The position numbers and the translations under genes were made by a program. A stretch of 64,000 nucleotides of DNA from an uncultured virus (IMG/VR IMGVR_UViG_3300029305_007917). Lineage: Duplodnaviria; Heunggongvirae; Uroviricota; Caudoviricetes. The notes under the pieces are model-generated. The model was not told the origin of the DNA. It worked only from the letters and a program-made list of their open reading frames with translations, and searched no databases. The DNA is taken from the IMG/VR virus record IMGVR_UViG_3300029305_007917, one strand, 5' to 3'. Of the stretch, positions 1-64,000 are shown in pieces. Position 1 is the first letter of the stretch, and each line of letters opens with the position of its first letter.

Positions 1-961
1 TGTTTTCACAAGCATAGTCACCATAAGTTATCTGCTTTTCAACTGATGAAGATGCAGGCAAATGCTGTGGGTTTCCGGTTATACCATACTTATAGTATTT
101 TGCATCAAGAATATAGAGCTTATTCTCGTACATCATTATCGTGTCGGGCTCCAATGCACTACTCTCAACCTTGCCGCCATTTATAATATGCCATTTTGCA
201 TGAGGGAAGTATTGCTCTTTGTTGTTTTCACCGAAAACATAATCAATCATTTTTTCCCATACATATTCAAAGTGTTCAACACCAAAAGCAGCAACATCAG
301 TATCATCAACACTTTCACTTTTATTGCTGATAATGTTAATCATACTTTGAAACAACAATCGTTTGTTGGTGTTAAAAGTGCTATTAAGAGCATCTTGTAA
401 CACGGTCAAGAATTTCCTTTTATTAAATTTTATATCTGGTTTCTTGGGGAGAGTGTTACTTGATAAATATAACCACCCTAATTTTTCAAAGCTCTCTCTT
501 ACACAGTATTCGTGAATTTTGGTTAGAAGGTTGTTAGTGTTGGTCTTATCTACCTTGACAATAAAATCTAAATAGACAAGGTTACCATTGTTATAAACAG
601 GCTTTTTGTTTTGGATTGTTCTCTTCCAATTCAGCTTTCCCTTTTTACCATCTTTGTATTGAGTTTCATGCTCAATGTAATATCCGTGAGCTAAAAAATC
701 TTTGATTATGTATTGGTACGAAAGAATTGGAAAAGATAGACTTGTTTCACCTTCAATAGTTTTATTACGCAGTCCGTCACGCCTTCCACCAAACTTTTGG
801 ATAGTCGCAAGAAGGCGTATGATATCTTTGCGGGTTTGCTCTTCATCATCAACCAAACTAAACCCTCTTGGAAAGGTAATACGAGGTTGACCATCAACAA
901 ATTTCAAACCCACAAAGTCATCGTATTCACTTTTGCTTACAGTACAAAAATCACGAAGCAT
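1..961 (-). CDS. LlaJI-family restriction endonuclease subunit (McrC-like, PD-(D/E)XK), allele 1; 3' end outside the window
   Basis: Collinear at offset 56687 with the complete 409-aa ORF 56419..57648; ATG at 961. Confidence 0.85.
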   Translation of the reverse strand, partial: MLRDFCTVSKSEYDDFVGLKFVDGQPRITFPRGFSLVDDEEQTRKDIIRLLATIQKFGGRRDGLRNKTIEGETSLSFPILSYQYIIKDFLAHGYYIEHETQYKDGKKGKLNWKRTIQNKKPVYNNGNLVYLDFIVKVDKTNTNNLLTKIHEYCVRESFEKLGWLYLSSNTLPKKPDIKFNKRKFLTVLQDALNSTFNTNKRLLFQSMINIISNKSESVDDTDVAAFGVEHFEYVWEKMIDYVFGENNKEQYFPHAKWHIINGGKVESSALEPDTIMMYENKLYILDAKYYKYGITGNPQHLPASSSVEKQITYGDYACEN

Positions 962-2214
962 AACACAATTTATCCTTTTAATTGCTCATATGAATCAACA
1001 ATTGCACTGACAACTGCATCTATGTCAGTTTCCACTGTTGCTTCAATTTTAAAGTAATGGTCATAATGTCCATTGTAAGGAATTTCAGAACCTAAATTTT
1101 GTAGTTCAATATTAGTTGGTTTTTCTATTTCAATTACAATTGAATTTGTTTTAAACTTTATCTCTGCATAAGATTTATTTTTGGGATTGTCGTTTGACCC
1201 CATACCGATGTATTGTTTGCTTGATGTAGTATATGTATATGTGTTAGGAACTTTTTCAATTACTTTTCCCCGTATAAGCATATACAAATCAACGAGAACT
1301 TGATTTTTGTTATTTAAATATTCAGCTTCATCAACTTTTTCTGTAGAATTCTCTACATATTCGTCAAAAGCTAAATTTGAATTGAATACTGAAAAACCTT
1401 TTGTTTCAAATGCTGATAATAAATCTTCCAAAGTCTTGTATTCTGAATTGAAAACAGTATCCCTGTCGTATTTAAATGCATCGTTCCACAAATACATGAG
1501 AACCTTTTCACCGAACACTTTTCTACTCTTCAAATCTTCTGATTTCACAAAATATGCGCCCAGACGATTGTCTTCGCTACTCAAATTACCATCGCTGACA
1601 TCAATAATTGTGTCATTGATTTTTTTAGCGAAGCTATACCAAGTAACATTAGTTCCTGCTATACACTCATTTGCGTGGTCACAAGCTGCCACATCGTTTT
1701 TAATACTGCGCATAACCCATCTGCGTTTAAAAGCTGTATCCAAAGTAAACACGTTTTGGTCTGCTGTATTCATAGTAGCTAAAATGGTGAGGTTCTTAGG
1801 GATTATGACCTCCTGTGTTTTATCCCCATATACATAATCCGCTATATCAAAATTAGTTATACCATATTCGCTTTCACCATTTTCACGGTCAAGGAGTTGG
1901 AATACCTCTCCGAATATTGCGGGGGCATTACCTCTGTTTATTTCTTCAATTACAAGGTAATGCATTCTTCCCTCGTTGTCATCGATTGCATCTTTCAAGA
2001 TTTTTGTGAAAGGCCCCGCAGTGAATTTGTATGTAATATTTTCTTCACCATTAATCTTGTTGATTACCGGTAAAATTTGACCTATAAAATCAGAATATGT
2101 GTAGTCAGGATGAAAAACAACTCTTTCCATAAATCTTTTATCATTGCAATATTCAGTCTTTATCGTATGGCTTTTACCACAACCGGGAACTCCATACAAA
2201 ATGACATTTTCTCC
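1..2214. repeat. Diverged direct repeat of 56688..58901 (nuclease plus AAA+/C-terminal part of the McrB-like gene)
   Basis: Same offset of 56687 at positions 1, 62, 961, 970 and 2214; high nucleotide similarity with many substitutions. Confidence 0.95.
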
Positions 2215-2982
2215 GACTTTATTACCAATAACATGATTTGATATTATTGATGAATGTTCTTGTGATTCTTCTATCTTTACTTTATCGATATTATATATTT
2301 TGAGTGCCCTTAACCTATTTAAATACTTTTCTTTTACTGAAGAGCTAATGGTATATCCACCACTAACAGAATCAAGTTCAGTTAAAAAACCCCAACGAAC
2401 TAACATAGTAATAGGCTTATTATCAGAATAATATGTCGGTGCGGTTTCAATTAAACTTATTTCTTCTATTCGTGCGTTTTTAATTGCTTCGATTGTTTCT
2501 GTATAATTTTTCTTTGAATCTTCTAAATACCACAGAAGTGCAACCATTTCCTTTTTGGTCATATAACCGAGGTCAATTATTCCACGAATAATCAATGCAG
2601 GCGGTTCGATATCCGAATCGCTATCAGGACAACCATAATTATAGCGCCCAAATATAGTATTCTCTAAAGCATACAACAAATCCTCAAACATGCCGTCTTT
2701 GTTATCGGAGCACCAATGTTCGTAAAAACGTTTTCCGAGAGCAGTTAACCTCCTGAATGAACGATTGTTAGTTATATCCTCCCACTCAATAAAACCAAAA
2801 TATGCGGGTATTTGGGCTTTCTTTGTATAAGCAGACCTATCTTGACCTGCACCAATTAACTGCATCAATCTTGGAGTATAGACTTCGTTTGAAAGCCAAT
2901 CATTCTCATCATAATAAACTTTCATAGCTGCTTTGATTTCATCCAAAATTGCACTATTTTTTGGCATTACAATTTTACTCAC
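970..2982 (-). CDS. McrB-like AAA+ GTPase subunit of LlaJI-type RM system, allele 1, with DUF5655-like C-terminal domain
   Basis: Walker A GVPGCGKS, FHPDYTYSDF, Walker B IEEINRG, McrB signature MNTAD; likely GTG start at 2982 after GGAGG (ORF track starts at 3003). Confidence 0.9.
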   Translation of the reverse strand: MSKIVMPKNSAILDEIKAAMKVYYDENDWLSNEVYTPRLMQLIGAGQDRSAYTKKAQIPAYFGFIEWEDITNNRSFRRLTALGKRFYEHWCSDNKDGMFEDLLYALENTIFGRYNYGCPDSDSDIEPPALIIRGIIDLGYMTKKEMVALLWYLEDSKKNYTETIEAIKNARIEEISLIETAPTYYSDNKPITMLVRWGFLTELDSVSGGYTISSSVKEKYLNRLRALKIYNIDKVKIEESQEHSSIISNHVIGNKVGENVILYGVPGCGKSHTIKTEYCNDKRFMERVVFHPDYTYSDFIGQILPVINKINGEENITYKFTAGPFTKILKDAIDDNEGRMHYLVIEEINRGNAPAIFGEVFQLLDRENGESEYGITNFDIADYVYGDKTQEVIIPKNLTILATMNTADQNVFTLDTAFKRRWVMRSIKNDVAACDHANECIAGTNVTWYSFAKKINDTIIDVSDGNLSSEDNRLGAYFVKSEDLKSRKVFGEKVLMYLWNDAFKYDRDTVFNSEYKTLEDLLSAFETKGFSVFNSNLAFDEYVENSTEKVDEAEYLNNKNQVLVDLYMLIRGKVIEKVPNTYTYTTSSKQYIGMGSNDNPKNKSYAEIKFKTNSIVIEIEKPTNIELQNLGSEIPYNGHYDHYFKIEATVETDIDAVVSAIVDSYEQLKG

Positions 2983-2984
2983 AG

Positions 2985-4133
2985 TTATGCCTCCTTTAAA
3001 CATTTTAGTAATTCAAGCATAATTTTTTTTACTAACAATGGTGGTATTCCCTCACCAATTACGTGTCTAATGAGTGTTTCACTTGCCCATTCAGGTATAC
3101 CCCAATCTGTAGGCAAAGAAGATACTATTAGCAACTCATAAATTGTTAAAACTCGAGGGTCGCTATATAAAACCTCGCCATCCTTTTGGTATTTATGACC
3201 GGGATGCACACAACACAATGATGAAATCACTCCATTGTTTTGCGTAATTGTTCTACTTGGTTTATCCCAATTATGTCTACGATAATGATTATAGTGAGCT
3301 GATATTCTTGTTCCATCAGCTTTTTTAGGATAGTAGTATTCATTGTTAGTTGCAGATTCCCCTGAAGGTGTGTGAAGCATCCACTCGACTTGCCTTTTGT
3401 TATGGGTTGGTGGAAAATGCCATTTAGAAATTTTAAGTGCCTCTTCTCGTTTAATTTCAAAATCAGGGAACATTTTTAACGTTTCTTCCATGCCCTCTTT
3501 AATATAAGGGTCAACTGACGGCAATTTCCCAATTGCATCTCTTAAAGTAACAATATTTTTGTCTTTTTCAGGAAAACTCCAAATAAAAGGATAGTTCGTT
3601 TTGGTGAGAAGAAAAATATTTCTTTCTCGCATCTGTGGAACCCCGTAGTCCATCGCTTTTATTAAGGTCTGTGTGTTGAACTTATATGTGTGACCTAATT
3701 CTTTTCTTAAATACTCGGGGATAAGCATTATTTCATTGTTTAATTTAATTTTTGTAACTAATGTTCTTGGAACATTTTCTATCATTGCAAATTCAGGTTC
3801 TAATCTTTTTATGATGTCTACAGCATAATATATTAGCTGATTTCTTTCATCAAAAGGGTCCATATTTCCGGCTATACTCATACCCTGACATGGAGGTGTA
3901 GCCAAAACAAAATTTACTCCTAAAGATTTAGCTCTATTCACAATGTTTGAACGAACATCCTCATTTGTGATATCTCCACAAACCATCTCTGTTTCCGGAT
4001 AAACATCAGCATAAAACTTTGCGCGTTCTGGTAACAATTCATTTGCTAAAACTATATCTACTCCAATTTGTTTCATATAAGCTTCAGCTATTCCTACATT
4101 AGAAAAAAGTGAAAGTCCTTTTAATTTACTCAT
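2985..4133 (-). CDS. C5 cytosine DNA methyltransferase (M2 of pair, allele 1)
   Basis: SLFSNVGIAE, ATPPCQGMS, ENV, PQMRER, IGEGIPP motifs. Confidence 0.92.
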   Translation of the reverse strand: MSKLKGLSLFSNVGIAEAYMKQIGVDIVLANELLPERAKFYADVYPETEMVCGDITNEDVRSNIVNRAKSLGVNFVLATPPCQGMSIAGNMDPFDERNQLIYYAVDIIKRLEPEFAMIENVPRTLVTKIKLNNEIMLIPEYLRKELGHTYKFNTQTLIKAMDYGVPQMRERNIFLLTKTNYPFIWSFPEKDKNIVTLRDAIGKLPSVDPYIKEGMEETLKMFPDFEIKREEALKISKWHFPPTHNKRQVEWMLHTPSGESATNNEYYYPKKADGTRISAHYNHYRRHNWDKPSRTITQNNGVISSLCCVHPGHKYQKDGEVLYSDPRVLTIYELLIVSSLPTDWGIPEWASETLIRHVIGEGIPPLLVKKIMLELLKCLKEA

Positions 4134-5277
4134 TTTCTATCTCCAATAAATTTTCCATAATTTTTTTCACCAATAACGGTGGGATACCTTCACCAATTAC
4201 TGACCTAATAAAGTTTTCGGAAAATCCTTTAGGCACATTCCAATTCCGTGGTAGAGAAAAAACAACAAACAATTCATATAGTGTTAGAACACGAGCATCA
4301 GAAAAAATATCATTGCCATTCACATCTTTTCCTATATAGCGCCCCGGATGAACGTTATCTTGAGAACCAATAGTTCTATTATACATAGTAACTGTCGCAC
4401 AAGGTCTATCCCATAAAAGCCTCTTATATGTATTTTTAAATCCACGTACTAAAGTTCCATCCTTTTTGCGGGGTTGAAACTCAGGAGCATTATCAAAAGC
4501 AGTCTGCCCTGTTGGTGTATGCATCATACTGTAAACTTGTCTATACACATGTTTGGGTGGATAATGCCATTTTGAAACCTTAAGACCTTCTTCTTTTTTT
4601 CGTTCAAAATCGGGGAAAATTTTCAGCATTTCTGTATACGAAATATCGTAAATTTCCGGGTCGAGAGAGGGTATATCCCCAATAGCTTCTTCAAGTGTAA
4701 CAACTTTTTCCTTTGGAGGGAAAGTCCACTGTTTATTCAAATCCTTTCTTACAAGAAGGATTATTGCCCTTTCTCTATTTTGTGGAACACCGTAATCTGC
4801 AGCATTAATAACCGATGTATTGTTAAAATTATAATCGCCTTGTAGCTCCATCTTGAGATAATCAGGTATGAGCATTTCCTCGTCATTATAAACTATGTAG
4901 GTAGTTAACTGTTCCGGTACATTTTCCAAAAAAACATATTTAGGTTTTACTGTTTTAATGACCTCAACAGCATGACAAATCAAAGTGTTACGAACATCCC
5001 ATTTTTCCTGCTTGCCTGCTGAACTCATGCCTTGGCATGGTGGTGTTGCCATAATTAAATCAACATTAGCTTCAATAGATTTATTACAAATTTCTTGCTT
5101 TATAGCTTTCTGTGTAATATCTCCTTCTATCATAACTGTGTTGGGATACATCTGTCTATAAAAAGCAACCCTTTTAGGTTCTATTTCATTTGCTACTTCA
5201 ACATCAATTCCTAATTCAGAAAAGTAGGTCTCTGCAATTCCGACATTTGCAAACAATGATAATACTTTTAATGCCAT
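4126..5277 (-). CDS. C5 cytosine DNA methyltransferase (M1 of pair, allele 1)
   Basis: SLFANVGIAE, ATPPCQGMS, ENV, PQNRER, IGEGIPP; clear paralogue of the downstream MTase. Confidence 0.92.
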   Translation of the reverse strand: MALKVLSLFANVGIAETYFSELGIDVEVANEIEPKRVAFYRQMYPNTVMIEGDITQKAIKQEICNKSIEANVDLIMATPPCQGMSSAGKQEKWDVRNTLICHAVEVIKTVKPKYVFLENVPEQLTTYIVYNDEEMLIPDYLKMELQGDYNFNNTSVINAADYGVPQNRERAIILLVRKDLNKQWTFPPKEKVVTLEEAIGDIPSLDPEIYDISYTEMLKIFPDFERKKEEGLKVSKWHYPPKHVYRQVYSMMHTPTGQTAFDNAPEFQPRKKDGTLVRGFKNTYKRLLWDRPCATVTMYNRTIGSQDNVHPGRYIGKDVNGNDIFSDARVLTLYELFVVFSLPRNWNVPKGFSENFIRSVIGEGIPPLLVKKIMENLLEIENE

Positions 5278-5279
5278 AA

Positions 5280-5498
5280 TTACACCTCAACTACCCATGA
5301 ATTTTCCAATGTTTCCGAATCTATGTTGTGTTCTTTGCAAAATACTACAAGTTTTTTCATAGCTGTAATGTTCGGTTTACTTTTTCCGCTTTCCCAACGA
5401 TTGACCGTATTACTTGCTACAGAAAGTTTAGCCGCAAATTCATCTTGTGTTAAAAAAGCTTTTTTACGTACAATTCTTACTTCATCTGCTAATTTCAT
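5280..5498 (-). CDS. XRE-family HTH regulator, possible RM controller protein
   Basis: LTQDEFAAKLSVASNTVNRWESGKSKP; ATG at 5498 after AGGAG; directly upstream of the MTases. Confidence 0.8.
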   Translation of the reverse strand: MKLADEVRIVRKKAFLTQDEFAAKLSVASNTVNRWESGKSKPNITAMKKLVVFCKEHNIDSETLENSWVVEV

Positions 5499-5582
5499 AT
5501 TTTTGACTCCTAATAAGATGTCCTTAAATTGTAACACAAAACGAACATCAAATCAACAAAAAACCAACATTATTATATGCGT

Positions 5583-6068
5583 TTAAATAATTCTTAAGAC
5601 TTTAACATTTTTTTCTTTAGCATAGTCCACAGTGTAAGCAGTCCCACCGCTATCCTTCGTAAGGTAACTGACACAAAGACTGCTGTTATCCACCAAATGA
5701 CGATTACGCTTGAACATACACTCCGGAGTGTAATTTTTTTCAACATAAACCACCTTATTTGCCCTTTTAAGAATATCATTGAAAACTTTGACATCCTTTT
5801 CCAACCAACCCTTAAATTGGTCATAACAAGGCAATACAAGGATGAGTTTAATATGTGGATGTTTTTCTTTAAGGTTCAGCACGGTTTGTGCAGCAAGAGT
5901 GTCAAAGCCTAATGCTCCTCCACAGCCAAAGTAACGATAACCCTGACTAATTAAATCATCAAGCAAATCTGTCAACTGTACTTTTAAGGCTTCATAGCGG
6001 TCCTGTGGAATGACTCTGTGACCGGTAAAGCAAACCGTGTGTAAGCGTTTCTCGTCTACCATAATCAA
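5583..6068 (-). CDS. YspA/DUF1273-like SLOG-family protein
   Basis: CFTGHR, GGALGFD, RNRHLVD, GGTAYTV motifs. Confidence 0.8.
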   Translation of the reverse strand: MIMVDEKRLHTVCFTGHRVIPQDRYEALKVQLTDLLDDLISQGYRYFGCGGALGFDTLAAQTVLNLKEKHPHIKLILVLPCYDQFKGWLEKDVKVFNDILKRANKVVYVEKNYTPECMFKRNRHLVDNSSLCVSYLTKDSGGTAYTVDYAKEKNVKVLRII

Positions 6069-6448
6069 TCATCCATAAACATTAAATATTCAGCGGCTCG
6101 TCCTGTGAGTCGTTTTCTTATTTCATCGTCTTTTTCGTGCAGAAGAAAAATCATCCTATCAATGATTTTCTGAACATCCCCATCGTTATAGCGTTTATCA
6201 AAACAACCATAACCTGAAAAATGGTCTTCTCGTAGAAGCATTGTTAATAAAGCACAACACAAATCAAAATCTGCAGTATCGACACGCATTAACTCTTCAT
6301 CACAATTGATGGGTGCTGTTGTCATAAAATCATAATAGTTATATTTTATTAAACCTTCTTTTTCCAAAAGTTCATAGTAGTAATCTGAAAAGCAACAAGG
6401 CATCTGTGGTTTGATTTTCAGCTTTTCAATCATTTCTTTGATAGCCAT
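6065..6448 (-). CDS. Hypothetical protein (DUF6508-like)
   Basis: LLTMLLREDHFS motif; conserved in second copy; RBS GAAGG. Confidence 0.65.
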   Translation of the reverse strand: MAIKEMIEKLKIKPQMPCCFSDYYYELLEKEGLIKYNYYDFMTTAPINCDEELMRVDTADFDLCCALLTMLLREDHFSGYGCFDKRYNDGDVQKIIDRMIFLLHEKDDEIRKRLTGRAAEYLMFMDD

Positions 6449-6646
6449 AAAGTAACAGCACCTTCCTTCTGTTTCCCATTAAATACAAATATATTATAAA
6501 CATCTTAATAGCATTAGTCAATTGCAGTATGTAGGTTCAGTCCCATTTTTCGGTCTTACAAAATCAAAAAAATTTTTTATTGTACACAAACCCTAATAAC
6601 ATCAAGGGTTATGAGATTTTTTGAAAAGAAATCGCAAAAATAGGGG

Positions 6647-6701
6647 TTGACAAAATCAAAAACCATCGCTACAATAGTAAGCACAACAGAACAAATGTTC
6701 G
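6647..6701 (+). promoter_or_regulatory. Sigma-A promoter with LexA (Cheo) box
   Basis: TTGACA(6647)-17 bp-TACAAT(6670); AGAACAAATGTTCG at 6688-6701 fits GAAC-N4-GTTC. Confidence 0.8.
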
Positions 6702-6738
6702 CTTAACAAGGGCAACATAAGAAACAAAGGAGGATGCA

Positions 6739-7401
6739 ATGGTTTTAACCTACCAAGAATTAAATGACATGGCTCAAAAAATAGTTGATGAATATCGTAG
6801 CCCCAACGACCACCCATACATCAACGTTAATATTGAAGAGCTCTTTAAAAAGTTGTACAACCTAAAATTTAAGTTTTGCGACTTGAGTGGCAACAGTTCC
6901 GTATTGGGACTTTTTTCATCTATACCTATAAGGTTCACCATTAAAGAAAATGGTATCTCCACTCTCATTCAACTTGATGGGCAAACTGCCCTCATTGATG
7001 AAAGCCTCTTACAAGATAAGTATACCGGTCGCAGAAACTTTACAATTGCACACGAAGGTGCTCATTACATTTTGAAACACATCCCCGGTGCCCCTTGGAT
7101 TGCTTATCGTGAAACAATCGACAAAGGCATCGTAACTGATTGGGCAGAATGGCAGGCAAACACTCTTGCATCGTGTTTATTAATGCCTGAAAACAGTGTC
7201 CGATATATATTTTGGAGTTTTTATGGCTCTGAACATCTTGAAAGAATATCACCATTCAACGAAGAGTTGTTTTGCCCATTTGTAGCAATGGCTGATTATT
7301 TCGGTGTCTCCAAAGAGGCACTTGCCATAAGGTTAAAAAAAATGGGATTGGTAGATGATGTTATGCTCTCTGCCACCATATCAATATTTAAGGAGGACTA
7401 A
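6739..7401 (+). CDS. ImmA/IrrE-family metallo-endopeptidase
   Basis: RRNFTIAHEGAH (HExxH), EWQANTLASCLLMP, C-terminal FGVSKEALAIRL. Confidence 0.9.
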   Translation: MVLTYQELNDMAQKIVDEYRSPNDHPYINVNIEELFKKLYNLKFKFCDLSGNSSVLGLFSSIPIRFTIKENGISTLIQLDGQTALIDESLLQDKYTGRRNFTIAHEGAHYILKHIPGAPWIAYRETIDKGIVTDWAEWQANTLASCLLMPENSVRYIFWSFYGSEHLERISPFNEELFCPFVAMADYFGVSKEALAIRLKKMGLVDDVMLSATISIFKED

Positions 7402-7403
7402 AA

Positions 7404-7592
7404 ATGAACGAAAAAGAATTCCAAATTAGCGTGTACTGTCCTGTATGTAAAAAAAGGGCAATTGACAAACTGTCACCAACTCAAGGTAAAGTGCGAATCA
7501 AATGTCCTCATTGTAAAAATTTAATCGTGGTTGACCTATCATTCCGGTTAAATTATAACCCCAATAAATATCGCACAACAAGAAGTGCATAA
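7404..7592 (+). CDS. Small zinc-ribbon protein (Com-like)
   Basis: CPVC...CPHC; RBS AGGAGG. Confidence 0.7.
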   Translation: MNEKEFQISVYCPVCKKRAIDKLSPTQGKVRIKCPHCKNLIVVDLSFRLNYNPNKYRTTRSA

Positions 7593-7638
7593 CTGAATCG
7601 GTCCGTGCAACGCATCCGCATTATGTCGTGATTGCAAA

Positions 7639-7709
7639 TAGCCGGTCATTCAGAGAATCGAATTATAGTTTTACGCTATAGTTCTATTCTTTGAGTGACC
7701 GGCTTTTTT
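7639..7709 (+). terminator. Long-stem intrinsic terminator
   Basis: AGCCGGTCATTCAGAGAAT pairs with ATTCTTTGAGTGACCGGCT (G-U allowed), then a T-run. Confidence 0.75.
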
Positions 7710-7715
7710 GTATTT

Positions 7716-8663
7716 TCAGAATGGTAAATCATCAAGGGTAAGAATTAGTCGTTGTTTTGTTGATTTTAAGAAATCGAACTCTTTATTAACTTCTTTAATG
7801 TAACTTTTTATTTCGTCGATTTTATACTTCAAAATCATAGCCTTTTCGTCAATTCTAATGTAGTCTCCTCTGCGGTTACCTATAGTTATTGAATTGCATA
7901 TTGCTGCATATCTCATAGGACTTCCATCGTCCCCTGAATTCATAAGAATTTCAGTCATTCCTTTACACTCACGATATTCATCTTGCAATGTCTGAATTTC
8001 TCTCAACTGATGCTCAAGTTTATCCGACAGTGCTAAAAGAGCAATTAAGTATGAGTCAACCAACGCACTTTTCTCACTGCAAGTTGATATTTCTCTTTGA
8101 ATAGCCAAACGAGTTATTTCGTAATTATGACGAACCTCTTCTAATTCGTACTTCACATACTTTATTTTTTCCAACAATTCTTGTAAAGACACTGTGTTTT
8201 GAGGTGGTATCAATTTTAAGTTTTCTGTTTCATCCAAATTCTCATTTGCGGGGGTCATTATATTTACTTTGTTTATAGATATTTTTTGTGTCTCTCTTTT
8301 TGGTTTCTTATCCAATTCTTCTATAAAGCTTTCATTAGAGATGGTTGGTTTTTCATTTAAATAATACCCAACACCATATTCACTACAAATTGCTTCTTTA
8401 CCGAGGGCATTTCGCAATTGTCTTATACAACCACGAATAGTGTCATTACAGTTTTTTTCAGCACCTTGGTACTCACCCCATAAACATTCATACATTTTTT
8501 CACGAGTGACTTTCCAATCGTGTATGCCCGCTTCAATCAAAAGTCTTAATATCTTTTGAGTTTGTGGGTATAAATGCTTTTTAGTGTTATGCACATATAA
8601 ATCGAGCGAATGACCATTATCAATAACTATTGCATCGTCATTTAATTTGTATCTTGTAGCCAT
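7716..8663 (-). CDS. Winged-helix (OmpR/PhoB-like) domain plus coiled-coil protein
   Basis: VTREKMYECLWG...IRQLRNALG...GVGYYL; heptad-rich C-terminal half. Confidence 0.6.
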   Translation of the reverse strand: MATRYKLNDDAIVIDNGHSLDLYVHNTKKHLYPQTQKILRLLIEAGIHDWKVTREKMYECLWGEYQGAEKNCNDTIRGCIRQLRNALGKEAICSEYGVGYYLNEKPTISNESFIEELDKKPKRETQKISINKVNIMTPANENLDETENLKLIPPQNTVSLQELLEKIKYVKYELEEVRHNYEITRLAIQREISTCSEKSALVDSYLIALLALSDKLEHQLREIQTLQDEYRECKGMTEILMNSGDDGSPMRYAAICNSITIGNRRGDYIRIDEKAMILKYKIDEIKSYIKEVNKEFDFLKSTKQRLILTLDDLPF

Positions 8664-9442
8664 ATGGTCACCTCTCTTACATAAACTATCACATTGTTCT
8701 CACAATTTTTTCACAAGTTTTTTCATTTTTGTATGCTGAAATATTAATAGGATAATTTTACCTAAAATTTCATCAAAAGTCAATGACAGCGTTGACCCAT
8801 CATTAATTGAAGATTTCGACAAAAGATAACATCGGTATTTATGATGAAGCCGGAAACATTATACATTCCTATGGCTATGTTACAACAACAATATAAATCT
8901 ACGAATATGATGATAATGACAACATTATTACCGGTGAATAAAGAGTCAAATTTCGACAACATTCTGCATAGAATGATATCAAGGACAAGCACTGCGGTGG
9001 TTTTAAGAATAACGCCACTCACTCTCTTAACTTTAGAATTGTTTATTTGTTACACGAGATTTGACCGCAACCTTTTATAAAAAATTTTTAATTTTTTTCA
9101 AAAATTGGTAGAAAAACCATTTTTGAATGAGCATTACAGTATTAGAACAGTAAATTCGGTTATAACCTTTTCGCTGCCTGCGTGAAGGATAACATATAAA
9201 AAATTAAATATCCAAGCTTGAGATGCGCATTAAAGCAAGGATACCACATAGCTCTACTGACTCTCTCTGAAAAGAGAGACAGAAACAGAGAACTCGGTAC
9301 CCTTTGACTTTGTGCGCCTTTTTTCATCTCTGCAGCAAACAAAGTGTATTTTTAAGCAGTCTCTGATGGTGAAATACCTACTTCAAATAGATACAGAGCT
9401 TGTGGTGTCCATAACTTTCAGCTTGGTAGAAAGGACACCATT

Positions 9443-9835
9443 ATGAAAATCACTTACACATTTGCAAACGGAGACACATCAACAGTTGAGGTAAATGAAG
9501 CCTTGGGAGAGGTCATTCTTGAATTCAACAAAGAAGAATACAACAACGACCACAAAGAAACTCGCAGGCACACGCATCTTGATACTGAACTTGAACATTC
9601 GGATTGGTTAGCAGTTGATGATGAGTACATATCTTCACTTTTTGCTGAACCCTCCAAAACTGACATCCTCCGGGTAGCCATAAAAACATTGAAACCGAAA
9701 CAACAGGATTTATTGAAAGCGTTGTTCTATGACGGTATGACTCAAGAGCAGTACGCAACAAAAATGGGCGTCAGTCAGGTGGCAATACATAAGCAATTAC
9801 AAACAATTTTGAAAAAATTAAAAAAATTTTTTTGA
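9443..9835 (+). CDS. Sigma-70 region 4 / ECF-like transcription factor
   Basis: LKPKQQDLLKALFYDGMTQEQYATKMGVSQVAIHK. Confidence 0.8.
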   Translation: MKITYTFANGDTSTVEVNEALGEVILEFNKEEYNNDHKETRRHTHLDTELEHSDWLAVDDEYISSLFAEPSKTDILRVAIKTLKPKQQDLLKALFYDGMTQEQYATKMGVSQVAIHKQLQTILKKLKKFF

Positions 9836-9914
9836 AAAAGGTTATATTTTGCCCCTTTTTCTGGCTATAGGTGAAAGGCATAAAAAATCCGCCTTTCGGA
9901 AAGGTGAATATCCA

Positions 9915-10145
9915 ATGAACAAGCAGAGCGTTTGTGTGAATATCACACAGCCCAACGGAACAAGTTGCACAGTGCTTAAAGCAAAAGAGCGAAACATCCG
10001 CGAGCGTTTCCTTTCTGCCCTTTTCGGTAAAAAGGTAAAACTCCTCATTGTTTCACCTTGCGACTCTGTTCAGCAAATCACAATCAAAGAAAACAAAGGA
10101 GGTTCAAACGATGACACCAACAGAAGCATTGATTCAGGTTGCTAA
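9915..10145 (+). CDS. Phage hypothetical protein
   Basis: ATG 9915 after AAGGTG; first gene of the replication operon. Confidence 0.55.
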   Translation: MNKQSVCVNITQPNGTSCTVLKAKERNIRERFLSALFGKKVKLLIVSPCDSVQQITIKENKGGSNDDTNRSIDSGC

Positions 10146-10446
10146 AGACTTGCATCACCTTGCTAACACTCTTGAGTTGTTAGTGAATGTACCAAATGCC
10201 GAGTACATTCCTACCGATGACGATACTAACATTCCTACAGTTGAGGAAACACCGGTAGCTGAAACATCGGTTGAAGATGACCACGGCATAACTCTTGAGC
10301 AAATCCGTACAGTACTTCAGAAGAAATCCCGTTCAGGGCTTCGCAATGAAGTAAATAATCTCATTTTAGCTTTCGGTGTAACACAGTTATCCGATGTGCC
10401 ATATGACAAATACCCGGAATTGCTCCTTGCGGCGGAGGAAATGTAG
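10111..10446 (+). CDS. Phage hypothetical protein preceding DUF2800
   Basis: ATG 10111 after AGGAGG; ITLEQIRTVL...YPELL C-terminal motif typical of this module. Confidence 0.7.
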   Translation: MTPTEALIQVAKDLHHLANTLELLVNVPNAEYIPTDDDTNIPTVEETPVAETSVEDDHGITLEQIRTVLQKKSRSGLRNEVNNLILAFGVTQLSDVPYDKYPELLLAAEEM

Positions 10447-10448
10447 CT

Positions 10449-11579
10449 ATGAGTGAACATGCAATTTTATCAGCTTCAAGTTCCCACAGATGGCTCAATT
10501 GCACACCATCTGCTCGATTGGAATTGGAGTATGAGGACAATGAAAGTCCGGCTGCAGCCGAAGGCACTGCGGCACACGCCCTTGCCGAATACAAGCTCAA
10601 AAGAGCTTTGAAAAAAAGAGCAAAGAAGCCTATTTCAGAATATGACTCCGAGGAGATGGACAAGCACACAGATGATTACGTGTCATTCGTCCTTGAGAAG
10701 TATGAAGAAGCAAAGCAGAATTGCAAAGACCCTGAAGTTCTTATTGAACAGAGACTTGATTTTTCCGACTATGTGCCTGACGGTTTCGGTACAGGTGATG
10801 CAGTTATTCTTGCTGATAGAACTCTCTACATAGTGGATTTCAAGTATGGACAAGGTGTCGTTGTTGATGCCTACCAAAATCCACAGATGATGCTTTATGC
10901 TCTCGGTGCCCTTACGCAGTTTGGAATGCTTTATAACATTGAAGAAATCTCAATGTCCATATTCCAACCAAGACGAGAGAATGTGTCAACATGGACTATC
11001 AAATGGAATGAACTCCTCAATTGGGCTAACAACTTCTTAAAGCCTAAAGCAGAAGAAGCCTACAACGGTACAGGAGAGTATTGTTCCGGTGAATGGTGTC
11101 GTTTCTGCAAGGCATCTGTGAAATGCAGAGCAAGAGCTGAACGACATTTAGAACTTGCGAAGTACGAATTCAAACAACCTCCTGTTCTTGATGACATCGA
11201 GATTGAATGCATCTTACCGGTACTTGCCGATTTCAGTGCGTGGGCTAATAGTTTGATTGCTTACGCTGAAGCAAAGGCAATAAACGAAGGTAAGAAATGG
11301 GCAGGTTACAAAGTTGTAGCCGGTCGTTCTGTTCGTAAATTCACCGATGAAAAGGCTGTGGTTAAAGCTGCCGAACAAGCGGGTTACACCGATATTTACA
11401 AGAAGAGTCTCATCACCCTTACAGAGTTTGAAAAGCTGATGGGTAAAGAAACATTCAGAGAAATTCTTGGTCAGTTCGTTACAAAGCCTGCCGGTAAATT
11501 AACTCTTGTTCCTAATACGGACAAGCGTCCAGAAGTGGACACCTCAACAGCAAAACAGATATTTGAAGAAAACATTTAA
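10449..11579 (+). CDS. DUF2800 family Cas4-like PD-(D/E)XK exonuclease
   Basis: HAILSASSSHRWLNCTPS, FGTGDA, VDFKYG, WCRFCKA. Confidence 0.85.
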   Translation: MSEHAILSASSSHRWLNCTPSARLELEYEDNESPAAAEGTAAHALAEYKLKRALKKRAKKPISEYDSEEMDKHTDDYVSFVLEKYEEAKQNCKDPEVLIEQRLDFSDYVPDGFGTGDAVILADRTLYIVDFKYGQGVVVDAYQNPQMMLYALGALTQFGMLYNIEEISMSIFQPRRENVSTWTIKWNELLNWANNFLKPKAEEAYNGTGEYCSGEWCRFCKASVKCRARAERHLELAKYEFKQPPVLDDIEIECILPVLADFSAWANSLIAYAEAKAINEGKKWAGYKVVAGRSVRKFTDEKAVVKAAEQAGYTDIYKKSLITLTEFEKLMGKETFREILGQFVTKPAGKLTLVPNTDKRPEVDTSTAKQIFEENI

Positions 11580-11594
11580 AAGGAGAAAACGACT

Positions 11595-12146
11595 ATGAGT
11601 GAAAGAATTATAACAGGAAAGGTTCGCCTTTCATATGCAAATGTATGGGAAGCAAAGTCAATCAACGAAGGTGCTGCAAAGTATACTTGCTCCCTTATTA
11701 TTTCCAAATCCGACAAAGAAACTCTCGACAAAATCAAGAGAGCTTACGACCTTGCTCTTAAGGAAGGTGTTCAGAAATTCGGTGCAAAAACATTTAACGA
11801 AAAGAATATCACTTTCCCTGTACATGATGGTGACGTAAAGAAAAGTGATGATGAAGCTTATGCTAATTCATATTACATTAACACATCAAGCTATCAGGCA
11901 CCCGGTATCGTGGATATTTATGGTAGCACAATTACTGACCAAACACAGGTATACAGTGGCTGTTACGCTCGTGTAGCTATCACTGTTTATCCTTTCGTCC
12001 GCAACGGCAATAAAGGTGTTGCTTTCGGATTACAGCACATACAGAAATTAAGTGATGGTGAACCTTTAGGTGGCAGAAGTTCTGCAGCTGAAACATTCAA
12101 GGATTATATCGAAAATCCTGAAGATAACGAAGACTTCCTTCGCTAA
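11595..12146 (+). CDS. DUF2815 family single-stranded DNA-binding protein
   Basis: VRLSYANVWE, YSGCYARV, GNKGVAFGL, DGEPLGG, acidic tail. Confidence 0.85.
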   Translation: MSERIITGKVRLSYANVWEAKSINEGAAKYTCSLIISKSDKETLDKIKRAYDLALKEGVQKFGAKTFNEKNITFPVHDGDVKKSDDEAYANSYYINTSSYQAPGIVDIYGSTITDQTQVYSGCYARVAITVYPFVRNGNKGVAFGLQHIQKLSDGEPLGGRSSAAETFKDYIENPEDNEDFLR

Positions 12147-12195
12147 AAAACAGAGAGGTGGCGGGGTTTTGCTCCGTCACCTTTTGGAGGTTACT

Positions 12196-14127
12196 ATGAA
12201 GAAATTATCTATTGATATTGAGACTTTCTCATCTGTTGACCTTACGAAGTCCGGTGTTTATAAATACGCAGAAGCTGACGATTTTGAAATACTTCTCTTC
12301 TCATATGCAATTGACGATGGTGAGGTTAAGTTAGTAGATTTCACTGCCGGTGAAACATTGCCGAGAGCTGTCTTTGATGCTTTGTTTGACACTTCAATTG
12401 AGAAGTGGGCATTCAACGCGCAGTTTGAAAGGATATGTATTTCCCGATACTTCCTTCGGACAATAGAGCCTAACAGTTGGCGTTGCTCAATGGTATGGTC
12501 TGCTACCTTGGGACTTCCGATGTCCCTTCGTGGTGTTGGTGCTGTTCTCGGCTTGGATAAGCAGAAAATGGAAGAAGGTAAAGAACTCATCCGTTACTTC
12601 TGTACTCCTTGTAAGCCGACAAAAGCCAACGGAAATCGTACTCGCAATTTACCAGAACACGCCCCAGAAAAATGGGAGCTATTCAAGGCATACAACATTC
12701 GAGATGTTGAAGTTGAAATATCTATTCAGCAACGCTTATCAAAGTTCCCGGTGTCACAAGCTGAATGGCAGAATTATGCTCTCGACCAAGTTATAAATGA
12801 CAGAGGCATTCTGCTTGACTTACAGCTCGTGAAGTCCGCCATTGACTGTGACACACGTTTCAAAAGTACACATTTAGCCGAAGCACAGAACCTTACAGGT
12901 TTAGAAAACCCTAATTCGGTGCAACAGCTCACTTCGTGGTTGCAAGAAAACGGAGTAGTAACAGAGAGTTTGAACAAAGCCTCTGTTAAAGAACTGATAG
13001 AGAACTCTGATGGTGATATACAGCGAATGCTTGAACTCCGTCAGCAGTTATCGAAGTCCTCTGTTAAGAAGTACGAAGCAATGGAGTGCTGTGCTTGTGG
13101 CGATAACAGAGCTCACGGACTTATTCAGTTTTATGGTACTCGCACCGGTAGGTATGCAGGTCGATTGGTTCAAGTACAGAATCTACCACAAAACCATCTC
13201 CCGGAATTGGCACAAGCAAGAGAAAGTTTGAAACAAGGTCATTATGCTGAACTTGAGAAATTCGGTGCAACACCGAATGTACTTTCAGAACTCATTAGGA
13301 CAGCCTTTATACCTAAAGATGGGTGTCTTTTCTATGTAGCGGACTTCGCAGCTATTGAAGCTCGTGTCATAGCGTGGTTCGCAGGTGAACATTGGCGTAC
13401 CGAGGTTTTCAAAAATGGCGGTGACATTTATTGTGCTTCTGCATCGCAGATGTTTAAAGTACCGGTTGAAAAACACGGTGTCAATTCCCATTTAAGAGCC
13501 AAGGGCAAAATTGCTGAATTAGCACTCGGTTATGGTGGCTCTGTTGGAGCATTATCCGCTATGGGTGCAATCCAAATGGGTGTGAAAGAAAACGAACTGC
13601 TTCCGCTTGTTACAGCTTGGCGAGAAGCAAACCCCAATATCACCCGTTTTTGGTGGGATGTTGACAAAGCTGTAAAAAAAGCAATCCGTGAAAAAACTAC
13701 TGTGGGTTTCGGTTCACTGACTTTCAGCTATCAAAGTGGCATCTTATTCATCAAGTTACCATCAGGTAGAAATATTGCTTATGTGAAACCGAAAATCGAA
13801 GAAAACTCATACGGACAAATGTCAGTTACCTACGAAGGTGTAGGCACAAGTAAGAAGTGGATGCGTATCGAAAGCTACGGTCCGAAATTTGTTGAAAATA
13901 TCGTACAGGCTACGGCTCGTGACATCCTTGCCGAAGCTATGGTGCGACTTGAAAAACAAGGCTACCCGATTGTAATGCATGTTCACGATGAGGTTGTTGT
14001 TGAAGCTCCTAAAGGTGAATCACTCGACACAATTTGTGAACTTATGGCAGAGGTCCCCTCTTGGGGTGAAGGTTTAATCCTTCGTGCAGATGGCTTTGTT
14101 ACAGAGTTTTATAAAAAGGATGATTGA
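12196..14127 (+). CDS. Phage DNA polymerase, family A
   Basis: Exo I DIETFS, RTGRYAG, motif A DFAAIEARV, motif B KIAELALGYG, motif C HVHDE; ATG 12196 after GGAGG. Confidence 0.93.
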   Translation: MKKLSIDIETFSSVDLTKSGVYKYAEADDFEILLFSYAIDDGEVKLVDFTAGETLPRAVFDALFDTSIEKWAFNAQFERICISRYFLRTIEPNSWRCSMVWSATLGLPMSLRGVGAVLGLDKQKMEEGKELIRYFCTPCKPTKANGNRTRNLPEHAPEKWELFKAYNIRDVEVEISIQQRLSKFPVSQAEWQNYALDQVINDRGILLDLQLVKSAIDCDTRFKSTHLAEAQNLTGLENPNSVQQLTSWLQENGVVTESLNKASVKELIENSDGDIQRMLELRQQLSKSSVKKYEAMECCACGDNRAHGLIQFYGTRTGRYAGRLVQVQNLPQNHLPELAQARESLKQGHYAELEKFGATPNVLSELIRTAFIPKDGCLFYVADFAAIEARVIAWFAGEHWRTEVFKNGGDIYCASASQMFKVPVEKHGVNSHLRAKGKIAELALGYGGSVGALSAMGAIQMGVKENELLPLVTAWREANPNITRFWWDVDKAVKKAIREKTTVGFGSLTFSYQSGILFIKLPSGRNIAYVKPKIEENSYGQMSVTYEGVGTSKKWMRIESYGPKFVENIVQATARDILAEAMVRLEKQGYPIVMHVHDEVVVEAPKGESLDTICELMAEVPSWGEGLILRADGFVTEFYKKDD

Positions 14128-14330
14128 TTATGACTTTGAAATTGAAAGAAATAAGAGAGCGACTCGGTATATCACAGGAAGATGTTGCAAAAGAACTCTG
14201 TTGTTCCCTCCGTACACTCCGTAAATGGGAATCAGGCAAATCAGAGCCCTCACTCACAATGCTCTGTATGTTAGCTAACTACTTTCTTTGTTCTACTGAT
14301 GCTCTTCTTGGTAGAGGTGAAAATAAATGA
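14124..14330 (+). CDS. XRE-family HTH protein
   Basis: ISQEDVAKELCCSLRTLRKWESGKSEP. Confidence 0.8.
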   Translation: MIMTLKLKEIRERLGISQEDVAKELCCSLRTLRKWESGKSEPSLTMLCMLANYFLCSTDALLGRGENK

Positions 14331-16702
14331 TAAAAATTGCAATCGGTAATTCCCGTATGGATAAGAAGTGGAAGAACATCGAGATGACTTGGGAAGAGTT
14401 CGTATCGAGAATTTCCACTACCAAAAGAACCACGGAAACTGTCGAAGAATATCGTAAATTGAAGAAAGGTAAACAGGATTCAATTAAGGATGTCGGTGGT
14501 TTCGTGGGCGGTCACCTTAAGGAAGGCAGAAGAAAGAATGGCTATGTTAACGAGCGTTCTCTTCTCACCCTTGATATGGACTATGGTGAACCCGGCATTT
14601 GGGATGAAATCAAAATGCTTCATTCCTTCAAATGTGCTGTGTATTCCACACATAAGCACACACCCGAAAAGCCACGTTTGAGACTTATCATTCCGATGTC
14701 TCGCACGATTTCCGAAGATGAATACCCGGCGGTTGCAAGAATGGTAGCCAAGGATATCGGAATTGACCTTTTTGATGACACAACCTACGAACCCGCAAGA
14801 CTTATGTATTGGGCGTCCACATCATCAAATGGTGAATTCTTCTTTGACCACAAGGATGGTGAACTTCTCAATCCTGACGATTACCTTTCAAGGTATAAGG
14901 ATTGGCGTGATGTTACATCGTGGGCAATGTCCTCAAGACAGTCGGAAATCGTAAAACGCAGTATGTCAAGACAGGCTGACCCTCTTGAAAAGGATGGTGC
15001 TGTCGGTGCTTTCTGCCGTACCTACACAGTTGATGAAGCTATCAGTACATTCCTTGCTGATATTTATGAACCAAGTGCTATGGAAGGCAGATACGATTAT
15101 ATCCCTGCTGACTCATCTGCAGGTGTGTGCATCTACGATGGCAAGTTCGCATTCTCACACCACGCAACAGACCCTGCGTGTGGCAGACTCCTTAATGCAT
15201 TTGACCTTGTAAGGATTCACTTGTTCGGAAACCTTGACCTTGACAGCAAGGAAGACACGACCCCGGCAAGACTCCCTTCATTCAAGGCTATGCAGGAACT
15301 CGCAATTAACGATGATGCAGTTAAGCTCACACTTGCTGATGAACGAAACCGTGAGGCATCAATTATTTTTACAACAACAGAAACTGTTGAAAATTGGGAA
15401 GCCGACCTTGAACTTGAAAAGAATGGCGCTATTAAGGACACCCTTTCCAATATCGCACTCATCGTACAGCACGATGAAGGCTTACAAAACATCGTTTACA
15501 ATCAGCACACTCACGCTATTGATGTTATTGGTGAGCTTCCTTGGAAACAAGTAAAACCCGGTTGGAGTGATTCTGATATTGCAAACGCAAAAATCTATTT
15601 TGAACGGAAATACAAAATATGGTCACCTACCAAATTTAAAGATGCTTTGATAGGTACTGTTTCAACTTGTCGTGTAGTCCATCCATTGAAAGATTACTTA
15701 TCTTCACTCGAGTGGGACGGAGTGCCACGTGTTGAAACGCTGCTCATCAAATACCTCGGCGCTGATGACACCCCATATGTAAGAGCTGTAACAAAGAAAA
15801 CTTGCTGTGCAGCTGTTGGTCGTGTTTTTGAACCGGGCATTAAATTCGACTCCGTCCTTGTTTTGAATGGTGAGCAAGGTTTAGGTAAATCCACCTTCTT
15901 TTTTCAACTCGGCGGTAAGTGGTACTCCGACTCACTTACTGTTCCAGATATGAAAGATAAAACGGCTGCCGAAAAATTAAGTGGTTATTGGATTTTGGAA
16001 ATTGGTGAATTGGCGGGTCTTAAGAAAATGGACGTTGAAACCGTTAAATCATTCATTACCCGTACCGATGATAAGTTCCGTCAGTCCTATGGCACTATGG
16101 TTGAAAGTCATCCAAGAAGTTGCATCATCGTTGGTACTACAAATAACGAAGACGGCTTCCTTCGTGATATCTCAGGTAACAGACGATTCTGGCCCGTAAA
16201 TGTAACCGGCAAGGGCGAGTTCTATCCTTGGGAACTTGATAAAGAAACTGTCGACCAAGTATGGGCAGAAGCAAAGGTTCTCTTTGAAAATGGTGAGCCT
16301 TTATTCCTTACAGGTAAAGTGGCGGAAATGGCTCGTGAGAGTCAGAAGGCTGCGATGGAACAAGACCCTCGTCAAGGTATTGTTGAAGAATACCTTAATA
16401 AGCTCTTGCCTGAAAATTGGGACGATATGGATTTATTCCAACGTAGAGCATTTCTCTATGGCTCGGATTTTGACACCGTGCATAAAGAAGGTACTGTTCG
16501 TAGGGATAGAGTTTGTGTTATTGAAATTTGGTGTGAATGCTTTGGAAAGCAACGTGAAAACATCAAAAAAGCGGACTCCTATGAAATCGAAGGCATCCTA
16601 CAGAAGATTAAGGGTTGGCAGAAATATACCGGAAATAAATCTAACAAGATGCGTTTTGGTGATTATGGCGTTCAGAAAGGATATGTGCGTACTGAAAAGT
16701 AG
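14327..16702 (+). CDS. Primase-helicase (virulence-associated protein E family)
   Basis: N-terminal LDMD/STHKH primase-polymerase motifs; GEQGLGKST, EIGEL, GTTN, GNRRFWP. Confidence 0.88.
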   Translation: MIKIAIGNSRMDKKWKNIEMTWEEFVSRISTTKRTTETVEEYRKLKKGKQDSIKDVGGFVGGHLKEGRRKNGYVNERSLLTLDMDYGEPGIWDEIKMLHSFKCAVYSTHKHTPEKPRLRLIIPMSRTISEDEYPAVARMVAKDIGIDLFDDTTYEPARLMYWASTSSNGEFFFDHKDGELLNPDDYLSRYKDWRDVTSWAMSSRQSEIVKRSMSRQADPLEKDGAVGAFCRTYTVDEAISTFLADIYEPSAMEGRYDYIPADSSAGVCIYDGKFAFSHHATDPACGRLLNAFDLVRIHLFGNLDLDSKEDTTPARLPSFKAMQELAINDDAVKLTLADERNREASIIFTTTETVENWEADLELEKNGAIKDTLSNIALIVQHDEGLQNIVYNQHTHAIDVIGELPWKQVKPGWSDSDIANAKIYFERKYKIWSPTKFKDALIGTVSTCRVVHPLKDYLSSLEWDGVPRVETLLIKYLGADDTPYVRAVTKKTCCAAVGRVFEPGIKFDSVLVLNGEQGLGKSTFFFQLGGKWYSDSLTVPDMKDKTAAEKLSGYWILEIGELAGLKKMDVETVKSFITRTDDKFRQSYGTMVESHPRSCIIVGTTNNEDGFLRDISGNRRFWPVNVTGKGEFYPWELDKETVDQVWAEAKVLFENGEPLFLTGKVAEMARESQKAAMEQDPRQGIVEEYLNKLLPENWDDMDLFQRRAFLYGSDFDTVHKEGTVRRDRVCVIEIWCECFGKQRENIKKADSYEIEGILQKIKGWQKYTGNKSNKMRFGDYGVQKGYVRTEK

Positions 16703-16926
16703 GCAACAGTGTTTCTTGAGGTCTTGAATGATTTTTGTTGGCGGTAGCTAATAAGAAACTCAAGTAGGCAACTTCCAAAACCCCTTATTTATCAAGGCGT
16801 GTTTACCATTTGTTTCTTATGTTTCCTATTTTCTATATTGAGTAATAAATAATATGTAAATAAAGGAAATAAGAAACACACATACATACACGTAGGAAAG
16901 GAATAAGGGGTTAAGAAACACAGCGG

Positions 16927-17217
16927 ATGGAAACTATGCTTGAAAAAGAGATTGAAAACAAGTTAACTGCTGAAGTCAAAAAGCGTGGTGGTCTCTGCCT
17001 TAAGTTTGTACCACTGTCCTTAAATGGTGTGCCTGACCGACTCGTGTTTTTTCCGAAAGGCAAGTTCGGATTTGTTGAGTTGAAAGCACCGGGCAAAAAA
17101 CTGCGACCACAACAGGAAAAGAGAAAAAGGCAATTAGAAACATTAGGATTTTTGGTGTTCAAGGTTGACACCAAAGAAATGATTGGAGGGATACTCGATG
17201 CAATACAAAGCTCATAA
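16927..17217 (+). CDS. VRR-NUC domain nuclease
   Basis: GVPDRL...FVELKAPG...Q. Confidence 0.88.
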   Translation: METMLEKEIENKLTAEVKKRGGLCLKFVPLSLNGVPDRLVFFPKGKFGFVELKAPGKKLRPQQEKRKRQLETLGFLVFKVDTKEMIGGILDAIQSS

Positions 17218-18562
17218 CTACCAAAGCTACTGCACAGAGTTTTTGAAGACACACTCCATAGCAGGTTTGTTTTTGGATTGTGGTCTCGGTAAAACGGTTA
17301 TTACCCTGACAGCAATCAACGACCTTCTGTTTAACAGCTTTGAAGTATCACGGGTTCTTATCATAGCCCCGTTAAGAGTAGCAAGAGATACATGGACTGC
17401 TGAAATTGAAAAATGGGAACACTTGAAAGGACTTACATACTCCGTTTGCATCGGTACTCCCACAGAACGATTCGCAGCTCTTTATAAGAAGGCTGACATT
17501 TACATCATCAATCGTGAAAATGTCCCGTGGTTGGTGGAGTCAGGAATGTTCAATTTTGATATGGTGGTTATTGATGAGCTGTCATCATTCAAGAGCCACA
17601 CTTCAAAAAGGTTCAAAGCTCTGCGTAAGGTAAGACCGAAAGTGAAAAGGATTGTTGGATTGACCGGTACTCCCGCTTCAAATGGTCTTATGGATTTATT
17701 CGCTGAAATACAACTGCTTGATATGGGTGAAAGGCTCGGAAGATATATCGGTGGTTTTCGTAACAGATACTTCACTCCTGACAAACGAAATCATCAAATC
17801 GTTTTTTCGTACAAGCCTATTGAAGGAGCAGAAGAAGCAATCTACGATAAGATTTCCGATATCTGCATTTCAATGCGAAGTTCCGATTACCTTCAAATGC
17901 CTGAACTGACAATTAACAATGTTGAAGTAAGGCTTTCCGAATCGGAAGAGAAACTTTACAGAACCCTCAAGCGTGATTTGATTCTTCCTTTCGCTGACGG
18001 AGATATTGATGCATCAACAGCTGCATCACTCTCCACAAAACTACACCAAATGGCTAATGGTGCGGTTTACGATGAGAACGGAAAGGTTAAACACATACAC
18101 GACCGAAAAATCGAGGCTCTCGAAGATTTGGTCGAGGCAGCAAACGGAAAACCCGTCCTTATTGCTTATTGGTTCAAGCACGACCTTGAGAGAATCACAA
18201 CAACAGTTAAATTCACAGCAAGGCACTTGAACACAGCACAAGATTTCAAGGATTGGAATGATGGCAAAATTCCTGTAGCACTAATTCACCCTGCATCGGC
18301 AGGACACGGCTTGAATTTGCAAAGTGGAGGTTCGACCCTCGTTTGGTTCGGTCTCACTTGGAGCTTGGAATTTTACCAACAGACAAACGCCCGTCTTTAT
18401 AGGCAGGGGCAGAAAGAATCAGTGGTGATTCACCACATAATTACGAAAGGTACTGTTGATGAGAAAGTTTTACGAGACCTCAACAGTAAAGATAAAACAC
18501 AAAATTCACTGCTTGAAGCAGTAAAAGCTGAAATCCGGGAGGTAACTAAAAATGGATGTTAA
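17198..18562 (+). CDS. SNF2-like helicase
   Basis: DCGLGKT, IDELS, LTGTP, SAGHGLNLQ, ARLYRQGQ. Confidence 0.9.
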   Translation: MQYKAHNYQSYCTEFLKTHSIAGLFLDCGLGKTVITLTAINDLLFNSFEVSRVLIIAPLRVARDTWTAEIEKWEHLKGLTYSVCIGTPTERFAALYKKADIYIINRENVPWLVESGMFNFDMVVIDELSSFKSHTSKRFKALRKVRPKVKRIVGLTGTPASNGLMDLFAEIQLLDMGERLGRYIGGFRNRYFTPDKRNHQIVFSYKPIEGAEEAIYDKISDICISMRSSDYLQMPELTINNVEVRLSESEEKLYRTLKRDLILPFADGDIDASTAASLSTKLHQMANGAVYDENGKVKHIHDRKIEALEDLVEAANGKPVLIAYWFKHDLERITTTVKFTARHLNTAQDFKDWNDGKIPVALIHPASAGHGLNLQSGGSTLVWFGLTWSLEFYQQTNARLYRQGQKESVVIHHIITKGTVDEKVLRDLNSKDKTQNSLLEAVKAEIREVTKNGC

Positions 18563-18980
18563 ACAGTACTTATCACAAGCTCATTATTTAGATATGTCAA
18601 TTGACTCAAAACTTGAGTTGTTATCAAAGCTTAACAGCCTTGCTACGAAAGCTACAGCAACTCTTTCTGATATGCCACACTCACCAAACCGTGGCAGTTC
18701 TTCTCTTGAAGATACTATCTGTAAGATTATTGATTTGCAAGACGAAATCAATCGTGATGTTGATGCTCTTGTTGATTTAAAGAGGGACATCATCAACCTT
18801 ATCAACAATCTTGTCAACGATGAGTACAAGGTGATTCTTGAGAAGCGTTATTTATCCTTTATGACGTGGGAAGAAATAATGGTTACAATGAATTATGGCA
18901 GAAGTCAAACATTTAAGATTCACGATGATGCTATAAAAAAAATTTCCGTTTTTTATAAAGAGCGGACTAAATCGGATTGA
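18552..18980 (+). CDS. RinA/ArpU-like late transcriptional activator
   Basis: YLSQA...ILEKRYL...WEEI...HDDAI; last gene before the packaging module. Confidence 0.75.
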   Translation: MDVKQYLSQAHYLDMSIDSKLELLSKLNSLATKATATLSDMPHSPNRGSSSLEDTICKIIDLQDEINRDVDALVDLKRDIINLINNLVNDEYKVILEKRYLSFMTWEEIMVTMNYGRSQTFKIHDDAIKKISVFYKERTKSD

Positions 18981-19012
18981 ATCGGACTATTGACTTATGA
19001 TATTATTATAAT
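18963..19012 (+). promoter_or_regulatory. Putative activator-dependent late promoter
   Basis: CGGAYT repeated three times at 10-bp period (18963, 18973, 18983) at the end of the activator gene, then TATAAT at 19007. Confidence 0.55.
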
Positions 19013-19089
19013 GAGGAAAGAAAATAAAGAAGGTCTTCACAGCGAAAGTTGTGGGGACTTTTTTTATACCCTCGAAAGGAGTGAATAAG

Positions 19090-19458
19090 ATGCCACGGAA
19101 ACCGAAGACACCGTGCAGATATCCCGGTTGCAAAATGCTTTGTGACGAAACCTACTGCGACCAACATAGAAGCACGGCTCATCGAGAGTACAACCGGTAC
19201 AAACGCTCCCCTGAATGTAACAAGCGATATGGAAGAGAATGGAGACGCATTAGAGAGCGCTACATTAAGGAACACCCCTTGTGTGAGAAATGCTTGTTGA
19301 AGGGCATCGTTAGACCGGTAGAGGAAGTCCACCACAAGACTCCGTTGGAAGATGGTGGTACGCACGACTTCTCAAACCTTATGAGTCTTTGCAAATCGTG
19401 TCACTCAAGTTTCACCTTATCAGCTACAAACAGTAAAAAGAAATACGAAGACAAGTGA
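19090..19458 (+). CDS. Terminase-associated HNH endonuclease
   Basis: CEKC...EVHH...GGTHDFSNLMSLCKSCH; upstream of terS. Confidence 0.88.
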   Translation: MPRKPKTPCRYPGCKMLCDETYCDQHRSTAHREYNRYKRSPECNKRYGREWRRIRERYIKEHPLCEKCLLKGIVRPVEEVHHKTPLEDGGTHDFSNLMSLCKSCHSSFTLSATNSKKKYEDK

Positions 19459-19468
19459 GGTAAAGTTT

Positions 19469-19573
19469 ATGGAAATCATCATGGCACTCATCTATACATT
19501 GGGACAGGGATTTTGTTTCAATGTGGTGCTTCCCATTTGGTACTTGGTAATGCAGTTTACTGAACTGTTATAA
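19469..19573 (+). CDS. 34-aa hydrophobic peptide
   Basis: GAGGT RBS then MEIIMALIYTLGQGFCFNVVLPIWYLVMQFTELL*. Confidence 0.4.
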   Translation: MEIIMALIYTLGQGFCFNVVLPIWYLVMQFTELL

Positions 19574-19577
19574 AAAG

Positions 19578-19660
19578 CCACCCGGTGGGGGTATCAAAAT
19601 CTCTACAGCTGTTCAATACGGACAGCGGCGCAGGGTCTTGTGTTAATTTTCGCAAAAGTT
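19578..19660. other. Probable cos/packaging-site region
   Basis: Non-coding gap between HNH and terS with GGGGGTATCAAAATCTCT...GCGGCGCAGGG, as typical of HK97-like cos phages; cut site not determined. Confidence 0.5.
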
Positions 19661-19788
19661 TTGCAGGGAATAGGCACAAAGTTTTAACAGCCACAATCCT
19701 TTTAGTTTCAAGGGTTGTGGCTTTCTTTATGCCCTGAAACTTATTACTTATTTTAGCTGAAAAAAGTTTTTTGAATGGAGGTATTGCT

Positions 19789-20319
19789 ATGGGCAAACGA
19801 GGTCCCCAACCCGGAACGGGCGGCAGACCCCGAAAGGCACTGTCAGAAAAATTGATAGAAGGCAACCCCGGTAAAAGAGAATTGAAAGTAATTGAACTGC
19901 CAACTCTCGAAGGTGCTGAAATGCCGAAGCCGAATGCCTACCTTTCTGACAAGCAAAAGACCGGTCACGATTTTCAAGCGGTAAAAATTTATGAAGACCT
20001 ATGGCATTGGTTACAAGAACGCAAATGTGAAAATCTTATATCGGCATCCGTTATGGAACGCTATGCTTTGTCTGCTGCACGACTTATACAGTGTGAGCAG
20101 TGCATTTCCGAATATGGATTCCTTGCAAAGCACCCCACAACGGGTATGGCTATCATTTCACCTTATGTGCAGATAGCTCAAAACTATATGAAGCAAACAA
20201 ATGCCTTATGGTCAACCATTTATCAAATCGTCCGTGAAAACTGCTCAACAGATTACAAGGGTGAAAACCCCCACGATGATATGATGGAACGTTTGCTTTC
20301 AACACGAATGGGAGGTTAA
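19789..20319 (+). CDS. Terminase small subunit (P27 family)
   Basis: MGKRGPQPG, GNPGKR, KHPTTG..IISPYV. Confidence 0.85.
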   Translation: MGKRGPQPGTGGRPRKALSEKLIEGNPGKRELKVIELPTLEGAEMPKPNAYLSDKQKTGHDFQAVKIYEDLWHWLQERKCENLISASVMERYALSAARLIQCEQCISEYGFLAKHPTTGMAIISPYVQIAQNYMKQTNALWSTIYQIVRENCSTDYKGENPHDDMMERLLSTRMGG

Positions 20320-20321
20320 CA

Positions 20322-21467
20322 ATGAGCAGAAGAATTTTAACAGCAGAGAGTGTCTGTGAAGGACACCCTGACAAACTGTGTGATTTGATTGCGGATGCTA
20401 TTCTTGATGAATGTCTTCGCAATGACCCCTACTCTCGTGTAGCCTGCGAGGTACTTGCGACACATGGCAAGATATGTATTGCCGGTGAGCTTACAACTTC
20501 TTCACAGGTAGATTACATGAAGGTGGTAAAAAACACACTTTCGGATGTAGGCTACGAGCCTTCCGAGTACAAGATTGAAATTGACATTCACAAACAGAGT
20601 CCCGACATTGATGGTGGCGTTACTAAAAAGGATGGTACTCTCGGTGCAGGAGACCAAGGTGTGGTCTATGGATTTGCTTGTGATGAAACAGCTTGTCTCT
20701 TACCTTTACCGGTTGTACTTGCAAATTCAATTACACGAACAATTGATGGAATGCGACACGATGGTGAGCTTGACGGCATAAAGCCTGATGGCAAGTGTCT
20801 CGTTTCAATCGAATATGAAGACGATGTTCCGATTCGTATTTCCGACATCGTTATTTCAGTTCAGCACGATGAGAAGTTAAGTCTTGAAGAAGTCACTGCT
20901 CGTATCAGTTCAGTGGTACTTCCGAAGGTTTTCAAACGCTATCCCATCGATGCAAAAACAAGAGTTCTTATAAATCCATCGGGCAGATTTGTTGTTGGTG
21001 GCCCCGAAGCTGACACCGGTCTTACCGGTAGAAAACTTATGTGTGACACCTATGGTGGTTTAGCTCATCACGGTGGCGGTGCTTTTTCAGGTAAGGATGC
21101 AACAAAAGTTGACAGAAGTGCAGCTTACTATGCTCGTTATGTTGCAAAGCACATCGTGGCAACTGAACTCGCAAAGAAATGTGAGGTCTGTGTCACTTAT
21201 GCTATCGGCAAAGCTGAACCGGTCGCAGTTGAAATTGAAACCTATGGCACAAGTAATTTCACATCAGAAGATTTACTTGAGGCTGTAAATGACACTTTTG
21301 ATTTCACCCCTTACGGAATTATTGAACAGTTAAAACTCCGTGAACCTATTTTCACACAAACTACTCGTTATTGTCATTTTACTAATCAGGATTTACCTTA
21401 TGAACAAGTTGACAGAGTCACAGACCTTTTGGGACATGTGATTTTTGGAAAGGAGTACAAGAAATGA
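20322..21467 (+). CDS. metK: S-adenosylmethionine synthetase
   Basis: ESVCEGHPDK, GAGDQG, NPSGRFVVGGP.ADTGLTGRK, GGGAFSGKD. Confidence 0.95.
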   Translation: MSRRILTAESVCEGHPDKLCDLIADAILDECLRNDPYSRVACEVLATHGKICIAGELTTSSQVDYMKVVKNTLSDVGYEPSEYKIEIDIHKQSPDIDGGVTKKDGTLGAGDQGVVYGFACDETACLLPLPVVLANSITRTIDGMRHDGELDGIKPDGKCLVSIEYEDDVPIRISDIVISVQHDEKLSLEEVTARISSVVLPKVFKRYPIDAKTRVLINPSGRFVVGGPEADTGLTGRKLMCDTYGGLAHHGGGAFSGKDATKVDRSAAYYARYVAKHIVATELAKKCEVCVTYAIGKAEPVAVEIETYGTSNFTSEDLLEAVNDTFDFTPYGIIEQLKLREPIFTQTTRYCHFTNQDLPYEQVDRVTDLLGHVIFGKEYKK

Positions 21468-22696
21468 TTATTGAAAAAATCAAAGTAGAAAAACTACTCC
21501 CTGCCGATTACAACCCTCGTAAGGACTTAAAACCCGGTGATGCAGAGTATGAAAAGCTCAAGCGTTCCCTTGATGAGTTTGGTTATGTTGAACCCGTCAT
21601 TTGGAACAAGACTACAGGAAATGTGGTCGGTGGTCATCAGCGCCTTAAGGTTCTCATCGCAACAGGCATAAAAGAAATTGAATGTGTTGTTGTTGAAATG
21701 GATGAAACCAAGGAAAAGGCACTCAACATTGCTTTGAATAAAATCAGTGGTGATTGGGACAATGAAAAATTGGCTCTTCTTATCACAGACCTTCAAGGTT
21801 CTGAATTTGATGTGTCTTTAACCGGTTTTGATGCCGCTGAAATTGATGACCTTTTCAAAGATGCACTCAAGGATGAAGTTGAAGATGATAACTTCGATGT
21901 TGAAGCTGAATTGCAGAAACCCCCGGTAACGAAGTCCGGTGACTTATGGCTCTTGGGTAACCACAGAGTTTTCTGCGGTGACAGTACAAAGGCTGAAAGT
22001 TACACCATTCTTATGGATGGCAAGAAAGCAAACCTTGTTGTTACTGACCCACCTTACAATGTAAACTACCAAGGCACAGCCGGAACAATCCAAAATGACA
22101 ATATGTCTGATGATAATTTTTATCAATTCTTACTCGCTGCGTTTACCAATTGCGAAAAAGCAATGGCGGACGATGCGAGTATTTATGTTTTCCACGCTGA
22201 CACCGAAGGCTTGAACTTTAGAAAGGCTTTCAAGGATGCAGGCTTCTATCTTTCAGGTACTTGCATTTGGAAAAAGCAGAGCTTGGTTCTTGGCAGAAGT
22301 CCTTATCAGTGGAAACATGAACCTGTGTTGTTCGGTTGGAAAACCAAAGGTAAGCACAATTGGTATTCCGACAGAAAGCAGAGTACAATTTGGGAATTCG
22401 ATAAACCTAAAAAGAATACTGACCATCCTACGATGAAGCCTATTCCATTGGTGGCTTATCCGATTCTCAACTCTTCACTTACCAACTGTATCGTTCTTGA
22501 TATGTTCGGTGGTTCAGGTTCAACTCTCATTGCTTGTGAACAAACCAATCGTGTATGTTTCAGCATTGAGCTTGACGAAAAGTACACCGATGTTATCGTG
22601 AACCGTTACATTGAGCAAGTTGGTACTGCTGAAAATGTAAAACTTATCCGTGATGGTAAGACCTACACATACGATGAGGTGGTCAATGATGAGTAA
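21464..22696 (+). CDS. ParB-N domain fused to N6A/N4C DNA methyltransferase
   Basis: YNPR...GGHQRL; TDPPYN, HPTMKP, DMFGGSGST. Confidence 0.9.
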   Translation: MIIEKIKVEKLLPADYNPRKDLKPGDAEYEKLKRSLDEFGYVEPVIWNKTTGNVVGGHQRLKVLIATGIKEIECVVVEMDETKEKALNIALNKISGDWDNEKLALLITDLQGSEFDVSLTGFDAAEIDDLFKDALKDEVEDDNFDVEAELQKPPVTKSGDLWLLGNHRVFCGDSTKAESYTILMDGKKANLVVTDPPYNVNYQGTAGTIQNDNMSDDNFYQFLLAAFTNCEKAMADDASIYVFHADTEGLNFRKAFKDAGFYLSGTCIWKKQSLVLGRSPYQWKHEPVLFGWKTKGKHNWYSDRKQSTIWEFDKPKKNTDHPTMKPIPLVAYPILNSSLTNCIVLDMFGGSGSTLIACEQTNRVCFSIELDEKYTDVIVNRYIEQVGTAENVKLIRDGKTYTYDEVVNDE

Positions 22697-24605
22697 CCTT
22701 ACACTCGGTTCTCTTTTTGACGGCTCCGGTGGTTTTCCACTCGGTGGATTGATGAACGACATCATTCCTGTGTGGGCAAGTGAAATCGAGCCATTCCCTA
22801 TAAGAGTTACAACAAAGCGACTTCCGTTTATGAAACACTACGGAGATGTTGCAAAAATAAATGGTGGTGAGGTTGAGCCTGTTGATATTATCACTTTCGG
22901 TTCACCTTGCACCGACCTTTCTATTGCGGGCAAGAGAGCAGGTCTTGACGGGCATCAATCCGTGCTGTTCTTTGAAGCAATAAGAATCATAAAAGAAATG
23001 AGGAAGAAAACAAATGGTGAATACCCCAAGTACATCGTGTGGGAAAACGTGCCGGGTGCTTTCTCAAGTTCCAAGGGACAAGACTTTAGAGAAGTCCTTG
23101 AGCAAATTGTCAGGATTAAAGATGAAACCATTTCACTTCCTATGCCTGAAAACGGAAAATGGATGCACGCGGGAGAAATCGTGGGAAACGGTTACTCCGT
23201 TGCTTGGCGAACATTGGACGCTCAATATTTCGGAGTCGCTCAACGCAGACGTCGTTGTTACCTTGTCGCAGATTTTAGAGAAGAACGTGCCGGTGAAATA
23301 TTATTTGAGTTCGAAGGCTTGTCAGGGTATACTCCGCAGAGCTTCGAGTCGTGGAAAAGAGCTACCCTTTATGCTGAAGACAGCCTTGGAGCAACAGGCT
23401 TCGATGGATATAACGGAGCATTAACCGGTGACCAAGCATCCACGCTCGGTGTCAACTGTGGAATGTCCACGGGTCGCACCGGTGTTATTGCTTTTGAACC
23501 GGGAGCAACGAAACGAATCGGAAGCCACGCTTGGGAAGACCAAAGCGGTACACTCCGAGCTGATATGGGTGACAATCAAATAGCTGTTGCAGTTGAGAAT
23601 CACCCTAATGACAGCAGAGTAAAAATTAGAGATGACGGAAAAGTACAGTCTCTTACTTCTCGTATGGGTACAGGCGGTGGCAATGTTCCTCTTGTTCTGA
23701 ACGAAAGAACAATGGGAATGGATGTAACAGAAGACCTTGCTCAAACATTACTCTCGACTGATTACAAAGGCGCACAGTGTGTTTGTGAAGAAACTCCGAC
23801 AGCTTATGGAGTTTGCTCCGACCAAAGCAACGCAATGTTATCACCCAATCCGAAGAGTGGTTTTTATGAAGCTGACACAAGCAGAACCCTCGACCAAAAA
23901 GGCAGCAATCCCGCTTGTAACCAAGGTGGAATTGCAGTGGTTCACTGTATCGACCAAGGTGGTGGAAAGAGTGCTTGTAATGTTACTGAAGAAAAAGCTC
24001 CGACTCTTGCTTGTACGCACGGCGGTGAACCTGTCGTTTGTGTTAAAAAAGATGATGTGGTTTATTCCATTGACAGAGCAACCTTCAACTGTGGTGCAAA
24101 CTACAACAGAAACTTGGGCATTGCTGAAGATGGATTGAATTCCACCCTCACATCAAGAGGACCGTCAGCAGTTGCACTCCCTGCTTCATTTTATCCACAG
24201 ATGAAAGCGGAAAGTCAGTCCTTCAGAACTGAACAAGCAAATACACTTGTTAATGGTACAAACCCCGGTTACCAAAATGGTGTAATTGAAAGCAACTATA
24301 CAGTAAGAAGACTTACTCCCGGTGAGTGTGCAGTTCTTCAAGGTTTCCCACGATGGTGGGCTACAGAGCTTGAGGAACTTAACCCCACAGAAGATAATAT
24401 AACTTTTTGGTGTAGTGTTTTTGAAACCCACAGACAGGCTGTAAATCCTAACAAAAAACCGAAACCTCGTAGCCAAGTAATCAAGTGGTTACAGAACCCT
24501 CACAGTGATAGTTCTGAATATAAAATGTGGGGTAACGGAGTAGCACTTCCTTGTGTTGCTTTTGTTTTGGCAGGTATTAAGTGGGCAAACGAAAAAAGCC
24601 GATAA
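22686..24605 (+). CDS. Phage C5 cytosine DNA methyltransferase with expanded variable region
   Basis: SLFDGSGG, GSPCTD, WENVPG, QRRRR, RRLTPGECAVLQGFP, WGNGV. Confidence 0.9.
   Translation: MMSNLTLGSLFDGSGGFPLGGLMNDIIPVWASEIEPFPIRVTTKRLPFMKHYGDVAKINGGEVEPVDIITFGSPCTDLSIAGKRAGLDGHQSVLFFEAIRIIKEMRKKTNGEYPKYIVWENVPGAFSSSKGQDFREVLEQIVRIKDETISLPMPENGKWMHAGEIVGNGYSVAWRTLDAQYFGVAQRRRRCYLVADFREERAGEILFEFEGLSGYTPQSFESWKRATLYAEDSLGATGFDGYNGALTGDQASTLGVNCGMSTGRTGVIAFEPGATKRIGSHAWEDQSGTLRADMGDNQIAVAVENHPNDSRVKIRDDGKVQSLTSRMGTGGGNVPLVLNERTMGMDVTEDLAQTLLSTDYKGAQCVCEETPTAYGVCSDQSNAMLSPNPKSGFYEADTSRTLDQKGSNPACNQGGIAVVHCIDQGGGKSACNVTEEKAPTLACTHGGEPVVCVKKDDVVYSIDRATFNCGANYNRNLGIAEDGLNSTLTSRGPSAVALPASFYPQMKAESQSFRTEQANTLVNGTNPGYQNGVIESNYTVRRLTPGECAVLQGFPRWWATELEELNPTEDNITFWCSVFETHRQAVNPNKKPKPRSQVIKWLQNPHSDSSEYKMWGNGVALPCVAFVLAGIKWANEKSR
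23014..23424 (+). CDS. Overprinted +1-frame ORF resembling the beta polypeptide of EcoHK31I-type methyltransferases
   Basis: GEHWTLNISE...TLSQILE...KYYLS.KACQGILRRA..RGKELP; GAGG upstream of ATG; resemblance recalled from memory. Confidence 0.55.
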   Translation: MVNTPSTSCGKTCRVLSQVPRDKTLEKSLSKLSGLKMKPFHFLCLKTENGCTREKSWETVTPLLGEHWTLNISESLNADVVVTLSQILEKNVPVKYYLSSKACQGILRRASSRGKELPFMLKTALEQQASMDITEH

Positions 24606-24684
24606 TCTTTGGTGGTTTTTGGTATTGCTATTTTTGTTAATAAGAGCAATATATGTAGCTACCAAAATTAAAGGAGGAAAATGT

Positions 24685-24918
24685 ATGTCATTCTTTGGAA
24701 TTACAGAGGCAGAACTCAAAGCCTTGAGAGAGAAGTATCCCAAGGGAACTCGTGTTAAGCTCGTCTCTATGAATGACCCTTACAACCCTAAACTTCACAG
24801 CGGTTGCTTGGGAACAGTAAAGCACGTTGACGATGCCGGAACAGTACATATTTCTTGGGATTGTGGCTCTTCCCTTGGTGCTGTTTTCGGTGAAGATATC
24901 ATCGAAAAAGTACAGTAA
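24685..24918 (+). CDS. DUF4314 family protein
   Basis: YPKGTRVKLVSMNDPY, GTVKHVDDAG, WDCGSSLG; own promoter and RBS. Confidence 0.8.
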   Translation: MSFFGITEAELKALREKYPKGTRVKLVSMNDPYNPKLHSGCLGTVKHVDDAGTVHISWDCGSSLGAVFGEDIIEKVQ

Positions 24919-25048
24919 TAATTGCCACAAAAGTACACAATTTGTATCAATAAAGATTGTGTACTTTATGCCTCATAATTGTCTGGATATATGTGTGTTT
25001 TAGAGTTAATATGACACTACCAAAAGACAAGGAAAGAGGTACAAAACA

Positions 25049-25954
25049 ATGTTAACAACAAAATTTGGTATGGAAGTTGAATTCACAGGCATCACAAGAA
25101 CAAAGGCTGCAGAGATAGTTGCAAAGCACTTTAACAGCACAGTAACTTCAGCAGGCACTTACTACGACAAAAAAGTAGTTCTTGACAGCCACGGCAGAAA
25201 ATGGACAGTGATGTTTGACGGAAGCATCAAGCCCCTTAAAAAGGAAGGCGGAGTTAAGGTTCACGCATCCGACCTTTACAAGTGCGAATTGGTAACACCG
25301 ATTTTAACTTACAGAGAGGACATCGACAGCCTTCAAGAACTCATAAGAGAACTTCGCAAAGGCGGAGCTTTTGTGGACGAAGGAAGTTGCGGAATTCACA
25401 TTCACCTTAACGGAGCAGACCACACACCAAGGTCAATACGAAACTTCATAAACATCATCGCATCGAAGAACGACCTTCTTTACAAGAGCCTTCAAATAGG
25501 TTCAGCAAGAACAAGATGGTGCAAAAAGATGGACAGCAATTTAGTTGAGAAAATCAACAAGAAAAAGCCTACCACATTCAATCAAATCGAGAACATTTGG
25601 TACGATGGCTTTTATCAATCAAGAGACACTCACTACCACGACAGCAGATACCACTTTTTGAACCTTCACAGTTTCTTCCACGGAAACCACACAGTTGAGT
25701 TAAGAGGATTTAACAGCACCCTTCACGCAGGCAAAATCAGAAGCTACATTGTTTTAGCCTTGGCACTCAACCACCAAGCATTAACACAGACAAAGGCAAG
25801 TACCAAAAAAGCACAAACTGAAAATGAGAAGTTCGCAATGAGAACCTACCTCAACAGAATCGGCTTGATTGGTGACGAGTTCAAAAACTGCAGAGAACAC
25901 CTTTGCAAACACCTTGATGGCTCGGCTGCTTGGAGGAACGGAAGGGTGGCTTGA
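25049..25954 (+). CDS. Amidoligase (COOH-NH2 ligase) family protein
   Basis: FGMEVEF, DGSI, ELVTPIL, SCGIHIH, RYHFLN, TVELR. Confidence 0.87.
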   Translation: MLTTKFGMEVEFTGITRTKAAEIVAKHFNSTVTSAGTYYDKKVVLDSHGRKWTVMFDGSIKPLKKEGGVKVHASDLYKCELVTPILTYREDIDSLQELIRELRKGGAFVDEGSCGIHIHLNGADHTPRSIRNFINIIASKNDLLYKSLQIGSARTRWCKKMDSNLVEKINKKKPTTFNQIENIWYDGFYQSRDTHYHDSRYHFLNLHSFFHGNHTVELRGFNSTLHAGKIRSYIVLALALNHQALTQTKASTKKAQTENEKFAMRTYLNRIGLIGDEFKNCREHLCKHLDGSAAWRNGRVA

Positions 25955-26009
25955 AACCACCCCTCCTCCATACCTGAAAATCAAAATCAAATATGAAAGG
26001 ATGACTACA

Positions 26010-26450
26010 ATGTCAAAACTCTATTTAGCATATGGCTCAAATCTTAATCGTCAGCAAATGGCAGTTCGATGCCCCACAGCAAAGGTGGTCGGCACAACAT
26101 TCCTTGAAGGATACAAGCTCCTTTTTAGGGGACCACACGCAGGTGCGGTTGCAACAGTTGAACCTTCCAAGGATGACAAAGTCCCTGTTATGATTTGGGA
26201 AATTCAAGACAGAGACGAAGCTGCTCTCGACATTTACGAAGGCTACCCAAGACTTTACACCAAAGAAACTGTCAAGGTAAAGCTCGGCAGAAAGAATGAA
26301 GAAGTTATGATGTATGTGATGACCGAAGGCAGACCACTTAATCTACCAAGTGCTTATTACTACGGAACAATTCTTCACGGCTACAAAGGAGCTAAATTCG
26401 ACAAAAAGTTCCTTGACGATGGAGTTGAACGCTCAAGAACAACAGCTTAA
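26010..26450 (+). CDS. Gamma-glutamylcyclotransferase family protein
   Basis: YLAYGSNL, LDIYEGYP. Confidence 0.87.
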   Translation: MSKLYLAYGSNLNRQQMAVRCPTAKVVGTTFLEGYKLLFRGPHAGAVATVEPSKDDKVPVMIWEIQDRDEAALDIYEGYPRLYTKETVKVKLGRKNEEVMMYVMTEGRPLNLPSAYYYGTILHGYKGAKFDKKFLDDGVERSRTTA

Positions 26451-26531
26451 AGGCTGTTGATTATATAGAACACGAACCTTGCGACCTCTTTCCTTAACGC
26501 TTGGTTCGTGTTCAACTTTATTATGAACACG

Positions 26532-26557
26532 GAGCATCCCATTGGGGTGCTTTTTTT
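26532..26557 (+). terminator. Intrinsic terminator after the moron operon
   Basis: AGCATCCC-ATTG-GGGTGCT then T-run. Confidence 0.65.
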
Positions 26558-26579
26558 GTGTCACTTTTTAGGAGGAAAA

Positions 26580-28526
26580 ATGAGACAAATATATATTGAT
26601 TTAACCACCGATAGAGCTCCGTCATCAGCCGGAAGTTTCATCGGTTACATTGGTGAGCATAACGCCACCGAACTTTTAATCTCAATTCCACAGACGATGG
26701 TTAATAAATCCGATTACCAAGTTCTCGTTTTTCAATCGGGGCCGATGGTTTTTCGTTCCGGTCGTATTACCGAGGACAACACCAAGAATACCTATCGTGA
26801 TGGAAATACAATTCATTCCCTTATAAGTAAATCACTTACAAGGGTTACAGCACTTTCTCTTCAAGTGGAGTGCTACAAGGAAGATTTTAATGGTGAGGCT
26901 TCTCTCGTTGGTAAGACACAGACAGTACCAAACCTTATGCTCAAGCCTTCACCTGATGGTTTTCCTGCCTTTAATTATGATGGCTCATACGAAGACATCG
27001 ACAAAGCGATTGACAACGCTCACAAGCACGACAATCTTGAAGTGCTTCACAAATTCGGAACAGATGAAGATGGAGCTTTAACCTTCGATGGTTATCGTAT
27101 AGGCAACTCTGCTGTAAGAACATACTCCACTCCATCCGAGTTTCCTGAAACAGCCAATGTCGGAACAATGGTTTTTGCTGAAAATGATGATGCTGAACCT
27201 GTCATTGAAGATGTACTGATTGAAAGTGGTAAAAAATATGAAAGACTCCGTTTGAAATTCAAACCGGATATCACCTCATTCGGTATTGGTAAAAACTTCG
27301 TTGAGCGTTCATCTTCTGATGAAAAAATCGGTGCTGCTTCAGGTGAATACCTTATAGCACACGATGACGAAACCATAGTTGCACTTTTTGGTTTTGCTCA
27401 TATTGACAATGCACTTTCAATTGGTATAGCTACACCAACAGCCTATGAAACAACAAAGATGGCATACGGCAAAGATGAAAATCTCCGATATGCTGAAGGA
27501 GTATTGTACCTTTACAATGCAATTCCTAATTTTACAGTTGACGGACCTATTCAAAACTTGGAAGTTGGCTGGTATAGAATGATTACTAAAGAAACAAATT
27601 TCACTGTTGATTCATCTTTTAGCATTAGAAGTGACAGTGATGTAGTCGTTGAAAAATTAACTGAAGATGACCCTCTTTTTTCTGTATATCATAATGTCGG
27701 AATTATCCCGACTGAAGCAACTACAAATGCAGAATTGCAGAATGAGTTTTTTACAAAAATGTTTGAAATTGTACCACCCCCTGTAAAAAGAAAAGGGTTG
27801 TACATCTTTACAAGTTTGGGTTGGACTTCTCTTGAAGATTACATTAACAGTGCAACTAAAATTGTAAACATATTTGCTGACCTTCCTGAAGATTGCCCGG
27901 TAGGTACACTTGCTAATGTCTTATATGATGGTGGTCAAATGGATACACCTTCAAAATCCACCTTCAATAAAGACAGTATCTATGCAGGAGTTTACTTTGC
28001 ACCATTTCCTATACACGAAACACTTCTCTTCGATTTTGCGATTCACGGAATCTATTCAGAAGGTACACAAAGTTATAAAGGCTCATTTGATGTGGAAACA
28101 ATGCTTGAATACGGCATAATTTCAGTTGCTGTTAGTAAAAGATATGACACTTCAGCAACGGATGTATATGTGTATTCTATGAAAGAGCAAACATTAACCT
28201 TGGATGGTTTTACGGGTCATCTGTATAAAGGATGGAACAAAGTAATCTTTCTACCTGATGAAACCGTATATCTAAAACCGATTACGAACTTGGCTGAAAT
28301 ACCATCAGTAACATCAAATCCGGATGTTATTGCTTCACCTTGGGGTTACAAAATCACCGACCTTGAAATTGAAGGTAACAGTGCAACAACTCTTCACACT
28401 TATTTCATGTCACCGAACCCTTGTGTCGAAAAAGATAATGGTGCAGGTCTTTGGGTCAAGTGTGAAGATGGTTGGATGAAAACGGAAAATCCCGAAGAAT
28501 TTTTAATGAAGGAGATTGAATTATGA
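26580..28526 (+). CDS. Putative tail fibre / receptor-binding protein with internal duplication
   Basis: N-terminal GYIGEHNATEL (BppU-like), HKHDNLEVL motif, two related modules; ATG 26580 after AGGAGG. Confidence 0.55.
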   Translation: MRQIYIDLTTDRAPSSAGSFIGYIGEHNATELLISIPQTMVNKSDYQVLVFQSGPMVFRSGRITEDNTKNTYRDGNTIHSLISKSLTRVTALSLQVECYKEDFNGEASLVGKTQTVPNLMLKPSPDGFPAFNYDGSYEDIDKAIDNAHKHDNLEVLHKFGTDEDGALTFDGYRIGNSAVRTYSTPSEFPETANVGTMVFAENDDAEPVIEDVLIESGKKYERLRLKFKPDITSFGIGKNFVERSSSDEKIGAASGEYLIAHDDETIVALFGFAHIDNALSIGIATPTAYETTKMAYGKDENLRYAEGVLYLYNAIPNFTVDGPIQNLEVGWYRMITKETNFTVDSSFSIRSDSDVVVEKLTEDDPLFSVYHNVGIIPTEATTNAELQNEFFTKMFEIVPPPVKRKGLYIFTSLGWTSLEDYINSATKIVNIFADLPEDCPVGTLANVLYDGGQMDTPSKSTFNKDSIYAGVYFAPFPIHETLLFDFAIHGIYSEGTQSYKGSFDVETMLEYGIISVAVSKRYDTSATDVYVYSMKEQTLTLDGFTGHLYKGWNKVIFLPDETVYLKPITNLAEIPSVTSNPDVIASPWGYKITDLEIEGNSATTLHTYFMSPNPCVEKDNGAGLWVKCEDGWMKTENPEEFLMKEIEL

Positions 28527-28774
28527 TAAAAGAAACTAAACTTTATGCGTTGCTTACAAAACAGGCAACTCGTGAAACTACAGCTCCTCTCAAGGTTAAA
28601 ATTTCAAACCTTAAGGAAGAGCTTAATGCTTCCGACTACAAGGTAATCAAGTGTGCAGAATATTCTCTTGCACAGCTTGAACCCCCATATGACATTGCTG
28701 AATTACACGCTGAAAGGCAGAAAATTCGTGATGAAATCAACTCCCTTGAAGTCGAGATTTCTTCAATGGAGTAA
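28523..28774 (+). CDS. Small protein of the type following tail fibre genes (possible assembly chaperone)
   Basis: LNASDYKVIKCAE...YDIAELHAERQKIRDEIN. Confidence 0.55.
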   Translation: MIKETKLYALLTKQATRETTAPLKVKISNLKEELNASDYKVIKCAEYSLAQLEPPYDIAELHAERQKIRDEINSLEVEISSME

Positions 28775-28777
28775 TTT

Positions 28778-30379
28778 ATGCGTAAACTTAAAGGCTACAA
28801 ACCCACACCTTTTATGGCCCCCACATCTCACTATGATAAAGGTGCAGCTGATTATGCTGTTTCATTTATAAACTGCCTAAGCCACACAAAAGGTAAATGG
28901 TACGGAAAGCCATTTGAATTGATTGATTGGCAAGAACGGATTATTCGTGATTTGTTTGGGACTATAAAGGAAAACGGGTATCGACAATTCAATACAGCAT
29001 ACATTGAAATCCCCAAGAAAATGGGTAAATCAGAACTCGCGGCGGCAGTTGCTCTTTTACTCACTTGTGGCGATTTTGAAGAACGAGCTGAAGTTTACGG
29101 ATGTGCCGCCGACCGAAATCAGGCATCAATCGTTTTCAATGTTGCTGCCGATATGGTAAGGATGTGTCCGGCTCTGAACTCAAGAGTTAAAATCCTTGAA
29201 TCACAGAAAAGACTCATCTACTTACCAACAAAAAGTGTTTATCAAGTTCTCTCTGCCGATGTTTCTAACAAACACGGTTTCAATACTCACGGAGTTGTGT
29301 TTGATGAGTTACATACACAGCCGAACAGAAAGCTCTTTGATGTTATGACAAAGGGTTCAGGTGATGCTCGAAACCAACCTTTATATTTCCTTATAACCAC
29401 TGCAGGCGATGACCAAAACAGCATCTGTTGGGAAATCCACCAAAAAGCTCTCGACATTATCAATGGAAGAAAACACGATGAAACCTTCTACCCGTTGATT
29501 TATGGTGCAGAGCCTGACGATGATTGGACAGACCCCAAGGTATGGGCAAAGGCAAATCCCTCCCTCGGTATTACTGTTAGCATTGATAAAGTTCACGCAG
29601 CTTGTGAATCTGCAAAGCAGAACCCTGCTGAAGAGAATGCTTTCAGACAGTTGAGGCTTAATCAATGGGTTAAGCAGTCAATTCGATGGATGCCAATGGA
29701 TAAATGGGATAAATGTAAAGCTGACATAATTGAACATCACCTTCTTGGTCGAGTCTGTTATGGTGGCTTGGACTTATCATCAACCACCGACGTTACAGCT
29801 TTTGTTTTAGTGTTCCCTCCGGATGAGGAGTTTGACAAATATATTGTACTTCCGTTCTTTTGGATACCAGAAGACAATTTACAAACACGAGTCAAAAGAG
29901 ACCATGTTCCTTATGACTTGTGGGAGCAGCAAGGTTTCCTGCAAACCACAGAAGGTAATGTAGTTCACTATGGTTACATTGAAAAATTCATAGAAGAACT
30001 TGGTAAAAAATATAACATCCGTGAAATCGCATTCGACAGATGGGGTGCTACTCAAATGGTACAGAACCTTGACGAACTCGGTTTCACTGTTGTTCCATTC
30101 GGTCAGGGTTTCAAAGATATGTCTCCTGCCACAAACGAGTTGATGAGACTCACCTTAAGTGAACAAATTGTTCATACAGGTCATCCGGTACTTCGATGGA
30201 TGATGGATAACATCTTCATTCGTAAAGACCCGGCAGGAAACATAAAGCCTGACAAAGAAAAAAGCACAGAAAAAATTGACGGTGTGGTTGCAACCATTAT
30301 GGCTCTTGACCGTGCTGTCAAAAACGAAGGAGGACCAACCTCATCTGTTTATGATGAGAGAGGTCTTTTAGTTTTTTAA
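28778..30379 (+). CDS. Terminase large subunit
   Basis: EIPKKMGKSE, VFDELH, ITTAG, GGLDLS, KIDGVVA. Confidence 0.95.
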   Translation: MRKLKGYKPTPFMAPTSHYDKGAADYAVSFINCLSHTKGKWYGKPFELIDWQERIIRDLFGTIKENGYRQFNTAYIEIPKKMGKSELAAAVALLLTCGDFEERAEVYGCAADRNQASIVFNVAADMVRMCPALNSRVKILESQKRLIYLPTKSVYQVLSADVSNKHGFNTHGVVFDELHTQPNRKLFDVMTKGSGDARNQPLYFLITTAGDDQNSICWEIHQKALDIINGRKHDETFYPLIYGAEPDDDWTDPKVWAKANPSLGITVSIDKVHAACESAKQNPAEENAFRQLRLNQWVKQSIRWMPMDKWDKCKADIIEHHLLGRVCYGGLDLSSTTDVTAFVLVFPPDEEFDKYIVLPFFWIPEDNLQTRVKRDHVPYDLWEQQGFLQTTEGNVVHYGYIEKFIEELGKKYNIREIAFDRWGATQMVQNLDELGFTVVPFGQGFKDMSPATNELMRLTLSEQIVHTGHPVLRWMMDNIFIRKDPAGNIKPDKEKSTEKIDGVVATIMALDRAVKNEGGPTSSVYDERGLLVF

Positions 30380-30391
30380 TGAGGTGACAGA

Positions 30392-31723
30392 ATGGGAATT
30401 TTCACAAGAAAAAACAATCGTTCAAGAGACAATCCTAAAAACGGATTAAGCGGTAGTCAGTATTCATTTTTCTTTGGTGGTACATCTTCCGGCAAAGCTG
30501 TGAATGAACGTTCCTCAATGCAAATGACAGCGGTTTATGCTTGTGTGCGTATTCTTTCAGAAGCAATCGCAGGATTGCCACTTCACTTGTATCGTTACAC
30601 CGATAATGGTGGCAAAGAGAAGGCACTTGACCATCCGCTTTACAGAATTTTGCACGATGAACCAAACCCCGAAATGTCATCGTTTGTTTTCAGAGAAACA
30701 TTGATGAGCCACTTGCTCCTTTGGGGCAATGCATACGCTCAAATCATCCGTAATGGTAAAGGTGAAGTAGTTGCTCTTTACCCATTAATGCCTAACAGAA
30801 TGACAGTTGACCGTGATGCAAGCGGTCGACTTTATTATGTTTACTCGAAAGGAAACGATGAATCGGAAGCCTTGGGTAAGCCACAAGAAGTAACCTTGAA
30901 TAAAAACGATGTCTTTCACATTCCCGGCTTGGGATTTGATGGTATCGTTGGTTATTCACCTATTGCGATGGCTAAAAATGCTGTAGGTATGGCAATTGCC
31001 TGTGAAGAATACGGAGCAAAATTTTTTGCTAATGGTGCGGCTCCCGGTGGTGTACTTGAACATCCCGGAACCATTAAGGACCCCAAGAAAGTAAAAGACA
31101 GTTGGAATGCCGCCTATGGTGGAACTACCAACTCTCACCGAGTGGCTGTTTTGGAAGAAGGAATGAAGTACACACCGATTTCAATTGCACCGGAACAGGC
31201 ACAGTTCCTTGAAACAAGGAAATTTCAAATCAATGAAATTGCTCGAATTTTCAGAGTCCCTCCTCATATGGTTGGTGACCTTGAGAAGTCGAGCTTTTCA
31301 AATATAGAGCAACAGTCTTTAGAGTTCGTTAAGTACACATTAGACCCGTGGGTTATCCGTTGGGAACAAAGCATAGCTCGTCTGCTTCTGAATGAAAAAG
31401 AAAAGCAGAATATGTTTGCAAAGTTCAATGTTGATGGATTGCTTCGTGGTGACTATGTAAGTCGAATGAATGGTTATGCTATCGGCAGACAGAATGGTTG
31501 GATGTCAGCGAATGACATCCGTGAGCTTGAAGACCTCGAACCTATTCCTGACGAAGAAGGCGGAAACCTTTATTTGATTAACGGTGCGATGTTACGACTC
31601 AAAGAAGCAGGTGCTTTTGCAGAAAACGGAAAGGAGGAAACCTCTAATGAAGAAACCGATGAAGTTTTGGAATTGGAAGACCGTGAAAAACGACATAGGC
31701 GAAACAAGAACCCTGTTCCTTAA
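30392..31723 (+). CDS. Portal protein (HK97 family)
   Basis: AVYACVRILSE, LLLWGNAY, GYSPI, IARIFRVPP, FSNIEQQ. Confidence 0.95.
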   Translation: MGIFTRKNNRSRDNPKNGLSGSQYSFFFGGTSSGKAVNERSSMQMTAVYACVRILSEAIAGLPLHLYRYTDNGGKEKALDHPLYRILHDEPNPEMSSFVFRETLMSHLLLWGNAYAQIIRNGKGEVVALYPLMPNRMTVDRDASGRLYYVYSKGNDESEALGKPQEVTLNKNDVFHIPGLGFDGIVGYSPIAMAKNAVGMAIACEEYGAKFFANGAAPGGVLEHPGTIKDPKKVKDSWNAAYGGTTNSHRVAVLEEGMKYTPISIAPEQAQFLETRKFQINEIARIFRVPPHMVGDLEKSSFSNIEQQSLEFVKYTLDPWVIRWEQSIARLLLNEKEKQNMFAKFNVDGLLRGDYVSRMNGYAIGRQNGWMSANDIRELEDLEPIPDEEGGNLYLINGAMLRLKEAGAFAENGKEETSNEETDEVLELEDREKRHRRNKNPVP

Positions 31724-32435
31724 TGGTGCGATTGCAGAGGAGAGTTGGTATGACGATGATGTCACCCCCAAGCTCTTCCGTGATGAACTTATGGCAGGTA
31801 AAGGTGACATTGTTGTTTGGATTAACTCTCCCGGTGGTGACTGCGTTGCGGCTTCACAAATTTACAATATGCTGATGGATTACAAAGGCAATGTAACTGT
31901 AAAGATTGATGGCATCGCTGCTTCTGCCGCTTCGGTCATCGCAATGGCAGGTACAAAGGTGTGTATGTCACCTACTGCATTGATGATGATTCACAATCCT
32001 TTCACTGTTGCTGTCGGTGACAGTGAAGAGATGAAAAAAGCAATTGCTATGCTTGACGAAGTAAAAGAGTCAATCATCAATGCCTATGAACTCAAGACCG
32101 GTCTTTCAAGAGCAAAAATCTCGCACATGATGGATGCTGAAACTTGGATTTCCGCAAACAAAGCTTTAGAGCTTGGTTTTGCAGATGAAGTGCTTTTCAA
32201 GAATCCGGCAACCAAAGTGGACGAGGAAGAAACCGATGACGATGAAGAAGATGTTGCTGAAATCGAGGAGGAAGAAAAGGAAGAAGACGATGATGAAAAA
32301 GAAAAGTCCGCTTCTTTTGCTTTCAGCTCTCGTAAGGCAAACAGTTCACTCATTGAAAAGGTTGTTAAAAACCCACCCAAGGTTACCGGTATTCCGGCTG
32401 ACCAACTTTTCAAAAGATTAAATTTGATTAAATAA
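31647..32435 (+). CDS. ClpP-type head maturation protease
   Basis: INSPGGD, AASAAS, MMIHNP, AETW; ATG 31647 after AGGAGG. Confidence 0.92.
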   Translation: MKKPMKFWNWKTVKNDIGETRTLFLNGAIAEESWYDDDVTPKLFRDELMAGKGDIVVWINSPGGDCVAASQIYNMLMDYKGNVTVKIDGIAASAASVIAMAGTKVCMSPTALMMIHNPFTVAVGDSEEMKKAIAMLDEVKESIINAYELKTGLSRAKISHMMDAETWISANKALELGFADEVLFKNPATKVDEEETDDDEEDVAEIEEEEKEEDDDEKEKSASFAFSSRKANSSLIEKVVKNPPKVTGIPADQLFKRLNLIK

Positions 32436-32449
32436 TGGAGGAAAAATCT

Positions 32450-33643
32450 ATGACAAAAATTCAGGAACTCATCGAGAAAAGAGCGAAGGCTTGGGAACAG
32501 GCTAAAGCCTTTCTTGATTCACACAGAGACGAAAAAGGTCTCATCAGCGCTGAAGACAACGCTACATACGAAAAGATGGAACAGGACATTGTCAACTACG
32601 GCAAGGAAATCGACCGTCTTCAGAGAATGGATGCATTTGAGCGTGAACTCAGTGCTCCTACATCTACACCTCTCACTTCAAAACCCGGCACTGTTGAAAA
32701 CGCAGGCAAATCCGGTCGTGCAAGTGCAGAGTACAACACAGCTTTCTGGGCTGCATTCCGTAATCAGAAAACACCTGATGTAATGAACTCACTTAAAATC
32801 GGTACAGACTCCGAAGGTGGCTATCTTGCTCCTGACGAATTTGAAAAGACACTCATTGAAGCACTTCTTGATGAGAACATTTTCCGTCAGCATGCAAAGA
32901 TTATTCAGACATCAAGTGGTGAAAGAAAAATCCCTATTTCTGCATCAAAGGGTACTGCATCGTGGATTGATGAAGAAGGTCTCATCCCTGAAAGTGATGA
33001 CTCTTTCGACCTCGTATCTATCGGTGCTCACAAGCTCGGTACAATGATTAAGGTTTCAGAAGAACTCCTTAATGACAGTGTATTCGACATTCAGTCATAC
33101 ATTGCACGTGAGTTTGCTCGTAGAATCGCTACCAAGGAAGAAGAAGCATTCTTCATTGGTGATGGTGTTGGTAAGCCTCTCGGTGTTCTCGCTGACAATG
33201 GCGGTGCTGAACTCGGTGTAACAACAGCCGGTGCTAATATCACATTCGATGATGTAATGGACCTCTTCTACAGCCTTCGTGCTCCTTACAGAAACAAGGC
33301 TAACTTCTACCTTAACGATGCAACTGTTAAGGCAATCCGTAAGCTCAAGGACAACAATGGTAACTACTTGTGGCAGCCTTCTGTTCAGGCAGGTGTGCCG
33401 GACAAAATCCTCAACCGTCCTTATTTCACTTCACCTTTTATGCCTACTGCTGAAGCAGGCAATAAGGCTATTGCTTTCGGTGACTTCAAGTATTATTGGA
33501 TTGCCGACAGACAGGGTCGTTCTTTCAAACGCCTCAACGAGCTCTTCGCAACAACAGGTCAGGTTGGTTTCCTCGCAACAGAGCGTGTTGATGGTAAGCT
33601 CATCCTTCCTGAAGCTGTTAAAGTTCTTCAGCTTAAGGCTTAA
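32450..33643 (+). CDS. Major capsid protein (HK97 fold)
   Basis: Coiled-coil delta domain, EGGYLAP, VSEELLNDS, FGDF, RVDG. Confidence 0.93.
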   Translation: MTKIQELIEKRAKAWEQAKAFLDSHRDEKGLISAEDNATYEKMEQDIVNYGKEIDRLQRMDAFERELSAPTSTPLTSKPGTVENAGKSGRASAEYNTAFWAAFRNQKTPDVMNSLKIGTDSEGGYLAPDEFEKTLIEALLDENIFRQHAKIIQTSSGERKIPISASKGTASWIDEEGLIPESDDSFDLVSIGAHKLGTMIKVSEELLNDSVFDIQSYIAREFARRIATKEEEAFFIGDGVGKPLGVLADNGGAELGVTTAGANITFDDVMDLFYSLRAPYRNKANFYLNDATVKAIRKLKDNNGNYLWQPSVQAGVPDKILNRPYFTSPFMPTAEAGNKAIAFGDFKYYWIADRQGRSFKRLNELFATTGQVGFLATERVDGKLILPEAVKVLQLKA

Positions 33644-33660
33644 TTAAAGGCGGTGGCAAT

Positions 33661-33972
33661 ATGAAAGATTTGTTAAAACAAGTCAAGACCAACTTGGTGC
33701 TTGAGTTTGACGATGACGATGCTCTGTTGGAGATGTATATTGCCGCCGCAGTTTCTTATGCCGAGAAATATCAACATCGTTATGACGGCTATTACACCAA
33801 CGAACCATTGTCAATGACAACCCGACAAGGTGTCATTCTTCTTGCTTCTCATTTTTATGAAAGTAGGGATGGTTCGACCGGTGGTTTCTTCGGTGACAAC
33901 ACCAACGCAGCAATACAGATATGGAACACAGTAAATACACTCCTTCGTCTTGACCGAGATTGGCAGGTGTAA
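33661..33972 (+). CDS. Head-tail connector (gp6-like)
   Basis: KTNL...DDALL...HFYESR; position after capsid. Confidence 0.82.
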   Translation: MKDLLKQVKTNLVLEFDDDDALLEMYIAAAVSYAEKYQHRYDGYYTNEPLSMTTRQGVILLASHFYESRDGSTGGFFGDNTNAAIQIWNTVNTLLRLDRDWQV

Positions 33973-33976
33973 TCCT

Positions 33977-34324
33977 ATGGCAATTGGTGATTTAAGAACT
34001 CCCATTACAATCCTGAAAATCGAACACGGGAAAGACAAGGAGGGTTTTGCTACTGTCAATGAAATACCTGTAGCGTGTGTGAGGTCATATAAAGAAGATA
34101 AAAACACAACAGAAAAATGGTCAAACCGAGCATTGTTTCAGCAGGCATCTTCACTCTTCAAAATTCGACATATTCCTCGACTCACCATAACAACTGATAT
34201 GAAAATCGACTGCTACGATGGCAGGTATGAAATTCTGTCAGTTGAAAATGTGAAAAGCAAGAATATGTACATTGAAATTTTAGCGAGAAAAGAGGTCAGT
34301 TCCGATGGCAAAAATGACGGTTAA
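33977..34324 (+). CDS. Head closure / head-tail adaptor
   Basis: GDLRTPI...FKIR...YEILSV; position. Confidence 0.75.
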   Translation: MAIGDLRTPITILKIEHGKDKEGFATVNEIPVACVRSYKEDKNTTEKWSNRALFQQASSLFKIRHIPRLTITTDMKIDCYDGRYEILSVENVKSKNMYIEILARKEVSSDGKNDG

Positions 34325-34736
34325 ATTACCTGATGATATGATTGCTAAAATTTCAAAATTAGGTGATAGAACTGATGAAATATGCGAGAAGGCATTAAAA
34401 GCAGGTGCTGAAATAGCAGAAGATAAAGTACGCTCTAACTTACAATCGGTTATAGGAAAAGACCTAAAAACCGAGAGTCGGTCAACGGGTGAACTTGCAG
34501 ATGCTTTAGGTACTACTCCTGTTGGCGTTGATAAAAATGGTAATTACGATGTAAAGATTGGTTTCAAAGAACCTCGTAAAGATGGCTCGTCCAACGCAAA
34601 AATAGCCAATATTCTCGAATACGGGAAAGTTGGACAGCCACCTAAACCATTCTTGAAACCTGCACAAAAGGCAACAAAGAAACAATCCTTTGAGAAGGTC
34701 AAAGCAGTTTTTGATGAGGAAGTGAGCAAATTATGA
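34305..34736 (+). CDS. HK97 gp10-like neck protein
   Basis: TGELAD...ILEYG...PKPFLKPA. Confidence 0.82.
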   Translation: MAKMTVKLPDDMIAKISKLGDRTDEICEKALKAGAEIAEDKVRSNLQSVIGKDLKTESRSTGELADALGTTPVGVDKNGNYDVKIGFKEPRKDGSSNAKIANILEYGKVGQPPKPFLKPAQKATKKQSFEKVKAVFDEEVSKL

Positions 34737-35080
34737 GCATCCTTGAAGAACTCAATGCGATACTCGATTCAATTGGCATTCCCGTTGAAACGGGTGTCTT
34801 TTCTGACAAACCCCCACTGTACTATGTAGTTCTTACTCCTCTTTCAGATGATTTTGATGTTTTTGGTGACAACAAGCCTACAGTTGAAACTTGTGAGGTT
34901 AGATTATCACTTTTCAATCACGGAAATTACATTGAAAGAAAGAACTCCATTGTACAAAAACTTCTTGATAACGATTTCACCATTACCGGTAGAACTTATG
35001 TCGGTTTTGAGCCTGAAAATGGTTATCACAATTATGCTATTGATGTAGCAAAAAATTACGAAATTAAGGAGGACACTTAA
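34733..35080 (+). CDS. Putative tail terminator
   Basis: Size and position before the major tail protein. Confidence 0.65.
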   Translation: MSILEELNAILDSIGIPVETGVFSDKPPLYYVVLTPLSDDFDVFGDNKPTVETCEVRLSLFNHGNYIERKNSIVQKLLDNDFTITGRTYVGFEPENGYHNYAIDVAKNYEIKEDT

Positions 35081-35081
35081 T

Positions 35082-35666
35082 ATGGCAACTATTGGTCTTG
35101 ACAAACTCTTCTATGCGAAAATCACAGAAGATGAACTTGGCAATGAAACCTATGGCACACCTACACAGTTAGCAAAAGCTATGAAAGCGGATTTAACAAT
35201 TGAACTTGCTGAAGCCTCTCTTTTTGCTGATGATGGTGAGGCTGAAAATGTCAAAGCATTCAAGAGTGGTAAGCTCTCCCTTGGTATTGATGACATTGGT
35301 ATGGAAGCTGCAAAGGATTTAACCGGTGCTTCTGTGGATAACAACGGTGTACTTATTTCAACAGAAAACGACCTTGCTCCGTATGTAGCTATTGGTTTCA
35401 GAGCATTAAAGAGTAATGGCAAGTACAGATATTTTTGGCTTTATCGTGTCAAATTTGCTGCCCCTTCAACTAACCTTCAAACCAAGGGTGACAGCATTAC
35501 TTTCCAGACACCTACTATTGAAGGTACTGTAATGAGAAGAAACAAGGCTGATGGTGCGGGTAAACATCCGTGGAAAGCTGAAGTTACTGAAGGTACAACC
35601 GGAGTAACTGAAAACACCATCACATCTTGGTTCACATCAGTTTACGAACCTATTTATTCAGCTTAA
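35082..35666 (+). CDS. Major tail protein (phi13 family)
   Basis: IGLDKLFYA, LFADDG, PYVAIGFRA, YFWLYRVKF. Confidence 0.88.
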   Translation: MATIGLDKLFYAKITEDELGNETYGTPTQLAKAMKADLTIELAEASLFADDGEAENVKAFKSGKLSLGIDDIGMEAAKDLTGASVDNNGVLISTENDLAPYVAIGFRALKSNGKYRYFWLYRVKFAAPSTNLQTKGDSITFQTPTIEGTVMRRNKADGAGKHPWKAEVTEGTTGVTENTITSWFTSVYEPIYSA

Positions 35667-35684
35667 TTTAGGAGGACATTATCA

Positions 35685-36098
35685 ATGAAATCACATATTC
35701 CTACTGTCGAGGTTCAGGCAGAAGAAAGAAAAGCCGTAATTACAATTGGCGGTAAAGATTATGATTTGCTTTTAACAACCCTTGCAACAAAGCAAATCGG
35801 CAAGAGATATGGTGGTCTTCAGAACCTTGGTGAAACACTTATGAACAGTGAACACATCGAAGAAGCCATTGACGAAATCGTATGGCTCATTACTCTTTTA
35901 GCTAATCAGCCTATTATGATTCACAACCTTTGGAATGAAGAGAAACTTCCTCTTTTAACCGAAGAAATCGTATTCCTTATGACATCGCCTTATGATTTGG
36001 CAGAATACAAAAATGCCATTATGGAAGCAATGTATAAGGGTGCAAAGAGAAATGTTGTCAGTGAGGAAACTGACGAAAAAAACTCACCGGACGAGTAA
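35685..36098 (+). CDS. Tail assembly chaperone (gpG-like)
   Basis: Between major tail and tape measure; slippery A AAA AAC near the 3' end. Confidence 0.8.
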   Translation: MKSHIPTVEVQAEERKAVITIGGKDYDLLLTTLATKQIGKRYGGLQNLGETLMNSEHIEEAIDEIVWLITLLANQPIMIHNLWNEEKLPLLTEEIVFLMTSPYDLAEYKNAIMEAMYKGAKRNVVSEETDEKNSPDE

Positions 36099-36286
36099 GC
36101 GATGATGAAACGTTTGCTCGTCTTATTTTTTACGGTGTTACTCTTCTTCATCGACATGAGCGTGAAGTGTTATTAATGCCGTTAGGTGCTTTGCTCGACC
36201 AAGTTGAAGTGTATAAACAGTGGCATGGTTTAGCAAAGCCATTCAGGGAATTGTTCATTGATGATGTCATTCCATCCGATATTTAG
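36077..36286 (+). CDS. -1 frameshift extension of the tail chaperone (gpGT-like)
   Basis: Heptamer AAAAAAC 36077-36083; -1 frame open (LTGRVSDDETFARLIFYG...IPSDI*) to TAG 36286. Confidence 0.75.
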   Translation, partial: KKLTGRVSDDETFARLIFYGVTLLHRHEREVLLMPLGALLDQVEVYKQWHGLAKPFRELFIDDVIPSDI

Positions 36287-36297
36287 GAGGTGGTGAC

Positions 36298-38610
36298 GTG
36301 TCTGACAATTTTGGTTTCAAATTGGGTATTGAAGGTGAACGAGAGTTTAAGAATGCCTTAAAAGACATTAACTCCGCCTTTAAGGTTTTGGGTTCTGAAA
36401 TGACTCTTGTTTCATCCCAATTCGATAAAAACGATAAGTCCCAAGAAGCGGTTACGGCCCGTAGCAAGGTTCTCCGAAAAGAAATAGAAGCTCAAGAAGA
36501 AAAGGTCAAGATGCTTGAATCTGCTCTTGAAAATGCAACGACTTCTTTCGGTGAAAATGATAGGCGTACACAGGCTTGGGCTACTCAATTGAACAATGCA
36601 AAAGCTGACCTTAATAAACTCAACAGAGAATTACAAGATACCGAATCGTCACTTGATGATACTGCTGATGAGTTTAACGATGCTGAAAAACAAGCTGACC
36701 AATTCGCTGATGAGTTGGACAGAACCGGTAAGGAAGCGGACTCCGCCTCAAGTAAACTTGATAAACTCGGTTCAGTAGCTAAAGGCATCGGTGCTGCTAT
36801 GGGTACAGCTTTAGCCGCAGTAGGCACAGCAGCAGTATCGGCAGGCAAGAAACTCACAGAGTTAGCAGTTGACTCGGCGGCTTATGCTGACGAGATTTTA
36901 ACGATGTCAACTGTTACCGGTGTTTCAACCGAACAGTTACAAGCCTACTCCTACGCAGCAGAACTTGTTGATGTATCTGTAGAAACGCTTACAAAATCAA
37001 TGGCTAAAAATGTAAAGTCAATGGAGTCTGCAAGGCAGGGTTCAAAACTTTATGCTGAAGCCTACGACAAATTGGGTGTTTCAGTTACAGATGCAAATGG
37101 CAACCTTCGAGACAGTGAAGCCGTTTATTGGGAATGTATAGATGCTCTCGGTAAAATTCAAAACGAAACTGAACGAGATGCTGTGGCTATGCAGTTGTTC
37201 GGTAAATCGGCACAGGAACTCAATCCTCTCATTGCTCAAGGCTCTGCCGGAATCAAGGAACTAACCGATGAAGCAAGAGAAATGGGTGCTGTGATGTCGG
37301 AGGAAACTCTGGCAAAACTCGGTGCTTTTGATGATTCCATACAAAGGCTTAAAGGTGGAGCTTCTGCAGCAAAGAATGTACTTGGTACTATTCTTTTACC
37401 AGAACTTCAGTTTTTGGCTGATGGTGGTGTTTCTCTTCTTGGTGAATTCACAAAAGGTATGAATGAAGCCGGTGGTGATTGGTCGAAAATAAGCGAGGTA
37501 ATCGGTGGCACTTTAGGTAAAGCCACTGATTTACTTTTGGAGGCTATACCGAAGGTTACCTCAATCGTTCAGGAAATTTTAACGGCTCTTTTATCAGCCA
37601 TTTCCGATAACCTACCTGCCATTTTGGAAAGTGGAACTTCGATAATTTTCACATTGCTTTCTGGTCTTTCTTCAGTGCTACCTGAGGTGGCGGCAAGTGC
37701 TGTCACCCTAATCATAACTTTGGCAGAAGGACTTCTCTCGAACCTACCTTCCATTCTTGAAGCTGCAATTCAGGTGGTTTTAACTTTGGCTACCGGGATT
37801 GGAGAGGCTTTGCCGGAGCTCATCCCTTCGATAATTTCAACAGTAGTTACTATCGTAACTGTACTTTTGGAAAATATGGATTTAATTTTGGAAGCGGCTT
37901 TTTTACTCATTGAAGGCTTGGCTACAGGACTTTTGGATGCCTTACCTGTACTGATAGAATCGCTCCCGACCCTCATCGAATCCATCCTCTCTTTTGTGAC
38001 TTCTAACCTTCCAAAATTGCTCGAAATGGGCATCAAGCTTACAGTTCAGCTTGGGTTAGGTCTCATCAAAGCCATCCCGAAATTGGTGGCACAAATCCCA
38101 CAGATAATTTCAGCCATTGTATCAAGTCTCGCAAATGGTGTCGGCTCATTGGCTAATGTGGGTAAAAACCTCCTTGAAGGCTTATGGTCAGGTCTCCAAA
38201 ATGCTAAAAATTGGCTTGTTCAGAAAATCCGTAATCTTGGTTCTGTCGTTACAGATGCTCTTAAAACTGTTCTTGGTATCCACTCACCTTCACGTGTTTT
38301 CCGTGACGAAATCGGTACAAATCTTGCCCTTGGTTTGGGTGAAGGTTTTGAACAGACAATGAAGGGTGTAACCGAGAATATGAAACACCAAGTGCCTACA
38401 AACTTTGATTTGGAAACAACACTAACCGGTGTTTCAAAGGTCGTTACTGAACCTGTAATTTCAAAAGCATTGCCTTCTTCAGGTAGTATTTCAATTAGCC
38501 TTAACATCGATAAATTTATCAATAATGGTGTTGAGGACATTCAGCAGTTGGCAGATGAAATTTCTGTTGCAATTGCAGCATCAGTTCGTAGGAAAGGAGT
38601 AGCATTCTAA
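36298..38610 (+). CDS. Tape measure protein
   Basis: Long Ala/Leu-rich helical protein, amphipathic repeats, GIHSPSRVF. Confidence 0.9.
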   Translation: MSDNFGFKLGIEGEREFKNALKDINSAFKVLGSEMTLVSSQFDKNDKSQEAVTARSKVLRKEIEAQEEKVKMLESALENATTSFGENDRRTQAWATQLNNAKADLNKLNRELQDTESSLDDTADEFNDAEKQADQFADELDRTGKEADSASSKLDKLGSVAKGIGAAMGTALAAVGTAAVSAGKKLTELAVDSAAYADEILTMSTVTGVSTEQLQAYSYAAELVDVSVETLTKSMAKNVKSMESARQGSKLYAEAYDKLGVSVTDANGNLRDSEAVYWECIDALGKIQNETERDAVAMQLFGKSAQELNPLIAQGSAGIKELTDEAREMGAVMSEETLAKLGAFDDSIQRLKGGASAAKNVLGTILLPELQFLADGGVSLLGEFTKGMNEAGGDWSKISEVIGGTLGKATDLLLEAIPKVTSIVQEILTALLSAISDNLPAILESGTSIIFTLLSGLSSVLPEVAASAVTLIITLAEGLLSNLPSILEAAIQVVLTLATGIGEALPELIPSIISTVVTIVTVLLENMDLILEAAFLLIEGLATGLLDALPVLIESLPTLIESILSFVTSNLPKLLEMGIKLTVQLGLGLIKAIPKLVAQIPQIISAIVSSLANGVGSLANVGKNLLEGLWSGLQNAKNWLVQKIRNLGSVVTDALKTVLGIHSPSRVFRDEIGTNLALGLGEGFEQTMKGVTENMKHQVPTNFDLETTLTGVSKVVTEPVISKALPSSGSISISLNIDKFINNGVEDIQQLADEISVAIAASVRRKGVAF

Positions 38611-39306
38611 ATGAACTCATTTACTTTTAACGGAATATCTTCAGCAGAGTTTGGTTTGTACATTTCTGAAAAGAAAATCTACTCCATTCCTGCGAGAGAT
38701 GTTACCTTTCATTCTGTTCCCGGAAGAAGCGGTGATGTTCTAATTGACAATGACCGATATGAAAATGTCATCGTTTCCTATACAGTGGGAATTAAAGATA
38801 TAAAGAAAAACATTCGTAAAATTAAATCGTGGTTATGCAAACCCGGTTATTTGAAACTTACTGATACATATCAACCCACATACTTTAGATATGCGTGTTT
38901 TTGCTCTTCTGTTGATGTGGTTGAAATGCTCGAAAATGTAGGTACAGCTCAAATATCATTCAACTGCAAACCCTATATGTATTTGAATTCCGGGCAAACA
39001 ACACGAACCATTACAAGCAAGGCTACAATCAATAATCCTACAGATTTTGATTCAGAACCTCTTTTACGAATTTATGGCAGTGGTGCGGTTACTCTCACCA
39101 TCAACAATAAATCGTACAATTTCACACAAGTAAGCCCATATCTTTCTTGTGACACAGAATTGATGAACTGCTCATATGGTTCTATCCTTAAAAACCATGT
39201 GATTAATTTTACTGAATTCCCGGTGTTTGAACCGGGTGAAAACAACATCTCTTTTACAGGTACTGTTACACGAATAATCATCACCCCCCGTTGGCGTACT
39301 CTTTAA
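38611..39306 (+). CDS. Distal tail protein (Dit)
   Basis: FTFNGISS, VPGRSGD, FNCKPY, PRWRTL; follows TMP. Confidence 0.82.
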   Translation: MNSFTFNGISSAEFGLYISEKKIYSIPARDVTFHSVPGRSGDVLIDNDRYENVIVSYTVGIKDIKKNIRKIKSWLCKPGYLKLTDTYQPTYFRYACFCSSVDVVEMLENVGTAQISFNCKPYMYLNSGQTTRTITSKATINNPTDFDSEPLLRIYGSGAVTLTINNKSYNFTQVSPYLSCDTELMNCSYGSILKNHVINFTEFPVFEPGENNISFTGTVTRIIITPRWRTL

Positions 39307-39318
39307 GGAGGTGTTCAA

Positions 39319-41862
39319 ATGATACCAATTCTTAAAAATAAAAATAATGGTACAACAATCGGGTTTCTTAAGGATGTCATTTCTTGCATCGTTACAGAAG
39401 AGCGAAATGGTGTATATGAGTTGCTAATGACATACCCATTAACCGGTCAACACGCAAGTCGAATAACTACAGGCAGATGCATTCTTGCAAAACCCAATGA
39501 CACAACAGACAATCAAATATTTCAAATTTACGAGGTTACAAAGCCGATTTCAGGCGTTTTTACAGTAAAGGCGGAACATATCTCTTATTTACTTTCAAGC
39601 ATTCCTACGGGCGATGTGGCGCTTTCAGGAGCAACCTCATCAACTGCTATGGCATTACTTCTTGGAAATGCAGTAAACAAGGGGTCTTTTGGTACTGTTT
39701 GGAGTGATATTTCCACGACTAACAAATTTGTTTTTAATGTTGGCTCTGTTCGTGCTGCTTTGGGTGGCACGGAAGGTTCGATATTAGATGTTTATGGTGG
39801 CGAGTTTGAATTTGATAATTACACTATCAAGCTCCATAAAAATCGTGGTACTGATACCGGTGTTATCATCGCTTATCGAAAAAATCTTACAGATTTGAAG
39901 CTGACAATGTCGATGGAAAGCTCATATACAGCTCTCCACCCATATTGCTATAAAGATGAGGTTTTAACTTTACTGACGGAACGAGTAATTTCGGTTACAA
40001 ATTCATCAGGTATTCCAACAAAAACCCTTATAAAAGACTTCACTTCCTTCTTTGAAAATGACGAGGAAATCACTGAAACTGCTCTTCGTACCAAAGCTAA
40101 TGCTTGGCTTGAAGAAAACGATATTAATTCACCTACCATTAACCTTTCAGTTGCTTTTCAACATTTATGGCAATCGCCTGAATATGCTGATTTGCAGGCT
40201 CTTGAAAAAGTGTCCCTTTGCGATACTGTTAGCGTTTGGCACAGCGAACTTGATATCTACATCAAGTCAAAAGTTGTGAAGACAGTATATGACAGTGTCG
40301 GTGAGAAATACGACAAAATTGAACTTGGTAGCGTAAGACCCAACTTTGCGGATACTGTAAAGCAGACAGAAAAGGATATCGAAAAAATCAAGAATAATCA
40401 AAACAACTACCACTCGCAGATTACTGAAGAATACCTCGCAGCCATCGATGCCGCCACTAAAGCCATAACCGGTAACAGTGGTGGCTATGTTGTTTTGCAT
40501 CCTTCAAAAAACCCACAGGAACTTCTCATTATGAATCAACCTAATATAGACAGTGCGACAAAAATGTGGAGATTCAATTTGAGTGGTTTCGGTTACTCAT
40601 CAAATGGTTATGACGGCCCCTTCAAAACTGCCATCACGATGAATGGTCAAATCAACGCTGACTTCATCACTACAGGTACTTTAACAGCAAACATCATTCG
40701 TGCCGGTGTTTTGATGGCGGCTGATGGTTCGTCATACTTCGACCTTGATTCCGGTTACTTTTCAACATCTTACGCAAACATCACCGGTGGTTACATCTCA
40801 ATCGGTTCAACAGACTATCGAACAGAAATTATTGCAGGTAACATCCGTGTTTTCCTTGCTTCGGTTTCAACTACAGTCCCTATTGGTGGTCTTGTTCCTT
40901 TGGGAACATCAACTACGAAACGAATGGCAGTGTACTGTGGTGAGGAATCCGATATGAACGGCGTAAGTATTTCTTATAAGAATGCAGATAATTCAGGATT
41001 TACAAATATAGCCGTGTTTGATAAGGATGCCATCGAGCTTTGGTACCCTACACAAATTGTAGGTAACACCACTGTTTTTGGTAATCTTTATGTTTATGAC
41101 ACCGGTGTCATTAAGGCAGCAAAAAACATCTATACAAACGAGGCTTCAGCTGACCTTTACGGTTCTATTTACCATTACCGAACTAAAAAGTTTGATGGCA
41201 CAAATAACTACACGGCATATACAGTTTTTGGCTGTGGCAATCCTGAAAGTCGTCCTTCGGTAGCACTTCAAGTAAACAACTATGGTAATACAACAGCTAT
41301 TGCCCGCCTTGATATTTTTCAAAGCTATGGTGAAGCGATGATTGGTATTAAAGGCTACAGTAATGGCACATGGTCAAAGATGCTTGAGTTGGGTGCTTCC
41401 TTGTGGTGGGGTGGCAACATCTACTCGAAAGGTGTCCTTGTTACTTCTTCCGAAGAAATCAAGGAAAACATCCAAGAGTCAACGGATGTTTTGGATTTGT
41501 TCCGAAACTCAAAAATCTACTCATATAACTACATCCCGGATGAAGAAAATATCATCACGGATGGTGTTGTTGTAGAAGCAGAACAATTTTATTCAAATGG
41601 TGTTGGTGAAGGAACAACACTTGAAGAAGAAAACAAGCACATTCCTTATACCGGTCAAACCTATGAAAAATCAGCAGTAGAACCCGTAACAGAAAGTTTT
41701 GGTTTTGTCATTGAACGAGAAACACCTCCACAGGTTATCTCTGCAGACGGAAAACACATCAATATGTATTCAATGACATCAATCGTATGGAAAGGCATCC
41801 AAGAACTGCTCACACGTATTGAGAGTCTTGAAGATGAACTTTCACAATTGAAAGGAGTCTAA
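39319..41862 (+). CDS. Tail-associated endopeptidase/spike (Tal) with C-terminal S74-like chaperone domain
   Basis: VTEERNGVYEL, GGEFEFDN, INADFITTGTL, SSEEIKENI...WKGIQEL. Confidence 0.82.
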   Translation: MIPILKNKNNGTTIGFLKDVISCIVTEERNGVYELLMTYPLTGQHASRITTGRCILAKPNDTTDNQIFQIYEVTKPISGVFTVKAEHISYLLSSIPTGDVALSGATSSTAMALLLGNAVNKGSFGTVWSDISTTNKFVFNVGSVRAALGGTEGSILDVYGGEFEFDNYTIKLHKNRGTDTGVIIAYRKNLTDLKLTMSMESSYTALHPYCYKDEVLTLLTERVISVTNSSGIPTKTLIKDFTSFFENDEEITETALRTKANAWLEENDINSPTINLSVAFQHLWQSPEYADLQALEKVSLCDTVSVWHSELDIYIKSKVVKTVYDSVGEKYDKIELGSVRPNFADTVKQTEKDIEKIKNNQNNYHSQITEEYLAAIDAATKAITGNSGGYVVLHPSKNPQELLIMNQPNIDSATKMWRFNLSGFGYSSNGYDGPFKTAITMNGQINADFITTGTLTANIIRAGVLMAADGSSYFDLDSGYFSTSYANITGGYISIGSTDYRTEIIAGNIRVFLASVSTTVPIGGLVPLGTSTTKRMAVYCGEESDMNGVSISYKNADNSGFTNIAVFDKDAIELWYPTQIVGNTTVFGNLYVYDTGVIKAAKNIYTNEASADLYGSIYHYRTKKFDGTNNYTAYTVFGCGNPESRPSVALQVNNYGNTTAIARLDIFQSYGEAMIGIKGYSNGTWSKMLELGASLWWGGNIYSKGVLVTSSEEIKENIQESTDVLDLFRNSKIYSYNYIPDEENIITDGVVVEAEQFYSNGVGEGTTLEEENKHIPYTGQTYEKSAVEPVTESFGFVIERETPPQVISADGKHINMYSMTSIVWKGIQELLTRIESLEDELSQLKGV

Positions 41863-41864
41863 CT

Positions 41865-41999
41865 ATGAAAGAAAAGCTCGAAAAAAAGCTCACTGAATTG
41901 GCACAGCAGAAGGAACAGATTGTTGCACAGCTCAATGCCATTATGGGAGCAGAACAGGTAATCAAATCTATGCTTGAGGAGGAAAACAAAGATGAATGA
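41865..41999 (+). CDS. 44-aa coiled-coil phage protein
   Basis: AAGGAG RBS; MKEKLEKKLTELAQQKEQIVAQLNAI... Confidence 0.55.
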   Translation: MKEKLEKKLTELAQQKEQIVAQLNAIMGAEQVIKSMLEEENKDE

Positions 42000-42306
42000 T
42001 GTAACAACACTCCTCATTGCCCTTGGCGTTCCTACAGCCTTTACAGGCTTCTGTTTTTGGCTTTTGAAACGCCACATCGACAAGAAAGAGCAAATTCGTG
42101 AAGAACACGAAAGAGCTCGTAAACAGAATGAATTGCTTCTCGTACAGGGAGTATTTGCTTCCATTGGTCTTGGTGAAGCTACAGCATTAGCTCTCAAGAA
42201 TGGTCATACCAATGGCGAGACAGAAGCTGCCTTGGAATATGCAAGAAACATAAAACATCAGCAGAAAAACTTCCTTACGGAGCAAGGCATCAATAACATC
42301 TATTAG
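41992..42306 (+). CDS. Membrane protein of lysis cassette (holin-like)
   Basis: N-terminal TM helix; GGAGG RBS; upstream of holin. Confidence 0.6.
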   Translation: MNDVTTLLIALGVPTAFTGFCFWLLKRHIDKKEQIREEHERARKQNELLLVQGVFASIGLGEATALALKNGHTNGETEAALEYARNIKHQQKNFLTEQGINNIY

Positions 42307-42317
42307 GAGGCAAAACT

Positions 42318-42668
42318 ATGAACTTCTTTGAAACATTTATCACCTCATATGGTGAAGCAATCCTTTATGCAGTACTTACTGCTATTGCCGGTTTTCTTGG
42401 CTCACAGCTTAAGAGAATCTATGAAAAATACATCAACGACAAAACCAAAAAGGCTGTTGTTGAAACCTGCGTAAAAGCCGTGGAACAGTTATATAAAGAC
42501 CTTCACGGAGCAGACAAGCTCGAAGTAGCAAAAGAAAATATTCTCGCTATGCTTGAAGAAAAAGGACTTACTATTTCAGACCTTGAGATGGATTTACTTA
42601 TTGAATCTTGTGTAGCGGAATTCAATATTAATTTTCAGAAAGAGGTAGTTATTGATGAGCAAAACTAA
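42318..42668 (+). CDS. Holin (LL-H-like)
   Basis: One TM helix, VKAVEQ..., GADK, IESCV. Confidence 0.78.
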   Translation: MNFFETFITSYGEAILYAVLTAIAGFLGSQLKRIYEKYINDKTKKAVVETCVKAVEQLYKDLHGADKLEVAKENILAMLEEKGLTISDLEMDLLIESCVAEFNINFQKEVVIDEQN

Positions 42669-43587
42669 CATTGGACTCGTTGAGTATGCAAAGGCTCAAC
42701 TTGGTAAGCCATATTGGTATGGCACATTCGGTCAGCTTTCCACACCTTCACTTTACACACAGAAGAAGAAACAGTACCCCAAGTACTATGGTTGGTCTTA
42801 CAAGCAGTCAGAACTTAACATCAAAGTTCACGATTGTGTTGGTCTTATTAAGGGTTACCTTTGGTGCGACAGCCCCACAGACAAAACTCCTACATATAAG
42901 TCTGCACAAGATGTTTCTGCAACCGGAATGCTTAACAGATGTAAGGAAAAGGGTTCTATCGGAACTATGCCTGACATCCCCGGTATTCTTGTTTTTCTTC
43001 CCGGTCACGTTGGCGTTTACATCGGTGATGGCTATGTAGTTGAAGCTCATGGTCACACAAAGGGTGTAATCAAAACCAAACTCAAAGGACGTGGTTGGAA
43101 GAATTGGGGTAAATGCCCGTGGATTACCTACGAAGAAGTAAAGAAACCTACAACAACTACAAAACCTACTACAACGACACCTACAACGAATAACTCTTCA
43201 GCTCCGAAGGTTATCGCAACGGGTGTCGTTAATTGTTACTCTCTTAACTTCCGTAATGGTGCAGGTACTAACAACACCAAAATCCTCAAGGTTCTCAAGA
43301 GAAACACAAAAGTTTCAATCATCGGTAAAGTATCAAATTGGTACAGAGTTATCGTTGATGGCACTACCGGTTATGTTAAGGCTTCTTACATCACTTGGAA
43401 TGGCAAGGTTACCGGTGGCACTGTTAACCTTCGTAAGGGTCCGTCAACTGCAAAATCTGTTATTGCTGTTCTTACAAAAGGAACTGCTGTAACGGTTATT
43501 GATTCAACAGGCTCTTGGTACAAAATCAAGGCAACCTATAAGGGTAAAACTTATACAGGCTATATGTCAGCCACATATATAGCTTAA
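42655..43587 (+). CDS. Endolysin: NlpC/P60-like peptidase plus two SH3b domains
   Basis: DCVGLIKG, GHVGVYIG, Thr-rich linker, two LN.R.G...WY...GY repeats. Confidence 0.85.
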   Translation: MSKTNIGLVEYAKAQLGKPYWYGTFGQLSTPSLYTQKKKQYPKYYGWSYKQSELNIKVHDCVGLIKGYLWCDSPTDKTPTYKSAQDVSATGMLNRCKEKGSIGTMPDIPGILVFLPGHVGVYIGDGYVVEAHGHTKGVIKTKLKGRGWKNWGKCPWITYEEVKKPTTTTKPTTTTPTTNNSSAPKVIATGVVNCYSLNFRNGAGTNNTKILKVLKRNTKVSIIGKVSNWYRVIVDGTTGYVKASYITWNGKVTGGTVNLRKGPSTAKSVIAVLTKGTAVTVIDSTGSWYKIKATYKGKTYTGYMSATYIA

Positions 43588-43598
43588 TTTTTGGGGAG

Positions 43599-43976
43599 GT
43601 GGCTGTGTTGACAAACAAAGAAAATGAAATAATCCGTTTAAGAAGAAATGGTGAATCATTAAAGGACATAGCCACCTTCGTAAATATGCCCCTCGGTTCG
43701 GTTAAGTCTTTCATCGCAAGAAATGATATTCACCCTTATACCGAGGGGTATTGCAAACAGTGTGGTGCAAAACTTACATATACTGACCACAAAAAGAAAA
43801 GGCAGTTCTGTTCGGTAAACTGCAAGGATAAATGGTGGAATACCAACAGAACTTACACTTTCACTTGTAAACACTGTAACAAGGTTTTTATCAAGCATAG
43901 AAATGATAAGCCTTTATACTGTTCACACGCCTGCTACATTGCAGACAGATTTGGAGGGAAAAATGAACATTCATAA
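43599..43976 (+). CDS. HTH plus zinc-finger protein preceding the recombinases
   Basis: SLKDIA...SVKSF; CKQC, FCSVNC, CKHC, YCSHAC. Confidence 0.75.
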   Translation: MAVLTNKENEIIRLRRNGESLKDIATFVNMPLGSVKSFIARNDIHPYTEGYCKQCGAKLTYTDHKKKRQFCSVNCKDKWWNTNRTYTFTCKHCNKVFIKHRNDKPLYCSHACYIADRFGGKNEHS

Positions 43977-44154
43977 CAACTCAAATATTGAAAAAAGAAT
44001 GTGTCTCACAGATGCACAATTCAGAAATGAAAAGAGATATAATCTTGGCTTGAGAATGGCAAATAATCTCCTTGATAAAGGCTTAATTTCCGAGCAAGAT
44101 TACCTCGAAATTAACGATAAATTGGCGCAAAAATATACCCCTATCTTTGGTTAA
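43963..44154 (+). CDS. Small SHOCT-like recombinase-associated protein
   Basis: LLDKGLISEQDY...KYTP; GGAGG RBS. Confidence 0.65.
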   Translation: MNIHNNSNIEKRMCLTDAQFRNEKRYNLGLRMANNLLDKGLISEQDYLEINDKLAQKYTPIFG

Positions 44155-44224
44155 TTTATGCTCATAAAATCGTTGATAAATTGTATCAACAGAGTTAATA
44201 TGTACCACAGAAAGGAGTGATACA

Positions 44225-45514
44225 ATGGCTACAAAAATGACAGTCATTCAACCTAAAAAGATAAAAGAGTTCAAAGAACTTCGTGTTTGTGCATATGCTC
44301 GTGTTTCAGCAAAAAATGACGATATGCTTCGTTCTTTAGGTTCACAGGTTGCCTATTATATTGACTACATTTCTTCTCACCCCGGTTGGAAGTTTGTGGA
44401 AGTTTTTCACGACAAGCCTACAACCGGAACAAAAGAAGAAAGACCTGAATTCTTAAGAATGATTGAAATGTGTAGGCGTGGTGAAATTGATATGATTATA
44501 ACTAAATCATTATCTCGTTTTGCACGTAACACAGTAACAACATTAACTTACACAAGAGAGTTGAAATCTTTAGGTGTTGATGTATTCTTTGAAAATGAAA
44601 ACATCCATACGATGAGTGCGGATGGTGAGGTCGTTCTCACTTGCTATGCTTCGTTTGCACAGGATGAAAGTTTATCCGTAAGTGAAAACTGCAAATGGAG
44701 AATCAAGAAACGATTTGAAAAAGGTGAAATGACTGACTTTAGAATTTTAGGTTATGATTGGGTTGACCATCAACTCTACATAAACCCTAAAGAAGCTGAA
44801 ATCATTAAACGCATTTATCGTGAATACCTTGAAGGTAAAGGCTTTCAGGGTATTGCCAATGGACTCAACAAGGATGGGTTGCGAACCAAGGATAATAACA
44901 ACTTTGGTTATACTTCCATTCGTTGCATTCTTATAAATGAAAAATATGTCGGTGACTTAATTCTTCAAAAATCTTTTTATGACAATCACCTTACAAAAAA
45001 GAAAATCGTAAACAAAGGTGAGCGTGACCGGTACTTCATCAAAGATAACCACGAGCCTATAATCGACCGTGAGACCTTTGAGAAAGTACAACAGGAAATA
45101 CAAGCACGAAGTAAGAAAGCTCCTAAAACTCAATCAGCTCCCTGCATTTTTACAAGTTTACTCACTTGTGGTATTTGTGGAAAGAACTATCGCAAGAAAA
45201 TAAATAGTAAAAAACTTGTATGGATGTGTCCAACATATAATCACATAGGTAAATCAGCTTGTGATTCTCAAATGATACGAGATGACATTCTGAAAGAAAC
45301 TTCTGCCAAAGCACTCGGTATGCCGGAATTCGATGAAGAAGTTTTCAAAAAGAAAGTCAAAGGTATTCAGGTTTTGAGAAATAACAGGCTGATTTATTTT
45401 TTCACCGATGGCACATCAAAAGAGATGATATGGAAACAAAAATCTCGTGCCGATGCTTGGACTCCTGAAATGAAAGAAAAACAATCAAAACTTATTTTAG
45501 AAAGGAATTTATAA
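44225..45514 (+). CDS. Large serine recombinase 1
   Basis: AYARVS, TKSLSRFARN, recombinase domain, CGICG zinc ribbon. Confidence 0.93.
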   Translation: MATKMTVIQPKKIKEFKELRVCAYARVSAKNDDMLRSLGSQVAYYIDYISSHPGWKFVEVFHDKPTTGTKEERPEFLRMIEMCRRGEIDMIITKSLSRFARNTVTTLTYTRELKSLGVDVFFENENIHTMSADGEVVLTCYASFAQDESLSVSENCKWRIKKRFEKGEMTDFRILGYDWVDHQLYINPKEAEIIKRIYREYLEGKGFQGIANGLNKDGLRTKDNNNFGYTSIRCILINEKYVGDLILQKSFYDNHLTKKKIVNKGERDRYFIKDNHEPIIDRETFEKVQQEIQARSKKAPKTQSAPCIFTSLLTCGICGKNYRKKINSKKLVWMCPTYNHIGKSACDSQMIRDDILKETSAKALGMPEFDEEVFKKKVKGIQVLRNNRLIYFFTDGTSKEMIWKQKSRADAWTPEMKEKQSKLILERNL

Positions 45515-45517
45515 TTT

Positions 45518-45991
45518 ATGAATCAAACTATTAACAACACAACTAATGAAAACAAAATCACAAAGGTAGCGGCATATTTCTGCTATTATGCTGACCCTAC
45601 AAACCCATCAAAACAGTATGATGAGCAGTACGAATACTACAAGGAAAAAATCACAAGTAACCCTGACTACGAATTTACGGGCATATATGCTGATGAAACT
45701 TCAACTAATACCCGAGAGAACTTTGACGCAATGGTTAAGGATGCACTCGATGGAAAGATTGACCTTATTATAATGAAATCAGTTTCTCGTCTCGGTAAGT
45801 GTACAGTTGAAAACCTCAATACGATTAGAATTCTTCGAGATAAGGGCGTTGACATTTATTTTGAAAATCAGAACTTCAGTACATTAGGTCCAAATAGTGA
45901 GCTAATACTTTCGATTTATGGTTCTTTTGCGGCAGAAGAAAGAGAAAAAGCTGAAGAAGAGGAATTTCGCAGAACTCACTCTACAAACTAA
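45518..45991 (+). CDS. Serine recombinase catalytic-domain-only protein lacking the catalytic serine
   Basis: AAYFCYYAD in place of AYARVSTD; retains KSVSRLG and GVDIYFE. Confidence 0.75.
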   Translation: MNQTINNTTNENKITKVAAYFCYYADPTNPSKQYDEQYEYYKEKITSNPDYEFTGIYADETSTNTRENFDAMVKDALDGKIDLIIMKSVSRLGKCTVENLNTIRILRDKGVDIYFENQNFSTLGPNSELILSIYGSFAAEEREKAEEEEFRRTHSTN

Positions 45992-46012
45992 AGAAAAGGA
46001 CGGAATGATGTT

Positions 46013-47578
46013 ATGGCAAAAGTAACCATTATCCCTGCATTTGCAAAGGAAGAAAACGCAGTAGCAAAAAAGAAATTAAAAGTTGCGGCATACGCTCGTG
46101 TTTCAACTGACACAGAAGAGCAGCTGAATAGCTACACTGCACAGTGCGAATATTATAAAGATTTAATTACAAACAATCCTGATTATGAATTTGTTGGGAT
46201 TTACACTGACGAAGGTATTACCGGTACTTGTCTTAAGAAGCGAGATGGATTCAATCGTATGGTCGAGGATGCCTTGAATGGTAAAATTGATAAAATCTAC
46301 ATAAAGACAATTTCACGATTAGGAAGAAACACTGTTGATAACTTAAGTGCAATAAGAGCTCTCCGAGCAAAAGGCGTCGATATATATTTTGAAATTCAAG
46401 GTATAAATACCTTGACAATGTCAAGTGAGTTGCTTGTTACAATCTTCTCTTCTCTTGCACAAGATGAAAGTCGTTCCATAAGTGACAATGTTGCGTGGGG
46501 TAAACGAAGAAAATTTGAACGTGGTGAGTTCTCACTTCCTTACAGCAAGTTCCTCGGATACAAGAAAGGCCCCGATGGTAAGCCTGAAATCGTTGAGAAA
46601 GAAGCTGAAATCATAAGACGAATTTATAAGCTCTTTTTACAGGGTTACACACCGAGTAACATCGCACACTTGCTTACCGATGAAAAAATACCAACCCCCG
46701 GTGGTAAAGAAAAATGGTCAACATCAACCGTAACATCCATTCTGCAGAATGAAAAATACTGTGGTTGTGCTTTGCTTCAAAAATGTTATGTTCCGGACTT
46801 CCTTACACATAAAAGTGTTCCTAACGATGGTACATTAAAACAGTATTTCATTGAAGACAGTCACCCTGCAATTATTCGCAAAGAAGTATTTGAATTGGTA
46901 CAAGGTGAATTTGAAAAACGCAAAGACCAAAAGCGTATGGTTCGTAGCAATGTATTCAGTGGCAAGATATTCTGTGCTGATTGTGGTGGCTTGTATGGTG
47001 CAAAGTTATGGCATTCTACTGACAAATACAAAAAGACAATATTCCAATGCAACAACAAATTCAAGAACAAGCAGAAATGCACCACAGGTAATATTTCAGA
47101 AGAAACTATAAAAATTCTTTTCTTAAAAGCCGTAACAAACATCCTTGCAAATGACGATTATATGGATGTAAAGGAAATGATACTTGAGCAGTTTGCAGAT
47201 GACCCTAAATTGGAAGATACCCTTTTAACCTTGCAGGCACAGGCAGCGAACCTTACACAGCAAGTTGAAATGCTTATCAACAGTTCTGCAAAGACCGGTA
47301 ATGCACAAGTATTCCAAAGACAGTATGAATTATTGAAAACTGACCACGAAAAGGTTGTTTTGAAAATTGAAACAACTGAAAATGCAATAACGGAAAAACG
47401 CAGAAAACATGTTACAATTTCCGAGTTTTTTAATACACTTGAAGAAATCCATAACACTGAACTTTCATTCAGTGAAGACCTATGGACAAGCCTTGTTGAA
47501 AAGGCTGTGGTTGGTAAGAACACAATAACATTCATTTTCAAAGACGGAAGTGAAGAAACACTCCCAATCAAAATTTAA
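46013..47578 (+). CDS. Large serine recombinase 2
   Basis: AYARVSTD, SRLGRN, CADCG zinc ribbon, coiled coil. Confidence 0.93.
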   Translation: MAKVTIIPAFAKEENAVAKKKLKVAAYARVSTDTEEQLNSYTAQCEYYKDLITNNPDYEFVGIYTDEGITGTCLKKRDGFNRMVEDALNGKIDKIYIKTISRLGRNTVDNLSAIRALRAKGVDIYFEIQGINTLTMSSELLVTIFSSLAQDESRSISDNVAWGKRRKFERGEFSLPYSKFLGYKKGPDGKPEIVEKEAEIIRRIYKLFLQGYTPSNIAHLLTDEKIPTPGGKEKWSTSTVTSILQNEKYCGCALLQKCYVPDFLTHKSVPNDGTLKQYFIEDSHPAIIRKEVFELVQGEFEKRKDQKRMVRSNVFSGKIFCADCGGLYGAKLWHSTDKYKKTIFQCNNKFKNKQKCTTGNISEETIKILFLKAVTNILANDDYMDVKEMILEQFADDPKLEDTLLTLQAQAANLTQQVEMLINSSAKTGNAQVFQRQYELLKTDHEKVVLKIETTENAITEKRRKHVTISEFFNTLEEIHNTELSFSEDLWTSLVEKAVVGKNTITFIFKDGSEETLPIKI

Positions 47579-47595
47579 GATATAACAGATTAACA

Positions 47596-47636
47596 CCCCA
47601 CAGGAATTTTATGTAGTTCTTGTGGGGCATTTTTTG
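47596..47636. terminator. Terminator between convergent operons
   Basis: CCCCACAGGAAT...GTTCTTGTGGGG then T-run. Confidence 0.7.
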
Positions 47637-47679
47637 TTATCAAAACATTCCTCTTTCAAGTTTACAGATGGGTATTGTT

Positions 47680-48585
47680 TTAATCGTTTTCACCGTTATC
47701 ATCGATACAACTATCTTCATCAAAATCATCAAGGCTGAACTGCTCTTCAGCTAAACGCAGCTCTTCCTCGTATTCTTCAGGGAAGCCTGTACGCTTTTTT
47801 CGTCTGTTAGAATATAGGGTTGACCACTTAAGTGCATTCTTCATTTTTTTGTTATAAACAGTAAGTAATGCCTCTGCGTATCCCATTGAACCTGACTGCC
47901 TTTCACGGGCGTTCCTAATAATCTCCTTGAGTGAAACTACACTTAACTTTTCTTTGAACAGCTCATCATTCAAACTGTCACCATAAGCATTTACAAGTGT
48001 TGCTATGCCTTTGAGCATATTTGCAGAAAAGGAATTAGCATCTCCTTCCCAAGTACCAATGCACAATCGCATAGTTCTATCCAAACAATGGTATCCGTAC
48101 CTATCCATAATTTCTTCCAAAGAAGCTATTGCACAAATACCACCGGGTTTTTTACCATTACTGATTTTCAATCCGTATGACTCGACAAGAGCTTTAATCA
48201 TCAACTGCTTATCGTTTCCGGCTTCGATGTTTGCCATAAAAATTTCATAAGGTAAAAGTGCCTTCGTGTACTTGAGCTGATTCGCAAAAATATCTGCTTC
48301 TTCTTCGTAATCCAAATCATCGTAAACCATACACCAAACAGGAGTATCACGAGAGCCTGAAACAAGAGCTACAATTTCAATGGTGTGCTGACCATTAAAA
48401 ACATAATTAACTCCGTTTCTGCGACTTACTTTTACAGGGTTGATTTGGTATAAATCAAAATTATCTGCTGCTTTTTGCACATGTTTTACAGACAGATTTC
48501 TTTGATAATCTTGGTTTGAAACAAGGTTTTTTATAGGTATTTGTTCAAAGTGTACCTGTGGAACGAATTCTGAATAATCTATCAT
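47680..48585 (-). CDS. ParB/DndB-like (DUF6551-like) protein
   Basis: YQRNL...FNGQHT, a variant of DGQHR. Confidence 0.7.
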   Translation of the reverse strand: MIDYSEFVPQVHFEQIPIKNLVSNQDYQRNLSVKHVQKAADNFDLYQINPVKVSRRNGVNYVFNGQHTIEIVALVSGSRDTPVWCMVYDDLDYEEEADIFANQLKYTKALLPYEIFMANIEAGNDKQLMIKALVESYGLKISNGKKPGGICAIASLEEIMDRYGYHCLDRTMRLCIGTWEGDANSFSANMLKGIATLVNAYGDSLNDELFKEKLSVVSLKEIIRNARERQSGSMGYAEALLTVYNKKMKNALKWSTLYSNRRKKRTGFPEEYEEELRLAEEQFSLDDFDEDSCIDDNGEND

Positions 48586-49499
48586 TTTTCTTTACCTCTC
48601 AATGCATCCTGCATTCCTTCTGCTGCACTATTCAAGTCATATAACGCCATAAATGTATTGATTCGTGCATTATCACTTACTTCTGTTAAATTAACATTTT
48701 TCTTGACCCTTTCAATTGAACTTATCCACGAGGGTATGGTTAAACACAAACTCGATAATTCTGCATCCGGGTCATATTCGGGCATATTTTTTATTGCAAT
48801 TGTCGGTTTTTCGGATTGCATTTTTGATGCCCTTCTTGTTTTCGGAGGTGAAAATTCACCACGATGTTGCTTGAATTCCGAAAAGTCTTTCTTCTGTATA
48901 ACAAGATGTTCATACAGTTTTTTCAATTCTCTGTCTGTTAAACAAACCAATTCAGCAATGTTTTCTTGCGATATGAAAACCTTTCCTTCTAACAATGCAT
49001 CTGCAAGTTCCGGTAGGCTTTCACGAACGTGGTCAATGCCTATGGAATATAGGAAATACTTGTTCAATGTATTCCGTGAAAATTCATACTCAAGTGCCAT
49101 ATCAGTCATACTCTTTCCGTCACGGTCTTTTTCATCTTTCGTGGCTCTTGGTGGAATTTTACCTTTAGGAGCTTCATCCTTTTCATACGAATATCGCTTA
49201 CCGATGCAATACCATCGTGTTTCTTTTGGTAGGTCTTCACGCATAGCTTGTTTTTCACAAATCCACGCCTTAACCTTTTCTTTGCAGAAATACTTCAGCT
49301 TGATGTAGCTTATGGGCAGGTCATAATCTTTTGCAATCATATACTCATCGTAGCCGTCCACAATGTGGTTCTTCCATATTGTGACTTCCGCATAACCTTT
49401 ATTCAAAACAAGGTCTTCAAGTTGATTTCTTGCTTTAGTTTTTCTTGGAAACATCAACCATAAAAATTCATTAGTTATTTTAACTTCAAAATCATTCAT
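48582..49499 (-). CDS. ParB-like protein with degenerate nucleotide-binding motif and HTH
   Basis: IWKNHIVDGYDEY, WICEKQAMREDL, MALEYEFSRNTL. Confidence 0.6.
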   Translation of the reverse strand: MNDFEVKITNEFLWLMFPRKTKARNQLEDLVLNKGYAEVTIWKNHIVDGYDEYMIAKDYDLPISYIKLKYFCKEKVKAWICEKQAMREDLPKETRWYCIGKRYSYEKDEAPKGKIPPRATKDEKDRDGKSMTDMALEYEFSRNTLNKYFLYSIGIDHVRESLPELADALLEGKVFISQENIAELVCLTDRELKKLYEHLVIQKKDFSEFKQHRGEFSPPKTRRASKMQSEKPTIAIKNMPEYDPDAELSSLCLTIPSWISSIERVKKNVNLTEVSDNARINTFMALYDLNSAAEGMQDALRGKEK

Positions 49500-49510
49500 T
49501 TTTCACACTC

Positions 49511-49855
49511 CTATACCACAGACTTTAGGTCAAACATAGCAACATTCTCTGATTCTACAATTTCACCTATCAGCTTGTAGTTCTTATTCTTATCCCAACC
49601 GGGACACACCTTTGCCAATGTTTCTATAAGGTTTTTACTGTAAAGTTCATAGGAAGAGTGTGCAGGTCTGCTCCAATCAATCTTATGCGCGAGTTTTGCT
49701 TTTTTACCTACAGGACGAATTGCAATAAACAAATCATCCGGGTTCACAAGAAGCTGAATATAATCAGGCTCACCCAATAAATGAAGGGTTTTCTTGTACA
49801 CCCTGATGCGACTCTTCTTTTGGTCTATCGAAATTAGTGCTGTTTTGTTTTTCAT
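49511..49855 (-). CDS. Hypothetical protein; minimal copy of the domain shared with the two upstream genes
   Basis: DYIQLLVNP...IAIRP...W...YKLIG...FDL; GAGG RBS. Confidence 0.75.
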   Translation of the reverse strand: MKNKTALISIDQKKSRIRVYKKTLHLLGEPDYIQLLVNPDDLFIAIRPVGKKAKLAHKIDWSRPAHSSYELYSKNLIETLAKVCPGWDKNKNYKLIGEIVESENVAMFDLKSVV

Positions 49856-50573
49856 CGGTTATTGCCTCACTTTCATTATTTGCATTTTGTGGTTCATCTT
49901 TAATACCGAAAACTGCATAGCCATCAAAAATATCAATTTGTAATTGTTTTTTATGCTCCTCAACCGGTAAGCCGAATTGATTCTGCCATTCAGCCGGAAA
50001 TACGGGTGTTCTTGTAGCCCTTGGTTTTCCGTCCTTGACAATAATCCTCTGAAAGATTTCCGGGGAATTCAAATCAAACACAAAGAGTCTTTCACCATTT
50101 GACTCAATCAGTTTGCCAAGCAATTTATATCGGTACTGTGGATTCCATTCCATCAATGACACAACCTTGGCAAAGAACATACGACAAGTGATTTGCTTTG
50201 GTTTCTTTTTACCCGTATTTCTGTTAATGCTACACCACAAAAACGAGTCTTTTTCATCTTCCTTACACGGACGCACAGCAAGTTTCTTCTCTATTGGGTT
50301 TACCAATATTTGAACATAATCTGCTTCTGGCACTTTCCTTATACATGCAGTATTCAGCGAAACCCTACAGTTATTAAAGGTGATGGATGGCTCAAACATA
50401 TGAGCAAAAAACTCACCCCTTACAACTTGATATCCGTCATAACTGAAAGCATCGTCACTTTCAATATCCGTAGGAGTTGCTTGGTTCTGAATACTCGTTA
50501 CTGTCACTTCCGTAGGTGACTGTTTCAATTCCGGATGATGGGTATCCATCAGTTGGTTCTTCTCTTCGTACAT
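49770..50573 (-). CDS. Hypothetical protein homologous to the C-terminal domain of the upstream recombinase
   Basis: CIRK...DYVQILVNPIEKKLAVRP...FDL...FPAEWQNQFG; GAGGT RBS. Confidence 0.8.
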   Translation of the reverse strand: MYEEKNQLMDTHHPELKQSPTEVTVTSIQNQATPTDIESDDAFSYDGYQVVRGEFFAHMFEPSITFNNCRVSLNTACIRKVPEADYVQILVNPIEKKLAVRPCKEDEKDSFLWCSINRNTGKKKPKQITCRMFFAKVVSLMEWNPQYRYKLLGKLIESNGERLFVFDLNSPEIFQRIIVKDGKPRATRTPVFPAEWQNQFGLPVEEHKKQLQIDIFDGYAVFGIKDEPQNANNESEAITDEKQNSTNFDRPKEESHQGVQENPSFIG

Positions 50574-52434
50574 AGTTCTGTTTTACCTCTTTTCTCATTT
50601 CTGCGATGATTTGGTCTATACTTTCTTTAATAACTGTGCCACTTGTTATATTGAGTTCAGCGTCAGTATATGGTTTGCCTGTCATATCAATATCCCAAGT
50701 TCCGTGTTTGGAATAATATTCCATCTCTATTTGTTGAGCTCTTCTGTAATAGTCAGTACCAAAATTATCTGCCCACTCCACCGGATAAGCACATACCGAT
50801 TTTTGAGTCGATACTATAGGCACTGCTTTTTCTTCATCAGTGTCTGTAGCGTTGTTTGGTATAAAGACTTCCGTTTCTGTCATATCGAACAGCAATACTG
50901 ACTCTGTGCCATTCTGCTTTCTTACACCGATTACTCGAATTTTGGAATCAGTACGCCAACCGAACATAGCAAAAAATGTCTGCAAAAATGCTGACCCTGA
51001 AATCTTCCTTGCTACAGTGCCTTCCGGTGCAACTCTTAACCACTTAATAGCATTACGATTACCTTTCTGTGATGGTCGCACGGCTAATGTTTTCTTGATA
51101 GGATGAATGAGCAATTCAACATATTCACAAGTGCCAAGTTTCCTTATGCATTCCATACCGAATACAACCTCTCTCATAGTGAAACTTGCATTTACTTTGA
51201 GTGGCGTATTGAAAAACTGCGACCTTGCAATTTCAAAGCCGCGAAGGTCAAAATCACCACTTTTTGCTTCAACTTGGTTATCTTCATTAGGTAGGTCAAT
51301 AACCCCGTCATAAACGCTCTCACAAGCCTTTATGTACTCATCAATAGTGAACCCTGCCCATCGCGGATTAACCGATATAAAGCCTTTTAACGCGCCATCC
51401 GGTATGACATGAAGTTCAGGCAAGAAACCCTTGCTACCACCATATTTTGCATTAGCGATTATCTTCTGAACTGCAATAAAGTCATCCCTTGAAATTATAG
51501 GCTCGTGGTGGTCACGTTTTCTGTACTGATTTCGGTCGTGATTGTTCTTCTTTGACTTGTGATTCAAGTAATTAGGTGTCCACGTTTTTCGAGCCAATAC
51601 ATCACCACAGTGTCTTTCATTTTGCAGAATTTGAAGAATTGATGTGGGATTCCATTGTGTATTGCCCTTCTTGGTTTTTCTTCCCAATTCAGTTAGTGTT
51701 TCAGCAATTTCTCGGCAGGTGTAACCATACAAATACATAAAGAAAATTAACCTAACTGTCTTTGCCTCATCTTCGTTGATTACAAGGTTTCCGTCCTCAT
51801 CGTGGTCATATCCCAATAAAACCGGGGTAAGGAAGATACCTCTTCTGAAACGCATTTCAACCGATGCATTCATAATTTCACTTTTGTTGTGACTTTCTTC
51901 TTGAGCAAGAGTTGAGATGAATGACAGGCTCATTTCACTGTTTGGATTGAGAGTGAATATATTCTCCGTTTCAAAGAAAACACCAATGGGTGGATTCATT
52001 GCTGCAAGTTCTCTCACATACCCAATACAGTCGATAACATTACGGGCAAAACGAGATACGCTTTTTGTAACAATTAAGTCGATTTTGTGTTCTTTACAAT
52101 CATTAATCATTTCAACAAATGCATCTCGGTGTTGCAATGATGTACCGGAAATACCTTCATCGGCATAAATCTTATACAGATTCCAACCGGGATGTCTGTC
52201 AACTACATCCAAGTAGTGGTTCTTCTGTAATTCATACGATGAGGTTTGCCTTGGGTCATCCGTTGAAACACGTGCATAAACACCGACTCGCTTTTCGTTA
52301 TTTTCATCATAAAAATCTTCCTGTGGATTGGCAGGAATGAAATCAAGCTCGTCAGGGTCAATGCCACGATAACGCTCACGAATTCGTTGCTTTTTCAACT
52401 CTGCTGCTGAAAGTTTTTGTTCGTTTTCTATCAC
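50461..52434 (-). CDS. Serine recombinase with atypical C-terminal domain (no zinc ribbon)
   Basis: VYARVSTD, TKSVSRFARN, recombinase domain to HEPIISR, then about 200 aa shared with downstream genes; AGGAGGT RBS. Confidence 0.92.
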   Translation of the reverse strand: MIENEQKLSAAELKKQRIRERYRGIDPDELDFIPANPQEDFYDENNEKRVGVYARVSTDDPRQTSSYELQKNHYLDVVDRHPGWNLYKIYADEGISGTSLQHRDAFVEMINDCKEHKIDLIVTKSVSRFARNVIDCIGYVRELAAMNPPIGVFFETENIFTLNPNSEMSLSFISTLAQEESHNKSEIMNASVEMRFRRGIFLTPVLLGYDHDEDGNLVINEDEAKTVRLIFFMYLYGYTCREIAETLTELGRKTKKGNTQWNPTSILQILQNERHCGDVLARKTWTPNYLNHKSKKNNHDRNQYRKRDHHEPIISRDDFIAVQKIIANAKYGGSKGFLPELHVIPDGALKGFISVNPRWAGFTIDEYIKACESVYDGVIDLPNEDNQVEAKSGDFDLRGFEIARSQFFNTPLKVNASFTMREVVFGMECIRKLGTCEYVELLIHPIKKTLAVRPSQKGNRNAIKWLRVAPEGTVARKISGSAFLQTFFAMFGWRTDSKIRVIGVRKQNGTESVLLFDMTETEVFIPNNATDTDEEKAVPIVSTQKSVCAYPVEWADNFGTDYYRRAQQIEMEYYSKHGTWDIDMTGKPYTDAELNITSGTVIKESIDQIIAEMRKEVKQNYVRREEPTDGYPSSGIETVTYGSDSNEYSEPSNSYGY

Positions 52435-52548
52435 TTTTTTACCTCCTTTTCTTTCGTGATAGAATAAGTTTACTACCTTGAAAAATGCGATAAAAGGGAC
52501 TGAAAGTCCAGAAATTTCCTGTGAGTGCCAATTATGAAAATTTATTAC

Positions 52549-52577
52549 TTGACTAATGCGAAAAACCTATTTATACT
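52549..52577 (+). promoter_or_regulatory. Sigma-A promoter of the divergent XRE gene
   Basis: TTGACT-17 bp-TATACT. Confidence 0.6.
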
Positions 52578-52602
52578 ACCACTACCTTGATAAAGGAAAG
52601 GG

Positions 52603-53004
52603 GTGAAAACAGTGAAAATAGAGTATGCTGTTATAGGAAAACGCATCAAAAGATGCCGTAAGAAATTAGGGTACTCACAGGAGTCATTTGCAGAAATTCT
52701 TGAAATTTCAGCATCGCATTTGCATAAGATTGAAACGGGAATAAGATGCCCGAGTTTGGAAGTTCTCTATGCTATAGCACTTAAACTGAATGTGTCAGTT
52801 GACTATCTGCTGATGGGTTCAGAACAACAGAACCATAGTATCGTTGACTTCAACATTTCAAGTCTCTTGGGAGATTGCCGACCTTACGAACAAAAGGTTA
52901 TTCTGACAATTGCAAATCAACTGAAAATTGCGTTGATTGAAAATCGTCCGGATATCGAAGTACACCTAAAACAACATACAATCAATCGATTTCACCCATA
53001 TTAA
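52603..53004 (+). CDS. XRE-family transcriptional regulator
   Basis: YSQESFAEILEISASHLHKIETG..PSL; divergent from the recombinase operon. Confidence 0.85.
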   Translation: MKTVKIEYAVIGKRIKRCRKKLGYSQESFAEILEISASHLHKIETGIRCPSLEVLYAIALKLNVSVDYLLMGSEQQNHSIVDFNISSLLGDCRPYEQKVILTIANQLKIALIENRPDIEVHLKQHTINRFHPY

Positions 53005-53090
53005 AAGCACTTATGTAGATGGAAAGTTAATCCAACTTCATAGGTGCTTTTTTATATTGGAAATTCGGTTGTAAGGAAGGAGGTGAACCA

Positions 53091-53321
53091 TTGTCAACGG
53101 TCAGCTACAAGAAACTCTTCAAGCTCCTAATTGACAAGGAAATGAAGAAAAGTGAACTTGTGAAAAAAGCTCATATAAGCTCCTCAACGCTAACAAAAAT
53201 GCGAAAGGAAAACGCAGTTATAAGAAGTGATGCCCTTGAAAGAATTTGTGTTGCTTTGGGTTGTACCCTGAATGATATTATGGAAATTAAAGGAGATAAC
53301 AATAATGAAAAAATCAACTGA
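53091..53321 (+). CDS. Cro/C1-type HTH protein
   Basis: VSYKKLFKLLIDK...LERICVALGC; GGAGGT RBS. Confidence 0.8.
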   Translation: MSTVSYKKLFKLLIDKEMKKSELVKKAHISSSTLTKMRKENAVIRSDALERICVALGCTLNDIMEIKGDNNNEKIN

Positions 53322-53637
53322 AGAATTTATTGCTGAAGGCGGAGCTACTTGTGAGTTCTGTAACCAAAGAATGCTGAAAGCCAATGGTTGTACTTACACC
53401 CATTTGGAATGCAACGGAAAACTGTACCCAAGAAGAAAGCACGGTGAGGAAGGACACGCATTCCCGGACGATTTGCGATGCCACGATTGTGGGGCAAAGG
53501 TTGGTTATTACCACCACTTCGGTTGTGATATGGAACGATGCCCGATTTGTGGACGACAGCTCATCTCCTGCGATTGTGAGATAACCCACCTCCATAGAAT
53601 TAAAGTCAATAGAAAGGATGGTCGAAATGGAAAATAA
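53305..53637 (+). CDS. Cys/His-rich zinc-binding protein
   Basis: CEFC, CHDCG, HHFGCD, CPICG, SCDC. Confidence 0.72.
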   Translation: MKKSTEEFIAEGGATCEFCNQRMLKANGCTYTHLECNGKLYPRRKHGEEGHAFPDDLRCHDCGAKVGYYHHFGCDMERCPICGRQLISCDCEITHLHRIKVNRKDGRNGK

Positions 53638-53812
53638 CAAATGCCCCAAGTGTGGGCAGATATATTCAGAAGCTCCTGCACTCTCAAGAGAAGATAACGA
53701 AACCTTGATATGTCCCGATTGTGGCACGAGAGAAGCCTTGGAATGTGCCGGTGTTTCAAAGGAAAAACAGGACGAAATCATCAAAGAAATCCATCGAAAA
53801 ACTCGCCCATAA
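53627..53812 (+). CDS. Small zinc-ribbon protein
   Basis: CPKCG...PALSR.DN...ICPDCG.REAL. Confidence 0.7.
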   Translation: MENNKCPKCGQIYSEAPALSREDNETLICPDCGTREALECAGVSKEKQDEIIKEIHRKTRP

Positions 53813-53912
53813 TACCACCAAAAATACATATATTCTTTGTGTACTATATAGCTTGATAAAATGTACTTTTAGCGGTAATATACAGACACAATAAAGAACG
53901 GAGGAAACCCCA

Positions 53913-54104
53913 ATGACAGCATTCAAACAGTTCAAAAACAAGGTTGAAAACATCAAAACACAGAACGACCTTATAGACGCTCACATTTCAATTTGCCAAG
54001 CCTACAGCAGTTACAAAATCACCCACACACAGTTCACAGAGCTTCGCAAGGGAATGATTGAAAAGAGAGCAGAAAACAAGATTGCTTGGGGTAAGGGTAT
54101 TTAA
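53913..54104 (+). CDS. Hypothetical protein
   Basis: GGAGG RBS, own promoter. Confidence 0.6.
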   Translation: MTAFKQFKNKVENIKTQNDLIDAHISICQAYSSYKITHTQFTELRKGMIEKRAENKIAWGKGI

Positions 54105-54117
54105 GGAGGAAACAACA

Positions 54118-54378
54118 ATGTTCACAACAATCGAAAAATTACAGATGCAGGTTTCATGCTCATACGGAGCAGTTATTACATTCGGAGACAAGGTTTTTGT
54201 TACCGACATTTCCTACAAGGGTGGCTTTTCAGCAGAGATTTACGAGTTCGTTGAAACCCCTGAAGAAACAGGACTTGGAGATTGTGAATGCAGACTTACA
54301 AAATGGGCTACAGCAAAAGAAACCTTCAAAGATAACGGACACGCCCTTGAATGGTGCTTTGCACAAGTAAGAAAATAA
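54118..54378 (+). CDS. Hypothetical protein
   Basis: AGGAGG RBS, ATG 54118, followed by terminator at about 54397-54436. Confidence 0.65.
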   Translation: MFTTIEKLQMQVSCSYGAVITFGDKVFVTDISYKGGFSAEIYEFVETPEETGLGDCECRLTKWATAKETFKDNGHALEWCFAQVRK

Positions 54379-54550
54379 GAACAACGGCAAAATGCTACCC
54401 CACTTGAAAACAACATTTCAGGTGGGGTGCTTTTTTGCTTTATTGCATATTTTTTTAGTTAAGTCCAATTAGATGGACTGACCTTAATTGACAAGCCATC
54501 AGCCTTTGGTGTAAAATGGGTATAGTCAATTTCAGAACGGAGGATTGCAT

Positions 54551-55075
54551 ATGGGATTTCAAGATGAGCTACGAGCCAATATGAAAACGAAAGAGGAAGC
54601 TGATAAACTTAATCAGGAAAAGCTCAACAACACCCTTCGTGCTGAAGCAAGGCGAGTAGTTGATGAACTGCAGAAAGTGTTGATTACAAAAGTTAAATCT
54701 GCAGATTACACAGAAGAAAATGGAAAAGCAGTAGTAACCGGTGTCTTCCCACTTTCAAGACGATTTCTCATTAGTCGCAGGGTTGATAACAACGCAGCAG
54801 TTATAGCTAACAGTAAGAAGTGGTTATTCAAAGACCCCTCCGTTGTCTATAGAGCATTTTACTATTTTGAGTTGAACTCAACTTATGCTGAAGAGTATGA
54901 GCAGTTGAAACGCTATATCCGGGCGATGGCTACCAATGACAAAATCACTGCCGAGTTTGTTTTGTACGATAAACATAAAAAAGAAGTTCATCCGTTCCCA
55001 ACCCGAATAGATAATTTCCTTTTAGAATGTGACTTCACACTCGCAGTGAGGGGTACTACTAAAATCGATATTTAG
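54551..55075 (+). CDS. Hypothetical protein
   Basis: GGAGG RBS; upstream TTGACA...TAAAAT. Confidence 0.7.
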   Translation: MGFQDELRANMKTKEEADKLNQEKLNNTLRAEARRVVDELQKVLITKVKSADYTEENGKAVVTGVFPLSRRFLISRRVDNNAAVIANSKKWLFKDPSVVYRAFYYFELNSTYAEEYEQLKRYIRAMATNDKITAEFVLYDKHKKEVHPFPTRIDNFLLECDFTLAVRGTTKIDI

Positions 55076-55157
55076 CATATCAGCGGGGACTTTATTTCTT
55101 GATGTTTTTTCAACTTTTGCACGAGTTAGAAATTTCTAAATCAGCAAAAAGTTAACC

Positions 55158-55230
55158 TTGCAACCCACTATACTAAATTGCAACCTGCTCTCTGCATTTG
55201 CAACCTACCCCTTGAATTTGCAACCTACCC
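55158..55230. repeat. Four TTGCAACC motifs at exact 20-bp period
   Basis: Starts at 55158, 55178, 55198, 55218. Confidence 0.9.
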
Positions 55231-55385
55231 CAATTTTGTATCAAAGGTGGAGTAGTTAGACACCTAAGTACAACTTAGGTAATACAACCGAAATCCCTTG
55301 AAATATAGGGGTTTCGGTCTTTTTTATGCCTAAAAGCACTCTGAAAATGGGTGCTTTTTTCATTTTTTGTGTCACCGCAATATTT

Positions 55386-55469
55386 GTAATCGTTTACGGA
55401 GTATGGGTAATCGTTTACGGAGTATAGGTAATCGTTTACGGAGTACGGGTAATCGTTTACGGAGTATAA
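55386..55469. repeat. 4 x 21-bp tandem direct repeat GTAATCGTTTACGGAGTAYRR (iteron-like)
   Basis: Units at 55386, 55407, 55428, 55449; no spacers. Confidence 0.95.
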
Positions 55470-55488
55470 AACTATCGATACTTTGATA

Positions 55489-55517
55489 TTGAATTTAAAA
55501 ACGACTTATGGTATAAT
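55489..55517 (+). promoter_or_regulatory. Sigma-A promoter with extended -10
   Basis: TTGAAT-17 bp-TATAAT with TG at 55509-55510. Confidence 0.7.
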
Positions 55518-55521
55518 TGCC

Positions 55522-55679
55522 TTGCGACACCAAAAGAATAAATGCACGAAAAGTGGTATGGTTTTTATCCTTGATAAAAATGCATGCTCTGTTTTCATAT
55601 CATTTTTTGTGCTGAAAAGGTGTCGCAACCGAAAGAGTCATGCGTTTTTAGGCGTGTGGCTACGGTTACACGCTTTTTT
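55522..55679 (+). ncRNA. Candidate structured small RNA or attenuator leader of about 155 nt
   Basis: Promoter upstream, nested stems with G-U pairs, terminator with cTACGg loop and T6. Confidence 0.6.
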
Positions 55680-55693
55680 GTCAAGGTGATATT

Positions 55694-55996
55694 ATGAGCA
55701 AATTGAAAACAGTACTTGAGGAATATATGGAAGAAGAAAACGCAAGAATTGAAAAGGAAATCGCAGAAGCTCCTGAACTTAAGATGTCCCGCAGATTGCG
55801 AAAAAACACCAATGCCTTCTTCCGTGAAGACCTGAAAATTGACCATGCACACCATCCGGAAGTTGATAACGCATGGGAGCGTTTTAGGACTCGTATGTAT
55901 CTCAAGTATCCACAGTACCCATGGATTTCAAGACTCTATAAAACACGCAAACGCAGAGAAGAGCGTAACCGATATAAAGAGGATGACGAAATATGA
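55694..55996 (+). CDS. Hypothetical protein
   Basis: AAGGTG RBS, 100 aa, charged. Confidence 0.6.
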   Translation: MSKLKTVLEEYMEEENARIEKEIAEAPELKMSRRLRKNTNAFFREDLKIDHAHHPEVDNAWERFRTRMYLKYPQYPWISRLYKTRKRREERNRYKEDDEI

Positions 55997-56172
55997 AAAC
56001 AACTCTCACTCAAAAACAGTATAAGGACTATCAGCAGTTATGTGAAGACAGAAGAAATGGTCGTATTTTAACCCCTGATGGTTTGCGATTCATCTGTGAG
56101 GCAAATAATTACGACCCCGAAGCTATTGGTAAACACTTTTTAGAGGTACTCCCTAAAATCAGTAATCACTAA
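55993..56172 (+). CDS. 59-aa hypothetical protein
   Basis: ATGA overlap with upstream stop; MKTTLTQKQYKDYQQLCEDRRNGRILTPDGLRFICEANNYDPEAIGKHFLEVLPKISNH*. Confidence 0.6.
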   Translation: MKTTLTQKQYKDYQQLCEDRRNGRILTPDGLRFICEANNYDPEAIGKHFLEVLPKISNH

Positions 56173-56367
56173 TTTGAAAGTCAGCACAATTTGTGTTGGC
56201 TTTATTTTTTTGAAAAAATTTGTCACAAAACTCAAATTAATTACGATTATATTAATGAGAGAATAAATGATGATACACCCATTTATATCTTTCAAATTTC
56301 AATGCCAATATTCCTCTTGGCGTTGGGACCCCTGCCTATAGTCAGTGTGGTAGGAGTTTTTTACATT

Positions 56368-56415
56368 AAAAAGCCTGTGAATTTGGAAACAACATCCAAG
56401 CTCACAGGCTTTTTG
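56368..56415. terminator. Bidirectional terminator downstream of the RM operon
   Basis: AAAAAGCCTGTGA...TCACAGGCTTTTT. Confidence 0.7.
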
Positions 56416-56418
56416 CAT

Positions 56419-57648
56419 TTATTCTGTTTTTCTGTATTCCTTTAATGATTCCACAATCAAGTTGGAAAGCTCCTCGATTTCGCTACTGTTGTGCTTTGAA
56501 TAGCTGTCAATAAGGAAACGAGTATCAACTAATATTCCCAACACATATTTATGGTTTGCAGTTTCAGAATTATAGGTTTCCCAATCAACAGTTCCTACAC
56601 TCACAAACTTATAAACATCATCTTTCTTAAGCTCTTTATCGAAAGGCATTATAAAAGCATTATACACTGTGTTCTTTGCATGACCGATGTTTTCACAAGC
56701 ATAGTCACCATAAGTTATCTGCTTTTCAACTGATGAAGATGCAGGCAAATGCTGTGGGTTTCCGGTTATACCATACTTATAGTATTTTGCATCAAGAATA
56801 TAGAGCTTATTCTCATACATCATTATCGTGTCAGGCTCCAATGCACTACTCTCAACCTTGCCACCATTTATAATATGCCATTTTGCATGAGGGAAGTATT
56901 GCTCTTTGTTGTTTTCACCGAAAACATAATCAATCATTTTTTCCCATACATATTCAAAGCGTTCAACACCAAAAGCAGCAACATCAGTATCATCAATACT
57001 TTCACTTTTATTGCTGATAATGTTAATCATACTTTGAAACAGCAATCGTTTGTTGGTGTTAAAAGTGCTATTAAGAGCATCTTGTAACACGGTCAAGAAT
57101 TTCCTTTTATTAAACTTTATATCAGGTTTCTTGGGGAGAGTGTTACTTGATAAATATAACCACCCTAATTTTTCAAAGCTTTCTCTTACACAGTATTCGT
57201 GAATTTTGGTTAGAAGGTTGTTGGTGTTGGTCTTATCTACCTTGACAATAAAATCTAAATAGACAAGGTTACCATTGTTATAAACAGGTTTTTTGTTTTG
57301 GATTGTTCTCTTCCAATTCAGCTTTCCTTTTTTACCATCTTTGTATTGAGTTTCACGTTCAATGTAATATCCGTGAGCCAAAAAATCTTTGATTATGTAT
57401 TGATATGAAAGAATCGGAAAGGAGAGGCTCGATTCACCGTCAATGGTGTTATTGAGTAAGCCTTCTTTTCTGCCACTGAATTTTTGTATCGTTGCAAAAA
57501 GGCGTATAATATCCTTGCGAGTTTGTTCCTCATCATCAACCAAATGAAAACCTCTTGGAAAGGTAATTCTCGGCTGACCATCAACGAATTTTAAGCCCAC
57601 AAAGTCATCGTATTCACTTTTGCTTATCTCACAAAAATCACGAAGCAT
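56419..57648 (-). CDS. LlaJI-family restriction endonuclease subunit (McrC-like), allele 2
   Basis: FVGL...FPRG, NWKRTI, FEYVWEKMID, LEPDTIM...ILDAKYY, KQITYG; downstream of McrB-like gene. Confidence 0.88.
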   Translation of the reverse strand: MLRDFCEISKSEYDDFVGLKFVDGQPRITFPRGFHLVDDEEQTRKDIIRLFATIQKFSGRKEGLLNNTIDGESSLSFPILSYQYIIKDFLAHGYYIERETQYKDGKKGKLNWKRTIQNKKPVYNNGNLVYLDFIVKVDKTNTNNLLTKIHEYCVRESFEKLGWLYLSSNTLPKKPDIKFNKRKFLTVLQDALNSTFNTNKRLLFQSMINIISNKSESIDDTDVAAFGVERFEYVWEKMIDYVFGENNKEQYFPHAKWHIINGGKVESSALEPDTIMMYENKLYILDAKYYKYGITGNPQHLPASSSVEKQITYGDYACENIGHAKNTVYNAFIMPFDKELKKDDVYKFVSVGTVDWETYNSETANHKYVLGILVDTRFLIDSYSKHNSSEIEELSNLIVESLKEYRKTE

Positions 57649-57656
57649 AGCACATT

Positions 57657-59657
57657 TTATCCTTTTAATTGTTCATACGAATCAACAATTGCACTGACTA
57701 CTGAATCTATGTCAGTTTCCACTGTTGCTTCAATTTTAAAGTAATGGTCATAATGTCCATTGTAAGGGATTTCAGAACCTAAATTTTGCAATTCAATATT
57801 AGTTGGTTTTTCTATTTCAATTACAATCGAATTAGTTTTAAACTTAATCTCTGCATAGGATTTGTTTTTAGGATTGTCGTTTGACCCTATTCCGATGTAC
57901 TGTTTACTTGAAGTAGTATATGTATATGTGTTAGGGATTTTTTCAAATACCTTTTCACGAAGACGCATATACAAATCAACGAGAACTTGATTTTTGTTGT
58001 CTAAATATTCTGCTTCATCAACCTTTTCTATTGAATTCTCAACATATTCATCAAAAGCTAAATTTGAATTGAATACTGCAAATCCTTTTGTTTCAAAAGC
58101 TGATAACAAATCTTCCAATGTTTTATATTCGGTATTAAATATAATATCTCTGTCGTATTTAAATGCATCATTCCACAAATACATAAGAACTTTTTCACCG
58201 AATATTTTACGACTTTTGAGGTCGTCTGATTTCACAAAATATGCGCCAAGACGATTATCTTCGCTACTCAAATTACCATCGCTGATATCAATAATTGTGT
58301 CATTGATTCTTTTAGCAAAAATATACCAAGTAACATTAGTTCCTGCTATACATTCGTCAGCGTGTTCACAAGCTGCAATATCGTTTTTAATACTACGCAT
58401 AACCCATCTACGCTTGAAAGCAGTATCCAAGGTAAATACATTTTGGTCAGCTGTATTCATTGTAGCTAAAATGGTGAGGTTTGTAGGGATTTTCACTTCA
58501 TGCTCTTTATCACCATAAACGTAACTTGCTATATCGAAGTTGGTTATTCCATACTCACTTTCGCCATTCTCTCTATCAAGAAGTTGAAATACCTCACCGA
58601 AAATAGCTGGGGCATTACCTCTATTGATTTCTTCAATAACGAGGAAATGCATTTTACCTTCTTTGTCGTCTATTGCATCTTTCAAGATTTTTGTGAAAGG
58701 CCCCGCAGTGAATTTATATGTAATATTTTCTTCACCGTTACTCCTATCAATTATAGGTAAGATTTGTCCTATAAAATCTGAGTAGGTATAATCAGGATGA
58801 AACACTACTCTTTCCATATACTTTTTATCATTGCAGTAGTCTCTTTTGATAGTATGGCTTTTTCCACAACCCGGAACACCATACAAAATAACATTTTCAC
58901 CCATTACTGTAGTCAAAGGTTCAACAGCCACTGATTCTTCACTCTTATCTCGGTGGTCATTTAGCAAATATTCCAAATAGACAGTTAAACTTGAAAACTT
59001 TTGTTTTACATCTTCGTATTCCGCACCAATATATGTTGTGTCGCAAAGAGAAATCAAATTATTCAGATTATATTCAGGGTTTAAGGCGAGTTCACTTTGA
59101 CTTGCTTTTCTAAAATAATTAGTACCCAACAAGAAATTAAACACTGAATTTACTGATTCGTTCTTCTCTGCAGAACCCCAAACAACGGAATTGTATGCTT
59201 CCTTCATCTGCTCTTTTGATACCACTGTTAAGCCATTTGTTTTCATATAGGAAAGCAAATGATATAAAATGTGAATTATTTTTCCGTTAACCGGTTGGAT
59301 ATAATTCAAAAAGACAATATCCATATAATCCTTGACGGTAATATTTCCTTTGGCTACCTCAATTGCTAAATCAGTTAAATCCAAGTCACTGTTTTTCCAT
59401 ATTCCCATCTCGTGACCAATAGTATACTGACTTTCAAAAGCACCGACATTTCCAGAATAAGTGCCTGAGTCAAATTTGAACAATTCGTATGCGTGTTCTA
59501 ATTTTTCAGCTATAATTTCTTTGTCACTGCGGTCCGAGTTTTTATTGTTAATTTTAGTTTGATATGTTGCGTGAATTAAACTTAATAATGTCTCTGCTTT
59601 TTTTGTTCTACACAAAGTATCAAAATAAATATGATTGTGATTTCCACAAAAAGCCAT
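57657..59657 (-). CDS. McrB-like AAA+ GTPase subunit, allele 2 (different N-terminal domain)
   Basis: GVPGCGKS, IEEINRG, MNTAD; C-terminal part near-identical to allele 1. Confidence 0.9.
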   Translation of the reverse strand: MAFCGNHNHIYFDTLCRTKKAETLLSLIHATYQTKINNKNSDRSDKEIIAEKLEHAYELFKFDSGTYSGNVGAFESQYTIGHEMGIWKNSDLDLTDLAIEVAKGNITVKDYMDIVFLNYIQPVNGKIIHILYHLLSYMKTNGLTVVSKEQMKEAYNSVVWGSAEKNESVNSVFNFLLGTNYFRKASQSELALNPEYNLNNLISLCDTTYIGAEYEDVKQKFSSLTVYLEYLLNDHRDKSEESVAVEPLTTVMGENVILYGVPGCGKSHTIKRDYCNDKKYMERVVFHPDYTYSDFIGQILPIIDRSNGEENITYKFTAGPFTKILKDAIDDKEGKMHFLVIEEINRGNAPAIFGEVFQLLDRENGESEYGITNFDIASYVYGDKEHEVKIPTNLTILATMNTADQNVFTLDTAFKRRWVMRSIKNDIAACEHADECIAGTNVTWYIFAKRINDTIIDISDGNLSSEDNRLGAYFVKSDDLKSRKIFGEKVLMYLWNDAFKYDRDIIFNTEYKTLEDLLSAFETKGFAVFNSNLAFDEYVENSIEKVDEAEYLDNKNQVLVDLYMRLREKVFEKIPNTYTYTTSSKQYIGIGSNDNPKNKSYAEIKFKTNSIVIEIEKPTNIELQNLGSEIPYNGHYDHYFKIEATVETDIDSVVSAIVDSYEQLKG

Positions 59658-59661
59658 TTAT

Positions 59662-60903
59662 TCACACCTCCGAATATTTCTTTAAGAAAGCATTCACCCC
59701 ATTTGCGAGTGTTTTTGCAAACAATGGTGGTACAGCATTTCCAATCATTTTATATGCATCTGCCATAGAACCTACAAATTCAAAGTCATCGTCAAATGTC
59801 TGTAAGCGTGCTGCCTCACGAACACTAATTGCACGAGCTTGTTTTGAATCATAGTGGATAAATCTTAAGCCATCTTTGTAAAGATGAGCTAAAATAGTTG
59901 TGCTTGGTTTGTCTTTTCTTAAGACATGGTACTTATGCACTTTAGAATTCGCACCGGTAGCCTGATTGTAAATCTCGTTAAGTTTAGCTGAATCCTGATA
60001 CAAATTTTCACCGGTCTCAATATCGTGAGCTAACATTCTAAAGATTTTTATATCTCGTTCATTTTGAAAACGAGCAAAATGCCAAGAATAGTCGCATTCC
60101 GGGATTGAATGTGATACTTTTCTTCCGTTTATCACAACTACCTCTCCGGTGGGATAACATCCGGGCATATCACCTATGGCATCAAATACGGTTTTCTTTA
60201 CTTTAACTTTATATGACTCCAAGATTCTAAAGTAAAAATCCTTTATGATTTCCTGAATGTCATATTCTTTAAAGTATTCTTTGTTAACTCCAAGAATTAT
60301 AACTCGTTTTCGTTGTTGTGGAACACCGAAGTCACTTGTGTCAAGGACTGCCTTACTTAAATCTTCTAACACTTCATAACCGTTACTATTCATATCTCGT
60401 TTAATCAAATCTACAATAGGTGTTCCATCAGGCATTGCAGAAAGCATTCCCGGAACATTTTCAAAAACAAAAACTTTCGGTTTGTAGCGAGATACAATTT
60501 TAAGATAATACTCAAATAAATAGTTACGATAATCATTTTTCATACTATCCTTGTCGCTTACTCTGCCTGCAACAGAATAAGCCTGACACGGAGGTCCACC
60601 AACAATGACATCAATTGAACGATTGTCTATCAATGCATCTAAACCCTTGTTGCTCCCATATTTACCATCGTCCTCAAAGCCATTACACAACTCATCAAAA
60701 CGTTGCATATCAAAACGAATTACACTTTCTTCCGAGTCAACGCATCCCCACTTATCAGCAAGTCTTTTTCTCAAAGTATCTACGGGAGCTTTCTCCCATT
60801 CAACAGATGCAATTGAAGTGAAATGGTTTGATTGCAAAAATCCGTCAAGCAATCCACCACAACCCGCAAAAAGGTCAATTGTGTTATACTTTTTCATTGT
60901 CAT
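59662..60903 (-). CDS. C5 cytosine DNA methyltransferase (allele 2, second)
   Basis: DLFAGCGG, GGPPCQAYS, ENV, PQQRKR, REAARLQTF, IGNAVPP. Confidence 0.93.
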   Translation of the reverse strand: MTMKKYNTIDLFAGCGGLLDGFLQSNHFTSIASVEWEKAPVDTLRKRLADKWGCVDSEESVIRFDMQRFDELCNGFEDDGKYGSNKGLDALIDNRSIDVIVGGPPCQAYSVAGRVSDKDSMKNDYRNYLFEYYLKIVSRYKPKVFVFENVPGMLSAMPDGTPIVDLIKRDMNSNGYEVLEDLSKAVLDTSDFGVPQQRKRVIILGVNKEYFKEYDIQEIIKDFYFRILESYKVKVKKTVFDAIGDMPGCYPTGEVVVINGRKVSHSIPECDYSWHFARFQNERDIKIFRMLAHDIETGENLYQDSAKLNEIYNQATGANSKVHKYHVLRKDKPSTTILAHLYKDGLRFIHYDSKQARAISVREAARLQTFDDDFEFVGSMADAYKMIGNAVPPLFAKTLANGVNAFLKKYSEV

Positions 60904-61978
60904 TCTCCAAATAATTTAATATCTGCATAGCAATAGCCTTGCCCAATAATGGAGGCACTGCATTACCCACTTGTTTATATTGTTCTTGTTTATTTCCAAC
61001 AAATATAAAATCATCCGGGAAACTTTGTAATCTTGCATTTTCTCTCACTGTTGGGATGCGATTGTACTTGTAATGGAAATGAGTTCGATGTCCGGTATCA
61101 ATAGTTAGAGAAGGCTTTTTGCTTGAGTATCTATGTAAGCTCTCATGATATTTGAAATTCTTCGCTAATTCAGGGGGTAAATCCGTATATTTTCCTCCAT
61201 CTGGAACCAATTTCAAATGTGATATTGTTTTTTCTGTATGTTTAGTTGGCGCGTGATTATATACTCTTTTAGAGTTCTTACGCATTATCTTTTGATATTC
61301 AGTCAAAGGTTCTACCGGGTAGTCTCTCACAGTAGAAACACTAAAATCTGTTTCACCTTCCAAGGACGGTAAGTCCCCAATTGCATCTTCGCAAGTTACA
61401 TAGTTATCTTCTGTAAACGAGGGCATGGGATATTCAAATTGGTCTTCTGAATTTAAGATTCCTACAAAAAAGGCTCTTTTTCTAATCTGTGGGACACCGT
61501 AATCCGGAGCATAAAGAACTTTAACATTCATTGTATAACCAAGATTTTGAAAATCCGTAAATATTTTTTCTTTACCCATACCATTATACAGAGTAAGCAT
61601 ACCCGGAACGTTTTCCAATACAACAAATCGAGGTTTCAATTTTTCTGCAGTTTTTACCATTGCCTCATACAAGGTGTTTCTTTTATCTCCTTCCTCACGT
61701 TTACCCGCAAGAGAAAAACCCTGACAAGGGGGTCCACCCACAAGAACATCAAGAGTTAAGTTTTGTGCATTTAGCTCATCAATAATACACTGAATATTAT
61801 CGTGGTTAAAAAGGTCTAATTTCATTGGCTTCGCTGAACCGTGATTCTTGCCAAAGGTTTCTAATGCCGCATTATCGAAATCAACACCTAATACTACATT
61901 AAAACCTGCATCATAAAAACCACGGGAAAGTCCTCCGGCCCCTGAAAACAAGTCAATACAATTATACTTTCTTTCCAT
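60884..61978 (-). CDS. C5 cytosine DNA methyltransferase (allele 2, first)
   Basis: DLFSGAGG, GGPPCQGFS, ENV, PQIRKR, RENARLQSFPD, VGNAVPP. Confidence 0.93.
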   Translation of the reverse strand: MERKYNCIDLFSGAGGLSRGFYDAGFNVVLGVDFDNAALETFGKNHGSAKPMKLDLFNHDNIQCIIDELNAQNLTLDVLVGGPPCQGFSLAGKREEGDKRNTLYEAMVKTAEKLKPRFVVLENVPGMLTLYNGMGKEKIFTDFQNLGYTMNVKVLYAPDYGVPQIRKRAFFVGILNSEDQFEYPMPSFTEDNYVTCEDAIGDLPSLEGETDFSVSTVRDYPVEPLTEYQKIMRKNSKRVYNHAPTKHTEKTISHLKLVPDGGKYTDLPPELAKNFKYHESLHRYSSKKPSLTIDTGHRTHFHYKYNRIPTVRENARLQSFPDDFIFVGNKQEQYKQVGNAVPPLLGKAIAMQILNYLENDNEKV

Positions 61979-62073
61979 GATATTACCTCGTTCAACAACT
62001 GATTTTTTCGTAAATTATATTATATCATAAAAATGCACATTTTGTCGATAAAAATTGAAAATTAATCTCAATT

Positions 62074-62556
62074 TTACAAATTTATGACTTCAACACCATT
62101 TTCTTTTGCATACTTGACAGTGTAAGCCGTGCCACCTGTGTTTTTAGTAAGATAGCTGATACAAAGGCTACTGTTATCTACCAAATGACGATTACGCTTG
62201 AACATACATTCCGGGGTGTAGTTCTTTTCAACATAAACCACCTTGTTTGCCTTTTTAAGAATGTCATTGAATACTTTGACATCCTTTTCCAACCACCCCT
62301 TAAATTGGTCGTAGCAAGGCAGAACGAGGATAAGCTTTACTTGTGGGTGTTTTTCTTGAAGTGACAATACTGTCAGTGCCGCAAGTGTGTCAAATCCCAA
62401 AGCTCCTCCACAGCCAAAGTAACAATAACCCTGACTGATTAAATCCTCAAGTAAATCTGTCAACTGTATTTTTAAGGCTTCATAGCGGTCCTGTGGAATG
62501 ACTCTGTGACCGGTAAAGCAAACTGTATGTAAGCGCTTCTCGTCAACCATAATCAA
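62074..62556 (-). CDS. YspA/DUF1273-like SLOG-family protein, copy 2
   Basis: Near-identical to 5583..6068. Confidence 0.8.
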   Translation of the reverse strand: MIMVDEKRLHTVCFTGHRVIPQDRYEALKIQLTDLLEDLISQGYCYFGCGGALGFDTLAALTVLSLQEKHPQVKLILVLPCYDQFKGWLEKDVKVFNDILKKANKVVYVEKNYTPECMFKRNRHLVDNSSLCISYLTKNTGGTAYTVKYAKENGVEVINL

Positions 62557-62936
62557 TCATCCATAAACATTAAATATTCAGCTTCACGACCTAAAAGTCG
62601 TTTTCTTATTTTATCGTCCTTTTCTTGCAGAAGAACAATCATCCTATCGATGATTTTTTGAACATCACCATCGGTATAGCGTTTATCAAAACAACCATAT
62701 CCTGAAAAATGGTCTTCCCGCAAAAGCATAGTCAGTAATGCACAGCATAAATCAAAATCTGCAGTATCGACACGCATTAACTCTTCATCACAATTAATGG
62801 GTGCTGTTGTCATAAAATCATAATAGTTATATTTTATTAAACCTTCTTTTTCTAAAAGTTCATAGTAGTAATCTGAAAAGCAACAAGGCATCTGTGGTTT
62901 GATTTTCAGCTTTTCAATCATTTCTTTGATAGCCAT
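62553..62936 (-). CDS. Hypothetical protein (DUF6508-like), copy 2
   Basis: Near-identical to 6065..6448. Confidence 0.65.
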   Translation of the reverse strand: MAIKEMIEKLKIKPQMPCCFSDYYYELLEKEGLIKYNYYDFMTTAPINCDEELMRVDTADFDLCCALLTMLLREDHFSGYGCFDKRYTDGDVQKIIDRMIVLLQEKDDKIRKRLLGREAEYLMFMDD

Positions 62937-63134
62937 AAAGTAACAGCACCTTCCTTCTGTTTCCCATAAAATACAAATATATTATAAACATCTTAATAGC
63001 ATTAGTCAATTGCAGTATGTAGGTTCAGTCCCATTTTTCGGTCTTATAATTTCAAAAAAATTTTTTATAATACACAAACCCTAATAACATCAAGGGTTAT
63101 GAGATTTTTTGAAAAGAAATCGCAAAAATAGGGG

Positions 63135-63189
63135 TTGACAAAATCAAAAACCATCGCTACAATAGTAAGCACAACAGAACAAATGTTCG
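63135..63189 (+). promoter_or_regulatory. Sigma-A promoter with LexA box, copy 2
   Basis: Same sequence as 6647..6701. Confidence 0.8.
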
Positions 63190-63226
63190 CTTAACAAGGG
63201 CAACATAAGAAACAAAGGAGGATGCA

Positions 63227-63498
63227 ATGGTTTTAACCTACCAAGAATTAAATGACATGGCTCAAAAAATAGTTGATGAATATCGTAGCCCCAACGACCA
63301 CCCATACATCAACGTTAATATTGAAGAGCTCTTTAAAAAGTTGTACAACCTAAAATTTAAGTTTTGCGACTTGAGTGGCAACAGTTCCGTATTGGGACTT
63401 TTTTCATCTATACCTATAAGGTTCACCATTAAAGAAAATGGTATCTCCACTCTCATTCAACTTGATGGGCAAACTGCCCTCATTGATGAAAGCCTCTT
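63227..63498 (+). pseudogene. ImmA/IrrE peptidase copy truncated before HExxH
   Basis: Matches 6739..7010 then switches to unrelated sequence. Confidence 0.85.
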
Positions 63499-63964
63499 GC
63501 ATCATTTTTATGCTTCCACTATACCAATGTATAATTGCTTTTGTCACATTGTTTTTTTTCAGTATGTCAAAAGCCTCTTTTTCAGAATTGCGTACATGAA
63601 CTGAAAGAATTTTGTGTTTTGCTGCAGATTCTTTGCATATAAAATCAAAAATTTCCATCTGCTTATTTTTGGTGTCAATATACTTTTTTGAAAAATCAAG
63701 ACCAACTTCACCAATGTATTTAGTTGTTGACAATTGATGTAAAAACAATCTTTTATTGAAATTCACCACTTTGATTTGCTGTGGATTAAAACCAAGAGCG
63801 AATTTAATAAATTTACTTTCAGGATATATCTTTTTGCACGAATAATAAATCTCAGGAGTGTTTGTTACACAAAGAGTGTATTGTTCCAATTTATTGATTT
63901 CTCTATACCAATATTCATGATTACTATAATGATCTAAATGAAAATGGGTATCAATCAGTTTCAT
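63499..63964 (-). pseudogene. TatD-family nuclease (QatD-like), 3'-truncated
   Basis: IDTHFHLD, VTNTP, ALGFNPQ, IGEVGLD, SVHVR, IHWYSG; sequence after ...KMMQ is the antisense of the ImmA-like gene. Confidence 0.75.
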
Positions 63965-64000
63965 ATAATCACTCCATTATTGCTTTAAGTTTTGGATCTT

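Follow-up and report, generated by a model that had tools for sequence, protein, structure and literature searches.

A conserved, apparently undescribed five-gene cassette combining a serine recombinase, a triplicated domain and ParB-like proteins

Inserting large pieces of DNA relies mainly on serine integrases. In the characterised members, a zinc ribbon, which recognises the outer part of the site, and a coiled coil, which serves site pairing and directionality, set site choice and direction. The multi-targeting TndX-like large serine recombinases (LSRs) carry a DUF4368 C-terminal domain (PMC10083194), and 10 streptococcal serine integrases are listed without a zinc ribbon Pfam match in the available part of PMC4701971. 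As described in the accessible text of PMC3146451, the integration module of the Dehalococcoides ssrA islands consists of dsiB, dsiA, recF-like, parB and mom genes. A phage DUF6551 protein is reported to bind nucleotide, with CTP and ATP both listed in the portion available of bioRxiv 10.1101/2025.10.10.680097. Here, we analysed a 64,000-nucleotide stretch from an uncultured virus (the window), in which a recombinase gene is coupled to copies of its own C-terminal domain and to ParB-like genes.

Gene order and spread of the cassette

The five ORFs on the minus strand (A–E, positions 47,680–52,434) and the divergent XRE gene on the plus strand, as placed by an earlier note on this DNA, were all recovered (Table 1). 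The A-B-C-D-E order, on whose conservation that note's proposal of a system depended, was kept in 53 of 61 loci; C was absent in 3 loci and D in 1. The 113- and 86-bp overlaps that it described are right for the longest ORFs, which have Shine–Dalgarno-like words upstream, but they are not conserved: median overlaps were 8 bp (55 loci) and 4 bp (53 loci), the 113-bp overlap was found in this element alone, and in database entries B begins at residue 23 (245 aa), C at residue 19.

Table 1. Features of the window.
Feature	Position	Strand	Remarks
Prophage, Ca. Heliusvirales type	9443..47578	+	Carries cassette; DUF2800, Enc34 SSB, PolA, TerL, portal, capsid, tail, lysin
R1–R3	44225..47578	+	Serine integrase trio of canonical type; zinc ribbons in R1 and R3
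R1	44225..45514	+	
R2	45518..45991	+	Degenerate catalytic motif
R3	46013..47578	+	
Hairpin	47596..47627	.	Terminator-like; between convergent E and R3 genes
E	47680..48585	-	DUF6551 ParB-fold protein; invariant YQR and GQH (DGQHR-type) motifs; acidic tail
D	48582..49499	-	ParB_N-like domain, HTH-like middle, conserved C-terminal block; nucleotide-binding motif degenerate in window copy
C	49511..49855	-	Minimal repeat core without arm; candidate chain cap
B	49770..50573	-	Stand-alone repeat-domain copy; arm and C-terminal FPxEW..FG extension
A	50461..52434	-	Serine recombinase, 657 aa, catalytic Ser57; Resolvase and Recombinase domains
A repeat domain (A-CTD)	50635..51300	-	Residues 379–600; shuffle scores, hhalign, complex prediction
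Arm of A-CTD	within 50635..51300	-	Residues 394–413 (GFEIARSQFF); predicted to bind B
Promoter	52549..52577		Sigma-70-like
XRE	52603..53004	+	Divergent regulator; travels with cassette
TTGCAACC repeats	55158..55230	+	20-nt period; cassette side of junction
attP-type junction	55236..55287	+	Crossover CA 55261–55262; loose ends at 55261 in 3/4 runs
GTAATCGTT repeats	55376..55480	+	21-nt period; far side of junction

The only conserved neighbours across loci were XRE, A–E and Z, a small resolvase-like partner present in a six-gene clade. Clustering of B at 50% left 1,492 representatives, and the cassette occurred in 2 of 150 genomes sampled from the class of genome G002. Carriers were prophages of gut bacteria (Ca. 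Heliusvirales type) or phage records, a MobL/T4CP conjugative element with its own LSR trio, and other islands; in locus L007 the cassette is accompanied by a convergent tyrosine integrase. It sits amid restriction-modification and other defence cargo. A, B, C and E had no match to a PADLOC family and D a single match of 0.017. We found no description of this five-gene system in the literature searched, and the earlier note's impression that no such system had been characterised is supported: it is conserved and apparently new, and suggests a multi-protein control of DNA rearrangement.

The flanks differ widely between loci, and the identity of related loci often stops just beyond XRE and at the E stop codon. 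Hosts include Bacillota, two Gastranaerophilales MAGs and one Spirochaetes MAG; genome G019 holds at least three full-length copies, and run X7 contained most of the cassette at ~97% identity without R1–R3 at 90%. These observations fit a compact mobile element, in which XRE and A–E would form a heteromeric serine transposase/integrase that enters islands and prophages, D and E picking the targets. We consider this improbable, however, because no common terminal sequence or target duplication was found at either end, position and orientation by convergent integrases are stereotyped (1–10 bp apart in some records), in X7 the cassette has not been separated from its right-end region of the element, and the MAG assignments may be binning errors.

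Recombinase A and the repeat domain

Pfam placed Resolvase at residues 52–199 and Recombinase at 221–327 of A, which, with a Y-x-R-x-S catalytic domain followed by Recombinase (PF07508), falls within the broad definition of large serine recombinases. Y53/R55/V56/S57 and R128/F129/R131 were invariant in 41 of 41 A sequences, and by these residues A is catalytically intact. Pfam and motif checks agreed with the earlier observation that both domains are present without a zinc ribbon or coiled coil: A had no Zn_ribbon_recom (PF13408) match, whereas its neighbours R1 and R3 have one, and it has no CxxC, a motif present past residue 330 in only 1 of 41 sequences. Instead, the predicted model of A has a beta-rich domain after residue 410. 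Several assignments of A were rejected: the canonical RD-ZD-CC serine integrase (the zinc ribbon with two cysteine pairs and the embedded coiled coil are missing), SCCmec CcrA/B/C (CcrB 103.5 and CcrC 76.6 bits against an NCBIfam equivalog cut-off of 900), XisF (50.8 against 375), the IS607 transposase (21.7 against 110, both NCBIfam) and the TndX-like LSRs (no DUF4368 Pfam match up to E 1).

The three-segment homology proposed for A-CTD, B and C was borne out: none of 2000 shuffles matched any of the pair scores (z = 31, 9 and 16), and profile-profile alignment gave 98–100% probability (hhalign; B/A-CTD 100%, E 7e-44; B/C 98.6%; A-CTD/C 98.4%). Lys/Arg columns were conserved in all three copies, and the arm motif was present in 43/44 A-CTD and 69/94 B sequences versus 0/49 for C. 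Some sources label B an 'integrase', yet it lacks a catalytic domain.

Each repeat domain is predicted to contain two beta-alpha-beta-beta units and so would need no partner to fold; the two halves showed no sequence likeness that would indicate an internal repeat. Support for the AbrB swapped-hairpin label is weak. MraZ was the best structural match (Z 3.5, rmsd 3.5, 86 aligned), and B3 domains (Z 2.6 and 2.3; RAV1 B3 with Z 2.6, rmsd 4.0, 99 aligned) and viral protein C56 (Z 2.2) also matched, but all lie below a trustworthy Z, and Foldseek gave no match at E 0.001. The likeness to MraZ/AbrB/B3 cradle-loop barrels consists of the predicted units and the top-ranked structural matches; Z does not exceed 3.5, a sequence match is lacking, and the repeat domain has an extra N-terminal arm and C-terminal extension.

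The predicted A-CTD/B complex scored 0.66 (best control, 0.00), a mark reached by 116 of 157 solved pairs versus 2 of 215 mismatched pairs, with at least 84% contact agreement between runs and a partner pLDDT of at least 68. In it, the N-terminal arm joins the sheet of the next subunit. Hetero-oligomerisation through the repeat domain, as the note had imagined, is thereby supported at the level of prediction for the A–B pair, although the pass may reflect a generic interface between paralogues. Since C lacks the arm, it may cap the chain.

ParB-like partners and candidate DNA sites

The claim of two ParB-like genes is firm for E, which matched DUF6551 (Pfam, 6e-33), phrog_1033 (ParB-like, 4e-14) and, weakly, TIGR04172, and whose ParB-like N-terminal domain with nucleotide-binding motifs agrees with the definition of the ParB-CTPase fold. 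For D, it rests on relatives, which match at Atlas 0.96 a cluster that is 98% ParB_N; the window copy had no Pfam or PHROG match, no Pfam ParB match was found across 49 D sequences, and the window reads DGYDEY where most relatives read DGHNRY. The nucleotide-binding motif (GxxR) is intact in 34 of 49, and on the E tree its degeneracy takes 4 changes, of which 2 or more are forced. A 31-bp palindrome, inside D's own linker codons or just past E, was found in 20 of 34 loci with an intact D and 0 of 15 with a degenerate one. It looks like a parS site co-varying with the intact motif, and gives D, one of the two ParB-like proteins of the earlier note, a candidate loading site (D-site). The window has none beside its degenerate D, and the pattern also occurs outside the cassette in 21 of 23 viral loci. 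No ParA was found in the scanned subset of neighbouring genes, so that any 'partition' would lack a motor.

A second palindrome covers the operon promoter. A 10-bp spacer was present in 27 of 47 loci; of eight odd spacers, the best reached 15 of 47. Scored on a fixed consensus, the 10-bp spacer was present in only 18 of 42. The window has no scoring copy, and the sequence may be nothing more than the operator of XRE. Neither this palindrome nor the 31-bp one showed a recombination product, a breakpoint or an empty site.

The earlier note had left the adjacent R1–R3 unweighed. The prophage matches PV036411 and PV036435 gene by gene, and R1–R3 are probably its integrase, accounting for its integration. 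Phage records matching R3 numbered 147 and those matching B at most 20, indicating that streptococcal-type modules mostly work without the cassette. In 16 of 48 loci a convergent canonical integrase lay no more than 2.5 kb from E; the other 32 had none at that distance. In the catalytic half, A shares 37–38% identity with R1 and R3. A (with a dead Z in one clade) could accordingly join mixed R1/R3 tetramers, or the chain and ParB proteins could act as an expression switch or defence, the cassette having no recombination site of its own; the weak fold matches to transcription factors, the defence cargo and known multi-gene serine integrase modules with a small partner (PMC4701971 and PMC3146451, as far as available) are in keeping with this. 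We nevertheless hold such a role to be improbable, given the 32 loci without a convergent integrase, the invariant catalytic residues of A and the lack of a PADLOC match of note.

Upstream of A lies an attP-type junction, TTGTATCAA-N7-GTAGTTA-GA-CA-CC-TAAGTAC-N7-GTAATACAA, whose crossover CA is the point where other contigs join a tRNA 3' end. The architecture is shared with L029/G005, L033/G023 and L111, at 2.8 kb (window), 4.7 kb (L029) and 0.66 kb (L033) from A. In a 5-bp attB shift test, the expected offset was best in 3 of 8 tRNA-side arms. Where the window has its TTGCAACC repeats, G005 has TGCACACCCC repeats, and the left end of the element in G006 has a GTAATCGTT-type repeat after tRNA-Tyr. 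This att family, whose crossover falls on the CA of many different tRNA and tmRNA ends, is of value in its own right. These junctions, with repeat arrays on both sides, raise an alternative, namely that A-B-C is an integrase or excisase acting on the tRNA-CCA att family. The repeat-domain chain, rather than a zinc ribbon, would read the outer 9-bp motif or the flanking arrays and, without the coiled coil that imposes directionality in canonical integrases (PMC3783163, available text), would recombine attL with attR, or tandem junctions, under directional control by D and E. No other integrase was detected in 10 of the 18 loci flanked by 6 kb or more on each side, and A is the sole site-specific recombinase in a 17-kb att-bounded unit of G005, from ssrA to an internal junction (tblastn with R1, R3 and three tyrosine integrases), although this unit is rich in IS elements and may be a deletion remnant. 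We judge this alternative unlikely, if less so than the previous two. A clear outward arm upstream of A was seen in only 3 cassette loci, the other scan matches being low-scoring and scattered, and in G002, whose A shares ~80% identity over the catalytic half, 160 kb contained no arm of this kind. The outer 9-mer resembles the ZD motif of the LI integrase (TTTTGTATC vs TTTAGTATC; PMC3783163, available text), and A has no domain to read it. Because the family also occurs beside zinc-ribbon R-type integrases with no cassette in the available sequence (L111; G023:C60), the cassette is probably not the integrase of this prophage.

Proposed mechanism and comparison with known systems

Our preferred reading, held tentatively, is that the cassette is an XRE-controlled, accessory-dependent resolvase and ParB module acting on excised or tandem copies. 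It would be a second, self-contained recombination-and-maintenance module near the ends of Bacillota integrative elements, not the primary integrase, working as a resolvase with its architectural proteins encoded alongside. The new C-terminal domain of A is predicted to hand its arm to B; B would hand its own arm to the armless C, and the basic chain would bind and bend DNA, giving the synaptic geometry that normally comes from the coiled coil. Crossover would occur at the even-spaced palindrome over the operon promoter, in which case the enzyme also autoregulates. D would load at its own palindrome and, together with E, label elements that have been excised or lie in tandem, allowing multimers to be resolved and the circle to be maintained, while XRE would switch the operon.

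This resolvase reading draws on the tightly coupled gene order in varied element types, the invariant catalytic residues, the convergent integrases, the att arms that lie beside R-type integrases and carry a 9-mer unreadable by A, the A-CTD/B prediction with its conserved basic columns, and the spacing of the promoter palindrome and the co-variation of the 31-bp one with D. Against it stand the lack of recombination products at those sites, the possible operator role of one and the extra-cassette copies of the other, the window's degenerate D without either palindrome, the missing ParA, the loci lacking C or D, the possibly generic paralogue interface, and the evidence for A as an integrase (the G005 unit, the well-flanked loci and the junctions 0.7–4.7 kb upstream). 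A bolder version, which we regard as doubtful, has the chain (A's arm inserted in B and B's arm in C, the cap) run head to tail and replace zinc ribbon and coiled coil, with the D clamp, loaded at its own palindrome, and nucleotide-binding E choosing the synapsing sites. If true, partner choice and direction of a site-specific recombinase would be gated by ParB-fold nucleotide switches, and such recombinases would be spread across gut prophages and conjugative elements.

A large natural family has lost zinc ribbon and coiled coil, kept catalysis, and encodes paralogous accessory subunits and ParB-fold switches. The cassette defines a new domain family and gives DUF6551 a genetic context, and its three candidate DNA sites make the mechanism testable with five or six genes on a plasmid.

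The proposed principle resembles that of accessory-protein resolvases and of stability cassettes that couple resolution to ParB (Tn3/gamma-delta res, beta/Sin with HU, RK2 parCBA): a recombinase acts with architectural DNA-binding proteins at a site that overlies its own promoter. Those systems use small serine recombinases with an HTH, and none is known to contain a Recombinase domain, to carry covalently linked paralogous accessory domains or to work with two partners of the ParB-CTPase fold.

E shares DUF6551 with the ParB-CTPase-fold DUF6551/DndB-like proteins, in whose description (the available part of bioRxiv 10.1101/2025.10.10.680097) recombinase, resolvase and integrase are not mentioned. 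The serine integrase pairs and triplets of streptococcal ICEs and phi-m46.1/Phi1207.3-type prophages (PMC4701971, in the part available) match R1–R3, not A. The Dehalococcoides module, in the accessible text of PMC3146451, is similar in its large serine recombinase, small resolvase-like partner (cf. Z), ParB-domain gene and islands in tandem at the tmRNA end. However, DsiB is described there as the island's integrase and overlaps attL, whereas our cassette usually adjoins a separate canonical integrase, and the Dehalococcoides genes include RecF-, Mom- and polymerase-like ones, a triplicated domain being absent. We rejected identity with it, as the cassette's neighbours are XRE, Z and A–E only and A lies 0.66–4.7 kb from an att-type junction where one was seen. 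With the RD-ZD-CC integrases of the LI/A118 type, as presented in the available text of PMC3783163, A has in common the catalytic and recombinase domains and all catalytic residues; in the cassette, an unnamed domain of ~200 aa replaces zinc ribbon and coiled coil and is repeated in two partner genes, and two ParB-fold partners and an XRE regulator are added.

Cassette genes and their conservation

The five genes and the divergent XRE regulator placed on the sequence by the earlier note all agree with open reading frames (ORFs) in the window. Gene A encodes a large serine recombinase. Its Resolvase and Recombinase domains were recognized by Pfam, and a zinc ribbon match was absent from A but present in R1 and R3 of the neighboring canonical serine integrase trio (R1–R3). 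The catalytic residues were invariant in all 41 aligned copies of A, pointing to intact catalysis, and a CxxC motif past residue 330 occurred in one of the 41. Pfam and the alignment thus agree with the proposed recombinase with intact catalytic and recombinase domains but without a zinc ribbon. Membership tests placed A outside the canonical integrases and likewise outside the Ccr, XisF, IS607, and DUF4368 groups, the DUF4368 criterion for multi-targeting TndX-like recombinases being taken from PMC10083194.

Positions of the cassette genes and the att site in the window
Feature	Position	Strand or orientation	Description
A	50461-52434	-	serine recombinase ORF
B	49770-50573	-	ORF
C	49511-49855	-	ORF
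D	48582-49499	-	ORF
E	47680-48585	-	ORF
XRE	52603-53004	divergent from cassette	ORF
att site	55236-55287		symmetric 52-bp, CA in centre; junction at 55261

Relatives of B numbered 2,139 among the 2,303 candidates scored (1,492 representatives at 50% clustering). We compared 21 viral and 40 genome loci containing B and found the order A-B-C-D-E kept in 53 of the 61. Counted among these are the window element twice, two pairs of near-duplicates, and three loci (L028, L059, and L061) in which one gene is broken. Among the remaining eight, three were cut at contig ends, three were without C, one was without D, and one had only part of A and B. The overlaps of 113 and 86 bp noted earlier hold when the longest ORFs are taken but are not shared across the family: with the best-RBS start, the respective medians were 8 bp over 55 loci and 4 bp over 53, which rules out long overlaps as a feature of the system. 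In one clade, a sixth gene upstream of A encodes a resolvase-like protein of ~200 aa with the motif YIRY[FY] and no catalytic serine; a parallel is R2 (45518-45991), in the middle of the canonical trio, whose catalytic motif is degenerate. Hosts were mostly Bacillota. Of 150 genomes sampled from the class to which G002 belongs, 2 had the cassette, and genome G019 carried at least three full copies. The cassette is real and conserved, and apparently undescribed.

The domain shared by A, B, and C

The C-terminal domain of A (A-CTD), B, and C are homologous, as the earlier note had supposed: none of 2,000 shuffles equaled any pair score, and profile comparisons gave 100%, 98.6%, and 98.4%. None of the three matched Pfam, PHROGs, NCBIfam, or PADLOC. 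Several Lys/Arg columns are retained across all three copies, a sequence pattern that fits DNA binding by the domain. The model of B is of good quality (pLDDT 83, pTM 0.70) and contains two beta-alpha-beta-beta units. In the widest structural search, MraZ (Z 3.5, rmsd 3.5, 86 aligned) shared the top rank with an unrelated chain, followed by B3 domains and then the small viral protein C56, with every Z below the trustworthy level. Foldseek against the PDB returned no match at E 0.001, and its matches to PCNA and clamps (TM ≤ 0.22) were discarded as noise. The internal-repeat test of the domain was negative, the two halves being unlike in sequence. Because of these sub-threshold scores, the empty Foldseek result, and the unlike halves, the AbrB-type swapped hairpin suggested earlier is kept as a lead only, despite the top rank of MraZ. 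Only uncharacterised proteins were returned from BFVD, including several phage proteins of 110-130 aa with the core fold of B and C (Lactococcus KSY1 Gp105, E 9e-5); hence, the domain may extend beyond the cassette. PDB sequence searches with the C, D, and E profiles yielded nothing significant.

Hetero-oligomerisation through the repeat, also proposed earlier, is backed by structure prediction for the A-B pair. A-CTD and B are predicted to bind (0.66 versus 0.00 for the best control), a mark attained by 116 of 157 solved pairs and 2 of 215 mismatched pairs; contact agreement among runs was at least 84% and partner pLDDT at least 68. The predicted interface lays the A arm, the N-terminal stretch of the repeat domain (residues 394-413), on the B core (88-95 and 128-136). 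Nearly all A rows (43 of 44) and most B rows (69 of 94) have the arm motif, whereas none of the 49 C rows does. From folding that covered the A-B pair, we infer a possible chain running head to tail from A through B to C, in which C would be the cap; the A-B score could instead stem from an interface general to the paralogues. The C profile turned up no longer fusions, and this evidence is weak. Apparent B fusions (P0243-P0246, P0251, and P0241), in which near-identical B parts follow N-termini that are unrelated to one another, are probably misassemblies and were excluded.

ParB-type genes and palindromic sites

E belongs to DUF6551 (Pfam, 6e-33) and is also ParB-like by PHROGs. Nucleotide binding has been described for a phage DUF6551 protein, with recombinases unmentioned in the accessible part of that preprint (10.1101/2025.10.10.680097). 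D is ParB_N-like via relatives (Atlas 0.96; L007 copy), and the D-E profile comparison detected no homology. A 31-bp palindrome, GAGGTT-N7-AAATG-N7-AACCTC, matched 18 times in cassette loci versus 3, 1, and 0 times in shuffles, and 17 of the 18 matches lay in D linker codons or within 300 bp past E. Where the D motif is intact, 20 of 34 loci had the palindrome; where it is degenerate, none of 15 did, so D and the site co-vary. D degeneracy requires four changes on the E tree, at least two of them forced, and thus reflects few independent losses, not 15. A generic palindrome score of the D linker was not significant (p 0.08). An exact IMG/VR scan found the palindrome at 23 loci, two of which are additional cassettes with the site directly past E; the other 21 had no cassette within 4 kb, indicating that the site family is broader than the cassette. 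Cassette-free palindromes are probably sites for related ParB-like proteins. Well-formed examples with no cassette within 4 kb were seen on viral contigs L065, L066, L070, L075, L078, L081, L083, and L084. The window has a degenerate D and lacks the 31-bp palindrome. Its copy is a derived cassette member, which makes loci that retain an intact D better suited to testing.

Another palindrome, AACCACAGGT-N10-ACCTGTGGTT, lies upstream of the first cassette gene, immediately ahead of a TATAAT-like word. Scores of 12 or more were reached with a 10-bp spacer in 27 of 47 loci, compared with 15 of 47 for the best among eight odd spacers. With a fixed consensus, 18 of 42 loci had spacer 10, 12 had other spacers, and 12 fell below threshold; the window has no scoring copy. 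The even symmetry would permit serine crossover, and an XRE operator is equally compatible. That the cassette acts as a helper or regulator seems improbable to us.

Genomic setting, att site, and comparison with known systems

The window is a Ca. Heliusvirales-type prophage with R1-R3 at its end, and the cassette converges on this trio. Paralogous restriction modules lie at both window ends (1-2214 versus 56688-58901, 90%; 5594-7013 versus 62082-63501, 93%). These LlaJI-type modules (1-7013 and 56419-64000) are 90-93% identical in parts and differ in their methylases; in the right-hand one, an ImmA-like gene is split by a TatD-like ORF. In metagenome run X7, the right-hand module runs on into position 7013, which implies a tandem or circular unit of ~56.5 kb. 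The prophage also carries a full S-adenosylmethionine synthetase (20322-21467) next to methylases. B matched 20 phage records, 16 of them in the PV0364xx set (the three inspected were all labelled Ca. Heliusvirales), against 147 for R3; thus, the majority of such phages lack the cassette.

In G002 the cassette comes after an LSR trio carried by a conjugative element, and at L007 it comes after a tyrosine integrase. A convergent integrase was found within 2.5 kb of E at 16 of 48 loci; among the 18 loci flanked by 6 kb on each side, none was detected at 10. ARAGORN detected tRNAs in 7 of 59 loci, mostly arrays, ruling out a fixed tRNA target next to E. Arrays of 6 to 29 tRNA genes lie directly downstream of E at L017:4228-9999, L056:5358-10168, L043:7822-8337, and L013/L041:13423-14159. 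At L029:12837-12950, a short remnant (RRVAAYARV) on the same strand after E ends just ahead of the catalytic serine codon, and on the L004 contig (G046:C1:700-40000), an accretion hotspot, the cassette shares 40 kb with at least three integrase pairs. A breakpoint search between related loci gave no common boundary, and we regard a self-mobile mini-element as a rather unlikely explanation.

Contigs of three of four runs join a tRNA 3' end to position 55261. The att architecture is shared with G005, G023:C58, and L111, and the outward arm comes immediately after the CCA of tRNA-Tyr, tRNA-Ala, tRNA-Met, and tmRNA (ARAGORN) and of five more tRNA-like ends read by eye. This family crosses over at the CA within the CCA terminus of a wide variety of tRNAs and of tmRNA, and its arm is TAAGTAC-N7-TTGATACAA; L122, L121, L138, L141, L120, L146, L147, L136, and L137 also belong to it. 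The pattern has the appearance of R-type serine integrases targeting tRNA ends in a relaxed manner. Use of the site by R1/R3 is favoured: arms are found next to R-type integrases in L111 (12-kb fragment) and G023:C60 (17.7 kb examined), neither of which shows a cassette within that length, G002, with a close A, has no att arm in 160 kb, and the outer motif equals the LI zinc-ribbon motif in 8 of 9 bases but sits 3 bp farther out (PMC3783163). Conversely, att junctions lie 0.66-4.7 kb upstream of A at three loci, and a 17-kb att-bounded unit in G005 has no second recombinase, yet is riddled with IS elements; a role of A as integrase or excisase at tRNA-CCA sites is a minority reading that we consider doubtful. 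In a test for a 5-bp attB shift, the expected offset was the best one in 3 of 8 tRNA-side arms. The G006 element runs tRNA-Tyr, restriction genes, phage, integrase pair, cassette, XRE. Att-first scans with two viral patterns gave the window element and one unrelated match only, a metagenome scan gave none, and in a further scan L111 was the one clear att site among 10 matches. No arm in eleven Heliusvirales records was convincing, but the ends of these records seem trimmed to gene boundaries. In L044 (G027:C25:23216), A is cut short by an att arm fused into the gene where it encodes MYLYGY; the sequence around the fusion is similar to a tRNA T-loop and may be a secondary target. The element-end stretch at window positions 55262-55366 is highly multi-copy in gut metagenomes (summed depth up to ~320) and in two runs continues into CRISPR-repeat-like sequence.

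Our preferred reading, held tentatively, is a second recombinase under XRE control. It would act on the host element, in its excised or tandemly repeated form, much as a resolvase does, using architectural subunits that belong to the cassette itself and linked to a ParB clamp that has a cognate site. Such a mechanism is akin to those of Tn3, Sin, and RK2 parCBA. We found no description of the cassette in the open-access literature searched, subscription journals being mostly outside coverage; recombinase, integrase, ParB, and resolvase never occur in the accessible main text of the Heliusvirales paper (PMC11283538), and the accessible part of the Hodor megaplasmid preprint proved irrelevant to the cassette. 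The integrase triplets of PMC4701971 correspond to R1-R3. Among described systems, the Dehalococcoides ssrA module (PMC3146451) comes closest, with a gene set that differs from that of the cassette, and the cassette architecture falls outside known recombinase systems.
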